Assembly: GCA_016185545.1 (NCBI GenBank) | Contig: JACPNJ010000005.1 | Span: forward strand, 167,754-231,753 | Length of the DNA stretch: 64,000 bases | Reading direction: 5' to 3' | Source of the DNA: Candidatus Yanofskybacteria bacterium | GTDB lineage: Bacteria > Patescibacteriota > Minisyncoccia > 2-02-FULL-40-12 > IGHO2-01-FULL-4-A | Part shown: one piece after another, positions 1 through 64,000 of the stretch | Numbering within the stretch: position 1 is the first letter of the stretch | How the letters are laid out: every line of letters starts with the position of its first letter | Notes under the pieces: model-generated | Told to the model about the DNA's origin: nothing | What the model saw: the letters and a program-made list of their open reading frames with translations, nothing else | Database searches by the model: none | Translations under genes and position numbers: made by a program

Positions 1-156
1 ATCAAGATTCATTCCCTCCATTATTGCTTTGGTTAAATCCCGACCGCTTAAGTCAGCAAATTCCAAGTTGAACTTACGCAAGTCTTGGCCGATAAAAGAG
101 TCGTACGGATATGATAAGAGCAATTCTCTTGTGTGGCGGTGCAGAATTTTTATCAT
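1..156 (-). CDS. pentapeptide-repeat protein (5' partial; runs off window start)
   Basis: minus-strand ORF MIKILHRHTRELLLSYPYDSFIGQDLRKFNLEFADLSGRDL... continues to position 1; A(D/N)LxG pentapeptide repeats; lies 12 nt after the TAG stop of the upstream pentapeptide gene, in the same frame. Confidence 0.45.
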   Translation of the reverse strand, partial: MIKILHRHTRELLLSYPYDSFIGQDLRKFNLEFADLSGRDLTKAIMEGMNLD

Positions 157-168
157 TCGTCCCCTTTT

Positions 169-525
169 CTAAAACTTTGTATTTTCATCCCAGCGCCAAT
201 AAGATGTTCTGGCGCCATTTTTTTGAGCGCCAGTCAGATCAGCCCCACATATATTTATTCTTTCCATGTCCGCTCCTTCAAGGTTGGTGCCGATAAACTT
301 TGCGCCTTGGCATTGGGCATAAACCAGGCAGGTTTTCTGGCCAGACATATCCGCGCCGGAAAAATCAGCTTCACGGCAATGGGCGCCTCCGAGATTAATA
401 TTTCTCATGTCCCGGCCGTGGAAATCAGCCCGGCCCAAGTGTTTATTACTCAAATCAGCCCCCACCAGAGAGTCACCCGGAAAAACAAAAATAACCTTTC
501 CGTCCAAGTTTTTTATTTCAACCAC
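169..525 (-). CDS. pentapeptide-repeat protein
   Basis: 118 aa with repeated A(D/N)LxGA(D/N) pentapeptides (GADLSNKHLGRADFHGRDMRNINLGGAHCREADFSGADMSG). Confidence 0.6.
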   Translation of the reverse strand: MVEIKNLDGKVIFVFPGDSLVGADLSNKHLGRADFHGRDMRNINLGGAHCREADFSGADMSGQKTCLVYAQCQGAKFIGTNLEGADMERINICGADLTGAQKNGARTSYWRWDENTKF

Positions 526-602
526 AGAAAATTCCTTTCTTTATTAAATAACTATCATCCAAACAAGATAAACCAATTACCAACAAAAGTCAAAAATATC
601 TA

Positions 603-634
603 TTTGAAAAATAAAACAACGATCGCTCGTTGTT
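603..634 (-). terminator. rho-independent terminator after the GT2 gene
   Basis: 8-bp stem aacaacga/tcgttgtt followed on the minus strand by ttttattttt, directly after the stop at 634. Confidence 0.7.
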
Positions 635-1398
635 TAAGATTGCGTATTTTTAACCAGACGTTTCGGCTGGAATCGAACCAGCCAAAATAATCTCAAAAGC
701 GTTTTACCAACTTCGATAAAGTTATGCGGCTTAAGAACGAAGCCGCTTGGTTTCCCACGACTTAAAATGACTGGAATCTCCTTATATGTTAGATCAGGAT
801 GTGATTTAACAGCAGATACAAAGGCCTCAACATTATAGGCCAAACCGTTATTCCTCAAATCCAGTGATCGCAGAAGCTCCCTTTTATAAATAGAAGTTCC
901 ATTATAATAAATCACCTTAAGACCAAAAAGAAAATTGCACAGTCGGGTAAAAATTCGTGAAAGTATTCGTCTGAATAGCGTGCGCCATTCCATATTTGCC
1001 GTATATGATAATATAACATCTGCCTCGCCGATATGTGAAAAAATGGACGTAACCACTCCTTCATTAATCTCGTCGTCACAAAGGATGCAAGTTATATATT
1101 CTTTTGTGGCCAGATCAACTCCTTGCCTGTACTTAAATCCAAGATTAACATATCTGGCGTTATGAATATCTTTTATATTAGAATATCTAACCGCCAGTGC
1201 TTTAGCCACAGCAGGCGTTGCGTCGCAAACACCAGTTTTGTCGGTATTTGTAATGATTAAAATCTCTAAATCTTCAAAACCTAACTTGTTCAGAACGCCA
1301 ATCACTATTTCGGTAAATGGCTCCAGAATCCCGGCCTTTTTATAAGCCGGGACAATCACGGTTAATGACGGCATATTTTTTACATGTGTGTTTTGCAT
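634..1398 (-). CDS. family 2 glycosyltransferase
   Basis: N-terminal LTVIVPAYKKAG... GT2 (GT-A) signature; 254 aa. Confidence 0.7.
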   Translation of the reverse strand: MQNTHVKNMPSLTVIVPAYKKAGILEPFTEIVIGVLNKLGFEDLEILIITNTDKTGVCDATPAVAKALAVRYSNIKDIHNARYVNLGFKYRQGVDLATKEYITCILCDDEINEGVVTSIFSHIGEADVILSYTANMEWRTLFRRILSRIFTRLCNFLFGLKVIYYNGTSIYKRELLRSLDLRNNGLAYNVEAFVSAVKSHPDLTYKEIPVILSRGKPSGFVLKPHNFIEVGKTLLRLFWLVRFQPKRLVKNTQS

Positions 1399-1399
1399 A

Positions 1400-2077
1400 T
1401 TAGACGGATATCCTTAACTTATTGGCAACTTCGTTAATCAGCCTAGAGGTCCAGAGGTCAAAAACAATCTCGCCACTTTTTCTCATCTCAATTATTTCAA
1501 CAAGCGGCCTAACCACCAAAAGAGTAAATTCATTCTCTTGAGGCTCGCCATAAATTCTATCTGGCGGTAGATCATTCTTATTTATTTCTACAACTCCACC
1601 CCAACCGAAAGCATTAATTAGAGAAGGGAGCAAATATTCTTTAAAAACCACCTGAATATCTTCAAGATTTACTTTAACTCCAACCTCTTCTTCAAGTTCC
1701 CTAGCCATTGATTTTAACACGCCTTCAGGTCCGATTATGCCGCCGGGCGCTTCCCATGTAACAATCTCAACCGCATTCCTAAACTGAGCCACCAGAACAA
1801 TATAACATTTGCCCTCGGATACAAAATACGGCAGGACATTCGCCCCGCTTGGCCCTTCAACCGCCGGTAAAATTACGGTTCTGCTGAATTTACCGCCAAT
1901 CGTAATACGGGCCTGTTTTTCTACAAAACAAACAAGATTCCATCGTAAAAGTTCTTTTATGTCAACTATCTCGCCCGTTATACTCAGCATTGTATCTCCT
2001 TTCAATGATATCTCTCCACCGTTGTTTAGGGATCTCATTCTGATTATTTCAGCAAACGGTTTGATTATCAATGGCAA
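1400..2077 (-). CDS. Nudix hydrolase
   Basis: Nudix box GGIIGPEGVLKSMARELEEEVGV. Confidence 0.65.
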   Translation of the reverse strand: MPLIIKPFAEIIRMRSLNNGGEISLKGDTMLSITGEIVDIKELLRWNLVCFVEKQARITIGGKFSRTVILPAVEGPSGANVLPYFVSEGKCYIVLVAQFRNAVEIVTWEAPGGIIGPEGVLKSMARELEEEVGVKVNLEDIQVVFKEYLLPSLINAFGWGGVVEINKNDLPPDRIYGEPQENEFTLLVVRPLVEIIEMRKSGEIVFDLWTSRLINEVANKLRISV

Positions 2078-2091
2078 ACAGATTGACGGTC

Positions 2092-3015
2092 CTAAGCGGA
2101 TAAATTATTTTCGGCCTGTATTACTTGATTTAATTCGTTGTCTGAAATGTGGTGGACATGTTTGTCGCTTGGAAATCTTTTTTCTTTTACGGCTTTGACA
2201 TACCATCGAAAAGCATCCAGGGTCGCTTCTCCGACGGTAATGCCCTGTCTCTCCGTAAGATATTTTTCAAAGTGGATCGGCGGATTACCCGGCCATTCAA
2301 AAAATCCAAGCAAATCCGAACTGATAACAAGCTGGCCGTCAAGTTTGCGGCCGGCGGCGATGCCAAATACTGGAATATTAACTTTTGATTTCAGCATTTC
2401 GGCCACCTCTTCAGTAACCGCTTCAATTAAAATCATGCAGGCACCCGCTTTTTCGGCTTCAACGATTACTTTGCTTAATTCCAAAAAACTTTCTCTTGTC
2501 TTACCTTGAGTTCTGTAACCCCCGAGCATTTCAGCTTTATTCGGATTTAAGCCGATATGGGCTACCACCAGGCAAGCATTGGCAACGGCTTCAATGCGAT
2601 CAATATAGTTAAGATTGATTTCTTCTTTTACCGCATTGCAACCCCCTTCCTTGATAAAGCGCAAGGCATTGCGTACCGCTTCTTCTTTTGAAACCTCATA
2701 CGAACCAAGCGGCATATCGCCGACAACGAACAATCTGTCCGTACCTCTTCTCACCGCTTGGGTAAACATAATCATCTCGTCCATTGTCTCCGGTAAAGTA
2801 TTGGCCCGACCCTGCAGGGTCATACTCACAGAATCACCGACAATAATCATATCCCCGCCAGCTCTATCAAATAAACGGGCATGTAGAGCATCATAAATGC
2901 TCAGGGCACAAATAATTTCGGGGTCCGGCCTCTTTTTTTTCATGTCATGCAAAGTCTTAATAGTCACCCGTTTGGTTTTTGACTGAAGGGGAATGGCGCT
3001 TTTTTCGTCAGACAT
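2092..3015 (-). CDS. panB: 3-methyl-2-oxobutanoate hydroxymethyltransferase (ketopantoate hydroxymethyltransferase)
   Basis: PanB motifs MIIVGDSVSMTLQG, VVGDMPLGSY, VVAHIGLNPN. Confidence 0.7.
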   Translation of the reverse strand: MSDEKSAIPLQSKTKRVTIKTLHDMKKKRPDPEIICALSIYDALHARLFDRAGGDMIIVGDSVSMTLQGRANTLPETMDEMIMFTQAVRRGTDRLFVVGDMPLGSYEVSKEEAVRNALRFIKEGGCNAVKEEINLNYIDRIEAVANACLVVAHIGLNPNKAEMLGGYRTQGKTRESFLELSKVIVEAEKAGACMILIEAVTEEVAEMLKSKVNIPVFGIAAGRKLDGQLVISSDLLGFFEWPGNPPIHFEKYLTERQGITVGEATLDAFRWYVKAVKEKRFPSDKHVHHISDNELNQVIQAENNLSA

Positions 3016-3106
3016 TATTCTTCTCCTTTATGTAAAAGAGCGTCAATTCACAAAACAAGTAAACCAAATGTGTGTTTAAAAGTCAAAAACCCCTAATGGG
3101 GTTTAT

Positions 3107-4768
3107 CTAATCAAGTATTTTAAAAGGTTCGTCTTTCTTTTGCGGCTTTGGCGGCGGGGGTATCAGCCCGCCTTGCGGCAAACCGCCTAGCATCGGCGTT
3201 GTCGCTTGAGACATTGTTCTCTTGGGCTCGTAAAGACGCTCGCCGGGAGCATGTTTCTTGTACTCCAACTCTATGCTTCTGCGGATATTTAGCAGAAGAC
3301 TTACAATTGAAAATTTCATCGGATATATTTTGAAAACATTCAGATAACCCTTAACGAAAAAATAAAAAATGAAATAAAGTTTTGCCAGAGGCAGTTTGAA
3401 CAGAAATTCGGCAAATTTCCTGGAATATAAGAACGGGAAAGCAAGAAATACCGTTCCCAGCAACGACATGTTGCTTTGCATTCTTTTTTCCAGTGGGGTA
3501 AAACAATTTAACGGACTCTCGTTTTGATAACTTGCGTTAAGATTACCGAAATCAGAATAATCAAACCAGCCGTTTTCTACCACATAGTCGGAAAGTTCAC
3601 AGCCCGGATAAGGATAAACGGGCGAGAATTCTCCGAAAGTAACTTTGGATTTTATATTCAACTCCAAAGAATCAAAATCGTAATCAATCGCCGTTTTTCC
3701 CTGCTCGGTCATTACTTCACTTTTTATCGGAATGGCCAAGATTGAATTGGCAAAAGTTTTGACGCCCATTTCATTGCAAAGCGCGAAGGCCTCTTCAATT
3801 TCAGGCCGGGTCATGTGGCGTTTTATGATTTTTTCTCTGATATAATCGTTGCCCGACTCAATGGACATTGTTAATGAATGAAGGCCGGCTTTCTTCAGGG
3901 CGGTAAGATTCTCTCTGGTCAAAACGTTGCATCGCGTTAAGCAGAAAAACGGCAGGCCGACTTCTTGAGGGTAAATTTCGGCAAATTCAGCAAGCCAAAA
4001 ATCAACGCTCCGGCTTAAAATAAACATATCGTCATAAAATTTAATGAACTGGGTAGGATACCTGTGTTTTAATTCTTTAAGTTCGGCGCATAATCGTCTA
4101 GGAGAATATCTTCTGTATATCGAACCCAAACCGCGCTGCTGGATGTTCGTTTTGGGTTCAAAACAATAAGTACATTCAAACGGACAGCCCCACGAACTCA
4201 TGAAACAGCGCATTGGAAATTTGCCTAAATGCGTTTTGCTGTAAACAATCTCTCTGTCATAAAAAGGTAGCCCATCCAGAGGGTGAGTTAATTTGTGTCT
4301 GAAACGATTCCGATTCGCTTCCGTTTCGTTTTTCCATTTGGAAAGCCAAGTCTCTCTGGTAAAAATATTAGGAATATTACCGGCATCTTCTCCGGCCTGT
4401 AAAGCTTTAAGCAGTTTTGGCCAAGCAACATCGCATTCGCCTACACCAATCGCGTTTAAATCGCTTTCTTCAATAATATCGGGATTGAAGGTCGGATGAG
4501 GCCCACCCATAATTGTAATAATATTTTTGGAATAATCCTTTACTTTGTCGTTAGCTTTCAGAAAAAATTGCTGTTCGCCAGTTTTTACACTGCAATGTGC
4601 GACTATATCCGGTTTGATACGCTTTAATTCTTCGCCCAAGTCGTCCTGACTCAAAACGGTTAAAAATGTCGCGAATCCTTCCCGTTTTGCCAAGGCTGAC
4701 ATCAGCATTACACCCATCGGGTCAATGTAATCAACGTTATTTACAACAAAAAGAATTTTGTCGGCCAC
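3107..4768 (-). CDS. B12-binding domain radical SAM enzyme (class B radical-SAM methyltransferase-like)
   Basis: N-terminal B12-binding-like fold, then a CxxxCxxC cluster (WGCPFECTYCFEP); 553 aa with a Pro-rich C-terminal tail. Confidence 0.75.
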   Translation of the reverse strand: MADKILFVVNNVDYIDPMGVMLMSALAKREGFATFLTVLSQDDLGEELKRIKPDIVAHCSVKTGEQQFFLKANDKVKDYSKNIITIMGGPHPTFNPDIIEESDLNAIGVGECDVAWPKLLKALQAGEDAGNIPNIFTRETWLSKWKNETEANRNRFRHKLTHPLDGLPFYDREIVYSKTHLGKFPMRCFMSSWGCPFECTYCFEPKTNIQQRGLGSIYRRYSPRRLCAELKELKHRYPTQFIKFYDDMFILSRSVDFWLAEFAEIYPQEVGLPFFCLTRCNVLTRENLTALKKAGLHSLTMSIESGNDYIREKIIKRHMTRPEIEEAFALCNEMGVKTFANSILAIPIKSEVMTEQGKTAIDYDFDSLELNIKSKVTFGEFSPVYPYPGCELSDYVVENGWFDYSDFGNLNASYQNESPLNCFTPLEKRMQSNMSLLGTVFLAFPFLYSRKFAEFLFKLPLAKLYFIFYFFVKGYLNVFKIYPMKFSIVSLLLNIRRSIELEYKKHAPGERLYEPKRTMSQATTPMLGGLPQGGLIPPPPKPQKKDEPFKILD

Positions 4769-5193
4769 ATTTCACCTTCTCTCCAGCCATAATTTAATTT
4801 TCAAAAAACTTGTTATTGAGAGTAACACGAACTATCATATTTATCAAATTCTTCAGGGGTCAAAAATTACAAACCAAGCTCACCCCCCTAATTTTTCTTC
4901 CTGTATCATGCCTTCATTACAAATTGCGGTCACTGGCTAAATTGTCGGACACAGACCAGTTCTCCGTTTGCCGCTTGCCCGCCTAAATTTTGCTTCGCAA
5001 AACTTGGGCGGGCTGACGCGTTTTCCGACTAGTCCTAGTGTTACCCGACAATTCTTAACGCCAGTTCCCTTATTTGTATAATCGGCAGATAATGTCAGAA
5101 AAATAAGGGGGTTCCGCTTAGGTTGGGTTTGTAATTTTTTAATTTTAGAGTAATTTTGGAGATTAATTTTGGAGATTCAATCTCCAAAGAGTG

Positions 5194-5354
5194 GGCTTGG
5201 TGGGCAATGCCTCATAGCACCGTCAAAAGAGTGGGTTGCACGGTTTGCGAGCAGTATAATAGTAAAACACTGCGAGCAAAATCCACGCTTTTGACGGAAT
5301 GCAGTCCGCTCGCTGGGCGGACAAATGGTGCTATGAGACATTGCCCACCAAGCC
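5194..5354. repeat. long imperfect inverted repeat / structured non-coding element
   Basis: 'gggcttggtgggcaatgcctcatagcaccgtcaaaag' pairs with 'cttttgacgg...ggtgctatgagacattgcccaccaagccc' (~29 + 10 bp arms); internal hairpins; tandem 'aattttggagatt' x2 just upstream; no ORF. Confidence 0.55.
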
Positions 5355-5391
5355 CCGTTTAGCATTTATTAAAATGTTGTATAATAAAAAT

Positions 5392-5778
5392 ATGGAAAAC
5401 GTAAATCTAACCACAATGTTTGCCTCTGCTATTATACTCTCGGGGATTTTTGTTCTTAATTTGATTGTAGGTATGTACTACGGTTTTGGCGTTCGGCATT
5501 ACTGGTTTTTCCAGACATTGCATTTTTTGGGCGGGTTTTTTGTGGCTATGTTTTTCTCAAGCCTTTTCAACTCCACCGTTTTGATTTTAATAGGTCTTGG
5601 CGTCATCAGCATTTTGTGGGAATCGGCGGAGTTTTTGATTGCGTCTATTCCGACGCTTTCAAAATACGTAAAAGAGCAGTTCCGGCTTAAAAATGTGGAC
5701 TACAAATGGGCGGACGCCTTATTTGATCTTGCTTTAAATTCCACCGGCGCGATTCTGTTTATCTATATTTTTAAATGA
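5392..5778 (+). CDS. small integral membrane protein (hypothetical)
   Basis: hydrophobic segments; start moved to Met MENVNLTT because the 5' part of the ORF overlaps the inverted-repeat structure. Confidence 0.45.
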   Translation: MENVNLTTMFASAIILSGIFVLNLIVGMYYGFGVRHYWFFQTLHFLGGFFVAMFFSSLFNSTVLILIGLGVISILWESAEFLIASIPTLSKYVKEQFRLKNVDYKWADALFDLALNSTGAILFIYIFK

Positions 5779-6299
5779 CCAAGTGTATTTTTCTTGACCG
5801 TGATGGCGTGCTTGTTAAGAGCGTTTTAAGGAACGGGCAATTGGACGCGCCGTTTAATTTGGCTGAATTCGAAATTGTAAAGGATGCGCCGGACGCAGTA
5901 ACAAATTTTAAAAAATTGGGTTATCTTTGTATCGTAATTTCTAATCAGCCGGGTATCTCTCTAGGCCAGATTAGCCAGACGGAAGTTGAACTAATGAATC
6001 AAAAACTTCTAGCCCAATTGCTATTGGACGATATCTACATTTGTCCCCACTCTCATCTTGAGAATTGCGAGTGTCAAAAACCAAAAATCGGCCTTTTTTT
6101 AAAAGCAATCCAGAGATGGGAGATTGATCCCAAAATCTCGTTTATGATCGGAGACCGAGATACAGATATTCAAGCGGCCAAAAAAGTTGGTTGTCGCAGT
6201 ATTTTAATAACTGGCGGAGACGATTCTGGATTAACCGAGCCCGATTTTTATGCGACCAGTTTGACTGAGGCGGTTTTGGTGGTAGCTCAAAATAGCTAA
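5775..6299 (+). CDS. gmhB: D-glycero-D-manno-heptose 1,7-bisphosphate phosphatase-like HAD-IIIA phosphatase
   Basis: FLDRDGVL HAD motif I and the CxH...CxC zinc motif (CPHSHLENCECQKPK) typical of GmhB/histidinol-phosphatase-like enzymes. Confidence 0.7.
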   Translation: MTKCIFLDRDGVLVKSVLRNGQLDAPFNLAEFEIVKDAPDAVTNFKKLGYLCIVISNQPGISLGQISQTEVELMNQKLLAQLLLDDIYICPHSHLENCECQKPKIGLFLKAIQRWEIDPKISFMIGDRDTDIQAAKKVGCRSILITGGDDSGLTEPDFYATSLTEAVLVVAQNS

Positions 6300-6325
6300 G
6301 AAAAAAACTGAGCTTTTAAGCTCAG
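6298..6325 (-). terminator. rho-independent terminator (minus strand)
   Basis: hairpin ctgagcttttaagctcag preceded on the plus strand by an A7 tract (a U tract on the minus strand). Confidence 0.55.
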
Positions 6326-6497
6326 TCTGTAAAAGAAAAAAGTGTATAAGCTATGCGGGTTTTGTGCGGGTTTGTGATTTTCAAGTGATGGATCGGCGGC
6401 TGTACGGTACTATCCACGAACATCATCAATTACAGGGTCGAATCTTAGACAGCTAACAAATTAAAACTCCATTTCTCGCGAGAAATAGTGTCGTTTA

Positions 6498-6833
6498 TTA
6501 TGGGTTACCAAGTGCGTTCCAAAATTTTGCACTCATCTCTTTAGCACTAATTTTAGGATAAACCCCAATCCTGCCGTAATGGAGTATCAAAAAAGTACGA
6601 TCATCACAAGGAATTACTTTTAAATTTTCTGGTCGAACATCATTTTCATCTAAAAACCTCATTAGTCTATTACTTTTAACCCCCGAGGAATTCAGATCAT
6701 TGACATCCAAGAAAAAACCGTGCCACTTTATTTTTTTTCTATTTTTCTCTGCGACTTTTCCATTACCCAAACTTTTTTCTTTCATAGTTTGTTTCACTGT
6801 TTGTTTCACTTTTTCCTCTTTATTCAATTGCAA
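6498..6833 (-). CDS. hypothetical protein (TTG start)
   Basis: 111-aa ORF lying directly downstream (on the minus strand) of promoter-like repeat R1. Confidence 0.4.
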   Translation of the reverse strand: MQLNKEEKVKQTVKQTMKEKSLGNGKVAEKNRKKIKWHGFFLDVNDLNSSGVKSNRLMRFLDENDVRPENLKVIPCDDRTFLILHYGRIGVYPKISAKEMSAKFWNALGNP

Positions 6834-6917
6834 AAGACCAATCTGCCGGGGCTTTTATGGCTCCCCAGCATCATAAGTAGGTTAGCATACGAGCCTATGG
6901 CGTGTCAAGAGTAAAAG
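6818..6917 (-). promoter_or_regulatory. repeat R1 copy 1 (promoter-like cassette)
   Basis: ~95-bp sequence duplicated at 8404-8500; the minus strand carries TTGACA-N18-TAACCT. Confidence 0.5.
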
Positions 6918-7924
6918 GTAATGTGCAAGCACATATGGCGGTTTTCTCCTAACATGGAGAAATGGCCATATCTATGTCAAAAACAATCAAAGAAGAACGT
7001 TTAAGATGGGTACAGCCCATAGTCAGAAAAGAGGTAAAGTTGGTTGATGCGGCAAGGGTTTGTCTCTACGGCAAGCGTACTCTTGAGAGATGGGTTGCCG
7101 CATACAAAAAGAATGGTGAAAGCGGTTTAGAACCCAGGTCTACAGCACGCAAGACCCAAAACAACGAGACACCGATTCGTATTAAAGAGCATGTAATTGC
7201 GCTCCGCAAACAAACCCATAAATGCGCTTTGAAATTGTACTGGCACATGAAGAAGGAGGGATTGATTGTTCCAGCAAGAACCATCGGTAAAATCCTTAAA
7301 CAAGAAGGGCTGGTGCGAAAGTATCGGGTTAAACGAGTAAAGTATAAATATCTCAAAGCCACGCTCAAACCAGGCGAACTTGTGGAAATAGATGTTAAAT
7401 ATGTTCCCGGAGCTGTTGCGGGACGCCAATACTTTCAATATACCGCTGCCGACAAGGCTTCGCGGTGGAGACATCTTGAAATTTATGACGAGCAGGTCAA
7501 TCATCACAGCGTTTTGTTCCTTTCAGAAATAATCAGAAGGGCGCCATTTCATATTTTAGCAATCAAAACGGACAACCATTCAACATTTACTAATTACTAC
7601 ACCGGTACCAACAAAAGAAGCGACCTCTTGGTAAAGTCGCTTCATGCACTGGATATTGCCTGCCGAGAATATGGCATCAGACATTATTTAATTGACCCGG
7701 GCAAGCCGGCACAGAATGGCACAGTAGAACGAAGCCATCGTGAAGACCAAGAAAAGCTTTATGATAAACATTCGTTCGTTTCTGAAAAAGAGTTGCGCTA
7801 CCGCGTCAGATTGTGGAATATGTACTACAACAACCTTGAACACTGCGGGTTGAACGGAAAAACGCCAAATGAGTTTATCGCAAATTATCAACTAACCCAT
7901 CCGCCAAATGTGCCTGCCTAGAAC
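6918..7924 (+). mobile_element. IS481-family insertion sequence
   Basis: ~1 kb; terminal inverted repeats 'aatgtgcaagcacatatggcgg' vs the reverse complement of 'ccgccaaatgtgcctgcctagaac'; single DDE integrase-type transposase; interrupts an R1-R2 cassette that is intact at 8404-8529; short A-rich target duplication. Confidence 0.75.
6962..7921 (+). CDS. IS481-family transposase (integrase catalytic core, DDE)
   Basis: N-terminal HTH followed by an rve core with D (VEIDVKYV), D (IKTDNHSTF) and E (NGTVERSH). Confidence 0.85.
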   Translation: MAISMSKTIKEERLRWVQPIVRKEVKLVDAARVCLYGKRTLERWVAAYKKNGESGLEPRSTARKTQNNETPIRIKEHVIALRKQTHKCALKLYWHMKKEGLIVPARTIGKILKQEGLVRKYRVKRVKYKYLKATLKPGELVEIDVKYVPGAVAGRQYFQYTAADKASRWRHLEIYDEQVNHHSVLFLSEIIRRAPFHILAIKTDNHSTFTNYYTGTNKRSDLLVKSLHALDIACREYGIRHYLIDPGKPAQNGTVERSHREDQEKLYDKHSFVSEKELRYRVRLWNMYYNNLEHCGLNGKTPNEFIANYQLTHPPNVPA

Positions 7925-7957
7925 AAAAAAACAAAACCGCCAAATGGCGGCAAATCA
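7925..7957 (-). terminator. repeat R2 copy 1 (rho-independent terminator)
   Basis: minus strand: ccgccatttggcgg hairpin followed by ttttgtttt. Confidence 0.6.
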
Positions 7958-8042
7958 GTTGGTTAGTAATTTTTGATAAAGTAGGCCCAAGCGAAGTCGT
8001 AAAGACACTCCATAATAAAAAACGAGGTGTTTCCTCGTTCAA

Positions 8043-8390
8043 TTAATTCAACCTGTTTACTATAAAAGTTTTATCTAGTTTTTCTCCTAACATGGGGGAA
8101 TATTTTTTTGTTTTCCAGAAACCAGGTTTTTCTTTAGAAACCTTCCACCTGCTACCATTAGATAAAGTGACTATCCAATAATCTATTTCCCTAGTTATTG
8201 CAAATTGAGGGACGGTTGTTTCTATAAAACTATATGACTCAATTTTTGTTATGCTGTATTTGGAGTTTTCTAGAAGTACTCTTTGTATTACTTGACCGTT
8301 TCTCACAAAATAATAAAATGCTGGAATAGCAAATATAAGAAAAAATATCAGCATTTTTGCCCAAGGATTAATACTATTAAGTTTTAACAC
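8043..8390 (-). CDS. hypothetical membrane-anchored protein (GTG start)
   Basis: 115 aa with an N-terminal hydrophobic helix; downstream of R1 copy 2. Confidence 0.4.
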   Translation of the reverse strand: MLKLNSINPWAKMLIFFLIFAIPAFYYFVRNGQVIQRVLLENSKYSITKIESYSFIETTVPQFAITREIDYWIVTLSNGSRWKVSKEKPGFWKTKKYSPMLGEKLDKTFIVNRLN

Positions 8391-8403
8391 AATATCCTCC
8401 TTT

Positions 8404-8500
8404 TTTATTCAATTGAAAAAGATCAACCTGCCGGGGCTTTTATGGCTCCCCAGCATCATAAGTAGGTTAGCATACGAGCCTATGGCGTGTCAAGAGTAAA
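8404..8500 (-). promoter_or_regulatory. repeat R1 copy 2 (promoter-like cassette)
   Basis: near-identical to 6818-6917. Confidence 0.5.
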
Positions 8501-8529
8501 AAACAAAACCGCCAAATGGCGGCAAATCA
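8501..8529 (-). terminator. repeat R2 copy 2 (terminator; contiguous with R1 here)
   Basis: identical to 7925-7957; follows the stop of 8549..8863 on the minus strand. Confidence 0.6.
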
Positions 8530-8548
8530 TTTTTCTTTTCAAGATGAT

Positions 8549-8863
8549 TTACACCAATCTTTTTCCAATAGCCTTGACGGTGCGCTCAAGAATCTTAATC
8601 CTATGCTGCAAATCTAAAATATCACCTTCTTCAAAGCGAGTTAAGACCTCATAGATATCATCAATTTTAGCTTCTATTTTACCCGTACGAGATTGAAATT
8701 CTTCCTTTGTCACCATTCTCTGTTCCACTGATTCAAAACCCCTGGCCACCATATTTGCCAGATCATCAAGGGTTACCCCTTTTTTATTCTTGTTTGGCAT
8801 ATATGTAAATATATCTAGTGGTCGCCAACTTGCAAGATTGACAAGTAAGTATATGTTTTGCAA
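8549..8863 (-). CDS. hypothetical protein
   Basis: 104-aa ORF; likely start at the internal Met MPNKNKKG; coiled-coil-like. Confidence 0.4.
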   Translation of the reverse strand: MQNIYLLVNLASWRPLDIFTYMPNKNKKGVTLDDLANMVARGFESVEQRMVTKEEFQSRTGKIEAKIDDIYEVLTRFEEGDILDLQHRIKILERTVKAIGKRLV

Positions 8864-9065
8864 ATTAAAAAGCGGCTGACTGCACCGCTTGTTTATTTAT
8901 CTCTTATTTGATAAGCCCTTCTCTACATTTCCCACCAATTGCGAGGTTACCGAAGTAACCTGATGAAAAGTAATGCGTTGTTTTGCCAAACCATAGGTGA
9001 ATAATATGGCAAAAAGCAAAAAATGTGCACCTATTAAATCCATAACATCTTTTGTAATTTTGAAA

Positions 9066-9096
9066 ATAAAAAAACCCGGCTCATTGGCTGGGTTTA
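9066..9096 (-). terminator. rho-independent terminator after the TPP enzyme gene
   Basis: minus strand: cccagccaatgagccggg hairpin followed by tttttttatttt. Confidence 0.6.
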
Positions 9097-10923
9097 AATT
9101 CCTTGCATCCCCTCTTCTTCATTATTTTTCAAAATATCAATTAACATGACTTCTCTTAATTCTTCCCGTGGCAAAAGCGGGTGCTGGTCTTCAAGCGGAT
9201 TACCGAATTCCAGCCGCGGAGCGATTTTCTGGTGTTCATCCAACATCACATCGCAAACAACCGGACCGTTATAATCCATGGCTTCTCTTATGCTTGATTC
9301 CATTTCGGCATGGTTATTAATTCTGAAAGCGGCAACATCATAAGCCCGGGCAACTTTTACAAAATCAGGACAACTATAACCATCGCGGGACGACACCGCC
9401 AAGTACCTTTTTTCAAGCTCTTCCACGCTGGCAATACCAAACCAAGACTCAATTGTCTGTTTAATGATTCCGTAACTGCGATTATTCAAAACAAAAACTT
9501 TAATCGGCAGTCCCAGCCGCTTAATCGTTTCCAATTCCTGTATGTGAACCTGGAATCCCCCGTCGCCGATTATGCAAACTACCGGTTTTTTATCATTGGC
9601 AAGACAGACGCCGATACTCGCGGCAAGCGAATAGCCCATTGAAGACAAGCCCATATTGGAAAAAACCCTTTGGCCTTCTTTTACCTCAAAGGCCTGCATT
9701 GTCCAAATAAGATTTCCGCCGCAATCGGTAATTACTGAAACGGAAGCATTCAGCATATTGGAAAGGATCTTTAAAAAAACATAAACATTGACCGAATCTT
9801 TTTGCTGATAATATTCAGGTAAAACTTCAGTGTATTTGACTTTATAATCCGTTGTTTGATTGCGCCACTCACCAATATTAAGCTTCGGGAGATATTTGTT
9901 TTGACCGAACAAAAGATCAAAGAAGTCGCGCAGGTCGCATTTGATAGGTAAATCAATTTTGACTCGCGCTCTTTCCAGCTCAAATTCATCAATATCAACC
10001 ATGATTTTTTTGGCGGCTCGCGCGAATGTATGCGGGCTCCCGCCGGTTTGCCTGACATTTAACCGCGCTCCAAGAGCAATAACCAAATCGGCGTTTTGAA
10101 TGGTAAAATTAGCCCGTCTGTTGCCATAACTGCCTATATTGCCCAGATAAAGCGGATGATTGTGCGGCATATTATCAAAAGCGGCCCAAGTAGCAACCGT
10201 GGGAATACTAAGTGATTCAACAAATTTTCGCGCTTGTCCAATTGTACCAGATAGTCTTAAACCGCCGCCAAGCAAAACAACAGGACGTTTGGCTTTTTTG
10301 ATTATGGTTAAGGCTTCAGCAACTTTACCGGCAAGTTTATCAAGCTCATTTTGCGGCGTATAACACGTGACCTGATAAATACCAATAAGTTTTTCCGGTT
10401 CAATATTGGCTTTCTGCACATCCAAAGGTATCTCAAGAAGCACCGGTCCCGGTCTGTCTTCGTTAGCAATAAGAACGGCTTTCTCCAGGTAATATCTTAT
10501 CTTCTCCGGGTCTTCGACATATTGGGCATACTTGGTAATAGAACCGGCGATAGTAACCATGTCTACAATCTCTCGGCCATGCGAAGCTACTTCTTTGTTG
10601 CGGTTCCATCTTTCTCTGACTACCTGCCCACAGATAAAGATACACGGAATGGAATCGTTCCAACACCCATCAATACCATTAAGCAAATTAAGGGCGCCGG
10701 GAGCATTGGTGGTTATTACCGCTCCAAGACCGCAATCCGCAAATCGCGAATATCCTTCTGCCGCCATAGCCGCCACTTGTTCATGATTAACGCATACGTG
10801 TTTTAACCGTGGTTCGTGGTGCAGTGAATCTATCAGATTTACCGCGTAACCGCCGGTAACCACAAAGACATGTTTTAGTCCCAAATCAGCCAAAAAATGA
10901 ATCACATAATCAGAAAGTTTCAT
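9094..10923 (-). CDS. thiamine-diphosphate-dependent acetolactate-synthase-like enzyme
   Basis: N-terminal TPP pyrimidine-binding domain (HVFVVTGGYAVNLIDSL), central domain and C-terminal TPP-binding domain (GDGGFQ); 609 aa with a C-terminal extension. Confidence 0.75.
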   Translation of the reverse strand: MKLSDYVIHFLADLGLKHVFVVTGGYAVNLIDSLHHEPRLKHVCVNHEQVAAMAAEGYSRFADCGLGAVITTNAPGALNLLNGIDGCWNDSIPCIFICGQVVRERWNRNKEVASHGREIVDMVTIAGSITKYAQYVEDPEKIRYYLEKAVLIANEDRPGPVLLEIPLDVQKANIEPEKLIGIYQVTCYTPQNELDKLAGKVAEALTIIKKAKRPVVLLGGGLRLSGTIGQARKFVESLSIPTVATWAAFDNMPHNHPLYLGNIGSYGNRRANFTIQNADLVIALGARLNVRQTGGSPHTFARAAKKIMVDIDEFELERARVKIDLPIKCDLRDFFDLLFGQNKYLPKLNIGEWRNQTTDYKVKYTEVLPEYYQQKDSVNVYVFLKILSNMLNASVSVITDCGGNLIWTMQAFEVKEGQRVFSNMGLSSMGYSLAASIGVCLANDKKPVVCIIGDGGFQVHIQELETIKRLGLPIKVFVLNNRSYGIIKQTIESWFGIASVEELEKRYLAVSSRDGYSCPDFVKVARAYDVAAFRINNHAEMESSIREAMDYNGPVVCDVMLDEHQKIAPRLEFGNPLEDQHPLLPREELREVMLIDILKNNEEEGMQGI

Positions 10924-10984
10924 GAGCCTTTCTCCTCAAATTGTTAAATAACATTTGGTGCTAATATAACACAAAAAATACGGA

Positions 10985-11012
10985 AGGCAATAAAACCACC
11001 GTTTGGTGGTTT
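10985..11012. terminator. bidirectional terminator-like hairpin
   Basis: aaccaccgtttggtggtt flanked by A-rich and T-rich runs. Confidence 0.5.
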
Positions 11013-11548
11013 TAATTAAAAACTTCGGCATATCTTTCTTCCAGCCATCTTGTGATATTTATTTCTGTTTGCGTCCAAAAGTGCCATGGTAAACTGCAAT
11101 AGCCTAACTTTTTCATCTCGCGCCATGCATCTTTGACATCCCAACCCATCACTCCAACTCTGTATACAAAGCATAGGCACCCGGTGCGATCTCTGCCGAG
11201 AACGCAATGAACCAAGACCGGTTGATTTGACTTGCGGGAAACAAATTCAATGAATTTGTTTATTTCATCATCGCTGGGAGCACGACCTGATATGGGAATT
11301 TGCAGAACGGCAAGCTTGTGAGCCGATGCCCAATCAAATTCCCAATCTTCGGCATGTTTTAATAAAATAATAATAGAATTTATGCCATATTTTTCCACAA
11401 AATAAGACAATGCCTCCGGCGTGGGTTGAGACGATCGATACAGCTTCCCCGCTTCCACCTCGTAAAATCTAAATCTTTTTTCATACGACAACCAAGGAAT
11501 AAAATGTTTCAAACGCGTAACCACTTCGCGAAACATTGATTTAAGCAT
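11012..11548 (-). CDS. dual-specificity / tyrosine protein phosphatase
   Basis: CX5R P-loop VHCVLGRDRTG. Confidence 0.7.
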   Translation of the reverse strand: MLKSMFREVVTRLKHFIPWLSYEKRFRFYEVEAGKLYRSSQPTPEALSYFVEKYGINSIIILLKHAEDWEFDWASAHKLAVLQIPISGRAPSDDEINKFIEFVSRKSNQPVLVHCVLGRDRTGCLCFVYRVGVMGWDVKDAWREMKKLGYCSLPWHFWTQTEINITRWLEERYAEVFN

Positions 11549-11550
11549 TT

Positions 11551-12291
11551 CTACCCGCCTCTCCGAGAAAAGTATATTTTTTTAATGAGTTTGAGCACCG
11601 TCTTGGCAACGCTTATAATATTATCAATTCTCGTAGCATTAGTCCGTCCGTATTTACGGAGACCACGGGTATAAAACGGCGCTTCCGCATAGGAAAGGCG
11701 GTATTTTTTCAAAAGCATCACCAAGATCTCGGCCATATAAGCAAAATCATTGGCATCGGGGTTAAGCTCACGAAGTATTTTGGTCGGGATAATCGTCGTA
11801 CCGTTGTAGTAGCGAAGGCACAAATCGAAAATTAAATTCATGAATACGGTAAATGTTTTGGATATCAGGCGGCGCTTGAACGGCCGACGACTCATATCGG
11901 CTTGATAACCGATAACGATATCGGCGCGCTCCAGGCAATCAAAAAGGTTTTTCAAAGAATCGCCATGCAGGGTGTTTTTACCGGGCACCATCATAAAGTA
12001 ATCAAACCGCGCCGTTGCTAATCCTTGCTTATATTTTAAACCCAGATTGATGAAAGCTTGATTGTGAATAACACGCACTTTCTGATTTTGGCTTGCTAAC
12101 TGATTGGCAAGCTCTGGCGTGCCATCACTTGAACCGTCCGGCTCAAACGAGTCCACAATTATAATTTCCCAATCCACAACTTTGCCCTCTTGGACAAAAG
12201 TCATCATGTTTTCGTTAACATACCTGACCGCACCCTCCAAATTACCCGCTTCTTTGTGAGCGGGCATCACCACGCTCACAGAAACGGCCAT
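11551..12291 (-). CDS. family 2 glycosyltransferase
   Basis: VSVVMPAHKEAGNL N-terminus; GT-A fold. Confidence 0.7.
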   Translation of the reverse strand: MAVSVSVVMPAHKEAGNLEGAVRYVNENMMTFVQEGKVVDWEIIIVDSFEPDGSSDGTPELANQLASQNQKVRVIHNQAFINLGLKYKQGLATARFDYFMMVPGKNTLHGDSLKNLFDCLERADIVIGYQADMSRRPFKRRLISKTFTVFMNLIFDLCLRYYNGTTIIPTKILRELNPDANDFAYMAEILVMLLKKYRLSYAEAPFYTRGLRKYGRTNATRIDNIISVAKTVLKLIKKIYFSRRGG

Positions 12292-12418
12292 AAGACTCTC
12301 CTGTTGAATTATTTGTCAACGAACTTGACACAATAAATATCACAAAAGTGGCATATTGCCAATACGTCAAAATTATTATAAACTCACAAAAGCTATTTCA
12401 CAAAAAACAGGAGATGAA

Positions 12419-13630
12419 ATGGAAACTAGGCAAATTGACACACAATTTGATAGTCAAAAAATTATATATCATCCGGCTTGGCTGAAACGGTGGCTAAACG
12501 ACCCCTTTTCAGCGCCGCCGATTTATATGGAAATATCGCCTATCGGTCTTTGTAACCATCGCTGCACCTTCTGCGCCAAAGAAGTGATGGGGTATCCCGA
12601 CAGAAGTATCCCAAAAGAGAGGCTACTTTGGTTTGTCCAAGAACTGGCATATTTAAGATCTCATGATCCTGATGGCTTAGGCGTGAAAAGCCTAATGCAT
12701 GCTGGTGAAGGAGAACCGACACTCTATAAAGACCTTGCTGAAGTTATCGTGGAAACTACCAAATGCGGTATAGAAAGCGCGCTCACTACCAATGCCACCG
12801 GTTTAACGGAAAAATTTCTTGACACCGCTCTCCCGCATTTAAGCTGGATTAAGGCCAGCGTTAATGCCGGCAAGAAGGAGACCTATACAAAAATACACAA
12901 AGCCAAACCGAACCATTGGGATACCGTCTGGCGTAATCTTGAACGAGCAATAGAGATACGAGTAAAATTCGGTTATTCGTGCGAAATCGGTTGTCAAACG
13001 GTGCTTCTGGTAAATGACACAACAGACTTAGATGGCACAGTAGTGCCCGCCAACTGGCAAGAAGCTACTGATTTAGCAAAGAAGGCAAAAGAAACGGGCC
13101 TTGACCATGTGGTGATTAAGCCCTATGGCCAAAATCCATATAGCTTGGGAACCATGCAAAGATACGGCAACATGAAATATAACGGATTCTTAAAAGAACT
13201 GGAAGAAATGGACAAAGAACTACAGAAATTAAATAACGAAAATTTTAAAGTTGTTTTCAGATGGAATACTATACTTAGCTATGAAAAACCAAAACGGGAA
13301 TACGAAAAATGTCTGGCGACACCCATGTCCTGGGCATATCTCCAATCAGACGGCATGCTCATCAGTTGTGCCGCCCATAATAGCAACCCGGACTTTGACC
13401 TCGGCAACATAAAAGACAAAACCTTTAAAGAAATCTGGTGGGGCGAGCGCCGCCGCCGACACATTGAATTTATGAAAAATTTTGACATCTCCGCCTGCCG
13501 TAAAAATTGTAGGATGAATTTTGTAAACGAAGCCCTCTGGAATTTAGAAACGAAACGCCAATCCGGATTGGTAAGTATACAAGAAACTTTTCCGCCCGAT
13601 TCCTTACCCAAAAATGTTAATTTTATCTGA
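12419..13630 (+). CDS. radical SAM / SPASM-domain enzyme
   Basis: CNHRCTFC (Cx3Cx2C) cluster plus a C-terminal Cys-rich SPASM region; the ORF is open from 12356 (TTG) but AGGAG precedes the ATG at 12419. Confidence 0.7.
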   Translation: METRQIDTQFDSQKIIYHPAWLKRWLNDPFSAPPIYMEISPIGLCNHRCTFCAKEVMGYPDRSIPKERLLWFVQELAYLRSHDPDGLGVKSLMHAGEGEPTLYKDLAEVIVETTKCGIESALTTNATGLTEKFLDTALPHLSWIKASVNAGKKETYTKIHKAKPNHWDTVWRNLERAIEIRVKFGYSCEIGCQTVLLVNDTTDLDGTVVPANWQEATDLAKKAKETGLDHVVIKPYGQNPYSLGTMQRYGNMKYNGFLKELEEMDKELQKLNNENFKVVFRWNTILSYEKPKREYEKCLATPMSWAYLQSDGMLISCAAHNSNPDFDLGNIKDKTFKEIWWGERRRRHIEFMKNFDISACRKNCRMNFVNEALWNLETKRQSGLVSIQETFPPDSLPKNVNFI

Positions 13631-13648
13631 TGAAAGGAGCGAACAATT

Positions 13649-14230
13649 ATGCAACCGGTGCTGATTGTTTTTCTTGGAGTCCAGCTTTCAGGTAAAACAA
13701 CTCTGGCCCAAACAGTATCCCAAGAAACCGGCATTCCTTTTATCAATCTGGACCAAGTGAGAAAAGAACTATTTGGACCAGTTCTATCGGGACCAAAAGA
13801 TTGGCAAAATGCAGAAAAAGAAACCATAGAGAATGCGAAAACTGCGCAGGGCTATGAACGTCTTTTTACAATCATGGGAAACAGTGCCAAGCAAGGCAAA
13901 TCATTGATAGTAGAAATGCCATCGCTTACAAAAAAATGGGGCCTTGGCACCAGAGAAGATCAGCTTAAACAAATTGTTGAATTATCTTCGGCAAAATTAA
14001 AAATAATATGGTGCTACATTGCCAACAATGAAGAATCAGAAGTTAAAAAGAGATCCGATGAAAGATTAGAGGACATCCAAGCGGCTCCGATACGACCGGA
14101 AGATTATTATATGTTTAAAGCAAGATACGCAAGATGCGGAGGAAGGCCCGCGCTTGAACATTTAGCCATAGACACTTCGCAACCACAAGAAGTCTGTCTG
14201 GCGCAAATACGAAAATATCTGGACGCGTAA
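13649..14230 (+). CDS. P-loop kinase (AAA_33 / zeta-toxin-like fold)
   Basis: Walker A GVQLSGKTT. Confidence 0.55.
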   Translation: MQPVLIVFLGVQLSGKTTLAQTVSQETGIPFINLDQVRKELFGPVLSGPKDWQNAEKETIENAKTAQGYERLFTIMGNSAKQGKSLIVEMPSLTKKWGLGTREDQLKQIVELSSAKLKIIWCYIANNEESEVKKRSDERLEDIQAAPIRPEDYYMFKARYARCGGRPALEHLAIDTSQPQEVCLAQIRKYLDA

Positions 14231-14244
14231 GTCCTCCAAAAAAA

Positions 14245-14280
14245 AGAACCCGTTTTATAAGCGGGTTTTTATATTTTTTA
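14245..14280 (+). terminator. rho-independent terminator
   Basis: aacccgttttataagcgggtt hairpin followed by tttatatttttt. Confidence 0.75.
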
Positions 14281-14291
14281 CAAACTACCGA

Positions 14292-14462
14292 TTACCAGTT
14301 ACTAATATACCCGTCAATCGTCTTCTTGAGTCCCTTTCTGAAATCGGTTTTTGCTTTAAAACCGAATTCTTTTTTTGCCCTGTTGACATCAAGCATTCGG
14401 CGCGGCTGGCCATCGGGCTTGGTTTTGTCCCAAACAATTTTTCCTTTATATTGCGTAACCAT
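14292..14462 (-). pseudogene. C-terminal remnant of a GDP-L-fucose-synthase (Fcl)-like gene
   Basis: minus-strand translation [56 protein letters not shown] aligns with the C-terminus of the fcl gene at 17329..18258 ([38 protein letters not shown]); only the last ~57 codons are present. Confidence 0.6.
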
Positions 14463-14558
14463 AGTAGTTTCCTCAACGTCATAATAAAATAATACAGCCG
14501 TTTAACTGTTATTGGACTGTTTTTATTTAATTTGATATATTAGCTTCACTCAATTAAA

Positions 14559-15272
14559 ATGATAGATACAGCAATAATCTTAGCGGGTGGAAGAGGGCTA
14601 CGACTAATGCCCCAAACGGCCGAACAGCCAAAAGCTATGGTTAAAGTTTTGGGTCGCCCGATGATTGAATGGATAATACTTTGGCTTAAAAAAAATAAAA
14701 TAACGAACATAATCGTAAGTGTAGATTACAAAAAGGTAAAGTTGATGAAATATCTGGGAAATGGTAAAAAGTTTGGAGTAAATATATGCTATAACGACCA
14801 CGCGGGAGCGTCAGAAACAGGAGATGCATTTCGCAGTGTCTTTTTAAATATAAAATCTTTGCCAGATGTTTTTGTAGCGATGAATGGGGATCAAATTACA
14901 AATCTTCCAATCAAAAAACTTGTTGCCCACCACAAGAAACATGACCCGATAGCAACCATAGTGACCTGCCCTATAAAAAGTCCATACGGAATAGTCACTC
15001 ACAACAACCTTAATCACTTGGTCAAAGATTTCAAAGAAAAGCCTATTCTGCCGAATATTTACATGAATACCGGTATTTACATTTTCAACAAAAAAATCAT
15101 TAAGTATCTGCCGCAAAAAGGGTCAGTAGAGAGAACGACTTTCAAAAAATTAATCAGAGAACAAAAACTCAAAGCTTATATTCATAGGGGACTATTCGTC
15201 ACGATAAACGACAACAAAGACCTGCAAGATACTGAAAGTATTTTAACCAAATCAAAAATTAATTTTTTATGA
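14559..15272 (+). CDS. sugar-1-phosphate nucleotidyltransferase (GDP-heptose/mannose-1-P guanylyltransferase-like)
   Basis: N-terminal AIILAGGRGLRLMP nucleotidyltransferase motif. Confidence 0.7.
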   Translation: MIDTAIILAGGRGLRLMPQTAEQPKAMVKVLGRPMIEWIILWLKKNKITNIIVSVDYKKVKLMKYLGNGKKFGVNICYNDHAGASETGDAFRSVFLNIKSLPDVFVAMNGDQITNLPIKKLVAHHKKHDPIATIVTCPIKSPYGIVTHNNLNHLVKDFKEKPILPNIYMNTGIYIFNKKIIKYLPQKGSVERTTFKKLIREQKLKAYIHRGLFVTINDNKDLQDTESILTKSKINFL

Positions 15273-15274
15273 AT

Positions 15275-15381
15275 CCCGTTAGAAATTAATCCTAACGGGA
15301 ATAAAAGGTATTTTATTAATATAAGATTGTGAGCTTGCCACCTGTTTAAAGTGGTGGACAGTCCGCAAAACTTCTAACGGG
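15275..15381 (+). repeat. family A palindromic junction element, copy A1
   Basis: terminal inverted repeats cccgttagaa.../...acttctaacggg; inner stem ccacctgtttaaagtggtgg; sits between the TGA of the upstream gene and an ATG. Confidence 0.8.
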
Positions 15382-15669
15382 ATGAATCCCGTACGAACCA
15401 AAACGTTCTATTATGCATATGTAATACAAAGCAATAAAGATGGGCGTTTTTATACAGGTTTTACGGTGGATTTACGGAAGCGCCTTAAGGAGCATAATGA
15501 AAGTAAGTATATTTCTTGGACAAAAGGAAGGGGACCGTTTGACCTAATTTATTATGAAGCCTGCAAAAACAAAGAAGATGCCAGGCAAAGAGAAAAATAT
15601 CTTAAAACAGGACGAGGCAAGCGCTTTATTAAAGAAAGATTAAGGCGCTTCCTGGTTCGTACGGGATGA
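15382..15669 (+). CDS. GIY-YIG nuclease superfamily protein (YhbQ/COG2827-like, 95 aa)
   Basis: YYAYVIQSNKDGRFYTGFTVDLRKRLKEHN = GIY-YIG motif block; the ORF runs exactly between the 12-bp inverted repeats. Confidence 0.8.
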   Translation: MNPVRTKTFYYAYVIQSNKDGRFYTGFTVDLRKRLKEHNESKYISWTKGRGPFDLIYYEACKNKEDARQREKYLKTGRGKRFIKERLRRFLVRTG

Positions 15670-15671
15670 AA
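15382..15671 (+). mobile_element. inverted-repeat-bounded GIY-YIG unit flanked by ATGAA direct repeats
   Basis: ATGAAT-CCCGTACGAACC...GGTTCGTACGGG-ATGAAA; perfect 12-bp inverted repeat; 5-bp direct repeat. Confidence 0.65.
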
Positions 15672-16619
15672 GTATTAATAACCGGCATAACCGGATTTAT
15701 CGGAAGCGAACTTGCGCGCAAACTCTTAAAAGACGGGGACTTTGAAATCGCCGGTCTTTTGCGTACTTCTTCAAATCAGAAAAGAGTTGATGCTATAGAC
15801 GACATAATTAATAATATCAGGGTTTTTTATGCTAACTTCAATGACCACCATGCCATACGCAATGTAATAAAAACTTTCCGCCCTAATTATATACTTCACA
15901 TTGGCGCTCAAACTGCCGTGCGAGATTCTTTTGAAATGCCCCATGAGTTCAATGAAACAAACTATCTTGGCACCATCAATCTGATTCATGCGGCTCTTGA
16001 AGTGGCTGATTTTAAAAAATTTATATTCGCTTCCACGATGGAAGTCTACGGATTTCAGAAAGCTCGGAAGCCGTTTAGAGAAGATCTGCCGTTAAACCCG
16101 GGTAGTCCCTATGCTGCATCCAAGGCCGCCTGCGAACATTATCTGCGAATGGCTAATCAGGCTTTCGGCCTCCCCTATCTCATATCACGCGCCTGTAATA
16201 CGTATGGCAGAAAACATAACTCCGGATACATAGTTGAACATATCATTACATCCATGCTAGACCGAAAAAAGGTATACATAGGCACACCCAAAGCAGTACG
16301 CGATTTGATGCATGTAGATGACCATGTAAATGCCTACGTGACCCTGTTGAAATCTAATGTTGTTAATGAAACCTTTAACTTCGGCACCGGATCGGGCCTG
16401 ACCATGTTGGAGCTAGCCAACATTATCAAAAAAAGACTGGGTTACAAAGACAAAATAATCGCAAGATTTCCTTCGTGGTATCTTTTTCGTCCTTTGGCCG
16501 AGGAATATTTATCAATAGACAGTTTGAAAGCCAAAAAAATTCTTGGATGGGAACCGAGAATTTCTCTTGATAAGGGTCTGATTTCAACAATTGCATATTG
16601 GAAAAAGGTTAAAAAATAA
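15666..16619 (+). CDS. NAD-dependent sugar epimerase/dehydratase (extended SDR)
   Basis: ITGITGFIGSEL Rossmann motif; YAASK catalytic motif. Confidence 0.75.
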   Translation: MKVLITGITGFIGSELARKLLKDGDFEIAGLLRTSSNQKRVDAIDDIINNIRVFYANFNDHHAIRNVIKTFRPNYILHIGAQTAVRDSFEMPHEFNETNYLGTINLIHAALEVADFKKFIFASTMEVYGFQKARKPFREDLPLNPGSPYAASKAACEHYLRMANQAFGLPYLISRACNTYGRKHNSGYIVEHIITSMLDRKKVYIGTPKAVRDLMHVDDHVNAYVTLLKSNVVNETFNFGTGSGLTMLELANIIKKRLGYKDKIIARFPSWYLFRPLAEEYLSIDSLKAKKILGWEPRISLDKGLISTIAYWKKVKK

Positions 16620-16624
16620 AAAAG

Positions 16625-16650
16625 CGCTTTTGTAAGCGCAATGGCAACCA
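16625..16650 (-). terminator. rho-independent terminator (minus strand)
   Basis: gcgcttacaaaagcgc hairpin followed by ttttttatttttt on the minus strand, directly after the stop at 16673. Confidence 0.6.
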
Positions 16651-16672
16651 TTGACAATATCACATCATGCGG

Positions 16673-17260
16673 TTAGTACAATTTTGGTTGGATTGAATTC
16701 CAATATTTTATTTGACACGAAATAAGCTCTTTGGGACAACTATTGAACCATTTTCCACAAGTAGGCTTGGCATTTATAATTTCGCAAAGCATAAAATATG
16801 CTGAATCGTGCGACCTGTGATTATCTGGATTATTAAAGCAATCTATCTTCCTGACAACCCTTACTTTAATACCCAGCTCTGCGTCAGCGATTCTTTGTGC
16901 AGCCTCATCCAAGCTCTCTCCGGGACCCAAACATCCGCCAGGAAAATGCCATCCCTTGAAATACTTATCGTCTCGCCACGTGAGAAGAATGCGGCCTTCA
17001 TTTATGATAGCTAGATCAACATTTGTCCTTACGAGAAGCCGCGTCAATGGGACAAAGACGGGACCCCATATGCCCTTGTGAATCGGCGGTAAGTGCTGTA
17101 ATAACTCCGCCAATACCATCTTGCCCAGATCATTAAGCTCGTTGCTATTGCCTATCAAGTTTTTGCAAATGTTGTTTATATTTTCTTGCGTCGCCATCTC
17201 ACAGCCTCCAATTTTTAAATTACATATCCCAAATTTAACATTTATTATTTTAAAAGTCAA
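16673..17260 (-). CDS. Nudix hydrolase (GDP-mannose mannosyl hydrolase-like; adjacent to fcl)
   Basis: Nudix box GGCLGPGESLDEAAQRIADAELGI; its position next to fcl mirrors gmm-fcl. Confidence 0.6.
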   Translation of the reverse strand: MTFKIINVKFGICNLKIGGCEMATQENINNICKNLIGNSNELNDLGKMVLAELLQHLPPIHKGIWGPVFVPLTRLLVRTNVDLAIINEGRILLTWRDDKYFKGWHFPGGCLGPGESLDEAAQRIADAELGIKVRVVRKIDCFNNPDNHRSHDSAYFMLCEIINAKPTCGKWFNSCPKELISCQIKYWNSIQPKLY

Positions 17261-17319
17261 ACCTACGCATGCATCATGTAATAAAAATGTGCCAGATTGG
17301 TTTAAATAGTCATTATTAA

Positions 17320-18258
<939 letters not shown>

Positions 18259-18260
18259 AT

Positions 18261-18381
18261 CCCGTACGAGACACAATGAGTAAACACACAAAAATGGCCG
18301 GTGGCCGGAGTGTCTTTACTGGATAAAATGATAAACTAACTAGGCACGGTTGCGACAGAGTCGCAACCTGTCTCGTACGGG
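18261..18381 (+). repeat. family B palindromic junction element, copy B1
   Basis: terminal inverted repeats cccgtacgagaca.../...tgtctcgtacggg; internal ggttgcgacagagtcgcaacc hairpin; TGA-element-ATG placement. Confidence 0.8.
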
Positions 18382-19431
18382 ATGAAAATATGTTATCTAA
18401 ATATAACCAGGGAAATCCCCCAGCGGGATGTAGTTTATATAAACGGGTTAAAGGAAAATGGTGTTGAAGTAATAGAAATTTTAGATAATTCGCCAAAGTT
18501 AAAAAAATTCTGGCATATTTTTAAAAAACATCGCGCCTTAAACAACAACTACGACATTTTGTGGGTCGGATATTCTGCCCACATACTTGCGCCCTTCGCC
18601 CGTTTAATTTCCAGAAAAAAAATAGTTTTCAACGCACTCTGCTCATTGTACGAGGGACTGATTATATCGCGCAAACAAGCGCCACGGTTTTCACCAAAAG
18701 CTTTTTTGGTTTGGTTACAGGATTTTTTGTCATTTCATTGTTCCTCGTTAATACTTGTGGAAAGCGAGGAACAAAAAAAATTCCTTATCAAAAAGTTTTT
18801 TCTGAAAGAAAAAAAACTGCAAAAAGCTTGGACGGGAGTTAATGACAGGGACTTTTTTTATAATCCGGCAATCAAAAAATCGCCTGTCTTTTCTATAATT
18901 TTTCGCGGCGGATTTCTTCCCGAATCAGGAATTGAACACGTTGCTGAAGCCGCCTCACTTCTTCAAGATGAGAACATACGATTCAGAATTATAGGCACCG
19001 GTGTTATGGAAGATGCCCTAATCAACAAGCTCGCTACTTTTAATTCTAAAAATGTTGAATTTATTTCCGAAAAAATCAAAAGAGTCAGCCGCCCCGAACT
19101 TAACATTAAAATGCAGGAATGCCACATATCGTTAGGCCAGTTATCTGACCACGACCGCCTGAATAGAACCATTCCTCATAAGGCATTCGAGAGTATGGTT
19201 ATGAAAATTCCATATTTGACCGCGCGCAATAAAGCCGTACTGGAATTATTCGCCGAAAACGAAACTTGCTTTTGCTGTAACCCGGCTGACTCTCGTGATT
19301 TGGCCGATAAAATTATTTGGATAAAAAATAATTATGAAACGGCTCAAAAAATCGCCGAAAACGCTTATCAATTATACTCACGCGAACTAACCCCGAAAAT
19401 ACTTGCGAAAAAGGTATTAGAATTGTTTTGA
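18382..19431 (+). CDS. family 1 (GT4-like) glycosyltransferase
   Basis: GT-B C-terminal domain FISEKI...; 349 aa. Confidence 0.6.
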   Translation: MKICYLNITREIPQRDVVYINGLKENGVEVIEILDNSPKLKKFWHIFKKHRALNNNYDILWVGYSAHILAPFARLISRKKIVFNALCSLYEGLIISRKQAPRFSPKAFLVWLQDFLSFHCSSLILVESEEQKKFLIKKFFLKEKKLQKAWTGVNDRDFFYNPAIKKSPVFSIIFRGGFLPESGIEHVAEAASLLQDENIRFRIIGTGVMEDALINKLATFNSKNVEFISEKIKRVSRPELNIKMQECHISLGQLSDHDRLNRTIPHKAFESMVMKIPYLTARNKAVLELFAENETCFCCNPADSRDLADKIIWIKNNYETAQKIAENAYQLYSRELTPKILAKKVLELF

Positions 19432-19444
19432 TATTTGATAATTT

Positions 19445-20746
19445 TTGGATACACTACCAAATATAATCATGCCAAATAAAAACAAAATCGCAGAAAGGAA
19501 AACCTGTCGAATCTCCGGCGAAAAACTACGGTCGCTTTTTTCTTTGGGCAAAACCTATATTTCTGACTTTGTGTCACCTGACAAAAAACCGCATTTACCG
19601 CCGATCGATCTTAAACTTTGCCTTGCTCACAAATCAGGATTAGTTCAATTGGCCCATACAGCCCCAAGCGATGAAATGTATAGACACTATTGGTATAGAT
19701 CGGGCACTAATGCCACTATGACCAAAGAACTTGAAGAGATCGCACGCTCAATACAGAACCTTATCAAAACCAAACCGGGTGATGTTTTTATTGATATCGG
19801 CTGTAATGACGGCACTCTTTTGAGTTTTTTGGATAAAGGACTCATTCGAATCGGCTTTGACCCGGCTCAAAACGGTTTTAAGGAGCTTTCGAGCGAACAT
19901 GCTAATTTAATAATTGATGACTACTTTAGTTATAACGCTCTAAAAAAAAGCAAATACGGCAACAATAAAGCCATGGCAATAACATCTATTGCGATGTTCT
20001 ATGACCTGGAAGACCCAAATAAATTTGTGCGAGGCATTGCTCAAACCTTGCACAAAGACGGCTTGTGGGTACTGCAAATGAGCTACCTGCCGTTAATGCT
20101 CGAACAACTTGCTTTCGATAATTTGTGTCATGAGCATTTAGAATATTACAGCCTTGAATCCTTAAAATATTTATTGGATAAACATGGCCTAAAAATAGTA
20201 GACTGCCAGTTCAATGATGTTAATGGGGGAAGTTTTCGGGTGTATATCAGAAAAAACAATGCCGACGAATCAAGATTTTCCACTGCCCCATATCGATCAG
20301 TGGCTTCTTATCGAGTACTGTCGACTCTAAGCCACGAAAGATCTTTGAATCTCAAAAGCAAGAAAACCTACTTTGATTTCTACAAAAAATCTCTTGATTT
20401 AAAAAGGCAAACTGTGAGTTTTATAAAAAAGGAGAAAGCCAGGGGTAAAACCATTTGGGGCTACGGCGCCTCAACCAAGGGTAACACACTCTTACAGTGG
20501 TTTGGTTTGGATGGCTCGCTCATAGATGCCATCGCCGAAAGATCACCGGCCAAATTCGGCCTCAAAACCGTAGGCACCAACATTCCCATCACATCCGAAG
20601 AAGAGATGAGAAAAGCCCAACCCGACTATCTTTTAATCATGCCGTGGCATTTTATAAAAGAATTTAAGCAAAGAGAGGCAGAGTATTTAAAAAAAGGCGG
20701 CAAGTTCATCGTCCCATGCCCCAAGTTTGAAATAATTAGTATATGA
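19445..20746 (+). CDS. SAM-dependent sugar C-methyltransferase (TylCIII/NovU-like)
   Basis: N-terminal CRISGEKL...LGKTYISDF block; methyltransferase motif VFIDIGCNDGTLL; C-terminal C-methyltransferase-type domain. Confidence 0.6.
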   Translation: MDTLPNIIMPNKNKIAERKTCRISGEKLRSLFSLGKTYISDFVSPDKKPHLPPIDLKLCLAHKSGLVQLAHTAPSDEMYRHYWYRSGTNATMTKELEEIARSIQNLIKTKPGDVFIDIGCNDGTLLSFLDKGLIRIGFDPAQNGFKELSSEHANLIIDDYFSYNALKKSKYGNNKAMAITSIAMFYDLEDPNKFVRGIAQTLHKDGLWVLQMSYLPLMLEQLAFDNLCHEHLEYYSLESLKYLLDKHGLKIVDCQFNDVNGGSFRVYIRKNNADESRFSTAPYRSVASYRVLSTLSHERSLNLKSKKTYFDFYKKSLDLKRQTVSFIKKEKARGKTIWGYGASTKGNTLLQWFGLDGSLIDAIAERSPAKFGLKTVGTNIPITSEEEMRKAQPDYLLIMPWHFIKEFKQREAEYLKKGGKFIVPCPKFEIISI

Positions 20747-20917
20747 CTTACGCGCTTGAGCCACGAAGCCCAAGAAATGTAGGGCTTGGCGTGGCTCAAG
20801 CCACAAGGGTTTACCCAATTTCTTCGTTAAAAGGCTCCGGTTTGGCTCACCATACCTCTAGTATGGCTCGCCCAATCCTCGCCTTTTGCCTCGAACTTGG
20901 CTAAACGCATAAGTCCT

Positions 20918-20945
20918 ATAGCAATGTCCAGTTCAACTGGACATT
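20918..20945 (+). terminator. rho-independent terminator-like hairpin
   Basis: atgtccagttcaactggacat followed by tttattaat. Confidence 0.5.
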
Positions 20946-20948
20946 TTA

Positions 20949-21344
20949 TTAATACTTCTCATACGATTTTTCCTGAACAATATCGGACTTTAATAGCAGA
21001 TTAATTTCTCTCCAAACCGCCGCTCTTTCATCATTATTTTTAAAAGCGGCGCGGGCTGCTTCTATGAATTCCGGCCCAAAATCGCCATTGCGTTCGCAGA
21101 ACCGCTTTTTATCTTCAATATCCCAGCCCTTGGCGCTTAACTGGCGCAGTTTATCAAAAAGCCGTTTGAGTTCACCTGATGGCTGAATGCGTTTATTAAA
21201 AACTGCCAGATGTGTTTTGAGTTCGTGTTTGACGTTTTTTAGTTTTTCTTGATCCTTGATTCTTTCTGATTTCACTTCCAAAATCGCGATTTTATCCATC
21301 AATTCAGCCGGAGAAATAGGTATTAAGATTTTATTTTGTGTCAT
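20949..21344 (-). CDS. hypothetical protein
   Basis: 131-aa ORF; no motif recognised. Confidence 0.45.
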   Translation of the reverse strand: MTQNKILIPISPAELMDKIAILEVKSERIKDQEKLKNVKHELKTHLAVFNKRIQPSGELKRLFDKLRQLSAKGWDIEDKKRFCERNGDFGPEFIEAARAAFKNNDERAAVWREINLLLKSDIVQEKSYEKY

Positions 21345-21348
21345 GGTT

Positions 21349-22440
21349 TTACCCTTTTTTATTTAGATTACTTAATATAACATCAATTTCTTTTTTAGCC
21401 ATGTCAAGTGTTATATTTTTCACATCGCCATCGGTACCCTTGAGAACGCGATTAAGTGATCCTGGCGGGCGGTGATACTCTCGCTCATCGGTGGGCCCAA
21501 CTAAGACAAGGTTAGCCACATCAAAGGCATCAGCCGTTACCATTGGGCCGGAATCATTGCCTATGACAAGATCACACTTTGAAATCGCGGCCTTAAATTC
21601 ATCTAGGTTTTGATTAAGCAGGTTAACCGCCGGAACGCCGTCTAAAACCGCGAGCATTGCTGTTATCGGCCCCTCATCTTTACCGGCACCAACAAGCAAA
21701 ATCTTAGCGTTTTGTTCTTCGTAAAAAAATTTAGCTAATTCAGCAAATCTTTCCGCCGGCCACCAGCGCTCGGGCACCGCGCCACCCGGCGCAAAAGCAA
21801 CAATAAAATCGTCCACCGACATATTATTTTGAGTGAAAACATTGTTGATTTTATTTTCAGCTTCTTTGGAAAAATATAACCGGAAATGAGCATCGCCGGT
21901 ATTGGCATTAATTGGCTCCAGCAACTTAAGATATTGTGGCGGGACATATTGACCGGTATAAAACGGCGATGTGATTGCAAATGTTTTTAGAATTGAATAA
22001 GAAACCGAAGTATCTCCTTTGCCGCTCTCGAGTGAAAAAGTAGAAATGGTTTTAATGCCGGCAAGGTATAGCAGAGCAAAACCCATTGTACTGCCAAGAT
22101 TGGCCAAACAAGCAAAATCAATTTTTTCTTTTTTTAATAGTTTAACGACGGTCCAAAAGTTATTTTCGTAATTTATATATTTATCTATATCCGGGTTGTG
22201 TCTGATCACTTCTTCTACCCGACCAGCACCAATAACATATAGTCTGCTATCTGGATACCTGGTCTTAATGGCCCTGAACATGGGCGTGATATAAACAACA
22301 TCGCCCATGTGCGGTTTCCAGCGCAAGATAAGAATCCTTTTGGGGTTTGAGGTAATTTTTTTTGCTCTGCCGCGGAATAAATAATATAAAAGACACAATA
22401 ATAAACTGCCAAGATTTGTAAATTTACTGGATAATTTCAT
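21349..22440 (-). CDS. family 9 glycosyltransferase (ADP-heptose:acceptor heptosyltransferase-like)
   Basis: ILILRWKPHMGDVV and LVIGNDSGPMV GT9 motifs. Confidence 0.75.
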   Translation of the reverse strand: MKLSSKFTNLGSLLLCLLYYLFRGRAKKITSNPKRILILRWKPHMGDVVYITPMFRAIKTRYPDSRLYVIGAGRVEEVIRHNPDIDKYINYENNFWTVVKLLKKEKIDFACLANLGSTMGFALLYLAGIKTISTFSLESGKGDTSVSYSILKTFAITSPFYTGQYVPPQYLKLLEPINANTGDAHFRLYFSKEAENKINNVFTQNNMSVDDFIVAFAPGGAVPERWWPAERFAELAKFFYEEQNAKILLVGAGKDEGPITAMLAVLDGVPAVNLLNQNLDEFKAAISKCDLVIGNDSGPMVTADAFDVANLVLVGPTDEREYHRPPGSLNRVLKGTDGDVKNITLDMAKKEIDVILSNLNKKG

Positions 22441-22547
22441 CCCGTTAGAAGTTTTGCAAACCGGCCACCACTTTGAACAGGTGGCAAACTCACAAATTTT
22501 ATATCAATAAATGCCCTTTATTCCCGTTAGGATTAACTTCTAACGGG
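22441..22547 (-). repeat. family A element, copy A2
   Basis: near-identical reverse complement of A1. Confidence 0.8.
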
Positions 22548-22549
22548 AT

Positions 22550-23407
22550 TCATTTCCTTAAAGTTACGCAAGCCACTGCTCTGGCGGCGGCCACCCCGTC
22601 ATCGTTAATTTTTTTGCCGGTACGGATGTTAAAATATTCCAAACCATCGCATTGCTCCTGTTCACTTATCTGCCAACCATCTTTTGAGTACTTATAGAAA
22701 ACAGTATTAAATTCGGCGGCGCCGAAAGCATCGGCAACTTTTTGCACCATTTGTGAATTAAACTGCTGAAAAAAACCATGGTTTTCGTATCGGCCGAACG
22801 GTACGGTAATAAAAAGTGTTCCGCCCGGCTTCAACATTCTTTTCATTTCAAGAACCGCCGGCAGATAATCGCCGCTGTTTTCCTTGAACCGGTTTTCACC
22901 GGTATATATTTGCGTGTTATCCATTCCTATATGCTCAAGAGTGGAGACACAGGAAATTATATCAAAATTATCGCTTTTGAATGGTGCTTTTCTTATATCG
23001 CTATAAACATACGATACTCCTTTATTCCAAAAACAATTTGATTCCGGATTGAGATTCATTATAAAAAGATTCTTGGGGACAATATTTTTATGTTCAATAA
23101 TTTCCTTAAAATTAAGGGCCGAACCGGCATCCAACATTTCCACACGGTCACCACCGATTTGGGAAATAACCCATGGAATTTCAATGATTCTTTCATCAAT
23201 TCCAATGCCATATTTTTCGGGCAACTTCCCATTATTTTTAAACAGTCTCGATAGTTCATTATTTTTAAGAACTGCGCCAATTTCACGCCATTTATATTCA
23301 AAATAACCCCTGCTCCAAGGCTTGCGGCCGTGCAATTCGTAGGATAATAAATTTCTTCTAGCAATTAAACTTTTTGCAAAATATCTTAATTTTTTGTTAA
23401 ACCCCAT
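22550..23407 (-). CDS. SAM-dependent methyltransferase
   Basis: class I methyltransferase fold (LDAGSALNF...KPGGTLFITVP). Confidence 0.6.
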   Translation of the reverse strand: MGFNKKLRYFAKSLIARRNLLSYELHGRKPWSRGYFEYKWREIGAVLKNNELSRLFKNNGKLPEKYGIGIDERIIEIPWVISQIGGDRVEMLDAGSALNFKEIIEHKNIVPKNLFIMNLNPESNCFWNKGVSYVYSDIRKAPFKSDNFDIISCVSTLEHIGMDNTQIYTGENRFKENSGDYLPAVLEMKRMLKPGGTLFITVPFGRYENHGFFQQFNSQMVQKVADAFGAAEFNTVFYKYSKDGWQISEQEQCDGLEYFNIRTGKKINDDGVAAARAVACVTLRK

Positions 23408-23512
23408 CCCGTTAGAAGTTTTGCAGACCGTCCACCACTTTAAACAGGTGGCAAGTTCACAAGCCTTATATCAATAAATACTTTTTCCCCGTTAGGCTTA
23501 ACTTCTAACGGG
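23408..23512 (-). repeat. family A element, copy A3
   Basis: same termini and interior as A2. Confidence 0.8.
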
Positions 23513-23513
23513 A

Positions 23514-24725
23514 TTAAGCAATACAAATGAAAACTTTACTAAAAATCTCGTTAATCGGCTTCTGATATTTTATCACGAAAAGTTCGCCGTTGTCGTAAAT
23601 TTGGAACACGGTTTTATTGAGGCCCAAGAGCGGTTCCCAAATTTTATTATAAAACCAGCTTGCTTTGGTAAACCGGAAATCGTCATTGTTTGAATAAATC
23701 TGGTTTTCGGAATTGTAGTGGTAGTTGAAGTCCCTTTCGGTTATAAACCCGAGCTGCCTGTTACGCCGATGATATGACAGAAAACAATTTTCAAGAAAAT
23801 CCACTTGGGAAAAAGATATTATCATATCATCCGGATTGACATTCATTTTTTTAACGGCCAAAGCGATTTTGAAATTATTAAATAATTTGCGCGGTTCCAA
23901 TGAATAAAAGATTCTTGGAAAAAATTTAATCTCATCAAAGTACTCCCTTATATCGTCTGGTTTTACAAAATCCCAGCGAGGATGGCGGGAAACGACCAAG
24001 TTTATCTTGGTACTAGGCAAAAAAGACCTTATAAAACGCGCCAGGGATACCGCACTAACCACAAACTCCGTATGCGAAAGGACAAACCAAACTTTACCGT
24101 GAAAATCGGAAAATAGTTCGCGTATATTACGCTCAAAAAGTTCATCTTTTGCGGTGGCTATTCTATTTTCAACAAGCTCTTGTTTGAGGTCGGTTATAAA
24201 AAGTGAGCTTGGCACTTTTGCAAAATATGTTTCGGTAGTCTCAAAGTACTTGTCATTATAGACATTTTTAAAAAGCCGATAAAATAGGTAAGCATTCAGA
24301 CCGAAGCTATAGGCGGAAACCGCCGATGTTGAGTTCACGGCAAAAACACATTTAATTTTTGGAAGATTTTGCCACAAAAACAGTTCAGCCGTTGTTTTGT
24401 CTTGGATTAAATTAAAACCATTTAAGTTTAAAAATAATTGTTTTTTTTCATCAGATGGATGCGGTTTATAATAAAGATCGTACCCACCAAAATTCCGGCG
24501 AATATAATCAAGGCACTCGTTGCATTTAGCAACATAAAACTCCTTGTCTGCAAAACCTGAAGCCAGAATGCCTTTCATATCACTGCCCATAAAAACAACC
24601 ATTTTCGCGCTAAAACCGCTTTTAGAATCCGGTTCTTTTTTGTTTAAACTCAACAAATGAGGCAGTGAAATCCTGACGACATTATTTATTTTTTTATTTA
24701 TACCGACAAATTTTCTTATATCCAT
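23514..24725 (-). CDS. hypothetical GT-B-like transferase with a KPHP motif (paralog of 36483..37706)
   Basis: shares CLDYIR...YDLYYKPHP..FLNL with 36483..37706; HP motif as in CMP-sugar/CDP-alditol transferases. Confidence 0.45.
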   Translation of the reverse strand: MDIRKFVGINKKINNVVRISLPHLLSLNKKEPDSKSGFSAKMVVFMGSDMKGILASGFADKEFYVAKCNECLDYIRRNFGGYDLYYKPHPSDEKKQLFLNLNGFNLIQDKTTAELFLWQNLPKIKCVFAVNSTSAVSAYSFGLNAYLFYRLFKNVYNDKYFETTETYFAKVPSSLFITDLKQELVENRIATAKDELFERNIRELFSDFHGKVWFVLSHTEFVVSAVSLARFIRSFLPSTKINLVVSRHPRWDFVKPDDIREYFDEIKFFPRIFYSLEPRKLFNNFKIALAVKKMNVNPDDMIISFSQVDFLENCFLSYHRRNRQLGFITERDFNYHYNSENQIYSNNDDFRFTKASWFYNKIWEPLLGLNKTVFQIYDNGELFVIKYQKPINEIFSKVFICIA

Positions 24726-24845
24726 CCCGTATGAGACAGGCTGTGATTCTGTCGCAACCGTACCTAGTTAGTTTATCATTGTATCCCGTAAAGACACTTC
24801 GGCCACCAGACCTTCTTGTGTGTTTACCCTTCGTGTCTCGTACGG
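24726..24845 (-). repeat. family B element, copy B2
   Basis: cccgtatgagaca...tgtctcgtacgg; the interior matches the reverse complement of B1. Confidence 0.8.
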
Positions 24846-24871
24846 AATCCATGAGTAAATCTCCGAAAGCC

Positions 24872-26107
24872 CTATTTAGTTTTATAAGCAATGAAGTCTA
24901 CGTGACGAACACCGCATGCACCCTTGAAGAGGTGTTTACATGAATCAATATATGCCTTGACTTCATGTAGGTCTGAATTTTTAACCAAATATACAAATTG
25001 CTTCGCTTCTTTAATAAATTCTGATAACCGAGTTTGCAATGGCTCTAAAACCGATACTTCCTCAAAAGACATATCAACCGCATCAGCTAAATTATTAAAT
25101 TTATCCGCATTAAGTTGAGACTTGGAATTGAAATTTGCAACATAACTGGTCAAGTCTGATAATTCCTTTGAATATTTAAGATAGCCCCCGCCTAGCGCTT
25201 TAACATTTTCCAAATCACCATCTTTTTGTAACAGCCATACGGTTTCTGCAAGAGCAGGCATTCCCGGTATTTCGGCAACATCAAACTTTAACTTATGATG
25301 CACGGAATCTCCAATTACTGGCATTAAAAATGGCGGATAACTTGAATAAAGTTTCAAATTATTTTCTTTTAGCCATTTTAATGTCTCCGCTACGGAAGGA
25401 TCGTCTTGGCTTTGAATTACCCAACGGTCAAATATTATTGCTCTTCGGGTCCGTTTGATAGCCACCTGACTTCGGTCAATATCTTCCTTAAAAAGTTTTT
25501 CACATACATCCACCATATCATCCGGCGATTTGGCATAGTGATACACAGCAAAACGCTGAAGCATGTTTTGAAAACCACCTGCTTTATTAGGATCCCCAAA
25601 AATTAGAAAACCGCCCGGTTTAAGAAATTTGGCAATTTTCTTGAACGCTCCCCGGTTATCTGCAGTATGACTCAAAACTCCTCTACAATGGACGATATCG
25701 TACTTTACAGATGAATCATAATCAAAAATAGATGATTTGATAAACTTGTGCGTACCGCCATTAGAATAGCGCTTAAAAACTTTTTTTGCTATGGCAAGCG
25801 CTTGATCGTTCATCTCTACAAGCGTGCATTTGGCGCCCCATCGCGCTAAAGAAATCGTATTCTCTCCGGTACCAGCACCGAAGTCAATAAGATTGGCATT
25901 AGCAAACATTTTCGGCGGAAATTTAAACAAATCTCTATACATGTATAGCACATTAGCCGTATACTGACGGAATTCTTTTTCTGATTTATCAGAAAAATAA
26001 ATTGAGGGGATTTCCTCCTGAAATGTGCCGAGGGTAGCTTGTTCGACCCGCTTGATTTTAGCAAGTCTTATAGTTTTACTCTTGTGTTTAGTTGATATTT
26101 TTTTCAT
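24872..26107 (-). CDS. SAM-dependent methyltransferase
   Basis: LIDFGAGTGENTISLA motif I; 411 aa. Confidence 0.6.
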   Translation of the reverse strand: MKKISTKHKSKTIRLAKIKRVEQATLGTFQEEIPSIYFSDKSEKEFRQYTANVLYMYRDLFKFPPKMFANANLIDFGAGTGENTISLARWGAKCTLVEMNDQALAIAKKVFKRYSNGGTHKFIKSSIFDYDSSVKYDIVHCRGVLSHTADNRGAFKKIAKFLKPGGFLIFGDPNKAGGFQNMLQRFAVYHYAKSPDDMVDVCEKLFKEDIDRSQVAIKRTRRAIIFDRWVIQSQDDPSVAETLKWLKENNLKLYSSYPPFLMPVIGDSVHHKLKFDVAEIPGMPALAETVWLLQKDGDLENVKALGGGYLKYSKELSDLTSYVANFNSKSQLNADKFNNLADAVDMSFEEVSVLEPLQTRLSEFIKEAKQFVYLVKNSDLHEVKAYIDSCKHLFKGACGVRHVDFIAYKTK

Positions 26108-26213
26108 CCCGTTAGAAGTAGCAACAGCGACAAAAGTTTTAATTACGGCCGCAGTGTCTACTTGAAAAAAAATAACTTTAATTCGTGAACCCGCTAGGTC
26201 TACTTCTAACGGG
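26108..26213 (-). repeat. family A variant element, copy A4
   Basis: same 12-14-bp termini cccgttagaagtag/ctacttctaacggg; different interior. Confidence 0.7.
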
Positions 26214-26226
26214 ATACATTATTAAA

Positions 26227-27360
26227 TTAATCGCAGTAGCTTTCAAGCTTACTATCCCGAACCGTATCAAGAGTACTGCAATGAATACCACCCATAAAAT
26301 AAGAATGCCTGAATGATATCGGGATAGGAGTAATTCCGTGTTTCTCAAGTATTTTCATAAGAGGAATCTGAATTTTATCTACAATGACATGCCCGGGATC
26401 AATGGATAAAAAATTCATTCCAATCCAAGGAGAACTGATGGAGCCAAGGCCGGATTTAACTCCCAGCTTTTCAAGTTCCAGATGAGCCGGTTTTCTGACC
26501 TTTTCGTGAATATCCAAGGTCCTCTGTGGCGTCGGAACAATATCGGAAAAATATATCTTGTCCCATTTTTCAAAAACCGGCGGACAGGTCTCGGGACTGA
26601 CCCGTGTAGCATTCAGCATAACCAGACCCGGACGCAATGCCATGGCTGTTGAATCTATGTGGCTTGAGCGATAGATCTCGCTCGTAGTATGGACCCTATA
26701 TTCATCACCCAAAACACTCTGGAGCCATTTGGCGCCGATATTATTACCGGACCGAGAAACAAGATATAAAAGATCCTTGCCCATTCTTAAAGTATTAGCG
26801 GCTTCAAATAATATCTCATCTTCAGTCAGTCGTGTGTATTTTTGTCCGTCATCATATTGGGATTTACCCTCAACGGTATAAACTTCCATGTGGTCGCCTG
26901 GCACGCGCGGCTTAGGACCGGCTACCCACCTAAAACCGCCTTCTTTAAAATACTCGTACAAAACCGGATATAAACCCATGGCTTCAAAATACCTGTGCTG
27001 TTCCTGCGACGGTGATTCAATGACATTACCGCCGACCACTAAATGCAGATCCCTCATATTATAGACATGGTCACCGACTGCGGAGAAAAATGGTGTCGTA
27101 AATAATTTATTGTTATGGGAAATATCGGGACGAAACACTTTCACGCCAAACGATTTTAAAACATTACAAAGCCCCTCTAAATCTTCGTTAATTTCATCAG
27201 TAAGCCACTGGGGATAAGCCTGGCGGGCTAATTTAACTGATTTTTCTAAAAGATCTTCTGAAACTAAGCCATGTTTAAATACCAAGGGAGCATGGCCATC
27301 TCCCCGGCCAACAATTATTTCTCTCAATTTATCCCACTCATTGTGGCTGTTTATTTTCAT
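26227..27360 (-). CDS. amidinotransferase-family protein
   Basis: N-terminal INSHNEWDKLREIIVG (amidinotransferase signature) and C-terminal GGIHCST catalytic-Cys motif. Confidence 0.65.
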   Translation of the reverse strand: MKINSHNEWDKLREIIVGRGDGHAPLVFKHGLVSEDLLEKSVKLARQAYPQWLTDEINEDLEGLCNVLKSFGVKVFRPDISHNNKLFTTPFFSAVGDHVYNMRDLHLVVGGNVIESPSQEQHRYFEAMGLYPVLYEYFKEGGFRWVAGPKPRVPGDHMEVYTVEGKSQYDDGQKYTRLTEDEILFEAANTLRMGKDLLYLVSRSGNNIGAKWLQSVLGDEYRVHTTSEIYRSSHIDSTAMALRPGLVMLNATRVSPETCPPVFEKWDKIYFSDIVPTPQRTLDIHEKVRKPAHLELEKLGVKSGLGSISSPWIGMNFLSIDPGHVIVDKIQIPLMKILEKHGITPIPISFRHSYFMGGIHCSTLDTVRDSKLESYCD

Positions 27361-27483
27361 CCCGTTAGAGGCAGGTTACGCTCTTTGAGCGTAACCGTAC
27401 CCAAATAGTTTAAATGATAATTCCCGTTTGTATGTTTCTTGCACCGCTATTCTTGATTAATTGCCTGTTGTGCCTCTAACGGG
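27361..27483 (-). repeat. family A variant element, copy A5
   Basis: termini cccgttagaggc/gcctctaacggg; internal ggttacgctctttgagcgtaacc hairpin. Confidence 0.7.
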
Positions 27484-28584
27484 ACGAGTCATCATTCTCA
27501 TTATATTAGCATGGTCTTCTCTGGCAATCTCGTATTTGCTTTTATTCAACTGGCTTGGATCATCCCGTACGAGACAGGTTGCGACCCTGTCGCAACCGTG
27601 CCTAGTTAGTTTATCATTATCTCCAACAGGGACACTCCGACCACCGGCCTTTTTTGTGTGTTTATTCGTCGTGTCTCGTACGGGATCATCCCTAGGAAAC
27701 ATATTGGATTTAAAACCGCATTCAACGCCCAATTGACTTAAAATCTTAAGAGTACTGTCATTGTAAGAATTGGCAGGATGGGCCATGTCCACGGGCGGCC
27801 TGCCGCAAACTCTTTGTATGTGTTCATAATTTTTTTGATACTCTTCTTGCTGTCGTTCAAAAGGAAGTTCGGCAAGCATCATGGGGTGTGAATATGAATG
27901 CAGTCCGATTACATGGCCTTGCCTATTTAAGTAAGCAAGGTTTTCATTTGACATCCATATGTTTTTAGAAAGATCGGCCAAATTCAACCCTTGGTCTTGA
28001 ATAATCGCATCCATAATTATTTCAAATTCCTCACGGCTTAACACGCGATCCCTAATCAAACGAAAGCGCATGTCATTGGTTGAGTAAAACGGGAAAGTCT
28101 TGGAATACCTTACCATATCGGTCTCTTCTAAAACTTTCCTGGCATTATTTCCAAATTTTGATTGAAAAATTTTATCAAAAAAAATATTGTAAAAGTCATC
28201 AATATCTTTAAAAAACTTAGAGCGAAAAACCCGATAAATTTCAAATTTGCCAAGGCCGCCCTCAAATACACTGGAATAGACGAACCAAAATGCTTTTAGG
28301 TTGTACTTGTCCAAAACCGGCAAGACAACATCAAATTGACATAATAGCCCATCATCCAGGGTTATGCAAACATCCCGATTGGTTAATTGGTTCGCCCCCA
28401 ATCGCTTAAGCCATTCTTTAGGATCAAGTATCCGATCTAATCCTACAAACATAAGAATGGCTTCAAAATCCGACATTGATATCGAACCTTGCCCTTTGTA
28501 ATGTTTCCGTTCGTCATGAAAATGATGGAACATTATCCCGTGAGCAACCGAACTGAGATATTTTTTTTTAGATAATTCGCTCAA
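27457..28584 (-). CDS. polysaccharide deacetylase (NodB-homology domain); the 3' ~230 nt of the ORF reads through elements B3 and A5
   Basis: ITLDDG NodB motif and HSYSHP His motif; the frame stays open through the repeat elements, so the true C-terminus is uncertain. Confidence 0.6.
   Translation of the reverse strand: MSELSKKKYLSSVAHGIMFHHFHDERKHYKGQGSISMSDFEAILMFVGLDRILDPKEWLKRLGANQLTNRDVCITLDDGLLCQFDVVLPVLDKYNLKAFWFVYSSVFEGGLGKFEIYRVFRSKFFKDIDDFYNIFFDKIFQSKFGNNARKVLEETDMVRYSKTFPFYSTNDMRFRLIRDRVLSREEFEIIMDAIIQDQGLNLADLSKNIWMSNENLAYLNRQGHVIGLHSYSHPMMLAELPFERQQEEYQKNYEHIQRVCGRPPVDMAHPANSYNDSTLKILSQLGVECGFKSNMFPRDDPVRDTTNKHTKKAGGRSVPVGDNDKLTRHGCDRVATCLVRDDPSQLNKSKYEIAREDHANIMRMMTRPVRGTTGN
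27564..27684 (-). repeat. family B element, copy B3
   Basis: cccgtacgagaca...tgtctcgtacggg; in tandem with A5. Confidence 0.8.
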
Positions 28585-29725
28585 TTTTTTTAATATCTAA
28601 ATAATCCTCGGAAGAAAAACTTAAACCCGAGGTAATTTTTTGAAAGCCCTCGTAAAAACGCGGCTCACTGACAAGGTTATGAATATTGGCAGTTGGTACA
28701 AGAATCAACATTTCATTATTAACCCATGCTTCTTTATTGGAGTCGTTGGAACCCATAAGAGCTTCGTGCAGTTTGTCGCCGACACGATCTCCAATGTATT
28801 TTATTTTTATCACAGCCCCAGAAGACCGCTGCTTCAGTCGTGGATGATTGGGTCTTCTGGGGCTGGATTCCGCCCCACGGTCAAGCCGCCAAGCTTGACT
28901 GTGGGTGATGGTACCACGGGCTTGGCCGTGGGGCTCCATTTTTTTTCCAGAGTAATATTTTTTTATAAATATACTGGCTAGATCTCCCAAGCGGATTGAC
29001 GGCATTTTCAAAATAAAAATTTCACCGCCCGAACAAAGCTGGGCCGCTTTCAGAGTCAAACTAACGGCTTGTTTTATGGACATGAGAAAGCGGGTCGCGT
29101 CTTTGTTGGTAACATTAATCGCGCCGCTGGCTTCTACTTGTTTTACCCACATCGGCAGTACTGAACCATCGGCCCAGGCAACATTGCCGAATCTTACACA
29201 GGCAAGCTTCATTTTATCTCCCAGAAAAAAACTGGAATTTATAAAAAGCTTCTCCATCATAAGCTTGGAAGCGCCAAGCACATTTAAGGGGTTGGCAACT
29301 TTATCCGTGGAAATGGCAATAATTTTTTCAACACCGGCGTGCAAAGCCGCGTCAATAATATTATGTGAACCGACAATGTTAGTTTTCATCGCTTCTGACG
29401 GATTATACTCGCAAAACGGAACATGTTTTAAGGCGGCGGCGTGAAAAACTATGTCTACATTTTTAAAAGCAAGATGTAAACGCTCTTGGTCTCTTATGTC
29501 TCCAATCAACATCCTTAAGTTTTTTGGGTAACGAAGCGCCTCCAATAGGTGGTATTGGCGTGTTTCATTTCTGGATAAAACCCTGATCTGCTTCGGCTTG
29601 GACTTTAAAAGCTGGCGAACCAGTTCTGCGCCAATACTACCAGTGCCTCCAGTTACCAAAATGGTTTTATTTTGAAACTCGTTAATCATAGAAAACAACT
29701 TAAAAATGCAAACCTCAAATCTCAA
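28568..29725 (-). CDS. UDP-GlcNAc 4,6-dehydratase (PseB/FlaA1/CapD-like), with an in-frame 43-aa insertion
   Basis: ILVTGGTGSIG...VLSRNE...HAAALKHVP...YIGDRVGDKLHEAL; 385 aa versus ~335 for homologs. Confidence 0.75.
   Translation of the reverse strand: MRFEVCIFKLFSMINEFQNKTILVTGGTGSIGAELVRQLLKSKPKQIRVLSRNETRQYHLLEALRYPKNLRMLIGDIRDQERLHLAFKNVDIVFHAAALKHVPFCEYNPSEAMKTNIVGSHNIIDAALHAGVEKIIAISTDKVANPLNVLGASKLMMEKLFINSSFFLGDKMKLACVRFGNVAWADGSVLPMWVKQVEASGAINVTNKDATRFLMSIKQAVSLTLKAAQLCSGGEIFILKMPSIRLGDLASIFIKKYYSGKKMEPHGQARGTITHSQAWRLDRGAESSPRRPNHPRLKQRSSGAVIKIKYIGDRVGDKLHEALMGSNDSNKEAWVNNEMLILVPTANIHNLVSEPRFYEGFQKITSGLSFSSEDYLDIKKIERII
28811..28939 (-). repeat. GC-rich triple-hairpin element inserted in-frame in a coding sequence
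   Basis: 129 nt at ~62% GC versus ~40% background; stems gccccagaagacc/ggtcttctggggc, cccacggtcaagc/gcttgactgtggg, ccacgg/ccgtgg. Confidence 0.6.
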
Positions 29726-30150
29726 AATGTAATTTAAAATTCCAAACTATTTTCTGCCTTTCATGGTTAGTACGCCAGCGCCAATAATTTTAGAAATTTC
29801 TTCGGCTTCTTTAAGCAATGGGTTAATTTGATTTCTTAAATTAGGCGTACTTTCAATGAGCAAAATCAACCAATATTTTGTCTCATTAGAACTCTTAAGA
29901 GCAATCTGAAAAAATTTTAAATAATCCAATTTTGAGCTAGCGGCTCGAGCTTCGAAAACGTTGGCTCCAACTGAAGTTGCAGATCGAATCAGTTGATCGG
30001 CTATCGCCCACAAATTCCTACTTTTTCTTACTTCTCCACAAAGTTTAATTATTGCTAAAGAAAAATCAATAAGCCGTTTATTAAATTGCATTTTAAAATT
30101 TACATTTTCATTTTGCATTTTGAGATTTGAATTTTGAATTGGGTAATTTT
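29703..30150. mobile_element. inverted-repeat-bounded module carrying a four-helix-bundle (23S rRNA IVS-type) protein gene
   Basis: AT-rich inverted-repeat arms with core caaatctcaaaatg (29703-29746; 30092-30150, reverse complement) flank the ORF. Confidence 0.55.
29747..30118 (-). CDS. four-helix-bundle protein (23S rRNA intervening-sequence protein family)
   Basis: WAIADQLIRSATSVGANVFEA...YLKFFQIALKSSNETKYWL is characteristic; the first 9 codons lie in the inverted-repeat arm, so the probable start is MQFNK (~30091). Confidence 0.7.
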   Translation of the reverse strand: MQNENVNFKMQFNKRLIDFSLAIIKLCGEVRKSRNLWAIADQLIRSATSVGANVFEARAASSKLDYLKFFQIALKSSNETKYWLILLIESTPNLRNQINPLLKEAEEISKIIGAGVLTMKGRK

Positions 30151-31270
30151 AACTATACTTTTTCAGGACATTAGCAAGGGTATGTGAAATATACTTAATA
30201 TCTTTCTCTTTCAATCCTATATAAAAAGGCAGGGCCAGCGACGACTGACTGACCGCTTCCGAAACAGGAAAGTCCCCTTCTTTGAAACCAAATTTGTCTT
30301 TATAAAAACTGAACAGGTGAATAGACGGCAAATATGGCTTAGTGCTTATTCCTATTTTTTGTAAATCTTCTATAACTCGGTTTCTATCGGTTTTCTTATT
30401 TTTTATCTTTATCACATACACAAACCAGGTAGGATTATTACCTTCGGCTATCTTTGGGGCCTCTACAAGACCAGAAAACGTCTCTAAATGCTTGCTATAC
30501 CAGCCAGCGAGCGCTTGTCTATGTTTTATCATAAAATCGAGCTTCTGCAATTGGGCAGTACCCAAAGCCGCACTCATTTCGTCCATTCTATAATTATATC
30601 CAAGATACTGATGGTCTAACCATTGCATATTCTCGGCTCGACCCTGATTGCGCAAGCTCGCACAAAGCTCATATATTTTCCTGTTGTTTGTTACGACCAT
30701 CCCGCCTTCAGCTGTGGTTATTTGCTTATTGGGGTAGAAAGCAAAAACAGCCGATTCGCCAAAAGTGCCGACCTTTTTCCCCTTATATTCAGCACAAATG
30801 CTTTCGCAGGCATCTTCAATTATTTTAAGTTTATGTTTTTTGGCAATTTTAATTATCGGGTCCATGTCCACCGCCTGGCCGAAAATATGGACTACCAAAA
30901 TGGCTTTTGTTCTTTTAGTAAGACGTTTCTCAATTTCGGCCGGTTCCATGTTATAAGTAACAGGGTCTATATCAACAAAAACCGGCTTCGCGCCGACATA
31001 CAAAATACAATTTGCTGACGCAATAAAAGAAAATGGGGTAGTTATCACTTCGTCGCCTGGACCGATACCAGCAGCGATCATTGCTAGATGCAGACCGGCC
31101 GTACCGCTTGATACGGCACAGGCGTATTTTGTGCCGATTTTTCTGGCAAACAACATTTCAAATTCTTTATACTTGGGGCCTAAGCTTAAATTTCCAGAAC
31201 GCAAAACTTCGAGAACTGTTCGTTCTTCTGATTTCGTTATGTAAGGTTTTGCCAGTTGATATTTAGACAT
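30149..31270 (-). CDS. DegT/DnrJ/EryC1/StrS-family PLP-dependent sugar aminotransferase
   Basis: AFYPNKQITTAEGGMVVTN (Lys/PLP motif); 373 aa. Confidence 0.8.
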   Translation of the reverse strand: MSKYQLAKPYITKSEERTVLEVLRSGNLSLGPKYKEFEMLFARKIGTKYACAVSSGTAGLHLAMIAAGIGPGDEVITTPFSFIASANCILYVGAKPVFVDIDPVTYNMEPAEIEKRLTKRTKAILVVHIFGQAVDMDPIIKIAKKHKLKIIEDACESICAEYKGKKVGTFGESAVFAFYPNKQITTAEGGMVVTNNRKIYELCASLRNQGRAENMQWLDHQYLGYNYRMDEMSAALGTAQLQKLDFMIKHRQALAGWYSKHLETFSGLVEAPKIAEGNNPTWFVYVIKIKNKKTDRNRVIEDLQKIGISTKPYLPSIHLFSFYKDKFGFKEGDFPVSEAVSQSSLALPFYIGLKEKDIKYISHTLANVLKKYS

Positions 31271-31303
31271 TTTGATATTTAAAAACCCAACTAAAAAGTC
31301 GGG

Positions 31304-31705
31304 TTATTTTAATTTACTCACTATCTTGGCCGGACATCCGAAAGCAATAACGTTTGGGGGTAAATTCTTGGTAACTAAACTGCATGCCCCAACGGTCGTA
31401 TTTCTTCCAACCCTTACTCCGGGCAATACGACACTATGGGCCCCGATTCTGCAACCTTCTTCCAACACGACTCTTCCCCTTTTCCCGTCTATTGTTGACA
31501 CTGAATATATATGGCAACCGCCACCGATCTCAACCCGATCTCCTATCTCAACCCCAGCCTGAGCGTTGATATAGGTAAAAGCCCCGATGTCAGTCTCTTT
31601 GCCCAATTTTAAGCCGGAAAGACCCTGAACCATCCAATTCCATTTAGTTAACTTGCCTTCTTTAATTATCGGTTTTTTCCAATTTTTAAATCTTTGTTTT
31701 GCCAT
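31304..31705 (-). CDS. left-handed beta-helix (hexapeptide) N-acetyltransferase (PglD/NeuD/LegH-like)
   Basis: hexapeptide repeats IGDRVEIGGGCHI...IGAHSVVLPGVRVG. Confidence 0.7.
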   Translation of the reverse strand: MAKQRFKNWKKPIIKEGKLTKWNWMVQGLSGLKLGKETDIGAFTYINAQAGVEIGDRVEIGGGCHIYSVSTIDGKRGRVVLEEGCRIGAHSVVLPGVRVGRNTTVGACSLVTKNLPPNVIAFGCPAKIVSKLK

Positions 31706-31716
31706 ATACCGTCCTC

Positions 31717-32874
31717 TTAGTATGTTATTTGCTTTGTTAATAATCTGGAGTTGATATTAATATTTTCCAGTATTTTTGCAACTCTCGGACCGGTCTTGCC
31801 ATCCCCCCAAGGATTTTTAATTTTCTTGAGCCGCTTTAAATATGCTTGATCATTAATAGATTTATAAACGGCTTTTTCTATTTCTTTCTTGTTATAGCCA
31901 ACGTCAATAACATTGGCACCGCGTTGCCGTCCCGTCTGACGAGTACCGACATTCACCACCGGGGTTTGGAAAGAAGACGACTCTATTATAGCGCCGCTTG
32001 AATTCCCCACCCAAACCGCGGTTTCCCGTTCCAGAGCAAGAAATTGCTTGTATTCCAAACTTGGAAATATATGAAAAAGCGGATTGTTTTTTTCTTTTTC
32101 TATGACACTTATAATTTTTCTGCCGCCGGCATCAGCGTGGGGATAAGTTATCACAACAGGCAAATTGAATTTTTTTACTGCCGCCAAGGTTTCTTCCATC
32201 TGCAGACCGGCGTTTTCTACTTCTTCGCTGACGGGGTGCTGAGTCACCAAAATAACATTCTTGCTTGGATCAAGATTCAATTTTTTAAAAAATTCCTTTT
32301 TTGTCGGCAGTTTCTCATTTAATATTACGTCCAATGCCGGCGCGCCCACAATATGGATTCTCCATTTTTCCTCGCCCATTTTTTGAATACGGTCAGCCGA
32401 TTCTTGAATCGCCGGAAAATGAATATGTGATAATTTCGTAATGGCGTGGCGGGCCAGCTCATCAACGGTGGAAGTTTTGTCGCCTCCATGAACATGGCCG
32501 GTGGGAATTCCAAGGTATAAGCAAGCCATGGCCGTGCAAAGCATCTCCGGCCTATCACCAAGAGTCAAAACAAAATCAGGCCTATTTTTGCTAAAAGCCC
32601 CTACCAATCTACTTAAAAAAACGCCTGTAAATTTCGTCATGCCCGGTCTGTCACCTGTTTCAAATCTTGCTTCTATATTTATTGCATTGGGAAATTCTTT
32701 TCTGACATACTGCACTGTTTCTCCAAATTCCGGCATCAGATGAGTCCCCGCGGCATAAACTTGTAAATCAAGCTGCTTGCTTCGGCTAATGGCCTTGAGT
32801 ATTGGGGTCATCAATCCAAAATCAGCGCGAGTACCGGATATATATGCAATTTTTTTCTTATTTTTTAAAATCAT
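31717..32874 (-). CDS. neuC: UDP-N-acetylglucosamine 2-epimerase (hydrolysing), NeuC/LegG-like
   Basis: YISGTRADFG...HVHGGD signature. Confidence 0.8.
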   Translation of the reverse strand: MILKNKKKIAYISGTRADFGLMTPILKAISRSKQLDLQVYAAGTHLMPEFGETVQYVRKEFPNAINIEARFETGDRPGMTKFTGVFLSRLVGAFSKNRPDFVLTLGDRPEMLCTAMACLYLGIPTGHVHGGDKTSTVDELARHAITKLSHIHFPAIQESADRIQKMGEEKWRIHIVGAPALDVILNEKLPTKKEFFKKLNLDPSKNVILVTQHPVSEEVENAGLQMEETLAAVKKFNLPVVITYPHADAGGRKIISVIEKEKNNPLFHIFPSLEYKQFLALERETAVWVGNSSGAIIESSSFQTPVVNVGTRQTGRQRGANVIDVGYNKKEIEKAVYKSINDQAYLKRLKKIKNPWGDGKTGPRVAKILENININSRLLTKQITY

Positions 32875-33913
32875 TTTTTGATATTAAAACATCGGCTTTT
32901 ATATCTTTTACTGCTTTACTGCCTAAAACTTTAAAATAATATTTTGGCTCAAGTCCGGTTCCAGGACGTTTTATGCCTATATTATTGGCAGTAAATAACT
33001 CCCCTCTTTTTGTATCCTTTATAGAAACAATGCTTTTTCTGGCTATGTTCCTTAATGAAAGTTCCTCTGGGGTTGGTTTTTTAACCCGAGATCCCAGTAT
33101 AGCTCCGGTATTTTTAATAGCCGAGATCATTTGACGCAGTTCTTCCGATTCAACAGAGGCATTGTGGTCGGGACCTGGCATATTTTTATCCAAGGTCATA
33201 TGCTTTTCTATTAAAACAGCACCTAGGGTAGCAGCCATAATCGGTACATTAATTCCCAAAGTGTGGTCGGAGTATCCAACTAGAACGCCGAATTTTTCTT
33301 TTAACGCGGCCATTGCCCGAAGATTTACATTTTCAGGCGGACAGGGATATTCAGTGGTGCAATGGAGGAGGATTATTTTATTGTTGCCAGTTTTTTTAAT
33401 ATGGCTTACGGCTCTTTTCACTTCTTCCGTGGTTGCCATTCCAGTGCTTATAATCATCGGCTTGCCTATTTTTGCGGCATATTCCAATACAGGAAGATTC
33501 GTCAAATCACCAGAGCCAAACTTAAAAGCCGGGACTCCTAAGTCATTAAGAAAACCAACGGATTCAAATCCTCCATGGGGAGTAGATAAAAAAATGATGC
33601 CAATTTTTTTACAATGGGCCATAATAGGTTGGTAAAATTTTTCGTTTAGTTCCAGTTTTTTGAGCATTGCCACCTGGCTTTCAATTTTTCCGATGTTTTT
33701 TATTTGGTAAGCAGCCATGGGAACGCTAGCCAGAGCTACTTGTTCGGCTTTGAAAGTTTCAAATTTTACCGCATCCGCGCCCGAATTTTTTGCGACATCA
33801 ATCAATTTAAGAGCCAGCTCAATAGAGCCATTATGATTAACCCCGGCTTCAGCAATAACAAAAACCGGTTTATTAAAACCGACTTCTTTATTTCCGATTT
33901 TTATCGTCTCCAT
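32858..33913 (-). CDS. neuB: N-acetylneuraminate-synthase-family nonulosonic acid synthase (NeuB/LegI/PseI) with a C-terminal SAF domain
   Basis: VFVIAEAGVNHNGS...DAVKFE. Confidence 0.85.
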   Translation of the reverse strand: METIKIGNKEVGFNKPVFVIAEAGVNHNGSIELALKLIDVAKNSGADAVKFETFKAEQVALASVPMAAYQIKNIGKIESQVAMLKKLELNEKFYQPIMAHCKKIGIIFLSTPHGGFESVGFLNDLGVPAFKFGSGDLTNLPVLEYAAKIGKPMIISTGMATTEEVKRAVSHIKKTGNNKIILLHCTTEYPCPPENVNLRAMAALKEKFGVLVGYSDHTLGINVPIMAATLGAVLIEKHMTLDKNMPGPDHNASVESEELRQMISAIKNTGAILGSRVKKPTPEELSLRNIARKSIVSIKDTKRGELFTANNIGIKRPGTGLEPKYYFKVLGSKAVKDIKADVLISKNDFKK

Positions 33914-33955
33914 AATTACCGATTACCAATTACTGATTACTAATTACCGGTTCCC
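33914..33955. repeat. array of five (N)ATTAC(C/T) heptamer direct repeats in the SDR-neuB intergenic spacer
   Basis: attacc-g-attacc-a-attact-g-attact-a-attacc. Confidence 0.5.
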
Positions 33956-34738
33956 CTATATCGTCCACCCGCCGTCAACGACAATATTCTGGCCGGTAAT
34001 ATAAGCGGAAGCATCGGATAACAAAAACAGCAGCGCTCCGGCAACATCTTCCTGTTTGGCCATGCGGCGCGGCGCCAATTTGACTTTCCCAACATATCTT
34101 TTTACAAACGATTCCGGCTGATTATCAAACACCCCCCCGGGAGATATGGCGTTAACCCGGATGCCGTGCGGCCCCAAGTAAGACGCAAGATATCTAGCCA
34201 GGTTGACGATGCCGCCCTTTATTGCCGCGTATTCCACCGGCATGGTCATATGCGTCCCTTCGTAAATTTCAAATTTAGGAGCGGCTATTCCATAGATTGA
34301 GCCCATCAATACGATACTGCCTCCCTTTTGTTCTTTCATTGTCCGCGACACTTCCTTGGTCATCAGGAAATATCCCCCCAAATGAGTTGACAGGTTGTCG
34401 CAAAAATCCTCATAAGTCACATCTTCAAACTTTCTCCCATAATTTTTGTTTCTGGGATAAGCGCAATTTACCAGAGCATCAATTCTTCTAAATTTTTTGA
34501 GAATATTTTTAATGGCTCTTTTAACGCTCGCCGGTTTGGTAATGTCGCATTGCTGAAATAAAATATTTTTATTTTTGGTATCACGGACAAGGCGGCCAGC
34601 GAGATTTTTGCCCGTTTTAGGATTGGTATCAATGATAACCACCTTGGCCCCGTTTTCGGCGCAAGCTCTGCAAAAAGCCGAGCCAATTAGACCGGCCCCG
34701 CCGGTAATAACACAAACTTTCCTCGCGATATTAAACAT
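33956..34738 (-). CDS. short-chain dehydrogenase/reductase
   Basis: VITGGAGLIGSA Rossmann motif. Confidence 0.7.
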   Translation of the reverse strand: MFNIARKVCVITGGAGLIGSAFCRACAENGAKVVIIDTNPKTGKNLAGRLVRDTKNKNILFQQCDITKPASVKRAIKNILKKFRRIDALVNCAYPRNKNYGRKFEDVTYEDFCDNLSTHLGGYFLMTKEVSRTMKEQKGGSIVLMGSIYGIAAPKFEIYEGTHMTMPVEYAAIKGGIVNLARYLASYLGPHGIRVNAISPGGVFDNQPESFVKRYVGKVKLAPRRMAKQEDVAGALLFLLSDASAYITGQNIVVDGGWTI

Positions 34739-35678
34739 TGTTTTGTTTTAACGCTAGGGCATTTTTCAAATCCCCTAGCGCCTCGTTAAAATTACTATGC
34801 TTCACGCGTTTTAAAACTTTTTTAATAAAAAACGATAGCTCGTTAAGATACATTTTATTTCCGTCAACTTTAACATTTATAAACGATTCTCTTTTCGGCA
34901 ATCTTACGGCTATTTCGTTTTTTAAACTGTCCCAAGTGGCTGTTCCCTTGTCTCCGATTATTTCGCAGTATCTCCGACCCGGATATCGAAGGTAATCTTG
35001 GTGAATTGAAACCACGGTTCCTGTTTTTGACTCAAATACTCCTTCGGCTATATCCTCCGATTTTATATTAAACATTCCCGCTCTTTTTACCAGTCCGGCT
35101 TTAAATTTTATATTTTCATCAATCAGCCAAGCCGGATAATTTATTTCGTGAATCAGGTCCAGCACTACGCCTCCGCCCCTTTGGGCATCATACGAATATA
35201 TTTTTTTATAATCTCTTTTTCGCCAAGTCCTTAAATCTTGGCCGACTGAAGCTCTTATAAAAACCGGCCGGCCGATTATTTTCTTTTTTATTATCTTTTT
35301 TAATTCAATAATCGGTTTATGAAACTGGAGGCAATAGCCGACAAAAAATACCGGCGTCCTGCTTAGAAGTTTTTTTATTTCATTTGCTTTTTTCAAATTA
35401 TGAAATAGCGGTTTCTCAACAAATATTCCTTTTGGCTTTTGCTTTAGGCATTTAATTATCGCGTCAGCGTGTTTGTATGTTTCATTGGTTATGAAAAATA
35501 CATCGGCCGTATTTTTGAAAAATTCATTTTCTGATTTAAAAATTTCGTCCTTTAAAAATAAATCAGTCCTTTTGGTTAGAATTTTAACCTTGACCCTTGG
35601 ATAGAGTTTTTTAATATTCCGGTAATGCCTTCCACCGATTGAACCGAATCCAATTATGCCAATAGTTTTTATCATCAT
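34731..35678 (-). CDS. Gfo/Idh/MocA-family oxidoreductase
   Basis: N-terminal IGIIGFGSIGGRH NAD-binding motif. Confidence 0.7.
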   Translation of the reverse strand: MMIKTIGIIGFGSIGGRHYRNIKKLYPRVKVKILTKRTDLFLKDEIFKSENEFFKNTADVFFITNETYKHADAIIKCLKQKPKGIFVEKPLFHNLKKANEIKKLLSRTPVFFVGYCLQFHKPIIELKKIIKKKIIGRPVFIRASVGQDLRTWRKRDYKKIYSYDAQRGGGVVLDLIHEINYPAWLIDENIKFKAGLVKRAGMFNIKSEDIAEGVFESKTGTVVSIHQDYLRYPGRRYCEIIGDKGTATWDSLKNEIAVRLPKRESFINVKVDGNKMYLNELSFFIKKVLKRVKHSNFNEALGDLKNALALKQNNV

Positions 35679-35680
35679 CT

Positions 35681-35768
35681 AAATTCAAAAAGCAAATCTC
35701 AAATCTCAAAATCTAATTTATAATTAAAAACTTTCATTTTGGATTTTGAGATTGAAATTTTGAATTTT
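35681..35768. repeat. 'caaatctcaaaat' AT-rich palindromic hairpin (empty copy of the 4HB-module inverted repeat)
   Basis: gcaaatctcaaatctcaaaatc ... gattttgagattg. Confidence 0.65.
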
Positions 35769-36476
35769 TTTCTCTATTTTCTTTTTGTGGGCAAATATAG
35801 TTTCCGCCAAAATCCAATCTTCTATGCCGTCCAAATCAATTGAGCGCCATTTCGGACAGACAACGCCGCGGGTATCGGCATTAATAAATTTTCTGGTTTT
35901 TATAAATTCATTGATTCTTATCATATAGACCATACAGCCATTGAGCAAATAACCGGCGGGCCAAACCTGCCTATTGGTGCTTTCTTTTTCAATTTTATTT
36001 GCCAAAATTAATTTGCCTTGGTCATCTAAATGATAAAGACGCGGATGCGTGTCACATATTGTACAGACGGATCTGACCTTGGAATCTAGCATCCGTTTCC
36101 AGCATTTTTTGATATCGGATATTTCTCTCAATGGCGAAGTTGTTTGTAAAAGAGTTATTATATCCGGCTCATAACCATCCTCTTCTTTTAGTCTTTTAAG
36201 TAGAAGTAAAACGGCGTCAACGACAGGCGATTTATCACCAGCCAACTCCTTGGGCCTTAAAAACGGCACCTCGGCGCCGTATTTTCTGGCCACTGCGGCG
36301 ATTTTCTCATCTTCTGTATCTACAACAATCCTATCAAACAAGCCGGTTTCCCTGGCTTGCTCTATGGCATGTGCAATTAGCGGTTTACCATGAAAAATTT
36401 TGATATTCTTGCCGGGTATGCCTTTAGACCCGCCTCTGGCCGGAATAATGGCTAAATTTTTTATTGATTTTTGCAT
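35724..36476 (-). CDS. neuA: acylneuraminate cytidylyltransferase (CMP-nonulosonic acid synthetase, NeuA/LegF/PseF-like)
   Basis: AIIPARGGSKGIPGKNI...TSPLR; the last ~14 codons are encoded by the palindromic repeat. Confidence 0.8.
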   Translation of the reverse strand: MQKSIKNLAIIPARGGSKGIPGKNIKIFHGKPLIAHAIEQARETGLFDRIVVDTEDEKIAAVARKYGAEVPFLRPKELAGDKSPVVDAVLLLLKRLKEEDGYEPDIITLLQTTSPLREISDIKKCWKRMLDSKVRSVCTICDTHPRLYHLDDQGKLILANKIEKESTNRQVWPAGYLLNGCMVYMIRINEFIKTRKFINADTRGVVCPKWRSIDLDGIEDWILAETIFAHKKKIEKKIQNFNLKIQNESF

Positions 36477-36482
36477 AGCTAA

Positions 36483-37706
36483 TTATTTGACTTGAAATTT
36501 TCCGTTTTCAAATAGATAAACCTTGTCATACACATCATTAAGCGGTTTCTCATAACGGCTGATATTTAAAACGGTTCCGTCTCCGTATTTCAAATACAGT
36601 GTCCTATTCAGTCCCAATAACGGCTCCAGAATTCTGTTATAAAAAATATTTGATTTAATCTGATAAAATTTGTCATCACTCAAAACTTCCGATCTTTTAA
36701 CGCTATACATCCATTCCGGATTGAGTTTATTCTGACAAGATATTTTCATGGCCTTCTTATTGTAAGAAATCAGGCAATTTTCCAAAAAACCGGAATGGGT
36801 AAAACCGAAAATAATGTCTTCACTGCCAATCGGTAATCTTTTGGCCGAAAAAGCGATCTTAACGGCATCAAAAATCTTTCGCGGCCTAAAAGAATAAAAG
36901 GTTCTTTTAAATGTATGGACCGCATCAAAATACGGCCCAACCTCCTCAATATTCATCTTACCCCACCTATTATGACGATAAATAATTAAGTTGGTGTTAC
37001 GGTTGGAACTAATGCTTTTTATCAAACTGGTCATAGCAATTATAGTGGGCAGGAATCCGGGGTCGGCAATAATAAACCAAATAGCGCCCTTTTTTGAAGA
37101 AATCGCGTTTCTAATCTCTTTTTCCAATAATTCATTTTTTGCGGGAATGATTTTATTCTGGGTCAACTTTTCATCAAAATTGTTTATAAAAAATTGAGGC
37201 GGCATTTCTTTGAAATAATCCTCATAAAAACCGGCTCGCGCTTCACCCATGGCCGTTTTAAATAATCGGGAAAAAACATAAGAATTTAATCCCATGGCAT
37301 AAGCCGGTACGGAAATCCAGGAAAACGGAGAAAAGACGCACTGAATCTTATCAAGATTTTTCATAAGAAAAAATTCGCTGATTGAAGTATCCTCAATGAA
37401 TTTAAAAGACGCTAGGTTAAGGAAATCTCGTTCATCTTTCTCCGCCGGATGCGGCTTATAATAAAAGTCATAACCCGCGCATTCTTTTCTAATGTAATCG
37501 AGGCATTTGTTTTCAATGTCTATGTAATTTTTTTGGTCTAATTCGGGAAAAAGACGAAAATCAAGGCCCATAAAAATGACCATTTTCTTTTCGTCTTTTC
37601 CTTGGCCTAAATTGTTAAAAACAGGATAGGGCGTTTTAAAAACGGCAATATTATTTTTTGCTGTGTTCAGTTTTTTCAATTTTCTGATGTCTTTGGCTAA
37701 AAACAT
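36483..37706 (-). CDS. hypothetical GT-B-like transferase with a KPHP motif (paralog of 23514..24725)
   Basis: CLDYIRKECAGYDFYYKPHPAEKDERDFLNL. Confidence 0.45.
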   Translation of the reverse strand: MFLAKDIRKLKKLNTAKNNIAVFKTPYPVFNNLGQGKDEKKMVIFMGLDFRLFPELDQKNYIDIENKCLDYIRKECAGYDFYYKPHPAEKDERDFLNLASFKFIEDTSISEFFLMKNLDKIQCVFSPFSWISVPAYAMGLNSYVFSRLFKTAMGEARAGFYEDYFKEMPPQFFINNFDEKLTQNKIIPAKNELLEKEIRNAISSKKGAIWFIIADPGFLPTIIAMTSLIKSISSNRNTNLIIYRHNRWGKMNIEEVGPYFDAVHTFKRTFYSFRPRKIFDAVKIAFSAKRLPIGSEDIIFGFTHSGFLENCLISYNKKAMKISCQNKLNPEWMYSVKRSEVLSDDKFYQIKSNIFYNRILEPLLGLNRTLYLKYGDGTVLNISRYEKPLNDVYDKVYLFENGKFQVK

Positions 37707-37715
37707 GAGTAGAAT

Positions 37716-37800
37716 AATTTAAACCTCAAATCTCAAAACTCAAAATTTAAATTTTGAATTTTAAATTACATTTTGAGATTTGAGATTTGCATTTTGAATT
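37716..37800. repeat. 'caaatctcaaaat' AT-rich palindromic hairpin (second empty copy)
   Basis: aacctcaaatctcaaaactcaaaattt ... cattttgagatttgagatttgcatttt. Confidence 0.65.
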
Positions 37801-37876
37801 CATTAAAAATACGGCTCTTTTAATGCCGTATTAATTTACCATAAAAACAAGGGTATGGCTAGATCAAAATATACTC

Positions 37877-38839
37877 TTACTCCAGGGTATTTTTTCTCCT
37901 TAATTTGGCCTCAATGGGTTTTTCTGAATCCAATAAAACTTTTGCGGGTTGGCCCAAATAAATAGGTAAATCCCTAAGCTGTACCGTCAATCTGCCCAAA
38001 CCGTATAATTCAAGACTGGCCGCTTGGTCTGTCCCCCACATAGCCCTATCCAGCGTAATGTGCCGCTCAATGACGCAGGCGCCTAATGAGGCGGCGACCA
38101 ATGAAGAATATACCCCGACCTCATGACCGGAGTAGCCGATATGAACCTTGGGGTATTTTTTAATCAGCCGGGGAATATTGGCTAAATGCAATTCATTGTC
38201 TTTACCGGGGTAAGTGGAGGTGCAATGCAAAATTACAAGATTTTCTTTCCCTAAAAATTTAACGATTTTTTCAATTCTCTCATCGTCGGTCATACCAACC
38301 GAGACTATAATAGGCTTACCCTTGGCTTTGATATGGGCCATCAGATTCCTGTCCAGGTTACATGCAGAAGCGATTTTGTAACAGGGCAGGTCAAACTGTT
38401 CAAGAAAGTCAACGCTTCCTTCATCCCATGGTGAAGCAAACCATAAAATTCCTTTCTGCCGGCAATATCGGTCAATTTCCCGATATTCTTTTTGCGTCAG
38501 CTCCAAAGCCCATTTAAGATCCCCGTTCGTAGAATTTTCAAAATCGGAATTGGTCAGTCGCTTGACGGCTTCATCGGAAAGGACTCCTCGTCTAACGGCA
38601 TTTCTCAACACGCCTTCGTTAACTTGGCGCGGCTTTGCCAATTCTTCAGCGGTATAGACAACCGGCACGGTTCTTTTTTGAAATTTAACCGCGTCACATC
38701 TCTGCGCAACTGCCCCGTCAATAAGCTTTTTAGCAATCTCAATATCGCCGTTATGGTTTATTCCAATCTCCGCAACTATAAAAACCGGCTGGTTGTATCC
38801 AATCTCTTTGCTTCCTATTTTCAACATCTCGGCTCCCAA
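37877..38839 (-). CDS. NeuB-family (sialic-acid-synthase-like) enzyme without a SAF domain
   Basis: VFIVAEIGINHNGD...DAVKFQKR. Confidence 0.7.
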   Translation of the reverse strand: MGAEMLKIGSKEIGYNQPVFIVAEIGINHNGDIEIAKKLIDGAVAQRCDAVKFQKRTVPVVYTAEELAKPRQVNEGVLRNAVRRGVLSDEAVKRLTNSDFENSTNGDLKWALELTQKEYREIDRYCRQKGILWFASPWDEGSVDFLEQFDLPCYKIASACNLDRNLMAHIKAKGKPIIVSVGMTDDERIEKIVKFLGKENLVILHCTSTYPGKDNELHLANIPRLIKKYPKVHIGYSGHEVGVYSSLVAASLGACVIERHITLDRAMWGTDQAASLELYGLGRLTVQLRDLPIYLGQPAKVLLDSEKPIEAKLRRKNTLE

Positions 38840-38975
38840 TTTTTTGTCAAAGAAACAATAAAGTCATCAAAGCAACCTAGAAATTTAAGTCAATCTTGAC
38901 TAAAAAAATTATTCTGTTTTTGCTTCTCGTTCGGTAAAATAAAACCGCGCAAATGCGTGGTTTATTAGTAAAAAC

Positions 38976-39554
38976 TTATAGTTCACTTTCTACCAAAGAA
39001 CAGAGCAGATGTATAATCATCTGGTGAACCTCTTGGATTAAGGCGGTATTGGTTGCTGGCACGATAATTGCAACATCAACCAGCGATAATAGATTTTTAG
39101 TTTTTTGACTGAATAATCCGATTGATTTGGCACCATGATTTTTAGCGGCCAGGAAAGCATTATAAATATTTAAAGAATGACTGCTACCGGCAGTTACATC
39201 ACTCGTGGTTAATCCTATTACCAAATCACCTGGACAACATAGCGCTTCAATCTGTCTTGAAAAAACCAACTCAAATCCATCATCATTGCTTTGGGCCGTC
39301 AAAATTGAGGAATTGGTAGTTATGGCAATAGCGGGAATAGCTCGCCGGTTTTTTTCAAACTTGCAAACCAACTCAGCTGCAAAATGTTGGGCTTGAGCTG
39401 CCGAACCGCCGTTGCCTAAAATTAAAACCTTTTTACCTGAATTGATAGTCTTTTTAATAAGTTCATGGGCATTTAAAATCTGCTGCTTAAATTCTAACGA
39501 TTCGCTTATTTTCTGATATAAAAGTTTCCTTTGAACCAAAAGCTCATCCAACAT
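38976..39554 (-). CDS. gmhA: SIS-domain sedoheptulose-7-phosphate isomerase-like
   Basis: VLILGNGGSAAQAQHFAAEL... Confidence 0.7.
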   Translation of the reverse strand: MLDELLVQRKLLYQKISESLEFKQQILNAHELIKKTINSGKKVLILGNGGSAAQAQHFAAELVCKFEKNRRAIPAIAITTNSSILTAQSNDDGFELVFSRQIEALCCPGDLVIGLTTSDVTAGSSHSLNIYNAFLAAKNHGAKSIGLFSQKTKNLLSLVDVAIIVPATNTALIQEVHQMIIHLLCSLVESEL

Positions 39555-39704
39555 GATTAAACTCCTTTTTTAAAAGTGCTGTTCTTCTGCTGATTGCATT
39601 ATTTTTACACGACAAACCGATTACTAGCAATATCTTGACTTGTTTCAACAAAATGGTAGATTATTTAGAATGCGGAATTGGTCTTTTAAAAACAGGAGAA
39701 AATT

Positions 39705-40934
39705 ATGGGTTGGAGATTTAAGGGCAATGAGCTCAAATACTTAAAAGAAGTTCTGGATTCCGATTTCAAACTTACCGGTGGAAGCATGGTTAAAAGATTT
39801 GAAGACAAGTTCAAGCAAGTATTCGGCATGCCGTACGCGATAGCTACCACATCAGGGACGGCCGCGCTTCATCAAGCTCTTCTTGCCTGCGGCATTCGTC
39901 CTGGCGACGAGGTGATCGTACCGCCTCTGACGCCGCTTATGTGCACTTTGGCGGTAATTTATTGTCGAGCCAAACCGGTTTTCGCCGATGTCAGGCCTGA
40001 TACATTTTTACTTGATCCAGAGGATGTCAAAAGAAAAATAACACCCAAAACTAAAGTCATCATGCCCGTCCATCTGTGCGGTCATATATGCGATATGGAC
40101 GAAATCATGTCCGTAGCAAGAGGGGCTGATCTTCGGGTAATTGAAGATTGTGCTCAATGTTGTTTTGGGCTAGATCATAAAGATCGCGTAGCGGGAACAA
40201 TCGGCGACATCGGTATTTTCAGTTTTGGCGAATATAAAATGCTTTCAAGCGGCGAAGGAGGCGCACTTATAACAAAAAATGTTGGTCTTGCCGAGAAGAT
40301 TCGCAAAGTAGGACATTTGGGTTTTAAAAATGTTTCCGCTGAAAGCGCTGGATCAGTAGGCAAAAACCCGTTGAGAATTCAGGACCCAAGCTTTTTGAGA
40401 CACGACTCCATAGGTTTAAATTATATAATGTCAGAATTTACGGGAGCCGTGGCCATGGCTCAATTGGAAAGAATCCATTGGTTCCTAAATAAAAGAATTG
40501 CCATGGCGGCTTGGTATGATCAAGCCATAAGGAATTGTGAATGGCTAATAAAACCGCAATCTGCACCACCTGGTTCTAAGCCGACATTTTGGACTTACGC
40601 AGTTTTGTTTGAAGGCCAGAAAAAACTTGGAATCAGTTGGTATGAATTCAGAGATAAGTTTATTCATTTCGGCGGAGATAAAATCAGGGCGGCTCTGGCC
40701 TTGGTTTATAATGATCCGGCAATTTTTAATCTTAGCCGGACCGGATGTTTATTTCATGACCAGTACGAGCAAGGAAAGGACCTGAAAGATTTTCTAAAAG
40801 ATAATCAATACTGCCCTAACGCCGAATATCTTCAGCCACGATTAATGTATTTCACGACCAATCAAAAAAATCAAAGGGGGATGCAAAAGCAAGCTGAAGC
40901 ACTACGCAAAACAATAGAATATTTTGGAATTTAA
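39705..40934 (+). CDS. DegT/DnrJ/EryC1/StrS-family aminotransferase
   Basis: ATTSGTAALHQAL...GDEVIVPPLT...SFGEYKMLSSGEGG. Confidence 0.75.
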   Translation: MGWRFKGNELKYLKEVLDSDFKLTGGSMVKRFEDKFKQVFGMPYAIATTSGTAALHQALLACGIRPGDEVIVPPLTPLMCTLAVIYCRAKPVFADVRPDTFLLDPEDVKRKITPKTKVIMPVHLCGHICDMDEIMSVARGADLRVIEDCAQCCFGLDHKDRVAGTIGDIGIFSFGEYKMLSSGEGGALITKNVGLAEKIRKVGHLGFKNVSAESAGSVGKNPLRIQDPSFLRHDSIGLNYIMSEFTGAVAMAQLERIHWFLNKRIAMAAWYDQAIRNCEWLIKPQSAPPGSKPTFWTYAVLFEGQKKLGISWYEFRDKFIHFGGDKIRAALALVYNDPAIFNLSRTGCLFHDQYEQGKDLKDFLKDNQYCPNAEYLQPRLMYFTTNQKNQRGMQKQAEALRKTIEYFGI

Positions 40935-40955
40935 AACCGGCATAAAACCGGTTTT

Positions 40956-42005
40956 TTAAATACAGTATTTTTTAAATTCCGACATCGCAACAATTCTTTT
41001 TTGCTGTGAGCTTTGCCAACAGGCCTCAATCACCGCAAGCGCATTTAATGCTTCCTGATAGCCGGTTTCAACATTTTTTTTCTTGCCTTCAATAACATCA
41101 AAAAACTCATTGATTTCTTCGGCTATCGTGTCAATTGGATTTAAATCAATTTCTAATTCAGGTGATGACACCTTGTTTATATCCCTTCCATTTCGTAGCC
41201 ACATCTGATCACCGAGAATATTTATAATGCCATCCGTTCCATAGATATTAAATACGTCCACCGACGGCATATTATAATTGGCCTCAATGAACGCGGTCGC
41301 GTCTTTTTCCAAACAAAGCATAGTAGCATTAGAATCGGGTACGGCTGATAGTCTGGATATGTTTTTAAGCACTGACGAAACAGAATCAACTCTTCCTGCC
41401 AGGTAATGAATGGCTTCAATTAAATGAATGCCGACCGTAATCAAGGGCCCTTCTCGGTGGCGAGTTTTCTGGAAACGCCAGTTAGATTGGTCCATTTGAT
41501 AGGCAATCCCCTTTGAATCGTTGGCATAGATGCTTACAACTTCACCAATAACCCCGTCGGATATTAACTCCTTGGCTTTTCTTATTGGTGCTTCACGCCG
41601 CTTATTGTGTCCCACCATGAATACTTTGTCTTTTTGCAAAAGCGCTTTTAACGGCAATGCTTCGTGATAATAGCCGGCGATGGGTTTTTCAACAAAAACG
41701 TGTTTTTTTGCTCGCAGGCAATGCTCCAAATAAAAAGCGTGGCTGTCATTGGGCGTTGTAATAAATACAATATCAGTGTCAGGATCAGCTAACGCTTCGC
41801 TTAAATCCCAGCTTGCCTCTGAACCGAAATGTTTTATTGCCTCCACTTTATCTGGATAAAAAAATGATATTTCCACTTTTTCCGACCAATCTATTACAAT
41901 ACGGCCAATCTTTTGGGCAAAGTTGCCATATCCTATCCATAGTATTTTGTGTTTCATGTCCTGTTTCATGTGCCTCCCTTCTAAAACCCGCAACAGCGGT
42001 TGCAA
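40956..42005 (-). CDS. Gfo/Idh/MocA-family oxidoreductase
   Basis: ILWIGYGNFAQK NAD-binding N-terminus. Confidence 0.65.
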   Translation of the reverse strand: MQPLLRVLEGRHMKQDMKHKILWIGYGNFAQKIGRIVIDWSEKVEISFFYPDKVEAIKHFGSEASWDLSEALADPDTDIVFITTPNDSHAFYLEHCLRAKKHVFVEKPIAGYYHEALPLKALLQKDKVFMVGHNKRREAPIRKAKELISDGVIGEVVSIYANDSKGIAYQMDQSNWRFQKTRHREGPLITVGIHLIEAIHYLAGRVDSVSSVLKNISRLSAVPDSNATMLCLEKDATAFIEANYNMPSVDVFNIYGTDGIINILGDQMWLRNGRDINKVSSPELEIDLNPIDTIAEEINEFFDVIEGKKKNVETGYQEALNALAVIEACWQSSQQKRIVAMSEFKKYCI

Positions 42006-43237
42006 GGCGAGTAATTATTCTTCAATTTTGCCAAGTGGTCAGTCCTCATTTTTTGGAGTTTTTCACCAAGCCAAATAGATCTAACCGCATGGTCTTGATC
42101 TAGCTTTCCCAAACAAAGCATTGATTTGTAGTCCTCGTCGCATGGATTAATCCTGCCATCCCACAGAATATAGAGTCTTTCCCACAAAAAAGAACATGGG
42201 GAGTTTTCGGTAGGACGCAGGGGGCTTTCATAAATTCCCAAACGTTCAGTTGCTCTTTCGCTTGCGAATTCATCCGCTAACCCGTTCCAGAAAACCTTTG
42301 CTTGCTCAATATCCTGACTTTTTTTAAAAACAACCATTGACACTCTGGATAAAGTCGGGGAATTTGGAAACACATTTTTCTTCAATTCCGTAAATCGCTT
42401 GAGATTTTTAGTCACCTCTTCAAATTTAGCTCCTCGGCGGATTTCTTCATAACTCTCTTTCGTATGCGCGTCAATTGAAAAAACTATGAGCGCCGGACCT
42501 GCTTCAAGCAGTTCCCTCGCCATTTTGTCCGTTAGTTTGGTCGCATTAGTGTTAATCTTTACGTCAATGATGCCTTTTTGAGTGGCATAAGCGACCATCT
42601 TGGAAAAATCAGGATGAAGGGTCGGTTCGCCCCTTCCGGCAAAAACCATAGAACATAAGCCGGCTTCTGACGCCTCATCTACAACAGCTTTAAATAAACC
42701 AAAGTCCATCCAGCCCATATGCGATCTTTCCGAAGTAAAACTCTTGTCTGACCACCAACACATCTCACACCTTAAGTTACAAATACTGGTTGGCTCTATC
42801 ACCAAAACAATCGGAAAATGATCAAGTATCTTCTGCGCCGGGTATTGGCAAAATTTATACCGATAAGCCAGATATTTTATCCTAGTAGAAGCATCATGAT
42901 ACGAAAGCGAGCGCGCCAATTCAGATGTAGCAAAAGAGTTTTTCTTAAAATTATCGGATCTGCCGGCAAATTCATGGAAACTGTGGTTTTCTAGAAAACT
43001 GATAATGCCCTCAAGCACTGTCTTTGGGTAAGACGAGGCGGAAGCATTAATTTCAGCCCGCACGATGCTAATTAGCTCTCGAATAGACGACTCGGTTAAT
43101 GGAGTATTGGCAGTGGAGCAATGAAATCGAAGCTCGTCTTCAGAATATAAGCTGTTGCTTGAATCTGACATCACGCCTTCCTTTCCTGTTGTCAAAATAT
43201 CTTGGTTAATTATAATATATTTTGCCCAAAATGGCAA
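41981..43237 (-). CDS. radical SAM / SPASM-domain enzyme
   Basis: CNLRCEMC (Cx3Cx2C) plus a C-terminal Cys-rich SPASM region. Confidence 0.7.
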   Translation of the reverse strand: MPFWAKYIIINQDILTTGKEGVMSDSSNSLYSEDELRFHCSTANTPLTESSIRELISIVRAEINASASSYPKTVLEGIISFLENHSFHEFAGRSDNFKKNSFATSELARSLSYHDASTRIKYLAYRYKFCQYPAQKILDHFPIVLVIEPTSICNLRCEMCWWSDKSFTSERSHMGWMDFGLFKAVVDEASEAGLCSMVFAGRGEPTLHPDFSKMVAYATQKGIIDVKINTNATKLTDKMARELLEAGPALIVFSIDAHTKESYEEIRRGAKFEEVTKNLKRFTELKKNVFPNSPTLSRVSMVVFKKSQDIEQAKVFWNGLADEFASERATERLGIYESPLRPTENSPCSFLWERLYILWDGRINPCDEDYKSMLCLGKLDQDHAVRSIWLGEKLQKMRTDHLAKLKNNYSPCNRCCGF

Positions 43238-43264
43238 CTTTACGTTATTTTTGCAGAAAATAAA

Positions 43265-43291
43265 AAAGAGTAGGGAAATCCTACTCTGGAA
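43265..43291 (-). terminator. rho-independent terminator (minus strand)
   Basis: agagtaggatttccctactct followed by tttttatttt on the minus strand. Confidence 0.65.
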
Positions 43292-43873
43292 CTATTGAGG
43301 GGAAAGCGTAAACGGATCTACTCCCCGACACTCAAGTATGAAATTTGCAAAATCTCGAATGGCCCCATTACCACCGGGACGTTCAGAAATAAAATGGGCA
43401 ATGTCTTTAACAATCTTCTCGGCAGATATTGGCGCTGCCCTTAAAGCCACGCGCCGTAGCAATGGAACGTCAACCAGATCATCTCCCATAAAGGCGGCAT
43501 CATCAAAAGATAGTCCAACCTCGGCTAAATATTCCTCAGCAGCAATGATTTTTTTGGTCCCCCCCATGCCAGTATACAATTTTACGTGATGCCAACCTCC
43601 ATCACCAGGATTTTTTTCCGAAGATGGTAGTTTATTAAGTTTTGCCACTACATCAGAAATGGCTTTAGCAGACTCGTCTTTCTCGTTAGTAATGAAACAA
43701 ACTCTAATACCTATGGCTCTAAGCAAAGAGGTCCCCTGTCCATCATAATAGCTACGCCATTTTCCTTTGTGTGTGGCGCCTTCCAAAACTTGATTGTTGG
43801 TAAAAACACCATCCACATCCGAAAAAAATATTTTGACTCTCTCAACTAGCTTTTTATCTGCATTAAAAACCAT
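43292..43873 (-). CDS. KdsC-family HAD phosphatase (sugar-acid phosphate phosphatase)
   Basis: FFSDVDGVFT HAD motif I; YrbI/KdsC-like layout. Confidence 0.65.
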   Translation of the reverse strand: MVFNADKKLVERVKIFFSDVDGVFTNNQVLEGATHKGKWRSYYDGQGTSLLRAIGIRVCFITNEKDESAKAISDVVAKLNKLPSSEKNPGDGGWHHVKLYTGMGGTKKIIAAEEYLAEVGLSFDDAAFMGDDLVDVPLLRRVALRAAPISAEKIVKDIAHFISERPGGNGAIRDFANFILECRGVDPFTLSPQ

Positions 43874-44069
43874 GGGTATTTTTACCTCCTTTTTTAAAAA
43901 ACAATCTTCTATAACTTAGCAAATACCCAAAAACTTGTCAAATCATGGGTCGCTACAGTCGTCTTGCCTTTATGAAAACTTAAAGGTATACTTAAAAAGT
44001 CTACGCAGTTCGGCTGACCAAAGGGTCTTTTAAAATATGTACTGCTTAAAACCAAGAAAGGGGAAATCT

Positions 44070-45161
44070 ATGGATAATATTTATGTTTTTAAACCAAATA
44101 ATCACAGCAAGTGGCAGATTAGCTGGAACCCGGTTTCAAGTGCTGTGGTAGAAGAGATTAAAAAGGTTCTACTTGAAGGATACGGCCTTTTTGACACAGT
44201 AGAGGTTTGCCAGGTTGATGAGTGGGAAAAGATGAGCAATAACTTTAAAATTATACTCGCCACAGAAAACGGTTTTAAAAAATTCCTGCTTAGAAAAAAT
44301 ATAGTTATTAAATCTGAACATAATCTTGATATGATGGAAAAACTGTCTTCTTTCTTGCGACAAGATGGAGAAATCCCAACTCCACGAATTATCAAAACCA
44401 GCAATGAAAGTTTCTTCTTTCATTATCAAGGATTTTTCTACCAGCTTTTTGAATTCATTGGGGGTGATCATTTCCGAGGAACAAAAGAAGAGCTGGCTGA
44501 TTTTGCAGAAAATCTTGCTCATGTTCACACAGCTTTATCCCATTTTCCCTTTGCTGAAGAAATGAAAATCTTGAAGTCAGCAATCCTTATGCCGTGGAAT
44601 GCGGCTGGCTGGAAAGAAATATTTTCTTGTTGCCAGAGAAAAAGTACAGAAATTGATTTAGCTGTTGTGTCTGCTCAAGATTTAATCCTCAAAGCATCTG
44701 CCTGTGCAAAGATAGACTCCTCAAAAAATACCAGAAAACAGGTTATAAAGGGCGACCAACATCCGCTTAATACTTTATATGAGAATAATAAGCTTACGGC
44801 GTTACTTGATTTTGCTGATGCTGAATTCGGCGAGCTGGTCAAAGATATTGGCAATGCCTGCCATAGATTCGTGCGCCAATTTGTAGTTTTTCGGGAAGGC
44901 GATTGGCAAAAAACACTCCCACTCGGACTTGAGGTTTTTTTCAATCATTATCAATCAATTAACCCGCTAACGGAAGAGGAAAAGCTATCAGTTCCTTCGG
45001 CTATATTAGATGGCCTTCTTCAAAAAATTTATACACGATTATATTTTTACTATATGACTACTGAATCAGAAAAATATGATGACATAGCGGAAGTTAGAAA
45101 GTTATTAGGATTGCTTAAAGAAGCTTGCATAATAAATGAATATATAGCAAAGAAAATATAA
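44070..45161 (+). CDS. APH/choline-kinase-fold phosphotransferase
   Basis: Brenner-like KGDQHPLN and DFADAEFG motifs; AAGGGG SD before the ATG at 44070. Confidence 0.6.
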   Translation: MDNIYVFKPNNHSKWQISWNPVSSAVVEEIKKVLLEGYGLFDTVEVCQVDEWEKMSNNFKIILATENGFKKFLLRKNIVIKSEHNLDMMEKLSSFLRQDGEIPTPRIIKTSNESFFFHYQGFFYQLFEFIGGDHFRGTKEELADFAENLAHVHTALSHFPFAEEMKILKSAILMPWNAAGWKEIFSCCQRKSTEIDLAVVSAQDLILKASACAKIDSSKNTRKQVIKGDQHPLNTLYENNKLTALLDFADAEFGELVKDIGNACHRFVRQFVVFREGDWQKTLPLGLEVFFNHYQSINPLTEEEKLSVPSAILDGLLQKIYTRLYFYYMTTESEKYDDIAEVRKLLGLLKEACIINEYIAKKI

Positions 45162-45190
45162 AATCGGCATTATGCCGATTTTTGTTTATT
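45162..45190 (+). terminator. rho-independent terminator
   Basis: aatcggcattatgccgatt followed by tttgtttatt. Confidence 0.8.
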
Positions 45191-45201
45191 AAAAATTAAT
45201 A

Positions 45202-46035
45202 CTACCAAGAAGTAAACCCACCATCTAAAACCAAAGTAGTTCCGGTCATATATGAAGCCGCCCCGGAAGCCAGGAAAAGTATTGCTCCGTTATATTCATC
45301 TACATTGGCCATTCTACCAAGAGGTACGCGCTGACTGTAACTTTCTATGAATTCTTTATCGCTGGCCGGATTGAGAACTCCACCGAACGCGACTGCCACC
45401 ACTCTTATCCCGCGAGGAGCCCATTGTATGGCTAAATCTCGGGTCATTGCCACAAGAGCGGCCTTAGAGGCACCATAAGAAGCGTCTTTAACGAATTTAT
45501 TTTTACCAATTTTTTGCCTATAATCGTAAATCCTTTGATCGGGAGCAACCAGGGCATATTGTGATACAATATTTATAATTACTCCGTTTTTTTCTGCCTC
45601 AATAATTCTTTTGCCAATTATCTTTGCGCAAATCGCCGCGCCGGTCACATTCACTTTAAAAACTCGCTCCCACAAATCAATGGGATATTCCTCAAAAGCT
45701 TCTCCCGCGCCCTGTGGATTATTGGGCGATGCTTTCCAGCCGGCATTATTAATTAGTATAGTGGGAATGCCCCACTGTTTTTCTATGGCTATTAAACCCT
45801 TTTTTACGCTATTCTCGCTGGTGATATCTACTTTTAAAAAAAGAAGCGGATACTCTCGGGCTAATTCTTCCAATTCTTGGTTTGGTTTTTCAGTTATATC
45901 AAATGTTGCCACCTTTGCGTTCGCCTGAACCAAGGTTTTGGCAAATTGACTACCCAGTTTGCCAAGACCGCCGGTTATAATAACAACTTGCCCGTTCAAA
46001 TCAAACAGATTGAAAGGATATGCCAACTCTCTCAT
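45202..46035 (-). CDS. short-chain dehydrogenase/reductase
   Basis: VIITGGLGKLGSQ Rossmann motif. Confidence 0.7.
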   Translation of the reverse strand: MRELAYPFNLFDLNGQVVIITGGLGKLGSQFAKTLVQANAKVATFDITEKPNQELEELAREYPLLFLKVDITSENSVKKGLIAIEKQWGIPTILINNAGWKASPNNPQGAGEAFEEYPIDLWERVFKVNVTGAAICAKIIGKRIIEAEKNGVIINIVSQYALVAPDQRIYDYRQKIGKNKFVKDASYGASKAALVAMTRDLAIQWAPRGIRVVAVAFGGVLNPASDKEFIESYSQRVPLGRMANVDEYNGAILFLASGAASYMTGTTLVLDGGFTSW

Positions 46036-46616
46036 AATAAGCCCTCCTTCGTTGATGATTTAAAAGCAAAGCTAGAAGCGTACCATTCTACATATTTACA
46101 CCAAGTTCCCTGTGCTGTCATTAAAATCTCAATTGCTTCAGACACAGCTCCGCATCCGCCTTTAGATTTTGTGATTATATGGGCAATTTTTTTATTTTCA
46201 TTTGAACCGTCTTCTGGCGTCATGGCGACACCGACCTGTTTCATGACGTGCAAATCGCACCAATCATCACCAATATACATTATGTTTTCTGGACTTGCGT
46301 CATATTCTTTTTTCATAAACTCAAAAAAATCTATTTTTTGTTCGATGAGTTCCGCTTTAAATACAAGGCGCACGCCGGTAACTTCTTTGCTACGCCTGAT
46401 AACCGCAGCGCATTTGCGTCCGGTAAACCAAGCAATTTTTAAACCGCTTCTCATGGCTACCATCATCCTTGGTTTGTCTTTTGCCCAAAAAGCTTTGGTT
46501 TCTTCAGGATGGTCACTCAGATAAATCTTACCGTCCGTGAGCACCCCATCTACATCTGTAACAATTACCCTGATTTTCTTTAATTTATTCTTAAGATTTT
46601 GGGCGTTAAGTTCCAC
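46032..46616 (-). CDS. KdsC-family HAD phosphatase
   Basis: VIVTDVDGVLTDGKIY...IGDDWCDL. Confidence 0.7.
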   Translation of the reverse strand: MELNAQNLKNKLKKIRVIVTDVDGVLTDGKIYLSDHPEETKAFWAKDKPRMMVAMRSGLKIAWFTGRKCAAVIRRSKEVTGVRLVFKAELIEQKIDFFEFMKKEYDASPENIMYIGDDWCDLHVMKQVGVAMTPEDGSNENKKIAHIITKSKGGCGAVSEAIEILMTAQGTWCKYVEWYASSFAFKSSTKEGLL

Positions 46617-46793
46617 GGTTGCCTCCCAGGATTTAAGTTATTAAAGTTCTCTCTTTAATTTTAAAGATACGGCCTGACATTAAATTTGTCAAGATTTTTA
46701 TTTTACAAAACATACAGTATATGTTATTCTAAAGATAACTGTTCTTTCACAAATACACACCGCACATTAGAAAAAACAAGGGGTGGAGAGAAT

Positions 46794-47855
46794 ATGGGGA
46801 TTTTTAGGTTTTGGTCGTCTGTCGGCTGGCTGATAGTTCTTGGAACAGTAGCCATAGCGTTCATTAACATTATAAACAGGGCGATTATGAAAAAGAAGTG
46901 CGCTTCACCATTGCAATTTCTTGTGCTTTGGTACGCTACTACTACAGTTCTTTTTGGCACTATCTACATATTGTTTTGGGGATTAAACGCCCCGGATTTG
47001 TTACCAGGGTTTTGGATAGCACTTGGGGCTGGCGTTCTGGTTGGTCTCGGAATCCATTTTTGCGAAGCCAGAGCCGCAACTATTGATGCGGGGGAAACAT
47101 CACTCACCGCTCCTTTTCAAGCAATGACACCCGGCCTTATTGCAATTGTTGCGCTGACTTTGGGAGAATTTCCGAGCAAACTTGGCATCTTGGGAATCTT
47201 TTTTATGGCATCCGGCTCCTGGATTTTATTGGTCCAAAAAAAATCCTCCGGCGTTTACGAATATTTGGGGCCATTAAGGCAACTGCGATTTTTATTGCCC
47301 CCAGCAATTAAAAGGAAAATAAATGCCGGACCATTGCCACTGGAACTGAAAAATAAGGCTTTGGCCGTGCGGCTATCTATCATTTCTGCATGCATGGGTA
47401 CATTCGGATTATTAATGGATGGTCTTTATACGCGGCGAGCCGTTACTCTACAAGGATTAGCTCTCGCTTGCATGGTGTATATGGCCAGCTCCGCGGTTTT
47501 GTTTTTGTTTTGGTATTTAATTAAAAACGATGCCACGCCAGAGCAGAAAAGAGGAGCTTTATCTTTTTTTATCAAATATCCCGGACTTCTGCTTTTACTC
47601 GGCATAAGCACAGCCTGGATAGCACACGTCTTTTTAATTTTACCGGCATTTTCCAGCACTTATGTGGCATATGTTGGAACGCTTAAACGATTGAGCATCA
47701 TTATTTCTGTCATTCTCGGACGCATTCTTCTTGGTGAGGGCCAATTTAGAAAACGCTTCTTGGCGGCCTGCCTTGTTTTATTTGGAGCAATACTTATATC
47801 AACTGATGACTTACCGACGCTTCTTTCGGTAAAGATAGAAGGGTTTGGATTTTAA
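46794..47855 (+). CDS. polytopic membrane protein (possible DMT/EamA-like permease)
   Basis: ~10 hydrophobic segments; GGAG SD 5 nt before the ATG at 46794; the upstream in-frame ORF portion lies in the promoter region. Confidence 0.55.
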   Translation: MGIFRFWSSVGWLIVLGTVAIAFINIINRAIMKKKCASPLQFLVLWYATTTVLFGTIYILFWGLNAPDLLPGFWIALGAGVLVGLGIHFCEARAATIDAGETSLTAPFQAMTPGLIAIVALTLGEFPSKLGILGIFFMASGSWILLVQKKSSGVYEYLGPLRQLRFLLPPAIKRKINAGPLPLELKNKALAVRLSIISACMGTFGLLMDGLYTRRAVTLQGLALACMVYMASSAVLFLFWYLIKNDATPEQKRGALSFFIKYPGLLLLLGISTAWIAHVFLILPAFSSTYVAYVGTLKRLSIIISVILGRILLGEGQFRKRFLAACLVLFGAILISTDDLPTLLSVKIEGFGF

Positions 47856-47861
47856 AACTAG

Positions 47862-47895
47862 TGACCTGCGATAAGCGGGTCTTTTAATCAGAAAA
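47862..47895 (+). terminator. rho-independent terminator
   Basis: gacctgcgataagcgggtc followed by ttttaat. Confidence 0.6.
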
Positions 47896-47918
47896 GTTTC
47901 CTAGGCAAAAATCTTATA

Positions 47919-48635
47919 TTATTTCCAATAGGTTACATCGTAACTACAGAGAATGAGTTTACCAAGATCTGGCTTATATTTGTATTCCGTAACACCGCAA
48001 TTTGCCGGGTCGGTTTTAGAAATCAGCCCAGTCTTCTCAAACGATAATTCTTCGTTTACCATGCGAAAAGCATCAGTTGTCCTTGCATGGCTTACAACTA
48101 ATACTTTTTTATCTGGATAATCTAATCGCAGTTTAACTAAAAACACGTTAATCCGCGTACACACATCCGCAACGCTTTCGCCACCAGGCGGCACCGCAAA
48201 CATGGGATGGCTATTATCCCAATAATTCTTTCTCCAAGGAAAATGTTTTCGTACTTCTTCTGCCAGCATATTCCGCGTATAGCCGCCCGCGCGTTCGCGA
48301 AGCAATATATCAGAATGTGCCCGTGATTCAATTTTGACACGATCTCTTCCATAACCTTCTAAAATATACTTGACCGTTTCCTCGGCACGAACATATCCCG
48401 AATGAAATACGACATCAAACAGACCATATGCCTTTCGTAATGCTACCCCTGTCTGACGCGCTTGTTCAATACCACGCTCAGTAAGCGAAATGTTTTCATC
48501 AGAAAGTTCGCCTGCGACAATTTTTTCGGCTTGATCTTTAAAGAAAACTCCCTTCTTTTTAGTATTACGGGCAGATTCGGCATGCCGCACTAAAACTAAT
48601 AATTTTGGGAAATTAATTTTTTTCATTTTTTCCAC
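47919..48635 (-). CDS. histidine-phosphatase (phosphoglycerate-mutase-like) family protein
   Basis: LVLVRHAESARN RHG motif. Confidence 0.65.
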   Translation of the reverse strand: MEKMKKINFPKLLVLVRHAESARNTKKKGVFFKDQAEKIVAGELSDENISLTERGIEQARQTGVALRKAYGLFDVVFHSGYVRAEETVKYILEGYGRDRVKIESRAHSDILLRERAGGYTRNMLAEEVRKHFPWRKNYWDNSHPMFAVPPGGESVADVCTRINVFLVKLRLDYPDKKVLVVSHARTTDAFRMVNEELSFEKTGLISKTDPANCGVTEYKYKPDLGKLILCSYDVTYWK

Positions 48636-49429
48636 AGACCTCGCGTTTTAATATTTTCTACTGCCAAATCGGCCTTGTTTTTTTGATTGCCAAGGAAATC
48701 TTTTTGTCTAAAAAAATTAATATCTGCCAATTCCGGCTTTTTTTCTATTAGTTCAATGATTTCTTTTGTGGGAGTAAGGTTTCGATCTGTTCCAAGTTCA
48801 TTAAAAATCGTTTTAAAAAAATCTAGATCCTCCGGATAATCCAGAGTCATCCTGATATTTTTGTTGTAATAAATCGAATTTTCCACGAATAAATCCCTAA
48901 TGTCAAATAGACCGGTCTCTGTAAAATACTTGGACATTTGATCGCCGGTATGCATGCCCTTAATCTCACAAGCCTTTTTAATGGCCGAACGTGAAATGCC
49001 CTTGGTGAAAGAACCGCAAACTAAACCCTCTGGGGCTTTTATATAATCACAGGGGTTGCTAATGATTTGTTCTACGGCAAGATCTATGAGTTCGGGATCG
49101 CAAAAAAGATCGTCGCCATCAAAATTAATCAAATAATCTATTTTGAATTTTTCTGCTGCGCCAAGCCATCTGACAAACTTGTCTTGTAAAGGACCCCTGT
49201 AACTTTCTATTTTTTCTTTTCTCGCGATTTCTTCCAGAATATTGTCTTCCGAACAATCGCTAGTGCACAAAACTATTAAATCTATTTTTTTTGCCAGCTT
49301 AGCTCTATCAATATCATGCTCAATCACTTTTCTACCTTGGATCGGCAAAAGCATCTTCTGCGGCAATCTGGTTGAACTCGTCCTGGCTGTAATAAAAAGT
49401 CCGAATTTTAGTTTTTTGTTTTTAGACAT
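48623..49429 (-). CDS. cytidylyltransferase (CTP_transf_3/SpsF-like)
   Basis: FITARTSSTRLPQKML. Confidence 0.6.
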   Translation of the reverse strand: MSKNKKLKFGLFITARTSSTRLPQKMLLPIQGRKVIEHDIDRAKLAKKIDLIVLCTSDCSEDNILEEIARKEKIESYRGPLQDKFVRWLGAAEKFKIDYLINFDGDDLFCDPELIDLAVEQIISNPCDYIKAPEGLVCGSFTKGISRSAIKKACEIKGMHTGDQMSKYFTETGLFDIRDLFVENSIYYNKNIRMTLDYPEDLDFFKTIFNELGTDRNLTPTKEIIELIEKKPELADINFFRQKDFLGNQKNKADLAVENIKTRGLWKK

Positions 49430-50753
49430 GGCTGTTTGTTATTTGGTTCACTAATTTTTCCAGTTCCAAGGGATAATTGGGAGTATCCGGCGATATAAAA
49501 TCAAAAATATTGGCATATTTAACACCATCGGCCTCTGATATTTGCGAAAATGATTCCGTGAAAATTTTTTCCAAATCATCGGTGTTTTCAATCAGATAAA
49601 TATTTTTAAATTTATTAATATCTTTGAAGTGCGTATGGCGGGCAAGCAGATTTTTGGGATTGGTAAAGTGAACGCCGTCATCATAAACCGGCACAAAAAC
49701 TTTTTTTCCAAACAGCAATCCTTCAATCATCATCGTGGAAAGCGGGCAAATCATAAACTCCATATTGGCCAAGAGTTTCGGATAATACTTCAGGTCTGGC
49801 ATAAAAACATCATTGAACTCGTCCATTTCATCGCGTTTATAATAAAGTTTGGCTTGCTCATCTATCACAATGTGCTTGAAGTCATACTCAAAAAAAGTAT
49901 CGGCACATTTGCGATGCTTTCTCCAGGGGTGAGGACGATAGATAATTTTGATGCCAATCCCTTTTCGGTCAATTATTTCTTCCAGCTTCTTCAGCGTAGA
50001 AAGCTCATCAAACGGCGCGGCAATTCCGGCAAAAAGAATATATTTAAAATTATATGGCGAGGGTAGGTCGCGTCCATCACGATTCATATATTCCATAAAA
50101 CGTGGAGTGCCCAATGGAAAAACATGGCTTCTTTCCATATTGTGAATGCGAACGGCATCCTCAACCGCTTGCTTTCCCCAAACTACTAGATAATCGGGTC
50201 TCCTGGTAAGAACAGTTTTGCTTGTTAAATTATCCCAATTGTCAATAAGTAAGCAGGTCGGAATTTTTTTCTTTTTTGCTATTCTGATAATTTCAAAGGA
50301 TAGGCCGTCATAGCCGCCAGACGGTAAAAGTATGGCTTGCGGGTTTATCACTGAAAGAATCCCCTCCAGATTTTTGTCCCGAGTAATTTTAAAAACAAAA
50401 AATTTAACTAAGTTATATATAACGGGTAAAGAGGCCAGCTTATAATAAAATTTGCGGCGTCGACTGGATAATTGCTCAAATCGGAAAGCAAAGGAACTGC
50501 TTTTATGCCTGTATCTCCACGCATCTACGTAGAAAAAATGGCGATACCAAGATTTGTATCTCTCCGGATAAAGATACGGCACCAATTGTTCTCTTTTTAT
50601 ACCGAGAAAGTCTTTAACCATTAACTTTTCATGGACAATAAAAACACACCTATCTTTGATCTTATACAACGCGGGAGAGGAAATAAAGTTACGATAATAT
50701 TCGGGTGTAGAAATGACAACAAGTATTGTTGAATTTTTATGCGGATTGACCAA
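49422..50753 (-). CDS. hypothetical transferase-like protein with an RPHP motif
   Basis: 443 aa; IIYRPHPW HP motif as in the two KPHP paralogs. Confidence 0.4.
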   Translation of the reverse strand: MVNPHKNSTILVVISTPEYYRNFISSPALYKIKDRCVFIVHEKLMVKDFLGIKREQLVPYLYPERYKSWYRHFFYVDAWRYRHKSSSFAFRFEQLSSRRRKFYYKLASLPVIYNLVKFFVFKITRDKNLEGILSVINPQAILLPSGGYDGLSFEIIRIAKKKKIPTCLLIDNWDNLTSKTVLTRRPDYLVVWGKQAVEDAVRIHNMERSHVFPLGTPRFMEYMNRDGRDLPSPYNFKYILFAGIAAPFDELSTLKKLEEIIDRKGIGIKIIYRPHPWRKHRKCADTFFEYDFKHIVIDEQAKLYYKRDEMDEFNDVFMPDLKYYPKLLANMEFMICPLSTMMIEGLLFGKKVFVPVYDDGVHFTNPKNLLARHTHFKDINKFKNIYLIENTDDLEKIFTESFSQISEADGVKYANIFDFISPDTPNYPLELEKLVNQITNSHV

Positions 50754-50760
50754 TGTTATA

Positions 50761-51513
50761 TTAGACGCTTACCTTCGGCAAAAGGTTATGATTTTGTTCA
50801 ACCAAATGCTCGGCAACTATCCAATCTTCGGGCCTATTTATATCAAAACCTTCATGGCCTTCGGTAAAAAACGGGATAATCTCATCGCCGGCAATTGCAC
50901 CTTTTTCTAAAACCGTCCTGCACCAAGCTATTTCAATACTGGCGTTTTGGGCGTAAACCTCCGGCAATGACTGATATTGCATACTGTGCCAAGGCACCTC
51001 GTGCTTGGCCGGATTAACCAGCACTGGCTTCATCCGATTCGCGGCTAAATCAACATGCCACATCTTAGCCGGATGCTGTTTGCACTTTTCCACGGCTCTC
51101 AATGAATCAGCCCGATTATCTGATAAAAATTGCCGCCAAGCCCGATGGATAGTTTCCGACTGACGGAAGGGACTTGTCGGACGCAATATAGAAAAACAAT
51201 CGGCTACATTGCCTTTTTTGAAAAGTTTGCCCAATAGGTGCTTGACCCAATCTATATCCGGCGAATGGTCACCGGCAAATTTAGCGGGACGCAGAAAAGG
51301 AATTTCCGCTCCGTATTTTTGGGCAATATCGGCAATCTCACGGCTATCGGTGGAAACAATAACTTTTGCGAATATCCCCGAATCAATCGCTGCCCGAATC
51401 GTATAAGCCAAAAGCGGATGCCCGCCAAGCAACTTGATGTTTTTATTAGGTATTCTTTTTGAACCTGCCCGGGCCGGAATTAACGCCCAGCAAGTTGGAG
51501 TTTTTGAAGACAT
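50761..51513 (-). CDS. acylneuraminate cytidylyltransferase-family (CMP-sugar synthetase)
   Basis: ALIPARAGSKRIPNKNI...RPTSPFR. Confidence 0.8.
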   Translation of the reverse strand: MSSKTPTCWALIPARAGSKRIPNKNIKLLGGHPLLAYTIRAAIDSGIFAKVIVSTDSREIADIAQKYGAEIPFLRPAKFAGDHSPDIDWVKHLLGKLFKKGNVADCFSILRPTSPFRQSETIHRAWRQFLSDNRADSLRAVEKCKQHPAKMWHVDLAANRMKPVLVNPAKHEVPWHSMQYQSLPEVYAQNASIEIAWCRTVLEKGAIAGDEIIPFFTEGHEGFDINRPEDWIVAEHLVEQNHNLLPKVSV

Positions 51514-51697
51514 TGTCTTTGTAAATTAATCACAAATTAGGATATTTTTCAATATCGGGCGTAACCTTAAACTTGACCCCGTAAGAGGCAGAGGCACGCT
51601 GCGTGCCCTCGCGGCCTTGTTCGGGGTTGACCTAACGTCCAATATCATGTAAACATAGCTCATCTTTAACAACTAAATAAATTGAGGTAGAGTAGAA

Positions 51698-52510
51698 ATG
51701 GAAGAAAGAAGCAACATCAGTCAAAAATTTGACCTTACCGGCCGGATCGCTATAGTTACCGGCGGCTTAGGAATGTTGGGAAACCAGTTTGCGGATACTC
51801 TGACTACAGCTGGCGCAACCGTGGCACTGGTAGACATCAAACAGCAAAATAAATCAGCAGATTCGCGCAAATTTTCTCACCAAGCGGATATTACCAAATT
51901 TGATGAAGTCAAAACTGCTTTGAGTCAGATTAGAAAAGATCTTGGCGTTCCTTCAATACTAATCAATAGTGCTGGACTTGATTCTCCTCCCGACGCGCCC
52001 ATCAATGTAAACGGCCCCTTCGAAGATTATACTGAAGAAACTTGGGATGCCGTTATTGATTCGCATCTTAAGGGAGCCTTCCTGGTTTCTCGGGAATTCC
52101 TTCGCCATTTCAGGTCAGCCGGATTAAATAAGGGCAGTATAATCAATATTTCTTCGGATCTGGGATTGGTTGCCCCAAATCAAAAAATATACGAATATCG
52201 CCGCAAAAAAGGTGAAAACTTTTATAAGCCCGTCGCTTACTCTGTGGCAAAGGCCGGCATGATTGGATTTACGAAGTGGTTGGCCGGATACTCTGCTCCA
52301 CTTGGAATCAGGGTAAATGCCCTTGCACCGGGAGGAGTTTATAATCAACAAGATCCGGAATTCGTCCAAGCGTACAATCAAAGAACAATGCTAGATAGAA
52401 TGGCAAACATTGATGACTATAACGGAGCAATACTTTTTCTTGCATCTGACGCTTCCGAGTATATGACTGGGACCATTCTTTCCGTTGATGGCGGTTCAAC
52501 TGCCCTTTAG
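51698..52510 (+). CDS. short-chain dehydrogenase/reductase
   Basis: AIVTGGLGMLGNQ. Confidence 0.7.
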   Translation: MEERSNISQKFDLTGRIAIVTGGLGMLGNQFADTLTTAGATVALVDIKQQNKSADSRKFSHQADITKFDEVKTALSQIRKDLGVPSILINSAGLDSPPDAPINVNGPFEDYTEETWDAVIDSHLKGAFLVSREFLRHFRSAGLNKGSIINISSDLGLVAPNQKIYEYRRKKGENFYKPVAYSVAKAGMIGFTKWLAGYSAPLGIRVNALAPGGVYNQQDPEFVQAYNQRTMLDRMANIDDYNGAILFLASDASEYMTGTILSVDGGSTAL

Positions 52511-52523
52511 AAAGGAACTGGCA

Positions 52524-54434
52524 ATGACTGAAAAAAACAAGCTCTATTTCCTACCGCTTGAAGAAATGCGCAGAATCAGGCAAATTGCAACCGACCGTTT
52601 CACTCTTTGCAAGATTTTATCCCAAGCACTTAGAATCAACATACTCTATATGATAAAGTATGCCGGCTCAGGCCACATCGGCACAAGTTTCAGTTCAATT
52701 GATATTATGCTTTGGTTGTGGTTTATGGAAATGAGAAATGCCAACCAGCCGTGGCTATCATATTCCGACACGTTTTTTTCTTCCAAAGGCCATGACGCTC
52801 CGGCGCTTTATTCAATTCTGACCGCTTTGGAAAAAATAGATTTTGACTACATCCACAAATTTCGCAGGTTAGGCGGTCTCCCCGGCCATCCTGATATCCA
52901 TACGCCATTTATCGCGACCAATACCGGTTCTCTAGGTATGGGCATATCTAAAGCCAGAGGAATGGCAATTGCTAACAGATTAAATGGAAAACGGGGCGGG
53001 TTTTTTGTCTTAACGGGTGATGGCGAATTGCAAGAAGGCCAGATTTGGGAATCTCTGCAACCAACGGCAAATGGCCGTTTTGACAAAATAACCGTAATTG
53101 TTGATTTTAACCGCATCCAGTCGGATACGGCAGTCAAAAACACAAGCTGTCTTGGAAATATTGTTCAAAAATTTAAGGCCTTTGGCTGGCAAGTCGAAAC
53201 CTGTAATGGTCATAATTTTATTAACCTCGCCGCAGCTTTCAATAGAACCAGAAATAATGCGGGAATCCCCCATATAATTATTGCCAACACCTATAAGGGT
53301 AGCGGTGTTTCTTTTATGGAACGGCTTGGTGATGACGGCTTGTACCACTATCACGGTGGGGCGCCAACAGATGAAGATTATGTAGCGGCATTAAATGAGT
53401 TGCTAGCAAACGCAAATCAAAAACTTCAAGAAATAGGCGAGCCCCCGCTGTCATTGCAAGCAGCTGAAAAACCGACTGCTGTTGCTACAATAACAAATCT
53501 GGATAACTTGATAGCAGCTTATGGCGACGAACTATGCAAACTCGGGTCCGAGAAAAACAACATTGTTGTTTTGGATGCCGATTTGGCAAAGGATTGCGGT
53601 TTATTGAAATTCAAGAAACAATTCCCAGACAAGTTTATTGAGTGTGGCATCGCCGAACAAGACATGGTTTCAGTTGCCGGCGGTTTGGCTTTACGCGATA
53701 AATTACCGATTGTCCATTCATTCGCCTGTTTTCTCTCAACGAGACCCAACGAGCAAATTTACAACAATGCCACCGAGGGCAATAAAATCATTTATGTCGG
53801 CTCTCTAGCCGGATTGTTACCGGCAGGACCTGGACACTCTCACCAGTCCGTCCGCGATATTTCATGTTTGGGTGCAATTCCTGGCCTGACCCTGATAGAA
53901 CCGTGCAATGAACAAGAAACACGCGTAGCTTTGCGTTGGGCAGTCGAAGAAAACGAAGAAAGCACCTACATACGCCTAGTCAGTATTCCAAGAAAATTAA
54001 CTTATAACTTGCCATGCAATTATAGAATGAAAAAGGGTTGCGGCGTGAGATTGCGCGATGGATCGCAAGTTGCGTTGATTGCTTACGGACCGGTTATGCT
54101 GGAAAAAGCGGTAGGTGCCGCCAGGCTACTTGATAATGGGTACATGAGTATCGCTGTATATAATTTCCCGTGGCTTAATTTTATAGATACCGAATGGCTG
54201 GTTAAAGAACTATATACTTTCAAAACTTTGGTTACAATAGACGACCATTATGTAAATTCTGGATTAGGCGCACTGATTACGGCCGAAATAGCGCGAACAT
54301 TTGTTAGGGTACCAAAGATTATAAATCTCGGCTTAAATGAAATTCCCGCTTGCGGACAAAATGATGAAGTATTGCAATATCATCAACTGGATGGATTATC
54401 AATTGCAGAAAAAATTACAAAAGCATTAAAATAA
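52524..54434 (+). CDS. transketolase (fused N- and C-terminal halves)
   Basis: TPP-binding GHIGTSFS, GDGELQEG; pyrimidine-binding and C-terminal domains; the ORF is open from 52485 but AGGAA precedes the ATG at 52524. Confidence 0.7.
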   Translation: MTEKNKLYFLPLEEMRRIRQIATDRFTLCKILSQALRINILYMIKYAGSGHIGTSFSSIDIMLWLWFMEMRNANQPWLSYSDTFFSSKGHDAPALYSILTALEKIDFDYIHKFRRLGGLPGHPDIHTPFIATNTGSLGMGISKARGMAIANRLNGKRGGFFVLTGDGELQEGQIWESLQPTANGRFDKITVIVDFNRIQSDTAVKNTSCLGNIVQKFKAFGWQVETCNGHNFINLAAAFNRTRNNAGIPHIIIANTYKGSGVSFMERLGDDGLYHYHGGAPTDEDYVAALNELLANANQKLQEIGEPPLSLQAAEKPTAVATITNLDNLIAAYGDELCKLGSEKNNIVVLDADLAKDCGLLKFKKQFPDKFIECGIAEQDMVSVAGGLALRDKLPIVHSFACFLSTRPNEQIYNNATEGNKIIYVGSLAGLLPAGPGHSHQSVRDISCLGAIPGLTLIEPCNEQETRVALRWAVEENEESTYIRLVSIPRKLTYNLPCNYRMKKGCGVRLRDGSQVALIAYGPVMLEKAVGAARLLDNGYMSIAVYNFPWLNFIDTEWLVKELYTFKTLVTIDDHYVNSGLGALITAEIARTFVRVPKIINLGLNEIPACGQNDEVLQYHQLDGLSIAEKITKALK

Positions 54435-54436
54435 GC

Positions 54437-54515
54437 TCCCTACCGGGGGCTTTTGTTTGTATTTATCCCCACACTCTCATGTAAATGTGGGGGTTTACTT
54501 TTTTTAAAAATTAAT
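54437..54515 (+). terminator. tandem rho-independent terminators
   Basis: gctccctaccgggggc followed by ttttgtttgtattt, then ccccacac...tgtggggg followed by tttactttttttaaa. Confidence 0.7.
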
Positions 54516-54557
54516 GTACGGTTTAGCAAAAGTTCATTTAAAAAATGAGGGAAATCA

Positions 54558-56015
54558 GTGAAATATCCTGAAAAAATTCACCACTGGATAGCCGACAATG
54601 ATGTTATTCTGTCGGGCACAGAAACATATTTGCCCAAATACAATCCGTCAAACGGGTCTCAACTAGGTTTGGTCGCCGAGGGTAAAGAACATCAAATAAT
54701 TTTTATGACCGCAGTGGTGGCTTTTGAAAATTGGTCACATACACCTGTTGTTAAAAGGGGCGAAATTTTAAGAACGGCAACCCAGCTTATGGAATCACGC
54801 AAACAAGAAATAGTTGGAATTGTCGCTCTTGAAACAGGGAAATCGCCCAAAGATGCCGCAGGTGAAACACGAGCTGCCATTGAGCTGGGTTATTTTATAG
54901 CCGGTGAGGGTAGACGATTTTACGGCCAGACAACGACAAGCGCAGTCCCCAACAGATTCGCCTACACAACGCGCCAACCGGTGGGAGTCTGCGCTTTAAT
55001 TACTTCCTTTAATACTCCTATCGCCAATGCGGCTTGGAAAGCGTTTCCGGCATTATTGTGTGGAAATACAGTAATTATGAAGCCATCGGAATATACACCA
55101 TATACTGCCATATGGTTTGCTAAAATATTAAAAGAAGCAGGATTGCCAATAGGAGTTTTTTCAGTAATTCAGGGCGGCACTCAAACAGGCGGATTTTTGG
55201 TCAGCAATAAGGATGTTAATCTTGTCAGTTTTACGGGTTCAGTAGCAACAGGCAAGGAAATTGCCGAAATAGCCAGCAAAAGACTTGCCAGGGTTTGTCT
55301 GGAACTCGGTGGTAAAAATCCTCTCGTTGTTTGTGATGACGCCGATATTGATTGGGCGGTTGAATGCGCCGTTTTGTCGGCATTCAGCAATGCCGGCCAA
55401 CGATGCGCCTCGGCGAGCAGAATTATTGTTTTTGACTCAATTTACGAAAAATTCAAACAAAAAATGTGCGACAAAACATTGGCACTTAAAATCGGGCCTA
55501 CCGATGAAGATGATTTTGGACCGGTTATCAGTTTGACCCAACTCAAAAAAGTTTTAAACGCTGTTAATGAAGCAACGAGCGGGAAGGAAATTTTACTTAC
55601 CGGCGGTAGCCGTTTCTTTCACTGCGATTATCCGAACGGTTACTATATTCAACCGACTATTCTAGAAAATATTCCAGCAAATGATCCGATATCGCAAGAA
55701 GAATTATTCGGACCGATAACATGCTTGTATAGAGTAAAAGATCTAGCGGAAGCAATAGTGCTTGCCAACAACTCTAAATTCGGCCTAACTGGCGCCATTC
55801 ACACTAGCAGCATCCACCGTAAGGAATATTTCAAAAACCACTATCGTGCCGGTGTGGTTTCAATTAACGGCCAGACTTACGGAAGCGAGCCGCATTTACC
55901 GTTCGGCGGATTGCGCGATTCAGGCAATGGCTGGCGCGAACCCGGCGCTCAAGCGCTTGACGCTTATTCAGAATGGCAAACTGTTTACGAAAAATACGAC
56001 CCGAACCTTGTTTAA
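54558..56015 (+). CDS. aldehyde dehydrogenase-family protein (GTG start)
   Basis: ELGGKNP and GQRCASASR catalytic Glu/Cys motifs; GAGGG SD upstream. Confidence 0.8.
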   Translation: MKYPEKIHHWIADNDVILSGTETYLPKYNPSNGSQLGLVAEGKEHQIIFMTAVVAFENWSHTPVVKRGEILRTATQLMESRKQEIVGIVALETGKSPKDAAGETRAAIELGYFIAGEGRRFYGQTTTSAVPNRFAYTTRQPVGVCALITSFNTPIANAAWKAFPALLCGNTVIMKPSEYTPYTAIWFAKILKEAGLPIGVFSVIQGGTQTGGFLVSNKDVNLVSFTGSVATGKEIAEIASKRLARVCLELGGKNPLVVCDDADIDWAVECAVLSAFSNAGQRCASASRIIVFDSIYEKFKQKMCDKTLALKIGPTDEDDFGPVISLTQLKKVLNAVNEATSGKEILLTGGSRFFHCDYPNGYYIQPTILENIPANDPISQEELFGPITCLYRVKDLAEAIVLANNSKFGLTGAIHTSSIHRKEYFKNHYRAGVVSINGQTYGSEPHLPFGGLRDSGNGWREPGAQALDAYSEWQTVYEKYDPNLV

Positions 56016-56040
56016 AAAACCCCAATCGGGGTTTTTAAAT
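56013..56040. terminator. bidirectional rho-independent terminator
   Basis: aaaccccaatcggggttt flanked by A and T runs between convergent genes. Confidence 0.8.
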
Positions 56041-57078
56041 ATGTTCAAAACTTATAGCTTCATCTTTTATGAGCGCAACTTTTAGAACCTTATCATAAAA
56101 ATATTCAGCACAATACGGTTCCAGGCCGTCACCCGGCGATTTAAACGCCAAGTCGCCTTCGCTCAAAATATGACCGGCCGATAAGTCACGGGCGGCAACA
56201 ATTTTCTTGCCCATTTTCAAACGGGCCGGTTTTTCTTCAGGATAAAAATTCTTGGTGCCATCACCAAGCGCGGCATGCGTCCGTCTCAAATCACGAACCA
56301 ATCTGCGCATACCCACCGGTTCAATGGAAAAGGCATGGTCAGTGCCTTTAGTGGTATGATTTAGTGTAAAATGTTTTTCTAAAATTCTGGCCCCCAAAAC
56401 ATAAGCGGCAATCGGAAGAGCGATACCATTATAATGGTCGGATAGTCCAATAATGGCTTGCGGAAATTTTTTTAAATATGTACCAATTACATTCAAATCA
56501 AGTTTTTCAGGTTCGGTAGGATAAATAGCCGTGCATTGAAGCAGGGCAATCTGATTGTTGATTGGTAGAACGGCCTTGAATGCCCTTTCCACGTCCACCA
56601 TCTGCGCGGCGCCGGTGCTAATTATCATCGGTTTACCGAAACTGGCAATATGCTTAAGCAGTGGGGTATTGGTCAAATCACCGGAGGCAATTTTAAAACA
56701 TGGAATATCTAATTCACGCAAAAAATCAGCACTGGTAAAATCAAATGCCGTCGCGAAGAAAACCAAACCCAGTTCTTCAGCATATCGCTTGAGTTCTCGA
56801 TACTCCGCATCGCCCAATTCTAGGGCTTCGCGATGGAGCCCATAAGTGGGACCAAAAGCATTTTCTGAATTATACGGGAGATTGTAAAATTCTTCGGTAT
56901 AAAGCTCGCGGTTACACCGTTTTTGTAATTTTACGGCGTCAACTCCGCAATCTTTTGCCGCTTTAAACATTCGCTTGCAAATTTCTAAACTGCCCTGATG
57001 GTTATGCCCGATTTCCGCGATTATAAAACAGGGAGAACGGTTATTGATTATTCTATTTCCTATGAGAAGTTCCGTCAC
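56035..57078 (-). CDS. NeuB-family nonulosonic acid synthase (third copy, with SAF domain)
   Basis: CFIIAEIGHNHQGS...DAVKLQKR. Confidence 0.8.
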   Translation of the reverse strand: MTELLIGNRIINNRSPCFIIAEIGHNHQGSLEICKRMFKAAKDCGVDAVKLQKRCNRELYTEEFYNLPYNSENAFGPTYGLHREALELGDAEYRELKRYAEELGLVFFATAFDFTSADFLRELDIPCFKIASGDLTNTPLLKHIASFGKPMIISTGAAQMVDVERAFKAVLPINNQIALLQCTAIYPTEPEKLDLNVIGTYLKKFPQAIIGLSDHYNGIALPIAAYVLGARILEKHFTLNHTTKGTDHAFSIEPVGMRRLVRDLRRTHAALGDGTKNFYPEEKPARLKMGKKIVAARDLSAGHILSEGDLAFKSPGDGLEPYCAEYFYDKVLKVALIKDEAISFEHI

Positions 57079-57188
57079 TTGAACTCCGTTTTTAAATAAC
57101 TACTAAATCACTATTAGAACGTAAAACGAACTCGGAATTGAGTAAAGATTGACGATTTTTAAAAATAGTTTATGGTAAAAATCTGATT

Positions 57189-58451
57189 TTAATCATGAAT
57201 GGCCTTCGTTGTCCAAGCCAACTTGGGCCTGATTATCCCATTATAAGACGAGGTATAAAATGGCGTAACCGATGGCACTGGACCTTCATATACTTTAAAC
57301 GTCAGCAGATTGTCTTCTTTAATATGCCTAATCTTAGCCACGGTTTTGGTCCAAACAAAAAATCCAACGCGATAAATGCCGGCAATCAATAAGTTTTTGG
57401 GGACAACGATCTTTTTTTCATATTCGCCTTTTAAGTACTTCCGATTTAATTCGTCCGTGGTTGAAAACAACACTTCTCCGGATTCGTTGTACAAGTACAA
57501 GAACGGCGTCAACGGTGTAGTTTCATCCGTTACTGAAATTTTAACTTTTATTATTATATCGTCTTGTAATTCAAAACTGTCTTTTTGTTCTCCCTCTACC
57601 CCCTCCAAACCGATAGAAAGCAAACGAACAGATTCGTCACCTGGTGCAGTTAGAGGGTTATCCCAATTCCTGCTACCAACAGTCCTGTGGTCCGACCTCA
57701 AATATCGGTCTATCGCCGTATGGGCATCGGCGTCAATCACAATCTTGCCTTCCTTAAGCACGATAACCCTTTTACAAAGCCGTGAAATTGATTCCATGTT
57801 GTGGCTTACGAATAAAATAGTCCTATCTTCCTGCTGTGTTACTTCCTCCATCTTGCTTAAAGATTTTTTTTGAAATTCAGCATCGCCAACCGCCAGAACT
57901 TCGTCAACAACCAAAATATCAGGGTCCATGTGAGCCGCCACGGAAAAAGCCAGCCTTACGCTCATGCCGGATGAGTAACGTTTAACCGGTATGTCAATGA
58001 ATTTTTCCACACCGGCAAAAGAAACAATTTCATCAAATTTTTCTTCTATTTCCTTTTTTTTCATACCCAAAATTGAACCGCTAAAAAAGACATTTTCCCT
58101 GCCCGTTAACTCCGGATGAAAACCGGTTCCCACTTCAAGCAGAGAAGCCAGTTTGCCTCCGATTCTTATTTCGCCTTTGGTTGGTGGTGTGATCCGGCTT
58201 AAAATTTTAAGAAGGGTTGACTTACCGGCGCCGTTGGGACCGATTATTCCCACTATTTCACCCTTATTAATTGAAATATTTATGTCTTTCAGAGCCCAGA
58301 ATTCTCCTTTCTTAAAGTCTTCTTCGCCGCCAAAAATCCTGAAAGGATTTTGGAAAAAAGATGCAATTACATCGCGCAACGCAAGATACCTGCGCTGACG
58401 ATGCGCGATGTTATATTTTTTAGAAACATTGTTGATTTCAATAATCGGCAT
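57189..58451 (-). CDS. ABC transporter ATP-binding protein, Wzt/TagH-type, with a C-terminal substrate-binding extension
   Basis: Walker A GPNGAGKST, LSGGQ-like, Walker B ILVVDE; an extra ~170-aa C-terminal domain. Confidence 0.8.
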   Translation of the reverse strand: MPIIEINNVSKKYNIAHRQRRYLALRDVIASFFQNPFRIFGGEEDFKKGEFWALKDINISINKGEIVGIIGPNGAGKSTLLKILSRITPPTKGEIRIGGKLASLLEVGTGFHPELTGRENVFFSGSILGMKKKEIEEKFDEIVSFAGVEKFIDIPVKRYSSGMSVRLAFSVAAHMDPDILVVDEVLAVGDAEFQKKSLSKMEEVTQQEDRTILFVSHNMESISRLCKRVIVLKEGKIVIDADAHTAIDRYLRSDHRTVGSRNWDNPLTAPGDESVRLLSIGLEGVEGEQKDSFELQDDIIIKVKISVTDETTPLTPFLYLYNESGEVLFSTTDELNRKYLKGEYEKKIVVPKNLLIAGIYRVGFFVWTKTVAKIRHIKEDNLLTFKVYEGPVPSVTPFYTSSYNGIIRPKLAWTTKAIHD

Positions 58452-58475
58452 GAATTAAAAGATGGAAGCTCGGGA

Positions 58476-59291
58476 TTAGACAATGTCGGCAAAATATTTT
58501 TCGGTGTTTCTGAAAACCACAATTCCAACCATGAAAATAGCCATGCCAACCGCTCCCGATATGGCGAGTAGTGTCCAATTGACGGGCGAGCCGCCCAAAA
58601 TGGCCGACCGGGCCGCTTTTATCACTCCGGTCATGGGATTAGCCGCAAGTATCCAGGAATATTTGTGCAAAATACTGGAAGGATAAATAACCGGAGTTAC
58701 AAAAAGCAATGTTTGAATAAAAAATGGAAGGGCATACCGCACATCTCTATATTTGACGTTAATCGCCGCAAGTATCATGCCTCCGCCGACTGAAATTAAG
58801 AAAGTGATTAACAACAGCAGGGGCAAAATTAAAAGGCCGGCTAAATTTGGCAGATATCCGTAATATATCATCAGGATTACGAGCATCCCCGAAGCAATAA
58901 AAAAATCCACAAACTGGGTAACCGTAGATGATATGGGCATGAGCAAGCGTGGAAAATAAACTTTGGTGATGATACCCTGATTGCCGACTAAACTGTTGCT
59001 TGCGCCGGATAAAGACGCGGAAAAAAACTGCCACAAAAGAAGTCCGACGAAAACAAATATGGGATAAGGAATGCCGTCCGATGGCATTTTGGCAAAATTA
59101 CCAAAAAAAATGCTAAAAATAACCATTGTGATAAAAGGCTGGAAAAGCGCCCACAAAATACCGATGGCCGTTTGTTTGTAACGAATCTTGATATCACGCC
59201 ATGTAAAAAAATAGAGAAGCTCGCGATAATCCCAAATCTCAGCGATCTCGCGCCAAGAAAATTTCTTTTTTGGTTTTATGATTATTTCCAT
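58476..59291 (-). CDS. ABC-2 type polysaccharide export permease (Wzm/TagG-like)
   Basis: 6 transmembrane segments; ABC-2 family; adjacent to the Wzt gene. Confidence 0.75.
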   Translation of the reverse strand: MEIIIKPKKKFSWREIAEIWDYRELLYFFTWRDIKIRYKQTAIGILWALFQPFITMVIFSIFFGNFAKMPSDGIPYPIFVFVGLLLWQFFSASLSGASNSLVGNQGIITKVYFPRLLMPISSTVTQFVDFFIASGMLVILMIYYGYLPNLAGLLILPLLLLITFLISVGGGMILAAINVKYRDVRYALPFFIQTLLFVTPVIYPSSILHKYSWILAANPMTGVIKAARSAILGGSPVNWTLLAISGAVGMAIFMVGIVVFRNTEKYFADIV

Positions 59292-59296
59292 AGCCT

Positions 59297-59330
59297 AATT
59301 CAAAATGCAAACCTCAAATCTCAAAATTAC
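59297..59330. repeat. single arm of the 'caaatctcaaaat' repeat family
   Basis: caaaatgcaaacctcaaatctcaaaattacag. Confidence 0.5.
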
Positions 59331-60997
59331 AGACTTGCAGTTTTTCTGCAATCATAGATCCGAGCCGGAATTTTACCAGAATATTCCTCATAAACCTTTC
59401 TACATGACGAAAAATATTTTACATAAGGGCTGTCGGAATGCAAGCGAGGAATTTCAATTATTAAATAATGGCCTTTGAAATTTTTAAGAATATCGGTATA
59501 ACTTGACTCAAATTTCGGCGCGGCATAAAGTCGTCTTTGATATTTGTCTATTTTTAACAATTCGCGGTAGCCGATGTTGTTATAAGTGATTACTTTTTCT
59601 ATATCCGGATCGTTTTTTATAAAGTCAACGGCATTTTTTAATACTACAGTGGGGCTACCGTTGATCTTGCCAAATAGGTACTCTTCAACAAAAATACCGT
59701 TATAGAAAAATCCAAGAATTAGAATTATCGCTAAAAATGACTTTTGCCATTTTGTCTTTATAAACGACAAAATTACCAGAATTAACGCTATTAGCCAAGC
59801 CAATGCCATAAACAACCAGGAAACATAAAAACCCATCGGCCCCGAACCGCCGATGAACGGAAACAGGAAATTCCATTTTAAACTCAAAATTCGGTTAAAC
59901 CATTCTGTTTTGGGATATAGTGCTGGTACAAAATGAGGCAAAAACTGCAGGAAAAACAAAGCCAATCCGATAGCACAACCAAACACTATGACCCTCCACT
60001 TGTTATAGACGCTCTGCCCTTCAAAAATGTTGCTCACAACAACACCTGAAATAACAGACAAAGGCACAATCATGAATTGAAAATAACGATCCAGCGCGCC
60101 AGATGAAAAATCAAAAAGTACCAAATAAAAAATCAGGCCGAGGATAAGAAAAATTATAAAAAGACGCAATTTTCTCGCCAAATCTTTTGTTAAAAATAAA
60201 AGAGGCAATAAGAGAAGCGGCGAACTGTAAAGCAGGGCTTTGAAAAACTGAATTGAAATCTGGAGATAATTTCTGTCAGAAAAAACGACAAAATGCTTCC
60301 AATAAGAAAGTGGCCTTGAAATGTCGGCATTAGGCAAAATATGCATAATACCCAAAATCAATAAAAATAATGAGGCAAGTATGCCAATACCAATTGAGGC
60401 AAACTTAAACAATTTCCGACGGGATAACAGGTGTTTTTGCGAATACAAAAAATCCAAGGCAATGGCGCCAAGCGCTATAACAAAGCTAACTTTTGTTAAG
60501 GAACCGAGAAAAATAAAAACCGCCAAAACGCTCCCCAAAATCAGTTTTTTCTTTAAATTTATGCTTTCTCTCCATTTATAATAAAAAAGGGCTGAAAGTA
60601 AAAAAAAGAAGGGCAAAACCTGCCCATCGGTATCAATCATCAAAGAAGCCAAAACGCTAAAAAAACCGGCGCTAAAAAATAAAACGCTCCAAAGAGCGGC
60701 TTTTGTGGAAAACCTGCGTTTTACCAGAACAAAAAGAAGCCAAAAATTAGCAATGCCGAACAAAAACGGCAAATGGCGCAAATTATCTTCACCAAACGCC
60801 TTTACCGCCACAAAAAAAATTAAGGGGGTAAGCGGCGGATGAACAAACCCGCCTAAACCCCCTAATCCCGCACTGCCAAAGCCAGGCCAAACCCGTTCAT
60901 CCTGATGATATGGTAAGTCCAAACCTGGAATTCTTAAAATCAAAAACAAAATAAAAATTATAACCAGTATTGCACGCGTATTCATCTTTTGAAGCAT
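59327..60997 (-). CDS. GT-C fold membrane glycosyltransferase (ArnT/PMT, GT39/GT83-like)
   Basis: ~12 transmembrane segments; DE motif in the first loop (HQDERVWPG). Confidence 0.6.
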   Translation of the reverse strand: MLQKMNTRAILVIIFILFLILRIPGLDLPYHQDERVWPGFGSAGLGGLGGFVHPPLTPLIFFVAVKAFGEDNLRHLPFLFGIANFWLLFVLVKRRFSTKAALWSVLFFSAGFFSVLASLMIDTDGQVLPFFFLLSALFYYKWRESINLKKKLILGSVLAVFIFLGSLTKVSFVIALGAIALDFLYSQKHLLSRRKLFKFASIGIGILASLFLLILGIMHILPNADISRPLSYWKHFVVFSDRNYLQISIQFFKALLYSSPLLLLPLLFLTKDLARKLRLFIIFLILGLIFYLVLFDFSSGALDRYFQFMIVPLSVISGVVVSNIFEGQSVYNKWRVIVFGCAIGLALFFLQFLPHFVPALYPKTEWFNRILSLKWNFLFPFIGGSGPMGFYVSWLFMALAWLIALILVILSFIKTKWQKSFLAIILILGFFYNGIFVEEYLFGKINGSPTVVLKNAVDFIKNDPDIEKVITYNNIGYRELLKIDKYQRRLYAAPKFESSYTDILKNFKGHYLIIEIPRLHSDSPYVKYFSSCRKVYEEYSGKIPARIYDCRKTASL

Positions 60998-61050
60998 ACT
61001 TGAAGTATAAAATACTGGCGATTTTAGTCAATCTATGTTTTAATTGGCTA

Positions 61051-61791
61051 ATGTGGCAAAACAAAACCATCTCGGTTATAATCTCAACTTACAGGGAAAA
61101 AAATTCCGTTAGAAAGGTCGCGGATGATTTTTTTAATACAGGATGTGTTGATGAGGTAATAGTGGTTAATAATAATGCGGAACCAGGAACAGATGATGAA
61201 ATCCGCAAAACCAGGTCACGACTTATACATGAACCCAAACAGGGTTACGGCTACGGTTACCGGCGGGGTATCAAGGAAGCCACTAGCGATTATGTCGTTT
61301 TGTGTGAAGCCGATAATACCTACGCCGCGGAAGACCTGGAACGGTTTTTAGTCTTTGCCAAGGATTTTCCGATTGTAGTCGGATCACGTACCAATCGCAG
61401 TACGATTTTTGATACCAAAACCATGAATCTCTTAAGAAGACTGAGCAATGTAATCTATGCCAAAGTTATAGAGATTATCTACTCCACCACGACCTTAACT
61501 GACGTCGGCTGCACCTATAAACTTTTTCATAAAGAGGCTTTGCGGAAACTTGAACCGCAATTCCAAACCACCAATTCGCTTTTCGCGACCGAACTTGTTC
61601 TTCTTGCGGCCGTAAATCGCATTCCATTCGTGGAAATACCGGTTACATTCCGTGAGCGGATTGGGATTTCAGGAACAATTCCCCATTTTGGCAAACTCAT
61701 TGAATGGGCAATCCGTATTTGGATTTTCATCTGGACCTACTGGTGGAAATGGCAGTGGAAAAAACTTTTCCTACGCAACTCAAATTTCTAA
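61051..61791 (+). CDS. family 2 glycosyltransferase
   Basis: ISVIISTYREKN...; start set at Met 61051 to avoid overlap with the convergent upstream gene (the ORF is open from 60970). Confidence 0.65.
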   Translation: MWQNKTISVIISTYREKNSVRKVADDFFNTGCVDEVIVVNNNAEPGTDDEIRKTRSRLIHEPKQGYGYGYRRGIKEATSDYVVLCEADNTYAAEDLERFLVFAKDFPIVVGSRTNRSTIFDTKTMNLLRRLSNVIYAKVIEIIYSTTTLTDVGCTYKLFHKEALRKLEPQFQTTNSLFATELVLLAAVNRIPFVEIPVTFRERIGISGTIPHFGKLIEWAIRIWIFIWTYWWKWQWKKLFLRNSNF

Positions 61792-62913
61792 AATGTTGCG
61801 GTGAGAATTTATCACCTTATCCCAGGTTTGGTTTAACGCCATTTCATCTACAACCGTTTTGGCTCTCTTATAAAATTCTGCGTTAAAAAACTGGCTCATT
61901 TTTAATTGAAACTCCTGTTCGTTTTGCGGGTCAAACAAAAATTCGTCTGGTAATTTGACCGACAAACCGTTCTCGCGGCTTAAAAGCACCGGCTTTCCCA
62001 AAGACAAACATTCTAAAATAAAATTGGGATTAAACTCGGTAAGAGCCGGCCCAATACCCACCCACGAAGAACAGATATATTCAAACAATTTATCCTGATT
62101 TATTTTGGGAATAATTTCTATATGACCCGCGGAGGGCAAGCTAGTTATAATCTTTTCCAGTTTTTCTTTGTCCGGACCCGCGCCTATTAAAATCAATCTG
62201 CCCTTATTCAATTTGACTCTCACTCGGTCAAAAACCATGATTACCAACTCCAGATTTTTATATGCCACAAAGCGTCCGGCAAATAAAACAGTCGGCTCAT
62301 TGCCTAACTCAACATTTAGTGGCTGTCGCCTAAAAACCGGATTCGGTATAATTGTAATTTTGCCGGCTGGAATTTTATAAAATTTCTGATAGATATCCGA
62401 TAGAAATGGGGTATAAAAAACAATTTTATCAAATTTCGGCAGGACGAATTTAATGATCCTAAAAAGCCACGGACGGTCAGCTAGATAAAGTCCTTGTTTA
62501 TAATAATCCGCGAAAGAAACCAAGCGCTGGCCTCTCTCAACAATTCTTTCCCAAATCGGATCGCCGGGAACGCGTATCAGTATCTTTTTGACTAGCATTT
62601 TACCAACAATAAAAACTGGGAGGCCAGCCGTAGCCAAATTGAAGGCGTAGAGCGTTCTCGCGCTAATGGCTTCTTTGAAAATAGTCAGAAGATATTTCGT
62701 GCGCCTCAAAAATGGATTTAACTTATTTGAAATTCTTATTACCCTAAATGGAAACTGCTCTTGTCCGTCGTAATCGCCATAGGAAACAACGACGACCCGC
62801 CAGCCGTCTTGATGTAAAGCTTCAGCGATTTTGCGGACATGTATTGCCGGTCCACCAACGTCAGGAAAAAAAATTCCGGTCGCCAATACAATTTTACTTG
62901 ATTTTTCAGGCAT
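61780..62913 (-). CDS. family 1 (GT4-like) glycosyltransferase
   Basis: GT-B C-terminal domain with the EFNPNFILECLSLGKPVL motif. Confidence 0.65.
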   Translation of the reverse strand: MPEKSSKIVLATGIFFPDVGGPAIHVRKIAEALHQDGWRVVVVSYGDYDGQEQFPFRVIRISNKLNPFLRRTKYLLTIFKEAISARTLYAFNLATAGLPVFIVGKMLVKKILIRVPGDPIWERIVERGQRLVSFADYYKQGLYLADRPWLFRIIKFVLPKFDKIVFYTPFLSDIYQKFYKIPAGKITIIPNPVFRRQPLNVELGNEPTVLFAGRFVAYKNLELVIMVFDRVRVKLNKGRLILIGAGPDKEKLEKIITSLPSAGHIEIIPKINQDKLFEYICSSWVGIGPALTEFNPNFILECLSLGKPVLLSRENGLSVKLPDEFLFDPQNEQEFQLKMSQFFNAEFYKRAKTVVDEMALNQTWDKVINSHRNILEI

Positions 62914-62914
62914 T

Positions 62915-64000
62915 TTATTGCATTTTAAATACTAAGTTCACAGTGGCCAACACTTCATCGGCCGCTTCGACGCAATTACCGATTTTGCCGGAGAATATAG
63001 AAACAGTTTTATCGTCAATCTTGGAAACCACAGTCGGTCTCTCATCGGTTTTTTCTTTATGAGGCAGGACCGTCCGAAAAGTGAACATTGAACCGACATG
63101 TGTTGCTTTAACCAAGCCTGGGATAAATTCCGAACCGGATTCAATGAATTTTTTAAAATTAGTAACCGATGGGTTGCTTACTATTCCCCTATTCAGTAGG
63201 GGTTTGAATTTTTTATCAAATTCCGGTTTTTTACCAATGTTAGTTTGATGAATCGCATGCACCACATTTCCCAACAAAAACATGCCAGTCTTACCAAGAG
63301 GGTCAACGCACATGAACGGTCCGTCCATTACGACAAGACATTTGCGATTGAACTCGCGAGGCAGACGAACAACCGGTTTTTCGCAAAGTTCAAACTGATA
63401 ATTTTTGCGTTGTGTTTGCGGAAGCAGTTCATTAATCGACGCGTAAGTCGCAATAACCGCAAAATTGTATTTTTTTAATTTATTCTGATTTGCAATCTCG
63501 CCCAATCTCACATTAACTTTTGCTTTCTTCAATTTCTGCCAGCAAATTTTTCGTAGAGCTGTCGGATCAATTCTTTTTTCTTCACCCCTAGCGGATAATT
63601 CAAGTTTGTCGTGATTAACAAGGTTCGGCTTGGCCATAACATATTCTAAACCTATTTTTCGGCAGACATTTTTGTATTCGTTCGCCGAAACCAAACTGCC
63701 TTGCTTGGCAATACAATAATAATGTTCTTCGTTGTCGATTGTTGCTCCGCCATATTCTTTCAAAAAACTCCTTTCAGCTCTCAGGCAATCACGCATTGTT
63801 TCCGCACTGCGCGGATAATGGTAACCGCGATGCAGACGAAACTGGTTAATTCCCGATGCTGCCTGTAAAATGTCTTTTTCTTTTTCAAAAAGGTCAACAT
63901 TAAAACCCGCTCTCGCCATATGCACTGCTGCCGTTACGCCAAAAATACCGCCTCCCACAACGGCAATTTTAGCTTTTTTTTTTGTGGCTTGACTCTTTTC
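62915..64000 (-). CDS. FAD-dependent oxidoreductase (5' end beyond the window)
   Basis: KIAVVGGGIFGVTAA dinucleotide-binding motif is encoded at 63950-64000 with no start codon in the window. Confidence 0.55.
   Translation of the reverse strand, partial: EKSQATKKKAKIAVVGGGIFGVTAAVHMARAGFNVDLFEKEKDILQAASGINQFRLHRGYHYPRSAETMRDCLRAERSFLKEYGGATIDNEEHYYCIAKQGSLVSANEYKNVCRKIGLEYVMAKPNLVNHDKLELSARGEEKRIDPTALRKICWQKLKKAKVNVRLGEIANQNKLKKYNFAVIATYASINELLPQTQRKNYQFELCEKPVVRLPREFNRKCLVVMDGPFMCVDPLGKTGMFLLGNVVHAIHQTNIGKKPEFDKKFKPLLNRGIVSNPSVTNFKKFIESGSEFIPGLVKATHVGSMFTFRTVLPHKEKTDERPTVVSKIDDKTVSIFSGKIGNCVEAADEVLATVNLVFKMQ

Follow-up and report, generated by a model that had tools for sequence, protein, structure and literature searches.

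An apparent in-frame insertion of an inverted-repeat element in a polysaccharide deacetylase gene of Candidatus Yanofskybacteria, and the start-codon-associated repeat family to which it belongs

In the genome of a Candidatus Yanofskybacteria bacterium (GenBank assembly GCA_016185545.1) the open reading frame of a polysaccharide deacetylase runs on into inverted-repeat elements, raising the question of whether the gene ends before these elements, has been extended by them, or has taken one of them up within its coding sequence. The window analysed comprises 64,000 nucleotides of contig JACPNJ010000005.1 (positions 167,754 to 231,753; coordinates below are those of the window). As originally predicted, the deacetylase ORF extends on the minus strand from 28584 to 27457 (27457..28584; 375 codons, counted from the TTG of the ORF listing). 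Its domain is Polysacc_deac_1 by profile search, and the deposited protein MBI2670096.1 (358 aa, start at 28533 in the NCBI annotation) contains the insert described here. The next gene on the same strand encodes a StrB1-like amidinotransferase (26227..27360), for which there was no Pfam or NCBIfam match and which was identified by PDB sequence search (1bwd, 8.6e-69); both gene labels of the prediction were right. Two inserted inverted-repeat elements were confirmed near the deacetylase end, both on the minus strand and referred to as B3 (27562..27686, between the outer ends of the terminal inverted repeats) and A5 (27359..27485). They had been described as lying back to back between the two genes, whereas they are 76 nt apart, with B3 within the deacetylase coding sequence and A5 at the true deacetylase/amidinotransferase junction.

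The deacetylase reading frame across B3 and A5

Element B3 has the ends ATCCCGTACGAGACA...TGTCTCGTACGGGAT, a terminal inverted repeat that is perfect over 15 nt and 95% matched over 20 nt, a single-stranded DNA fold of -31.4 kcal/mol (z = -6.4), and identities of 90.4% and 81.6% to the B-type copies starting at 18259 and 24724, respectively. Direct reading of its flanks in gene sense revealed an ATGAT repeat upstream (27685..27689, minus strand; ATCAT on the plus strand) and another downstream (27559..27563, minus strand); ATGAT is present on both sides in four of the five elements that have ATGAT as right-hand repeat. The junction in gene sense is GGGATGATCCCGT, one A short of the usual ATGAATCCCGT, and its TGA is out of frame, in agreement with the prediction that the usual stop is missing from the frame at this point. 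Because of this one-base-shorter ATGAT form, B3 adds 126 nt rather than the 127 that the canonical junction geometry would give, and the inserted block (27564-27689) corresponds to 42 codons with the translation DDPVRDTTNKHTKKAGGRSVPVGDNDKLTRHGCDRVATCLVR. Of the sense frames of B3, only the one in use is free of stop codons; its being open could be partly luck, the prior for an insertion both in frame and open being about one in five for random insertion.

Alignment of homologues, correctly proposed beforehand as the test for the native C-terminus, places that terminus between B3 and A5. The 42 columns of the B3 insert are empty in 119 of 119 deacetylase homologues, and all 119 align to the segment beyond; in this alignment the 76 nt between the elements (27486-27561) code for the conserved native C-terminus QLNKSKYEIAREDHANIMRMM, the native 3' coding segment proper (27486..27558, minus strand) encoding P-SQLNKSKYEIAREDHANIMRMMT, and the E, R and D of EIAREDH in the post-B3 segment are invariant columns. 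Since every homologue continues past the B3 position into this conserved, spacer-encoded C-terminus, B3 is to be regarded as an internal in-frame insertion, and the suggestion that the real gene ends earlier is contradicted. The single 76-aa C-terminal extension that had been predicted resolves into unlike parts, the 77 codons beyond NMFPR comprising 42 from B3, 26 of the native conserved C-terminus and nine from A5. The apparent target of B3 was a start-codon look-alike, an out-of-frame ATGA within GAT-GAT, 26 codons before the deacetylase end.

The AlphaFold model of the deacetylase has a mean pLDDT of 87.8, with values of 34-57 in the B3 insert and of at least 90 in the flanks and the post-insert segment (about 91-92 in the latter), so that the in-frame insertion is, as predicted by the model, at a fold-compatible position. 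The gene with B3 would still be translated as one protein, in which the conserved, still-constrained C-terminal segment comes after a disordered surface loop of 42 residues. Between the core QLNKSKYEIAREDHANIMRMM and its counterpart in a relative, L001, there are seven synonymous and no non-synonymous differences, a pattern that does not amount to proof of constraint after the insertion, which may predate or postdate the split from L001. Regarding annotation, the deposited MBI2670096.1 is a chimera with 42 repeat-derived residues and a 9-residue repeat-derived tail, and pipelines will spread such chimeras.

The comparison with a relative lacking the elements that accompanied the original prediction could be made with this same relative, in which a deacetylase of 71% identity is followed by the orthologous amidinotransferase gene and both the B3 and the A5 sites are empty. 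At the B3 position L001 reads CAA GAT GAT CTG (GATGAT), in mid-gene, and 14 nt lie between its deacetylase and amidinotransferase genes where A5 would be. Element A5 has the ends ATCCCGTTAGAGGCA...TGCCTCTAACGGGAC, which are A-type (CCCGTTAGAG), a B-like interior (about 60% identity, same hairpin) and a terminal inverted repeat of 17 nt at 94%. It evidently occupies a family-type site, the amidinotransferase start codon: this ATG (27358-27360) consists of the terminal AT of A5 and the next G, and the orthologue in L001 begins at the same residue. The upstream end of A5 is degenerate (GTCCCGT without an adjoining ATGA), and because this junction has decayed the deacetylase reads nine extra codons (RPVRGTTGN*) to a TAA inside A5 (27457..27459, minus strand), its last nine codons and stop being A5-derived. 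The frame had been expected to read through both elements; it does so for the whole of B3 and enters just 29 nt of A5. Likewise, the idea that insertion destroyed the native stop fails for B3, past which the 119 homologues continue, and holds only for A5, where the effect is small.

The repeat family in the window and in other genomes

The ends of the family have the form ATCCCGT(TAGA/ACGA)...ACGGGAT, and the window contains 23 occurrences of the end motif where 3.6 are expected, a count of 23 being reached in none of 100 shuffles. Nine co-oriented copies are present, eight short (105-127 nt) and one coding, of which eight abut a downstream start codon; all nine fall between 15.2 and 27.7 kb, where they occupy successive gene junctions of a polysaccharide cluster, with none elsewhere in the 64 kb. 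On the plus strand, an A-type element (15273..15383) stands in tandem with the coding element, one ATGA being common to both, and a B-type element (18259..18383) occupies the junction between a gene that ends at 18258 and the following one, which has its ATG at 18382. On the minus strand, A-type elements are found at gene junctions (22439..22549 and 23406..23514) and directly upstream of the start codon of the gene at 24872-26107 (26106..26215), and a B-type element (24724..24848) is located directly upstream of the start codon of the gene at 23514-24725. Every family copy examined other than B3 lies outside coding sequence or, as A5, merely abuts it. True tandem copies (15273-15383 and 15386-15667) arise because each element regenerates the ATGA target at its right end; of the nested or tandem hotspot originally proposed for B3 and A5, this regeneration stands, while the two elements themselves hit separate targets, B3 a GATGAT within the deacetylase gene and A5 the start codon of the amidinotransferase gene. 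A compact hairpin (ATCCCGTTAG-N9-CTAACGGGA) is present in some A-type copies, and the single-stranded DNA folds are stable (z = -5.7 to -7.6 in A5 and in the B copies, -3.7 in one of the A-type copies); the window as a whole had no match in Rfam or tRNA scans.

The coding member (15382..15669, plus strand) is a 95-aa ORF that takes its ATG from the left ATGA and its TGA from the right one and encodes a GIY-YIG protein (PF01541; MBI2670084.1). The element proper (15386-15667, 282 nt) has the ends ATCCCGTACGAACCA...TGGTTCGTACGGGAT, which encode MNPVR... and ...VRTG*; the start, the stop, the N-terminus (MNPVR) and the C-terminus (L/R-TG*) of the nuclease are all encoded in the repeats, and the termini MNPVR and FLxLTG*/FLVRTG* are conserved across nuclease homologues. 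The protein matches PF01541 only (residues 10-77, 8.8e-17), its closest solved structures are the UPF0213 proteins 1zg2 and 1ywl, and tblastn searches against plasmids returned YazA/UPF0213-like matches only, with no named Ssn relative. A second GIY-YIG gene, P0141, is found on the same contig.

The same DNA ends were detected at 491 loci in species-representative genomes, mostly of Patescibacteria, and they recur in 73-76 other coding elements besides the one at 15386-15667. The family comparison spans about 200 related copies, with at least 120 short metagenome stretches among the matches listed, and 126 short metagenome copies were checked for a spanning ORF. Family-wide the inverted repeat is 14 nt long (ATCCCGT-TAGA/ACGA-nnn), and its two ends covary at the variable positions 10-12 (agreement 0.93-0.97 vs 0.47-0.52 expected). 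The sequence ATGN(A) is duplicated on both sides with variable N, ATGA, ATGG and ATGT each having been seen duplicated; the duplication may be counted as 2, 4 or 5 nt, the element boundary being equally ambiguous from sequence alone. The right-hand ATG opens an ORF of at least 60 codons in 112 of the 126 short copies, compared with 19% at random, and an ORF in 47 of 49 full-length copies, and the interiors of the short copies differ between lineages. When spanning ORFs were looked for in these 126 short copies from metagenomes, no credible in-gene copy emerged; two candidates, the metagenome elements L101 and L195, were rejected, their spanning long ORFs running against the ATG(N)/start-codon orientation and having implausible sequences. 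Shine-Dalgarno-like motifs are not enriched over background upstream of either the left or the right ATG, and the notion of a cassette hijacking the host ribosome-binding site was therefore dropped. No description of the family was found in the literature searched; it is widespread and very regular, landing on start codons, regenerating its target and keeping both neighbouring genes readable.

Origin of the insert and alternative explanations

B3 and A5 probably represent the short, non-coding and MITE-like part of a repeat family whose coding member is a cassette of about 285 nt made up almost entirely of the 95-aa GIY-YIG gene, with B3 being translated in frame and the spread of the family being linked to the nuclease. 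Members are located immediately 5' of start codons, the right-hand ATGN(A) copy forming the host ATG and, in tight operons, the left-hand copy preserving the TGA of the upstream gene. By analogy with Ssn and the NTS/SRM hairpins, the GIY-YIG protein may recognise the stem of the paired ends in single-stranded DNA and cut beside it at ATGA, and host repair or recombination could then copy the element into new ATG(A) sites. Mobility by way of the GIY-YIG protein is suggested by this analogy; a hydrolytic nuclease alone cannot perform strand transfer, which counts against nuclease-driven mobility. It is a more tentative proposition, possible but in our judgement rather doubtful, that the cassette represents a new class of autonomous mobile element, close to the smallest known, in which the 95-aa gene fills the element, the ends double as protein termini and as start and stop, insertion takes place at host start codons, and B3 and A5 are non-coding derivatives. 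If so, the cassette stop would overlap the host ATG (ATGA) with host translation preserved, and B3 would exemplify a family able to remodel proteins of Patescibacteria, as RPEs do in Rickettsia.

Regarding function, the elements might instead be modulators of recombination or transformation that are kept by the host and bracket the genes of a variable surface-glycan cluster, rather than selfish transposons, a role that has been proposed for NTS-gene-NTS arrangements in Neisseria (PMC11893778). The confinement of the nine copies to consecutive polysaccharide-cluster junctions would fit such a role, as would the clustering of NTS repeats around surface genes and their modulation of transformation (PMC11893778), but the duplicated target, the tandem copies, the in-gene insertion and the variation of the interiors between lineages are hallmarks of insertion, and we consider this explanation unlikely. 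The modulator and selfish-transposon views can both hold.

It is less probable again that the deacetylase gene is dead or dying and that B3 is a recent, unselected insertion, in frame by chance, in a gene whose protein is non-functional or not made. The intact ORF is in itself weak evidence against such decay, since the frame used by B3 is open in two of the three B copies and one third of insertions would be a multiple of three; moreover, the insert directly precedes invariant C-terminal residues and the normal stop has also been lost at A5. However, the 375 codons have no other lesion, the protein segment after the insert is perfectly conserved relative to L001 despite the seven synonymous changes, and most junctions are not of the 126-nt form that preserves the frame; B3 shows 10-18% divergence from its sister copies, which speaks against a very recent insertion, and the AlphaFold model presents the insert as a loop excursion with the fold intact.

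Translational bypass is known from the mitochondrial "byp" elements and from T4 gene 60, and B3 could in principle be left untranslated, either by its removal from the mRNA or by bypass between the two GAT-GAT repeats over the strong stem-loop, in which case the junction peptide without the insert would read NMFPRDDPSQLNK. The same codons, GAT GAT, are present on both sides of B3, a terminal stem of 15-20 bp would form in RNA, and the neighbouring CapD-like gene likewise has an in-frame palindromic insert; but B3 is in frame and stop-free, which makes bypass unnecessary, the putative take-off site has no following stop codon, no Rfam family matched in the window, no ribozyme or intron features were seen, and the other copies examined, being outside coding sequence or abutting it, need no such function, all of which renders this explanation very improbable. 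Misplacement of a repeat copy into the gene during assembly is hardly credible either: the source is a metagenome-assembled genome and the element is multi-copy, yet consecutive parts of the same gene flank B3 with a clean 5-nt duplication, its identity to the other B copies is just 82-90%, which marks it as a distinct copy, and a repeat mis-join would link unrelated loci rather than make a precise insertion. A native gene end at the B3 junction, with the stop removed by insertion and the next 76 residues forming a non-native extension, would accord with the way in which intergenic copies often supply the upstream stop through the TGA of ATGA, here out of frame, but has practically no probability, given that all 119 homologues run about 25 residues past this point with conserved sequence identical to the post-B3 segment of the window and that the empty site of L001 lies mid-gene.

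Comparison with known repeats and mobile elements

Bacterial MITEs, such as the Correia elements of Neisseria, are short, non-coding and multi-copy, with terminal inverted repeats and a flanking duplication, and occasionally form in-frame fusions with host ORFs. B3 and A5 resemble them in their terminal inverted repeats, short target-derived duplication, small size, many copies and lack of a full-length gene, and in sharing their ends with a coding, potentially autonomous element. The MITEs known so far are derivatives of insertion sequences that encode DDE or other transposases, and GIY-YIG is not a known transposase type; the sole coding relative here is the 95-aa GIY-YIG nuclease, and the target is the start codon itself. 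The Seg proteins of phage T4, which are free-standing GIY-YIG homing endonucleases, and I-TevI possess a DNA-binding domain of its own kind beside the nuclease domain, are not known to have inverted-repeat ends, home between homologous alleles and are not known to leave short non-coding derivatives. The window family shares with T4 Seg the arrangement of a GIY-YIG gene as a selfish cassette between host genes and differs in its single-domain nuclease, inverted-repeat ends and short non-coding relatives. Integron attC sites, with an inverse core RYYYAAC at the 5' side and a core GTTRRRY at the 3' side in a unidirectional cassette array, were rejected: the order is reversed in the window family (GTTAGA...TCTAAC), B-type ends have GTACGA, and copies occur with genes on both strands. 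REP/BIME and IS200/IS605-type elements are associated with HUH tyrosine transposases, and this assignment was discarded because the sole coding member carries a GIY-YIG domain; an intein was ruled out on anatomy.

The RPEs of Rickettsia are palindromic repeats of about 100-150 nt that are located in frame in normal protein genes and translated as a fold-compatible extra peptide (Ogata et al., 2000, as summarised in PMC10969869). B3 shows the same in-frame, fold-compatible behaviour, a likeness of behaviour and not of membership; on that account, nearly half of the Rickettsia copies are in genes, whereas the in-gene copy is the exception in the window family, which is also probably unrelated to the RPEs in sequence and is set apart by an identifiable protein-coding member and a defined start-codon target. 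For protein evolution, B3 is an additional enzyme case of in-frame repeat insertion, outside Rickettsia.

The closest parallel may be Ssn, 94-aa single-domain GIY-YIG nucleases that cut single-stranded DNA beside the hairpin repeats flanking their own gene, an arrangement (NTS-ssnA-NTS) likened by the authors to an insertion sequence (Chenal et al., 2025, Nat Commun, PMC11893778). Patescibacteria are not mentioned in the main text of that paper, and the published SRM pattern (HGTCWY...RNCYNB) had no match on either strand of the window, an NTS control being matched. Both systems, the present one being known from its sequence, have a single-domain GIY-YIG protein of about 94-95 aa, an inverted-repeat motif that may be taken to bracket the gene and is also scattered in many copies near genes, a common TCCCG...CGGGA core, a short motif of fixed orientation immediately upstream of the stem (CGTCA in the Ssn system, ATGA here), and a clustering of repeats around surface-related genes. 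Repeats inside genes are rare in both, at 2% for NTS/SRM (PMC11893778) and with B3, against none of the 126 short metagenome copies, for the window family. The window family differs in that the arms of a single inverted repeat, and not two complete hairpins, stand on either side of its gene, that these arms encode the nuclease termini, start and stop, that the short copies measure 105-127 nt and have interiors of unrelated sequence, as opposed to 30-nt hairpins, that copies are placed exactly at start codons with ATGN duplicated, and that the hosts are Patescibacteria and the closest solved relatives of the nuclease UPF0213 proteins. The family is tied to a 95-aa nuclease of a type for which recent work in other phyla has demonstrated cleavage of single-stranded DNA beside hairpins, and it makes testable two questions left open by the Ssn paper, namely whether such nucleases move their own repeats and what role the repeats have around surface-glycan genes.

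Insertions in and after the deacetylase gene

The ORF carrying a Polysacc_deac_1 domain (27457-28584, minus strand), here the deacetylase gene, has as neighbours an amidinotransferase-like gene (26227-27360, minus) and a CapD-like dehydratase gene (28568-29725, minus), and two short elements with terminal inverted repeats are present: A5 at 27359-27485, reading ATCCCGTTAGAGGCA...TGCCTCTAACGGGAC, and B3 at 27562-27686, reading ATCCCGTACGAGACA...TGTCTCGTACGGGAT. The original prediction was right on both elements, on the junction ATGAT and on 27457 as the end of the ORF, as confirmed by the sequence, the repeat pairs and the enrichment of the end motif. For ATCCCGTWNGAR the window has 23 matches where 3.6 are expected, a count reached by none of the shuffles, and 18 of the 23 pair into nine elements, all located in 15.2-27.7 kb and oriented as their flanking genes. 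This 12.5-kb stretch comprises glycan-biosynthesis genes (methyltransferases, GT9 glycosyltransferase, amidinotransferase, deacetylase), and the other 51 kb of the window are without any element.

NCBI has the identical deacetylase protein as MBI2670096.1, encoded on a 339-kb contig of a metagenome-assembled genome of Candidatus Yanofskybacteria; the Pfam domain of the protein ends at residue 288. Its homologues have 305-360 aa, yet cover 93-99% of the 375-aa query. In alignments with 15 other sequences and with 119 homologues, a 42-residue block (DDPVRDTTNKHTKKAGGRSVPVGDNDKLTRHGCDRVATCLVR) has a counterpart in no homologue, and the residues after it, (D)DPSQLNKSKYEIAREDHANIMRMM, which include invariant E, R and D and are encoded by the 76-nt "spacer" between B3 and A5, are aligned by all of them. 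Since the homologues lack the 42 residues and are all aligned beyond them, the alignments identify B3 as an internal in-frame insertion and locate the native C-terminus, for which the homologue comparison had been proposed, downstream of it. The suggested loss of the stop codon at B3, giving a 76-aa C-terminal extension, is thus refuted, as the 119 homologues continue past B3 and the conserved segment is the "spacer" itself; at A5 a lost-stop extension holds for the small tail RPVRGTTGN, the only A5-encoded part of the protein, followed by a stop inside A5, and for nothing larger.

An AlphaFold model built on the 119-homologue alignment (mean pLDDT 87.8, pTM 0.86) has pLDDT values of 34-57 in the insert, at least 90 in its flanks and about 91-92 in the post-insert segment; such low-confidence modelling is consistent with a disordered excursion of the insert from an otherwise confident fold. 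Removal of B3 at the RNA level found no support, the insert being in frame, stop-free and without an Rfam match.

The comparison with a relative lacking the elements, also proposed originally, could be made. The closest relative (P0002, 71% identity) is encoded on a 2.3-kb contig (L001), followed by an amidinotransferase orthologue, and this contig is empty at both positions: at that of B3 it reads ...AAC ATG TTT CAG CAA GAT GAT CTG GGC CAA TTA AAT..., and the gene pair is parted by TAA and 14 nt, with A5 absent. The window has AGG G[ATGAT]CCCGT...ACGGG[ATGAT]CCA at the B3 site, 121 nt plus a 5-nt repeat, 126 nt in all. The 26 codons after the insert show 16 identities, 7 synonymous and 3 non-synonymous differences to L001, none of the latter in the 21-residue core of the segment. 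B3 is shown to have inserted at a start-codon look-alike inside the gene, and A5 at the start codon of the amidinotransferase gene. The ORF is intact through B3, and the deacetylase protein would carry a 42-residue loop and end in nine foreign residues.

Regarding the other end of the gene (28533-28584), the NCBI start is the Met of MFHHFHD, giving 358 aa. In homologues, conservation extends about 10 residues beyond this Met (xYPxxIxHGIMFHHFH), and therefore the true start is probably further upstream, within the ORF overlapping the end of the CapD-like gene. This CapD-like gene, directly upstream, itself carries an in-frame insert, about 38 residues long (...GQARGTITHSQAWRLDRGAESSPRRPNHPRLKQRSSGAV...; 28813-28934) and made of two GC-rich hairpins (55-61% GC vs ~40% locally); query residues 256-305 match chain residues 246-257 of PDB 6bwc. 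This insert belongs to another repeat family and has no CCCGT ends. A gene for a 123-aa four-helix-bundle "23S rRNA-intervening sequence protein" (PF05635; 29747-30118, minus), suspected to be another small selfish cassette, lies between the CapD-like gene and an aminotransferase gene of the same cluster. Elsewhere in the window, a 163-nt palindromic element (5193-5355) has 29-nt arms (GGGCTTGGTGGGCAATGCCTCATAGCACC...), which are 97% complementary, and inside them a further inverted repeat of 18 nt; the element extends over the start of ORF 5299-5778 and has no Rfam match. Two AT-rich intergenic palindromes of CAAATCTCAAA-type units (35681-35768 and 37715-37800; 38-39-nt arms, 74-82% complementary), between minus-strand genes, may be terminators or another repeat family.

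Ends, target and reading frame of the short copies

A scan of metagenomes detected short copies in at least 120 stretches. When 157 short copies among the matches listed were pooled with 76 full-length copies, the terminal repeat spanned 14 nt and the two ends agreed at its variable positions 10-12 in 93-97% of copies, against 47-69% expected under independence, which indicates that the ends evolve as a pair. Interiors of the short copies listed are unrelated from genome to genome. The two other B copies of the window share 90% and 82% identity with B3, and A5 combines A-type ends with a B-like interior (~60% identity) whose internal hairpin is kept via paired changes (GGTTGCGAC/GTCGCAACC vs GGTTACGCT/AGCGTAACC). 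All copies form stable single-strand folds; z ranges from -5.7 to -7.6 in A5 and the B copies and is -3.7 in one A-type copy.

Regarding the target, the left end was preceded by ATGA and the right end followed by GAAn in 71 of 126 short metagenome copies among the matches listed, with variants including ATGG with GGAn and ATGT with GTAT; the fourth base varies and yet recurs on either side, so that the flanking duplication derives from the target. The right-hand AT+G opens an ORF of at least 60 codons in 112 of these 126 copies, against 19% at random positions, and in 47 of 49 full-length copies; the left-hand TGA is the stop of the upstream gene in 13 of the 126. By these counts the placement rule is insertion "immediately 5' of a start codon", and the stop-to-start fit of the elements in the window reflects a tightly packed operon. 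Every insertion regenerates ATGA at its right end, which explains true tandems, as in 15273-15383 with 15386-15667, in locus L053 (2763-3161, a full-length and a short element with one ATGAT common to both) and in the doubled MNPVR of protein P0160, where the gene call fuses a short element with the following GIY-YIG gene (MNPVRSKNLLNSAGSPSVNRTSCG-MNPVRNT...); judged from these arrangements, elements commonly insert in tandem, using the regenerated target.

The canonical junction, ATGNA/T-CCCGT...ACGGG/ATGNA, was found in 131 of 197 copies among the matches listed and would add 127 nt for a B copy. A shorter form, ATGAT/CCCGT, adding 126 nt, was found in 11 of the 197, including four of the five with ATGAT as right-hand repeat. 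The "missing A" noted at the B3 junction is therefore just what keeps the deacetylase in frame; it may reflect either the mode of insertion or the loss of one base afterwards. Of the sense frames of B3, the one entered (PVRD...LVRD) alone lacks stops, and of the two other B copies one has it open as well.

A GIY-YIG coding member, its distribution and a proposed mode of spread

One family member in the window (15386-15667, 282 nt) is filled by an ORF whose start codon is the ATG within the left-hand ATGA and whose stop is the TGA within the right-hand ATGA. Its 95-aa product has GIY-YIG as sole domain (PF01541, 8.8e-17), with UPF0213 as nearest solved proteins. Homologues share the N-terminus MNPVR (ATG AAT CCC GTx xGA) and the C-terminus FLxLTG or FLVRTG before the stop (...CTA/CGT ACG GGA TGA), so that, read at the codon level, these conserved termini correspond to the inverted ends. 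A scan of one genome per species gave 491 loci of this cassette; the best 80 of the 491 are mostly from Patescibacteria, with a few from Omnitrophota, Planctomycetota and Desulfobacterota-type genomes, and have nearly invariant DNA ends, ATGAATCCCGTTAGAGnCA...TGnCTCTAACGGGATGA. Cassettes outside Patescibacteria (L042-L044, L054, L058-L060, L063, L069, L071 and L081; hosts Omnitrophota, Planctomycetota, Syntrophales and Thermodesulfobacteriota) have extended ends, ACCCCGT...ACGGGGT, and mostly lack ATGA flanks, which suggests a different target or lineage-specific variants.

Because of the precedent of the Ssn family, we infer that the GIY-YIG protein would act on the stem of the paired ends in single-stranded DNA, that host repair would follow and that the family would thereby spread.

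Comparison with known systems

Taken alone, the local finding at B3 and A5 is an annotation-level correction; through it, however, a family of elements comes to light that is very regular and apparently undescribed. In the literature searched, no description was found, for Patescibacteria, of GIY-YIG cassettes associated with start codons or of short derivatives of such cassettes; one paper lists GIY-YIG proteins among genes that Patescibacteria donate to other organisms, and no more than that.

Ssn proteins are 94-aa single-domain GIY-YIG nucleases whose binding site is the hairpin repeat NTS/SRM; they cleave single-stranded DNA immediately upstream of this repeat. The ssn genes are bracketed by the same repeats, which group around surface genes, and this layout was likened by the authors to an insertion sequence (PMC11893778). 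The present family resembles Ssn/SRM in protein type, paired ends, a common TCCCG...CGGGA core, an oriented upstream tetranucleotide, clustering and rarity inside genes, and the nine-element cluster in glycan genes recalls the way in which NTS repeats of Neisseria gather near surface genes. By analogy the family may work like Ssn/SRM; with no match of the published SRM pattern in the window and UPF0213 as the nearest solved proteins, it is at most a candidate member. B3, in turn, behaves like a Rickettsia palindromic element (PMC10969869), its in-gene position being the exception within its own family.

Follow-up and report, generated by a model that had tools for sequence, protein, structure and literature searches.

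The stretch of DNA analysed here, referred to as the window, comprises 64,000 nucleotides from the tiny, metagenome-assembled genome of a candidate-phylum (CPR) bacterium of the Yanofskybacteria, and a glycan island occupies essentially all of it. A first-pass annotation had described a core of six nonulosonic-acid genes, two further NeuB-family genes at 37877 and 56035 and two further cytidylyltransferase genes at 48623 and 50761. Each of these is an intact open reading frame on the minus strand at that position, with strong profile-HMM family matches whose E-values of 1e-17 to 1e-132 exclude chance. The span initially given, 28568-38839, is limited to the first module plus a single extra synthase, but the system described below extends to 57078. 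A sister MAG with 86–88% identity carries the three synthases, the three cytidylyltransferases, the SIS gene and the transketolase-like, aldehyde dehydrogenase and short-chain dehydrogenase (SDR) genes, all in the same order. The first module and the exporter of the island are composed as follows:

28568–29725, minus strand: UDP-HexNAc 4,6-dehydratase (Polysacc_synt_2; PglF/PseB/CapD class); Pfam PF02719, 298.5 bits
30149–31270, minus strand: DegT-family sugar C4 aminotransferase; PseC 337 bits, LegC 288 bits, both below cut-off
31304–31705, minus strand: minimal hexapeptide-repeat (LbH) acetyltransferase, 133 aa; NeuD/PglB/VioB subfamily 66.5 bits, C-terminal part only
31717–32874, minus strand: NeuC/LegG-type hydrolysing 2-epimerase; TIGR03568 392.6 bits, above the cut-off of 235.9
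32858–33913, minus strand: NeuB1, NeuB/LegI-type synthase with SAF domain; TIGR03569 438.6 bits, above the cut-off of 399.65
33956–34738, minus strand: PtmA-like SDR adjoining NeuB1; NF006619 319 bits, above 255; PtmA model 229 bits, below 350
34731–35678, minus strand: Gfo/Idh/MocA oxidoreductase in a PtmF-like position; weak inositol and UDP-GlcNAc 3-dehydrogenase matches; Pfam GFO_IDH_MocA on identical Logan contigs
35724–36476, minus strand: NeuA1, CMP-nonulosonate synthetase (CTP_transf_3); PseF model 161 bits, below 205.7
36483–37706, minus strand: 407-aa protein, candidate sugar-acid transferase; paralogue of 23514–24725 (36% identity over 400 aa to 23514)
57189–59291, minus strand: Wzt/Wzm ABC exporter of the glycan island

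The dehydratase reaches 288 bits with the PseB equivalog (cut-off 407.75) and just 79.6 bits with the LegB model, and the acetyltransferase differs from PglD and NeuD in lacking their N-terminal domain. NeuB1 stays below the PseI cut-off (299 against 340 bits); among solved structures, B. subtilis SpsE (1vli) matches it best, and the two also group together in a tree. For NeuA1, the best solved matches are NeuA (9ftb) and the CMP-Neu5Ac synthetase of N. meningitidis (1eyr). The SDR, Gfo/Idh/MocA and NeuA1 genes lie between NeuB1 and NeuB2 and could belong to either module. A family search with the 407-aa protein gave no match of its own; its paralogue at 23514–24725 has a sub-threshold polysialyltransferase Pfam match.

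The core had been read as a legionaminic/pseudaminic-type 5,7-diamino nonulosonate route. The legionaminic part of this reading stands, as the gene set is legionaminic-type, with NeuC and NeuB1 above their cut-offs. The pseudaminic part falls away: a search for PseG, PseH and Pse-specific enzymes turned up none of them, and all four of the PseB, PseC, PseI and PseF models remain below cut-off. UDP-HexNAc would thus pass through the 4,6-dehydratase, the C4 aminotransferase, the N-acetyltransferase and the NeuC-type hydrolysing 2-epimerase, followed by PEP condensation through NeuB1 and by NeuA1, and we infer a product of legionaminic-type stereochemistry. Alternatively, the module might combine two pathways, in which NeuC, NeuB1 and NeuA1 yield ordinary Neu5Ac from UDP-GlcNAc, and the dehydratase, aminotransferase and acetyltransferase provide a bacillosamine-type hexose that enters the glycan directly. 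NeuC and NeuB1 indeed pass the NCBI naming models for UDP-GlcNAc 2-epimerase and N-acetylneuraminate synthase, models that do not separate NeuB from LegI, and the acetyltransferase, truncated to 133 aa, does not resemble PglD or LegH. We nevertheless regard this division as improbable, because the six genes form one co-directional, partly overlapping string that is kept in the sister MAG, the Giovannonibacteria, a different CPR lineage, also have the NeuC-NeuB-dehydratase trio, and B. subtilis SpsE is closer to NeuB1 than N. meningitidis NeuB is.

Two further synthases accompany NeuB1:

37877–38839, minus strand: NeuB2, SAF-less NeuB-family synthase; Pfam NeuB 221.6 bits, no SAF
56035–57078, minus strand: NeuB3, NeuB-family synthase with SAF domain and Ser at the Arg314 position; TIGR03569 296.5 bits, below 399.65; 63–67% identical to its cassette orthologues

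In the public annotation, NeuB2 starts at an ATG 12 bases downstream and has 316 aa. NeuB2 (209.5 bits with the NeuB model, 187.6 with PseI) and NeuB3 both score below the NeuB as well as the PseI equivalog cut-off. The three synthases share pairwise identities of 33–37%, whereas each is 55–67% identical to orthologues in other phyla that stand in conserved gene contexts of their own; judged by their sequences, they are old paralogues. The residues that N. meningitidis NeuB uses for metal, PEP and catalysis are retained in all three, which by this measure look active. The equivalent of Arg314 is kept in NeuB1 and absent from NeuB2 and NeuB3, in both of which a conserved Lys flanked by basic residues occupies the Phe288 position. 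A rough neighbour-joining tree that omits the LegI of C. jejuni and L. pneumophila, the Kdn-9-P synthase of B. thetaiotaomicron and animal NANS sets NeuB2 and NeuB3 apart, each in a clade of its own, from N. meningitidis NeuB, C. jejuni PseI and B. subtilis SpsE. Since NeuB2 and NeuB3 are both tied to HAD/KdsC phosphatases through adjacency or fusion, they are more likely sugar-phosphate-condensing enzymes, and what they make may differ from the classical nine-carbon amino nonulosonic acids. The initial view of the extra synthases as specialised nonulosonic-acid enzymes is not supported in that form, given their sub-cut-off scores, separate clades and phosphatase linkage. Nor do the extra copies belong with KDO/KDN housekeeping enzymes: none resembles the housekeeping Kdo enzymes, every copy scores below all KdsB cut-offs, and KdsA, which has a different fold, is absent from the window.

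It is very improbable, and effectively refuted already, that the additional NeuB and NeuA genes have no distinct function, whether as redundant or decaying duplicates or as the outcome of a chimeric assembly. The metagenomic origin of the assembly is all that we found in favour of this explanation. Against it stand the much higher identity of the copies to orthologues in other phyla than to each other, the retention of all catalytic residues in reading frames with full-length homologues, an even G+C content across the window (0.36–0.44 in 2-kb windows) and the same layout in the independent sister MAG.

The genes that we connect with NeuB2 are listed here together with the second phosphatase of the island:

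38976–39554, minus strand: GmhA-like SIS sugar-phosphate isomerase; TIGR00441 158.9 bits, below 209.45
43292–43873, minus strand: HAD1, second HAD phosphatase; KDN-9-P phosphatase model 78.9 bits, below 180; Pfam Hydrolase_3
45202–46035, minus strand: SDR2, cassette-type SDR; 36–46% identical to SDRs of NeuB2 and NeuB3 cassettes; YxxxK motif present
46032–46616, minus strand: KdsC/YrbI-family ulosonate-phosphate phosphatase; TIGR01670 128.4 bits, above 106.95; DxDG motif present

The best solved match of the GmhA-like protein is C. jejuni GmhA (1tk9, E 3.7e-37); it conserves the GmhA His/Glu/Gln/His residues and has a 6-residue insertion in its phosphate loop. The SDR2 gene overlaps that of KdsC by 4 bases, and KdsC is the best match in the window for phosphatases adjoining NeuB2-type genes elsewhere. 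The NeuB2 clade extends over more than 590 genome contigs from many phyla. Across 80 loci from 80 genomes, a KdsC/HAD gene directly adjoins the NeuB2-type gene in 46 and a GmhA-like gene occurs in 24 (within 5 kb in 21), with no SIS gene seen in the DNA covered at the other 56. In the protein P0119, NeuB is fused to a GmhA-like SIS domain, and genes for HAD, SDR and a cytidylyltransferase follow that of the fusion. An alignment of 25 SIS proteins encoded at other NeuB2-type loci shows the GmhA catalytic residues in all except L037, L067 and L082. Taken together, KdsC adjacency, the GmhA-like gene and the NeuB-GmhA fusion point to a sugar-phosphate route for NeuB2, possibly leading from heptose-7-P to a 10-carbon acid. 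The isomerase (38976) would supply an aldose phosphate, NeuB2 (37877) would condense it with PEP and the KdsC-type phosphatase (46032) would free the acid before CMP activation, with an SDR completing the set. As the substrate we tentatively prefer D-glycero-D-manno-heptose 7-phosphate, although the odds fall somewhat short of even; mannose-6-P, which would give Kdn, comes next, and the rest goes to another aldose phosphate or to no such route at all.

NeuB2 could instead be a Kdn-9-phosphate (or Neu5Ac-9-phosphate) synthase that uses mannose-6-P or ManNAc-6-P to make an ordinary nine-carbon acid, the GmhA-like protein then being a hexose-phosphate isomerase or part of a separate NDP-heptose pathway. 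In the Bacteroides Kdn route, the synthase is paired with a KdsC-family phosphatase, a logic that the NeuB2 pairing shares. Both phosphatases also match the KDN-9-P phosphatase model (KdsC with 90.7 bits, HAD1 as listed), but these scores are far under the 180-bit cut-off. The 56 loci at which no SIS gene was seen fit this reading, too. Other genes in the window could use heptose-7-P as well: at 5775 lies a GmhB-like phosphatase, at 14559 a sugar-1-P nucleotidyltransferase, and 4,6-dehydratase and Fcl-like genes are also present, so that the GmhA-like gene could serve an NDP-heptose pathway instead of NeuB2. Yet the NeuB-GmhA fusion, the almost invariably canonical GmhA residues of the linked SIS proteins and the 21 loci with a GmhA-like gene nearby, which are compact cassettes devoid of heptose kinase or nucleotidyltransferase genes, speak against an ordinary nine-carbon acid, and we consider it possible but rather unlikely.

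The remaining genes group around NeuB3 and the two additional cytidylyltransferases:

48623–49429, minus strand: NeuA2, divergent CTP_transf_3 cytidylyltransferase; Pfam CTP_transf_3 62.9 bits
49422–50753, minus strand: GT-B-fold protein without a Pfam family, candidate transferase for the cassette sugar; AlphaFold2 model, mean pLDDT 92
50761–51513, minus strand: NeuA3, CMP-sugar-acid synthetase of the NeuB3 cassette; 58–63% identical to cassette orthologues
51698–52510, plus strand: SDR3, short-chain dehydrogenase; YxxxK motif present
52485–54434, plus strand: transketolase-like ThDP enzyme without phosphate-binding residues; NF004559 395 bits, below 488
54558–56015, plus strand: aldehyde dehydrogenase (ALDH); broad ALDH matches of about 380 bits, all below cut-offs; 50–58% identical to cassette orthologues

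NeuA3 scores 151.5 bits with the PseF model, below its cut-off, and its solved relatives are CMP-Neu5Ac synthetases. NeuA2 is conserved in the sister MAG and much more divergent; its best solved structure, 6oew, is a 'cytidylyltransferase' of unassigned function that matches over the N-terminal half only, and KdsB models give at most 51 bits. Among the CMP-sugar synthetases of the first annotation, NeuA2 is an outlier. A Foldseek search with the model of the GT-B protein returned PglA, TagF, WaaA and 2-epimerases (E about 1e-7); the protein has about 300 unnamed homologues and is 37% identical to the product of a gene beside a Vampirovibrio cassette.

The NeuB3 cassette exists and is conserved, in the order NeuB, sometimes HAD, SDR, aldehyde dehydrogenase, CMP synthetase and transketolase-like enzyme. 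Of 18 metagenome contigs that extend 6.5 kb or more past the NeuB3 orthologue on its downstream side, 17 carry the SDR, ALDH, NeuA and transketolase-like genes co-directionally, and the SDR follows within 2 kb in 34/35 contigs. The same cassette is present in Vampirovibrio and two further NCBI genome assemblies. A phosphatase was seen in only 8 of the 18 full cassettes; HAD1, with its HAD DxD motif intact, is the best window match of such phosphatases, and the protein P0176 is a NeuB-SAF-HAD fusion. The ALDH retains its catalytic Glu and Cys motifs. The transketolase-like enzyme, whose best solved structure is human transketolase, keeps H37, H77, H110, D155, N185, H258 and E366 (human numbering), which we take to be cofactor-binding and catalytic residues, while R318, S345, H416, D424 and R474, presumably every phosphate-binding residue, are replaced in 24/24 orthologues.

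From these genes (56035, 43292, 51698, 52485, 54558, 50761 and 49422) a truncation chemistry may be drawn up. NeuB3 would form an ulosonate phosphate from which the HAD enzyme strips the phosphate, the SDR would oxidise the penultimate hydroxyl to a terminal ketol, the transketolase-like enzyme would cleave off the terminal two-carbon unit, the ALDH would convert the new terminal aldehyde to a carboxylate and NeuA3 would activate the shortened dicarboxylic (ulosaric) acid. We put forward such a side-chain-truncated dicarboxylic ulosonic acid as a conceivable but doubtful product, also since the transketolase-like gene stands last in the cassette and not between those of the SDR and the ALDH. 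This gene order, NeuB-HAD-SDR-ALDH-NeuA, would equal the reaction order if the chain were not cleaved and a full-length ulosaric acid arose, the phosphatase freeing a terminal CH2OH that the SDR and the catalytically intact ALDH oxidise to a carboxylate and the transketolase-like enzyme merely supplying an unusual aldose precursor; in a variant, the ALDH just detoxifies an aldehyde by-product. A precursor-supplying transketolase would, however, be expected to keep the sugar-phosphate-binding residues that are uniformly replaced here, classical SDRs rarely oxidise primary alcohols, and the same SDR type occurs in NeuB2 cassettes without an ALDH, which makes the full-length acid unlikely.

Substrates and products of all routes are thus assigned from gene context and conserved residues. 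The suggestion of more than one nonulosonic acid survives as more than one ulosonic-acid pathway, resting on the divergent paralogues and the conserved contexts of their orthologues, but not necessarily as several classical nine-carbon amino nonulosonic acids. As a general claim, apart from any specific product, we find it fairly probable that the island encodes three distinct ulosonic-acid pathways, two of them phosphatase-linked and uncharacterised. A literature search found neither the NeuB2 nor the NeuB3 cassette described. While route 1 looks like the known legionaminic acid route, routes 2 and 3 belong to widespread gene cassettes that seem not to have been characterised so far. The three independent routes would each lead to a CMP-activated 2-keto-3-deoxy sugar acid, and their products may feed one ABC-transporter-dependent surface glycan of this CPR bacterium.

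The first-pass annotation of this DNA had proposed a legionaminic/pseudaminic-type core, beside which two extra NeuB-family synthases and two extra CMP-sugar synthetases were taken to suggest more than one nonulosonic acid, or derivatives. HMM scans confirmed every gene that it had named:

28568: Polysacc_synt_2 4,6-dehydratase (HMM)
30149: DegT aminotransferase (HMM)
31304: hexapeptide-repeat acetyltransferase, 133 aa (HMM)
31717: NeuC-type hydrolysing 2-epimerase (TIGR03568, 392.6 bits, cut-off 235.9)
32858: NeuB synthase, NeuB1 (TIGR03569, 438.6 bits, cut-off 399.65)
35724: CMP-sugar synthetase, NeuA1 (HMM)
37877 and 56035: two extra NeuB-family genes, NeuB2 and NeuB3 (HMM)
48623 and 50761: two extra CTP_transf_3 cytidylyltransferases, NeuA2 and NeuA3 (HMM)

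While the genes in the interval initially assigned to the system (28568–38839) are real, this interval covers only part of it. The ORF list shows minus-strand genes running nearly uninterrupted from ~57 kb to 21 kb with few plus-strand inserts. NeuB2 and NeuB3 are 100% identical to proteins of a 339-kb contig annotated as a Candidatus Yanofskybacteria MAG, a Parcubacteria/CPR lineage. The rest of the window is also occupied by glycan biosynthesis, as HMM scans revealed a Wzm/Wzt exporter, a GT-C-like PMT_2 protein, GT2, GT4 and GT9 enzymes, methyltransferases, radical SAM enzymes, an acetolactate-synthase-like ThDP enzyme, a GmhB-like phosphatase, a sugar-1-phosphate nucleotidyltransferase and dehydratase/Fcl-like genes. 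The G+C content is even throughout, and tRNA and Rfam scans of the window returned no RNA gene. In a sister MAG (GCA_016181175.1), the proteins are 86–88% identical, and the order of the three synthase, three cytidylyltransferase, SIS isomerase and transketolase/ALDH/SDR genes is kept. This conserved layout argues that the arrangement is real and under selection rather than an assembly artefact.

A second sugar-tailoring set at 2092–20746 (genes 2092, 3107, 9094, 12356 and 19445), consisting of a ketopantoate-hydroxymethyltransferase-like protein, a B12-binding radical SAM enzyme, the acetolactate-synthase-like ThDP enzyme, a SPASM radical SAM enzyme and a sugar C-methyltransferase, suggests a branched or C-methylated sugar within the same glycan. 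An IS-type transposase with rve integrase core and HTH domains (6962–7921) lies within the island, beside a stretch (8.4–9.1 kb) devoid of ORFs of at least 110 aa. Genes of the aminotransferase, Gfo-type oxidoreductase and radical SAM families occupy 39705–43237; they probably act in tailoring one of the sugars. Two paralogous 400-aa proteins of 36% identity without family assignment (23514–24725 and 36483–37706), one of which has a sub-threshold match to alpha-2,8-polysialyltransferase, are candidate sugar-acid transferases; the products of 36483, 49422 and 26227 gave no significant match to Pfam, NCBIfam or PDB sequences. Compared with the sister MAG locus (L173), the window additionally contains a block at 44037–48635 encoding an APH-type kinase, an SDR (SDR2), a KdsC-family protein, an EamA-like membrane protein and a histidine phosphatase. 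The presence of a kinase, an EamA-like protein and a cytidylyltransferase side by side is reminiscent of the lic phosphocholine system. The sister MAG instead carries a HisF-like and glutamine-amidotransferase pair between NeuB2 and NeuA1, which possibly introduces an acetimidoyl group.

The string at 28568–36476 unites the six enzyme classes of the UDP-GlcNAc-based legionaminic route, the same classes as the PglF/PglE/PglD-like enzymes, NeuC/LegG, NeuB/LegI and NeuA/LegF of Legionella, Acinetobacter and the B. subtilis sps system. NeuB1 keeps the SAF domain and the equivalent of Arg314. The pseudaminic equivalogs, by comparison, were missed for PseB (288 bits, cut-off 407.75), PseC (337, 423.5), PseI (299, 340.25) and PseF (161, 205.7), and neither a PseG nucleotidase nor a PseH GNAT acetyltransferase was matched among the scanned ORFs of the window. 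The NeuC–NeuB–dehydratase trio recurs in another CPR genome with 67, 55 and 44% identity, respectively. A PtmA-like SDR and a Gfo/Idh/MocA oxidoreductase are encoded between NeuB1 and NeuA1, an arrangement also reported for Plesiomonas and Vibrio legionaminic clusters, where these genes likewise adjoin the synthase and the CMP synthetase. Since NeuC and NeuB1 pass their cut-offs, all tested Pse models fail and both the trio and the Ptm-like gene context recur, we accept the core as a predicted legionaminic-type route, a new member of a known pathway whose stereochemistry, D-glycero-D-galacto for legionaminic acid, is not readable from sequence; of the two types first considered for it, the legionaminic one thus stands.

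Several features set this string apart from the known pathway. The acetyltransferase consists of the hexapeptide-repeat core only, an adjacent PtmE-type nucleotidyltransferase is missing, and the host is a CPR bacterium. Moreover, the string is broken by a four-helix-bundle gene (29747–30118; TIGR02436, 88.6 bits, cut-off 24) between the dehydratase and aminotransferase genes, which is absent from this position in the sister MAG. The dehydratase, aminotransferase and acetyltransferase classes that would make the 2,4-diacetamido-2,4,6-trideoxyhexose are present and contiguous, but none of the three exceeds an equivalog cut-off, and TIGR03569 does not separate LegI from NeuB. One may consider that NeuC, NeuB1 and NeuA1 make Neu5Ac and the other three enzymes a bacillosamine-type sugar; with all six classes in one string, we regard this division of labour as quite improbable and retain the legionaminic-type route. 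Through the additional SDR and Gfo genes, stereocentres of its product could be altered. At 27457–28584, a polysaccharide deacetylase gene runs into the end of the dehydratase gene, and downstream of the legionaminic-type string there are two methyltransferase genes (within 22550–26107); these could give rise to free-amine or methylated derivatives.

We then compared the three synthases with each other and with characterized proteins of the family. Their pairwise identity is 33–37%, while each is 55–67% identical to orthologues in other phyla, so that, judged by sequence, they are old paralogues rather than duplicates, in line with the original idea of several ulosonic acid pathways in this island. 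NeuA1 and NeuA3 share 35% identity, and NeuA2 is barely alignable with either. The catalytic residues of N. meningitidis NeuB (Glu25, Glu234), its metal ligands (His215, His236) and its lysine and serine residues for PEP binding are kept in all three synthases, which should thus be active. A DNA-level search of E. coli reference genes with NeuB1 gave no match. A rough neighbour-joining tree was built with no more than four references, whose sequences were read from HMMER alignments to solved structures. NeuB1 clusters there with B. subtilis SpsE and with a Giovannonibacteria NeuB encoded next to NeuC, whereas NeuB2 and NeuB3 fall into two separate, well-populated clades, distinct from both N. 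meningitidis NeuB and C. jejuni PseI. Arg314, a sugar contact in N. meningitidis NeuB, has no equivalent in either clade; NeuB2 lacks the SAF domain, and NeuB3 has a serine at this position. Both clades carry a conserved lysine followed by basic residues at the position of Phe288, a candidate phosphate site. In addition, against TIGR03569 (cut-off 399.65) and TIGR03586 (cut-off 340.25), NeuB2 scores only 209.5 and 187.6 bits and NeuB3 only 296.5 and 227.7 bits, respectively. As the metal, PEP and catalytic residues are kept, we consider both to be NeuB-fold synthases outside these equivalogs. Among solved structures, NeuB2 best matches the SAF-less NeuB of Leptospira (6ncs); since the tree places this protein outside the NeuB2 clade, it was dismissed as an orthologue. 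A large survey of NeuB proteins noted SAF-less 'environmental' NeuBs and left their function uninvestigated.

Members of the NeuB2 clade are characterized by the motifs KFQKRT, SPWD and GYSGHE and a basic C-terminal KLRRK tail, and a scan with this signature pattern gave matches on at least 594 genome contigs, spread over many phyla. Among 80 retrieved loci, a KdsC/HAD phosphatase gene directly adjoins the NeuB2-type gene in 46 and is found anywhere in the locus in 54, which supports a route that would condense a sugar phosphate. Of these loci, 24 contain a GmhA-like SIS gene (21 of them within 5 kb), compact cassettes such as NeuB2-Gfo-NeuA-SDR-KdsC-SIS recur, and one homologous protein, P0119, is a NeuB–SIS fusion behind which HAD, SDR and cytidylyltransferase genes are located. 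The catalytic and zinc residues of GmhA are present in the NeuB2-linked SIS proteins with three exceptions. NeuA2 is divergent; its best solved relative is the unassigned structure 6oew, it is conserved in the sister MAG, and a similar gene occurs in only two of the 80 loci. In a further comparison locus (L006; Sungiibacteriota, CP066690.1), a reverse transcriptase gene is paired with a bAvd-like accessory gene at 16954–18357, a few kb downstream of a NeuB pair; this pairing is characteristic of diversity-generating retroelements.

In the window, NeuB2 (37877–38839) and the SIS gene (38976–39554) are neighbours, and the KdsC-family phosphatase gene (46032–46616; TIGR01670, 128.4 bits, cut-off 106.95) with the overlapping SDR2 gene (45202–46035) lies 6 kb away. 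The SIS protein has C. jejuni GmhA as its best solved match (1tk9, E 3.7e-37) and scores 158.9 bits with TIGR00441 (cut-off 209.45); it conserves the substrate motifs as well as the His, Glu, Gln and His residues, and its phosphate loop carries an insertion of six residues. This insertion, which measures four residues in the sister MAG and is absent from the 25 other SIS proteins aligned, is confined to the two Yanofskybacteria and hence no trait of the NeuB2 family.

The linkage to GmhA makes D-glycero-D-manno-heptose-7-phosphate the most economical substrate of NeuB2; NeuB-family enzymes use the manno configuration, which this heptose has. That NeuB2 converts it into a ten-carbon acid is plausible, if short of probable. 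The order of reactions would be that of the Kdo pathway KdsD-KdsA-KdsC-KdsB, with an SIS isomerase, a PEP-condensing synthase, a KdsC-family phosphatase and a CTP_transf_3 cytidylyltransferase, but the synthase has the NeuB rather than the KdsA/DAHP-synthase fold, the isomerase is GmhA-like rather than KdsD, and the KdsB models are missed. As in the Kdn- and Neu5Ac-9-phosphate routes (B. thetaiotaomicron Kdn, animal NANS/NANP), NeuB2 and NeuB3 are linked to HAD/KdsC proteins by adjacency or fusion, with a CMP synthetase to follow. An ordinary Kdn-type route is a possible, rather unlikely, explanation of this module, in which the SIS protein would serve NDP-heptose genes elsewhere in the window. 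The window indeed encodes a GmhB-like HAD-IIIA phosphatase (5775–6299), a sugar-1-phosphate nucleotidyltransferase with some similarity to HddC (14559–15272), a 4,6-dehydratase (15666–16619) and an Fcl-like reductase (17329–18258), which together with the GmhA-like protein could form an NDP-(6-deoxy)heptose pathway as an alternative use of the isomerase. In contrast to Kdn and Neu5Ac-9-phosphate synthesis, however, NeuB2 is SAF-less and occurs coupled with, or fused to, a GmhA-type heptose-phosphate isomerase, and the KDN-9-phosphate phosphatase model NF058599 (cut-off 180) was missed with 90.7 and 78.9 bits. A CMP-linked alpha-keto sugar acid with a backbone of more than nine carbons, two N-acetyl groups and one O-acetyl group has been reported; such a backbone is what heptose-7-phosphate and PEP would be expected to yield, and the passages of that report considered here assign no genes to the compound.

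NeuB3 is accompanied by a different set of enzymes, namely an SDR (SDR3, 51698), an aldehyde dehydrogenase (ALDH, 54558) and a transketolase-like protein (52485), which likewise distinguishes it from the Kdn- and Neu5Ac-9-phosphate synthases. NeuB3 homologues were found in Vampirovibrio, Chloroflexi, Gottesmanbacteria and other taxa, among them P0176, a fusion with a HAD phosphatase. Three NCBI genomes share the neighbourhood NeuB(SAF)-[HAD]-SDR-aldehyde dehydrogenase-cytidylyltransferase-transketolase-like, with identities to the window of 63–67% for NeuB3, 50–58% for ALDH, 58–63% for NeuA3 and 42–55% for the transketolase-like protein. The context was further counted in 80 metagenome loci, using subsets defined by the length of downstream sequence. 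The SDR gene follows NeuB3 immediately in 34 of 35 loci with at least 1.5 kb downstream, and SDR, ALDH, NeuA and transketolase-like genes are co-directional in 17 of 18 loci with at least 6.5 kb; 8 of 18 full cassettes have a HAD gene no more than 2 kb from NeuB3. In the window, the cassette genes are arranged in divergent units (50761–57078).

The transketolase-like protein is most similar to the human-type short transketolase, with which it shares the three domains, the ThDP/metal ligands and the donor-side histidines. An alignment of the window protein and 23 orthologues revealed that H37, H77, H110, D155, N185, H258 and E366 (human numbering) are kept in all 24, whereas R318 (deleted), S345 (Asp), H416 (Leu/Tyr), D424 (Pro) and R474 (Ser/Ile/Pro) are replaced in all 24. 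In human transketolase, R318, S345, H416 and R474 presumably bind the substrate phosphate and D424 orients the acceptor. Retention of the ThDP, metal and donor-side residues together with replacement of the phosphate and acceptor residues points to an active ThDP enzyme whose substrate channel has been remodelled, rather than to a pentose-phosphate enzyme; its NF004559 score (395 bits) is below the cut-off of 488, and its gene lies inside a CMP-sugar-acid operon. In view of the conserved cassette and the residue replacements, we rejected the reading that a housekeeping transketolase is located here by chance.

The catalytic motifs of ALDH, HAD and SDR are intact as well. A reaction sequence that employs every enzyme of the cassette would start with NeuB3, whose product would be dephosphorylated by the HAD phosphatase. 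The SDR would then oxidise the penultimate hydroxyl to a HOCH2-CO- ketol, the group that transketolases recognise, and the transketolase-like enzyme would cut off this two-carbon ketol unit. ALDH would oxidise the resulting aldehyde, and NeuA3 would activate the shortened 3-deoxy-2-ulosaric acid. We put this truncation chemistry forward as a tentative and still doubtful proposal. Its main rival is terminal oxidation without cleavage, which appears unlikely. The 443-aa protein encoded at 49422, between NeuA3 and NeuA2, was assigned to the GT-B fold by its fold alone and not by sequence (model with pLDDT 92; Foldseek matches to PglA, TagF, WaaA and 2-epimerases). A 37% identical homologue lies beside the Vampirovibrio cassette. 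The 443-aa protein is a candidate transferase for the cassette sugar.

Taken together, the enzymes of both extra modules score below the equivalog cut-offs for NeuB, PseI, KDN-9-phosphate phosphatase, KdsB, GmhA and transketolase. An assignment of the extra synthases to NeuB-, LegI- or PseI-type routes is contradicted by the missed TIGR03569/TIGR03586 cut-offs, the separate clades and the phosphatase-linked cassettes. Clustering with housekeeping Kdo enzymes, the outcome that would have spoken against specialised pathways, was not observed either, as the best KdsB-family scores are 51.4 bits for 48623 and 49.7 for 50761 (cut-offs 155–281) and no KdsA-type match was found in the window. Rather than to housekeeping Kdo or Kdn genes, the two extra pathways belong to two cassettes that are widespread, linked to phosphatases and uncharacterised. 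Their logic is that of phosphorylated ulosonate synthesis as known for Kdn, animal Neu5Ac and, by analogy, Kdo, with partners that have not been described for such routes. In the literature, we found neither cassette described, no functional study of either, and no account of CPR nonulosonic acid pathways save a passing remark on Peregrinibacteria.

Recognition, the attachment of phages and the evasion of immunity all depend on sialic-acid-like sugars, of which the known bacterial repertoire essentially comprises Neu5Ac, Kdn, Leg, Pse and their relatives. That two widespread, unstudied routes extend ulosonic acid chemistry in both directions, with NeuB-GmhA-KdsC leading from heptose-7-phosphate to a ten-carbon acid and NeuB-HAD-SDR-transketolase-like-ALDH to a side-chain-cut CMP-dicarboxylic (ulosaric) acid, next to a legionaminic-type sugar on a CPR surface, is an unlikely combination. 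That the products of both cassettes represent hitherto undescribed classes of sugar is likewise a real, if unlikely, possibility. If true, the legionaminic-type and both novel sugars would decorate the surface of a reduced-genome CPR bacterium, the transketolase fold may have acquired a new reaction type, and the cassettes may be the missing genes for the higher-carbon CMP-ulosonic acids recently detected by mass spectrometry. The cassettes occur in many phyla, including Chloroflexi, Acidobacteria, Melainabacteria, Saccharibacteria, Parcubacteria and others, and each provides a concrete enzymatic hypothesis testable with purified proteins. For a CPR bacterium with a very small genome (the longest contig reported for its proteins measures 339 kb), the dedication of more than 60 kb to one elaborate surface glycan suggests a central role of the cell surface in the episymbiotic lifestyle that it presumably leads.

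Follow-up and report, generated by a model that had tools for sequence, protein, structure and literature searches.

A GC-rich double-hairpin DNA element, probably mobile, inserted in frame in a dehydratase gene of Candidatus Yanofskybacteria

Introduction

How does a conserved enzyme of sugar-nucleotide metabolism come to carry 43 codons that none of its aligned homologs has, and what kind of DNA are these codons made of? The question is raised by a dehydratase gene in a 64,000-nt stretch of DNA from Candidatus Yanofskybacteria bacterium (GCA_016185545.1 JACPNJ010000005.1:167754-231753; hereafter the window, with positions counted from its first letter), a member of the Candidate Phyla Radiation (CPR) and an ultra-small bacterium. 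An initial annotation of the window, made from the sequence alone, described the extra codons as a GC-rich palindromic insert and likened it to the in-frame palindromic elements of some intracellular bacteria (RPE-like, after the palindromic elements, or RPEs, of Rickettsia). Small palindromic mobile elements translated in this way are already known, namely the Rickettsia RPEs, the QMITEs of Coxiella and intragenic ERIC and BOX sequences (PMC10969869, PMC5896051). For Patescibacteria/CPR, our search of the full-text literature found no description of small mobile repeats, or of MITE-like or palindromic elements.

Results

The window holds a large island for the biosynthesis of glycans and nonulosonic acids, rich in SDR, radical-SAM, methyltransferase and glycosyltransferase genes and with three NeuB paralogs. 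Its gene row of cytidylyltransferase, NeuB, UDP-GlcNAc 2-epimerase, hexapeptide acetyltransferase, DegT and PseB-like genes is syntenic with another locus (L066). Many other small repeats are scattered over the window, which between 27.4 and 30.2 kb alone differs from orthologous loci by three insertions, independent of one another, and a neighbouring gene carries an in-frame element with terminal inverted repeats (TIR). The insert studied here had been assigned to a family distinct from the other repeats of the window, to which no relation was indeed found. The features of the locus are as follows.

28568-29689, minus strand: host gene, a PseB/CapD/Pen-type UDP-GlcNAc 4,6-dehydratase (Polysacc_synt_2, Pfam PF02719, 6e-89)
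28811-28939, minus strand: inserted element, 129 nt, i.e., 43 codons in the frame of the host gene
28813-28865: hairpin H1, a perfect 15-bp stem (28813-28827 with 28851-28865; arms CAGCCCCAGAAGACC and GGTCTTCTGGGGCTG) and a 23-nt loop
28872-28934: hairpin H2, 16-nt arms (28872-28887 with 28919-28934; GCCCCACGGTCAAGCC and GGCTTGGCCGTGGGGC) with one mismatch
28858-28877: junction between the hairpins, with the AGCCCCA/TGGGGCT foot common to H1 and H2
28940-28947: target A-tract that abuts the element (T8 on the plus strand; Lys-Lys codons)
28797-28810: distal flank of the target, ATAAAAATAAAATA in gene sense, the same in the empty orthologous sites and not duplicated

The closest solved structures to the host protein are Pen (6bwc) and PseB/FlaA1 (2gn4). 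The gene is longer than its homologs, as first reported, although the 385 amino acids then set against ~335 count from an upstream TTG: the open reading frame reaches 28568-29725 if begun there, but probably starts with the ATG of position 29689, for a length of 373 amino acids. Aligned homologs measure 329-339 amino acids in 51 of 53 cases (one has 350), and almost all of the best 120 homologs listed, whose named sources are Candidatus Yanofskybacteria, Parcubacteria and Patescibacteria, fall between 322 and 350. In alignments of 11 and of 54 sequences the surplus of the window protein is seen as 43 residues between ...YYSGKK and IKIKYIGDR, and taking out 28811-28939 restores exactly the junction (YYSGKK joined to IKIKYIGDR) found in all homologs, so that the 129-nt in-frame insert stands with its coordinates as initially annotated.

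The reading that would have undone that annotation, a loop proper to the lineage, is ruled out by the same alignment, where 0 of 53 homologs have residues in the columns of the insert, and by the DNA of the closest orthologs, which are 88-89% identical in amino acids outside the insert and lack it. The site is uninterrupted in three orthologous genes (L002, L064 and L065; 82-85% nucleotide identity). The empty site of L065 reads ...AGAAAAAAA followed directly by ATAAAAATAAAATACAT, whilst the window reads ...GGAAAAAAA, then the 129 nt, then ATAAAAATAAAATACAT, with identical flanks; without the element the window site would read ...GGAAAAAAA joined to ATAAAAATAAAA. The filled site therefore exceeds the empty site of L065 by exactly 129 nt, and the target is not duplicated, save perhaps for an A or AT of ambiguous position. 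This leaves the boundaries uncertain by 1-2 nt, and the element can equally be written TGGAG...GCTGTGA. A 6-nt duplication of AAAAAT was considered and ruled out, since the protein before insertion would then be two residues short of every homolog. The host gene is otherwise intact and keeps every residue that is invariant in the 54 sequences.

In composition the insert stands apart from its surroundings, with a GC content of 0.617 at 28820-28939 where the flanks, and likewise each 2-kb bin of the window, have ~0.40. This bears out the GC island of ~62% first described in a ~40%-GC gene; taken whole, the element has ~60% GC in a genome of ~40%. The frame is kept because 129 is three times 43. 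Two of the six frames of this copy are free of stops; by our own estimate a stop-free frame of 43 codons in a 60%-GC segment has a chance of ~0.3, and a length divisible by three one of 1 in 3. The inserted peptide (MEPHGQ...SSGAV, 43 residues) has 7 Arg, 1 Lys and 3 His against 1 Asp and 2 Glu, with abundant Ser, Gly and Pro.

The three consecutive hairpins initially described, with stems of 13, 13 and 6 bp, are real as hairpins, but the stems are slightly longer and the main ones are two, H1 and H2, the 13-bp (28874-28905) and 6-bp (28914-28931) hairpins being alternatives that form in the interior of H2. The TGGGGC and GCCCCA of the junction, 8 nt apart, can also pair across the linker between H1 and H2. 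As RNA, 151 nt around the element fold at -70 kcal/mol for the gene-sense strand and -77 for the other, with z-scores of -6.8 and -6.7 respectively and none of 200 shuffles as stable; with DNA parameters z is -6.6. A sliding scan of the 64-kb window (mean -24.1, sd 6.8 kcal/mol) finds in the element its lowest-energy 130-nt segment. Other GC-rich, low-energy intragenic segments (3076-3295 and 39826-39955) proved to be ordinary coding sequence without long inverted repeats. On the plus strand H2 stands directly before the T-run, in a manner that resembles an intrinsic terminator, and the scan of the region gave no other site of this kind.

A model of the protein (AlphaFold2, on the 54-sequence alignment) has a mean pLDDT of 85.9 and a pTM of 0.86. 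Outside the insert it superposes on Pen 6bwc with a target-normalised TM of 0.90 and on PseB 2gn4 with 0.88. The insertion point falls between Lys250 and Ile251, in the C-terminal domain, between a helix (234-245) and a strand (294-298) of the model, and residues 251-293 are modelled as coil, those at 258-284 with a pLDDT under 50. The expectation of the initial annotation that the insert would map to a surface loop agrees with this model, which places it between secondary-structure elements at low pLDDT (i.e., at a site that looks tolerant), and the 43 residues are predicted to form a disordered loop rich in Arg, Ser, Gly and Pro.

A second copy was found through the peptide. When both stop-free translations were used to query 5.8 billion proteins in a word-indexed search, a single cluster matched (P0121), that of a 62-aa open reading frame. 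Its gene is present on three contigs (JGI 3300025323, ENA ERZ28563803 and ERZ27254752), which are independent assemblies of the same locus of one organism, 99.6-100% identical. The organism, hereafter L003, is Parcubacteria-like and only a distant relative, with ~41.6% GC and proteins ~37-55% identical to their window counterparts. Its copy also measures 129 nt, has like ends (ATGGAG...GCTGTGA) and is 86% identical to the window copy over 134 nt with zero indels. The gene that holds it is another one altogether and codes for a DegT-family aminotransferase of 408 aa. The element lies at its 3′ end, 8 nt ahead of the original stop and out of frame, where it cuts off and re-tails the last three DegT codons: the present tail is ...RKNGAPRASP-stop, and removal of the element gives ...RKNEN-stop. 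This earlier end is inferred only, because no close relative of that DegT is in the database, the next best match being 52% identical. A unit of equal length and equal ends in an unrelated gene context of another organism supports the reading of the insert as a discrete element.

The two copies also share their immediate surroundings. Directly 5′ of each, in gene sense, is a run of A (A7-8 in the window, A5 in L003), and both continue on the 3′ side with A(Y)(R)AAAAT. AAAAA thus precedes the element in 2 of 2 copies, a sample of two from genomes that are both A/T-rich. Since an A7 run is already present in the empty ortholog L065, the run must belong to the target and not to the element.

Differences between the copies are not spread evenly along them. 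Among 130 aligned core columns, those in stems differ at 1 of 62 and the others at 18 of 68 (Fisher p = 3e-5), the single variable stem column being the already mismatched position of H2, whilst the non-stem columns have diverged by ~26%. The stem of H1 is identical in both copies, against 8 differences in the 23 nt of its loop. None of the 32 base pairs in the two main helices has changed, and the junction at 28858-28877 lies within a 41-nt block that is 100% identical in both copies. One compensatory change, A-U to G-C, is seen in the small inner helix of H2. What the main stems show is an invariant sequence and no covariation, so that they do not by themselves speak for selection on structure. 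The sense frame is the only one open in both copies, and in the dehydratase frame 14 codons differ, 12 of them non-synonymously and 2 synonymously (the peptides are 71% identical), which indicates a peptide without coding constraint. That the element is far better conserved than the proteins of its hosts implies horizontal movement, and the invariance of its stems in hosts with proteins only ~37-55% identical points, besides such movement, to a mobilising enzyme with sequence specificity.

A covariance model of the two copies (R1), run with the filters off, brought up no further copy in the 64-kb window; its next best match (5213-5360, E = 0.16) is an unrelated palindrome. Nor did the window yield more than chance-level matches to 13-mers with 2 mismatches allowed, and a pattern of the foot motif hit the element itself only. 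A weak match of the model in L066 (1085-1201, E = 0.03) was taken as chance, as the SDR gene there has normal length. The conserved 18-mer has 52 matches in 185,579 GTDB species genomes and no true copy among them; these are chance matches, because all lie in high-GC genomes and extend over just 18-23 nt. A 20-mer retrieved from the JGI metagenomes only the known L003 contig, and no copy was found in viral contigs (with three patterns) or in plasmid and phage collections (with blastn). A HMMER profile of the two peptides, run against 1.84 billion protein representatives, recovered P0121 and one spurious repetitive protein; the protein collections searched total ~15 billion proteins. The element appears, then, to be very rare in the data searched, with two loci known.

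A known RNA family, an intron and a tRNA-derived sequence were each considered as sources of the insert and dropped for lack of Rfam, intron or tRNA support. The window has no Rfam match at gathering threshold, and 28700-29050 gives chance-level matches only (E >= 0.6, far under gathering scores); the region of the element has no tRNA-like gene. As to enzymes that could move it, Pfam scans of the 59 open reading frames of the window found no gene for HUH/Y1 transposases (TnpA, RAYT), TnpB or reverse transcriptase. The sole transposase gene there (6962-7921) is of the rve/DDE type, and its IS (6917-7925) has ends unlike those of the element, for which neither a parent element nor a candidate transposase was found.

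Discussion

The results of this work are best read, and in our judgement this is likely to be right, as those of a discrete, non-autonomous, GC-rich double-hairpin DNA element, present in low copy and mobile now or recently. That it is mobile is probable, and its movement could be pictured in the following way. The two hairpins, with their common 7-bp foot (AGCCCCA/TGGGGCT), would be the recognition signals of an enzyme acting in trans and encoded elsewhere, either a transposase of the HUH type, specific to single strands or hairpins, or some other site-specific recombinase. Such an enzyme would move the unit without duplicating the target, into A-tract sites, and the element would be passed horizontally between lineages. 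The window copy would have entered the dehydratase gene in one of its two stop-free phases and would simply be translated.

That the insertion persists in the dehydratase is explained by its being free of stops, divisible by three and placed in a loop, and insertions that survive in a useful gene would be expected to be in frame, as this one is. The enzyme itself, we infer, is still active despite the insert. One may also speculate that a structure of -70 kcal/mol in the mRNA affects its translation or stability.

Several other explanations have to be weighed against this one. An artefact of assembly, or a chimera, would account for the junctions being in no independent public contig (Logan contigs of the same organism match at 100% on both sides, 24353-27484 and 30111-31794, and none on record spans the gene) and sits easily with the exact protein having no record in protein collections, yet it is hard to believe of an insertion that is codon-exact, has both flanks collinear with three orthologs, and consists of a real unit found in three independent assemblies of another organism; cross-contamination from the L003 genome is excluded because the copies differ by 19 substitutions. 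Less credible still, and the least probable of the readings considered, is that the insert goes untranslated, either by ribosomal bypassing or by removal from the mRNA. A very stable structure does follow directly upon Lys-Lys (AAA AAA), with AAA codons again just downstream, as bypassing might want, but an insert that is stop-free and in frame has no need of it; removal finds no intron-like or other Rfam signature, and 129 nt is under the size of group I and group II introns, both of which are longer. If, on the contrary, the peptide were translated and useful, i.e., an exapted, adaptive loop of this lineage with a function in the dehydratase, the kept frame, the lack of stops and the position between secondary-structure elements would all be expected. 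We think this very improbable, because orthologs at 88-89% identity do without the insert, the peptide diverges freely (12 non-synonymous codon differences against 2 synonymous) and is predicted to be disordered, conservation tracks the stems of the nucleic acid, and the L003 copy belongs to no such protein.

Two further explanations, which we hold to be improbable and about equally so, deserve more attention. One is a retro-copy: a small structured RNA of the plus strand (H2 followed by a U-tract) would anneal to genomic A-tracts and be reverse-transcribed into a nick, leaving sporadic copies unable to move again. The plus strand of both copies does end in a GC-rich hairpin with T8 (window) or T5 (L003) directly after it, at the region's only terminator-like site, the target is not duplicated, copy number is very low, and invariant stems with drifting loops would fit selection on a master RNA gene. 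Against it, the A/T-run is already in the empty site, and so is target rather than element; no master gene carrying the conserved core (18-20-mer) turned up in the GTDB species genomes or the JGI metagenomes; Rfam gives no match; and the scans of the window revealed no reverse transcriptase. The other is a REP-like stem-loop module acting in cis (as a stabiliser of mRNA 3′ ends, a terminator or an insulator), spread by recombination and at home at gene ends, whose intragenic copy would be accidental or mildly deleterious. The 3′-end location of the L003 copy is a typical REP position, and the paired stable hairpins, GC-rich relative to the genome and with conserved stems, would suit such a module. 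Even that copy, however, is inside coding sequence, 8 nt ahead of the original stop, no such family is seen at other gene ends within the window, and REPs have tens to hundreds of copies and a GTAG head, which is absent in the element.

A bolder version of the mobile-element reading, to which we give somewhat more credit than to these last two whilst still thinking it unlikely, is that of an undescribed hairpin-guided mobile unit of Patescibacteria, which would cross distant lineages and insert without duplication at intragenic A-tracts, either by a novel hairpin-specific transposition or by retro-insertion of a small RNA ended by a terminator. Together with the neighbouring in-frame TIR element it would then amount to an independent, RPE-like case of palindromes invading the proteins of a further group of bacteria with reduced genomes.

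Taken by itself, the element is a single low-copy insertion that leaves the general picture unchanged. Its interest is as a clean and dated case, with filled and empty sites in orthologs ~83-85% identical in nucleotides, in which a conserved enzyme has taken up a structured selfish element in the form of a new surface loop, and this in the Candidate Phyla Radiation. In practice, inserts of this sort add to the length of genes, and short-read assemblies of CPR genomes can break at them.

It remains to compare the element, as the non-autonomous double-hairpin unit we take it for, with systems already known. An attC/integron site and a mariner-type MITE that duplicates TA are both ruled out by the end sequences. 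In yeast mitochondria, whose genome is AT-rich, the GC clusters are mobile palindromic units of high GC that can lie within protein-coding sequence, and some of them are bypassed in translation. The element is likewise a GC-rich palindromic unit in an AT-rich genome, inside coding sequence, but those clusters belong to an organellar eukaryotic system and are shorter, and the element is without sign of translational bypass.

Nearer at hand, the anatomy of the element, with hairpins at both ends and neither TIR nor target-site duplication, seems closest to that of IS200/IS605-derived or REP-type elements, the features of which it shows in part. These (PATEs on the one hand, REP, BIME and REPIN on the other) are moved by HUH (Y1) transposases and have hairpins near their ends, no long terminal inverted repeats and no target-site duplication. 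The hairpins of IS200/IS605 are ~10-20 nt from the ends, insertion of such elements takes place 3′ of a set tetra- or pentanucleotide, and REPs come, as said, in tens to hundreds of copies with a conserved GTAG head. The element resembles them in its subterminal hairpins, in its unduplicated target and in conserved stems with variable loops. A short conserved flank may be a further likeness, the A-tract being there in 2 of 2 copies, both from A/T-rich genomes. The element differs from them in that its hairpins lie nearer the ends (at 2-3 nt for H1 and 4-6 nt for H2), there is no GTAG head, copy number is far lower, and it is found within genes and not between them.

Of the classical MITE the element has the size (129 nt, against less than ~500), the lack of transposase coding and the presence/absence polymorphism (it is absent at three orthologous sites). 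It falls outside the class, however, because it has inverted terminal repeats of ~7 nt only (AGCCCCA, 3 nt from each end), where at least 10 nt matching a parent IS are typical, and no target-site duplication. The same holds in respect of the intragenic MITEs. QMITE1 and QMITE2 of Coxiella have clear terminal inverted repeats, direct repeats and ~50 copies per genome (PMC5896051). The element has a 7-nt inverted terminal match only, an unduplicated target and a very low copy number. Still, like the QMITEs, ERIC and BOX it is small, structured and non-autonomous, overlaps open reading frames as these do (often at their 3′ ends), codes for a basic peptide and may be common to distant taxa (PMC5896051), and the L003 copy changes the C-terminus of its gene just as QMITE2 does (PMC5896051).

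There remain the RPEs, to which the insert was likened at the outset: stable palindromes of ~100-150 nt, in frame in unrelated metabolic genes of a reduced-genome bacterium, where the peptide they add is compatible with the fold (PMC10969869). The likening stands in so far as the window copy is an in-frame translated palindrome of that kind (129 nt, stems of 15 bp and 16 nt, z = -6.8) that adds a peptide at a seemingly tolerant site. It does not extend to a proliferating family, since RPEs form ten families with 44 integrations in one genome (PMC10969869) and the element was met once in 64 kb and at only two loci over all collections searched, the second copy being out of frame, at the very 3′ end of its gene. 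Its host phylum is unrelated and its peptide is not conserved between the copies. It is assigned here neither to the RPEs nor to any other named family. The resemblance lies in form and outcome, and by that analogy the element may be said to work like an RPE in its outcome.

Probable insertions around the PseB-like gene

The PseB-like gene, a UDP-GlcNAc 4,6-dehydratase of the PseB/CapD/Pen type, is separated from the DegT gene by a gene with AT-rich inverted repeats AATTCAAAATGCAAATCTCAAATCTCAAAAT on both sides:
29747-30118, 23S-rRNA-intervening-sequence protein gene (PF05635, 123 aa)
29698-30140, putative cassette with the AT-rich inverted repeats

Since the DegT and PseB-like genes abut or overlap in two orthologous loci with an uninterrupted dehydratase site (L002 and L065) and in the syntenic locus L066, the PF05635 gene and its flanking repeats look like an inserted cassette. 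The AT-rich repeat recurs at three further sites of the window (35682-35769, 37713-37800 and 59297-59343).

A family of repeats of about 127-136 nt, separate from the 129-nt hairpin element inserted in frame in the PseB-like gene, is delimited by terminal inverted repeats (TIRs; CATCCCGTACGAGACAGG ... TGTCTCGTACGGGAT), and its three window copies are 82-91% identical to one another:
18255-18390 (-), TIR repeat copy
24717-24852 (+), TIR repeat copy
27560-27686 (+), TIR repeat copy in a polysaccharide-deacetylase ORF

Two of the three are intergenic, whilst the third is contained in the deacetylase ORF (27457-28584) that adjoins the PseB-like gene, where it introduces no stop and reading continues through it (...PRDDPVRD...LVRDDP...). 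Two adjacent genes, the deacetylase ORF and the PseB-like gene, would then each have received a repeat in frame, this copy being the second such case.

Other repeats and palindromes

Further elements are found elsewhere in the window:
6819-8532, IS region with an IS of about 1 kb (rve/DDE transposase, 6962-7921)
5193-5355, large intergenic palindrome
15269-15386, 22436-22553 and 23405-23486, gene-boundary repeats of about 110-118 nt

A repeat some 130 nt long, with a terminator-like hairpin at its end, has two copies here, one of which the IS appears to have entered; the split copy (6819-6916 plus 7926-7960) is 97% identical to an intact one at 8404-8532. The palindrome, unrelated in sequence to the hairpin element, has 29-nt arms (97% complementary, 105 nt between them) and an additional inner 18-nt pair, with a folding energy of -55 kcal/mol. 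The gene-boundary repeats are 79-85% identical, lie at gene boundaries and carry inverted motifs CCCGTTAG/CTAACGGG; the family's CCCGTTAGA motifs also occur at 26098 and 27351.

In L003, the locus of a distantly related Parcubacteria-like organism with a second copy of the hairpin element, a palindromic element is present twice:
L003 1499-1678 and 2138-2317, 180-nt palindromic element with 54-nt arms

The copies (89.5% identical) stand one either side of a NUDIX gene, and the first begins 10 nt past the hairpin element, which suggests that L003 is a site of clustered small mobile elements.

The island and its organism

Three NeuB-family (nonulosonic acid synthase) paralogs are encoded in the window:
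32858-33913, NeuB-family paralog
37877-38839, NeuB-family paralog
56035-57078, NeuB-family paralog

Together with three cytidylyltransferase genes in the same 64-kb island, they suggest several sialic-acid-like sugar pathways in parallel in a small-genome CPR bacterium.

The organism is recurrent through a sample series, as five sequencing runs (SRR12113384, SRR12113420, SRR12113422, SRR12113424 and SRR12113430) gave Logan contigs that are 100% identical to positions 24353-27484 and 30111-31794. Several of these contigs terminate at or close to repeats, and among the contigs on record none extends over the PseB gene.

Catalytic residue

Residues 136-142 of the PseB-like protein (28568-29689, -) read NVLGASK, and in its clade alignment with the structural relatives Pen (6bwc) and PseB (2gn4) puts a Leu at the position of their SDR catalytic Tyr (YxxxK). 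L138 is invariant among the 11 aligned closest homologs, but in the 54-sequence alignment its column is neither among the invariant ones listed nor among those with 90% conservation or more. This Leu-for-Tyr replacement is reminiscent of the Met-for-Tyr substitution in CapE/WbjB-type enzymes.
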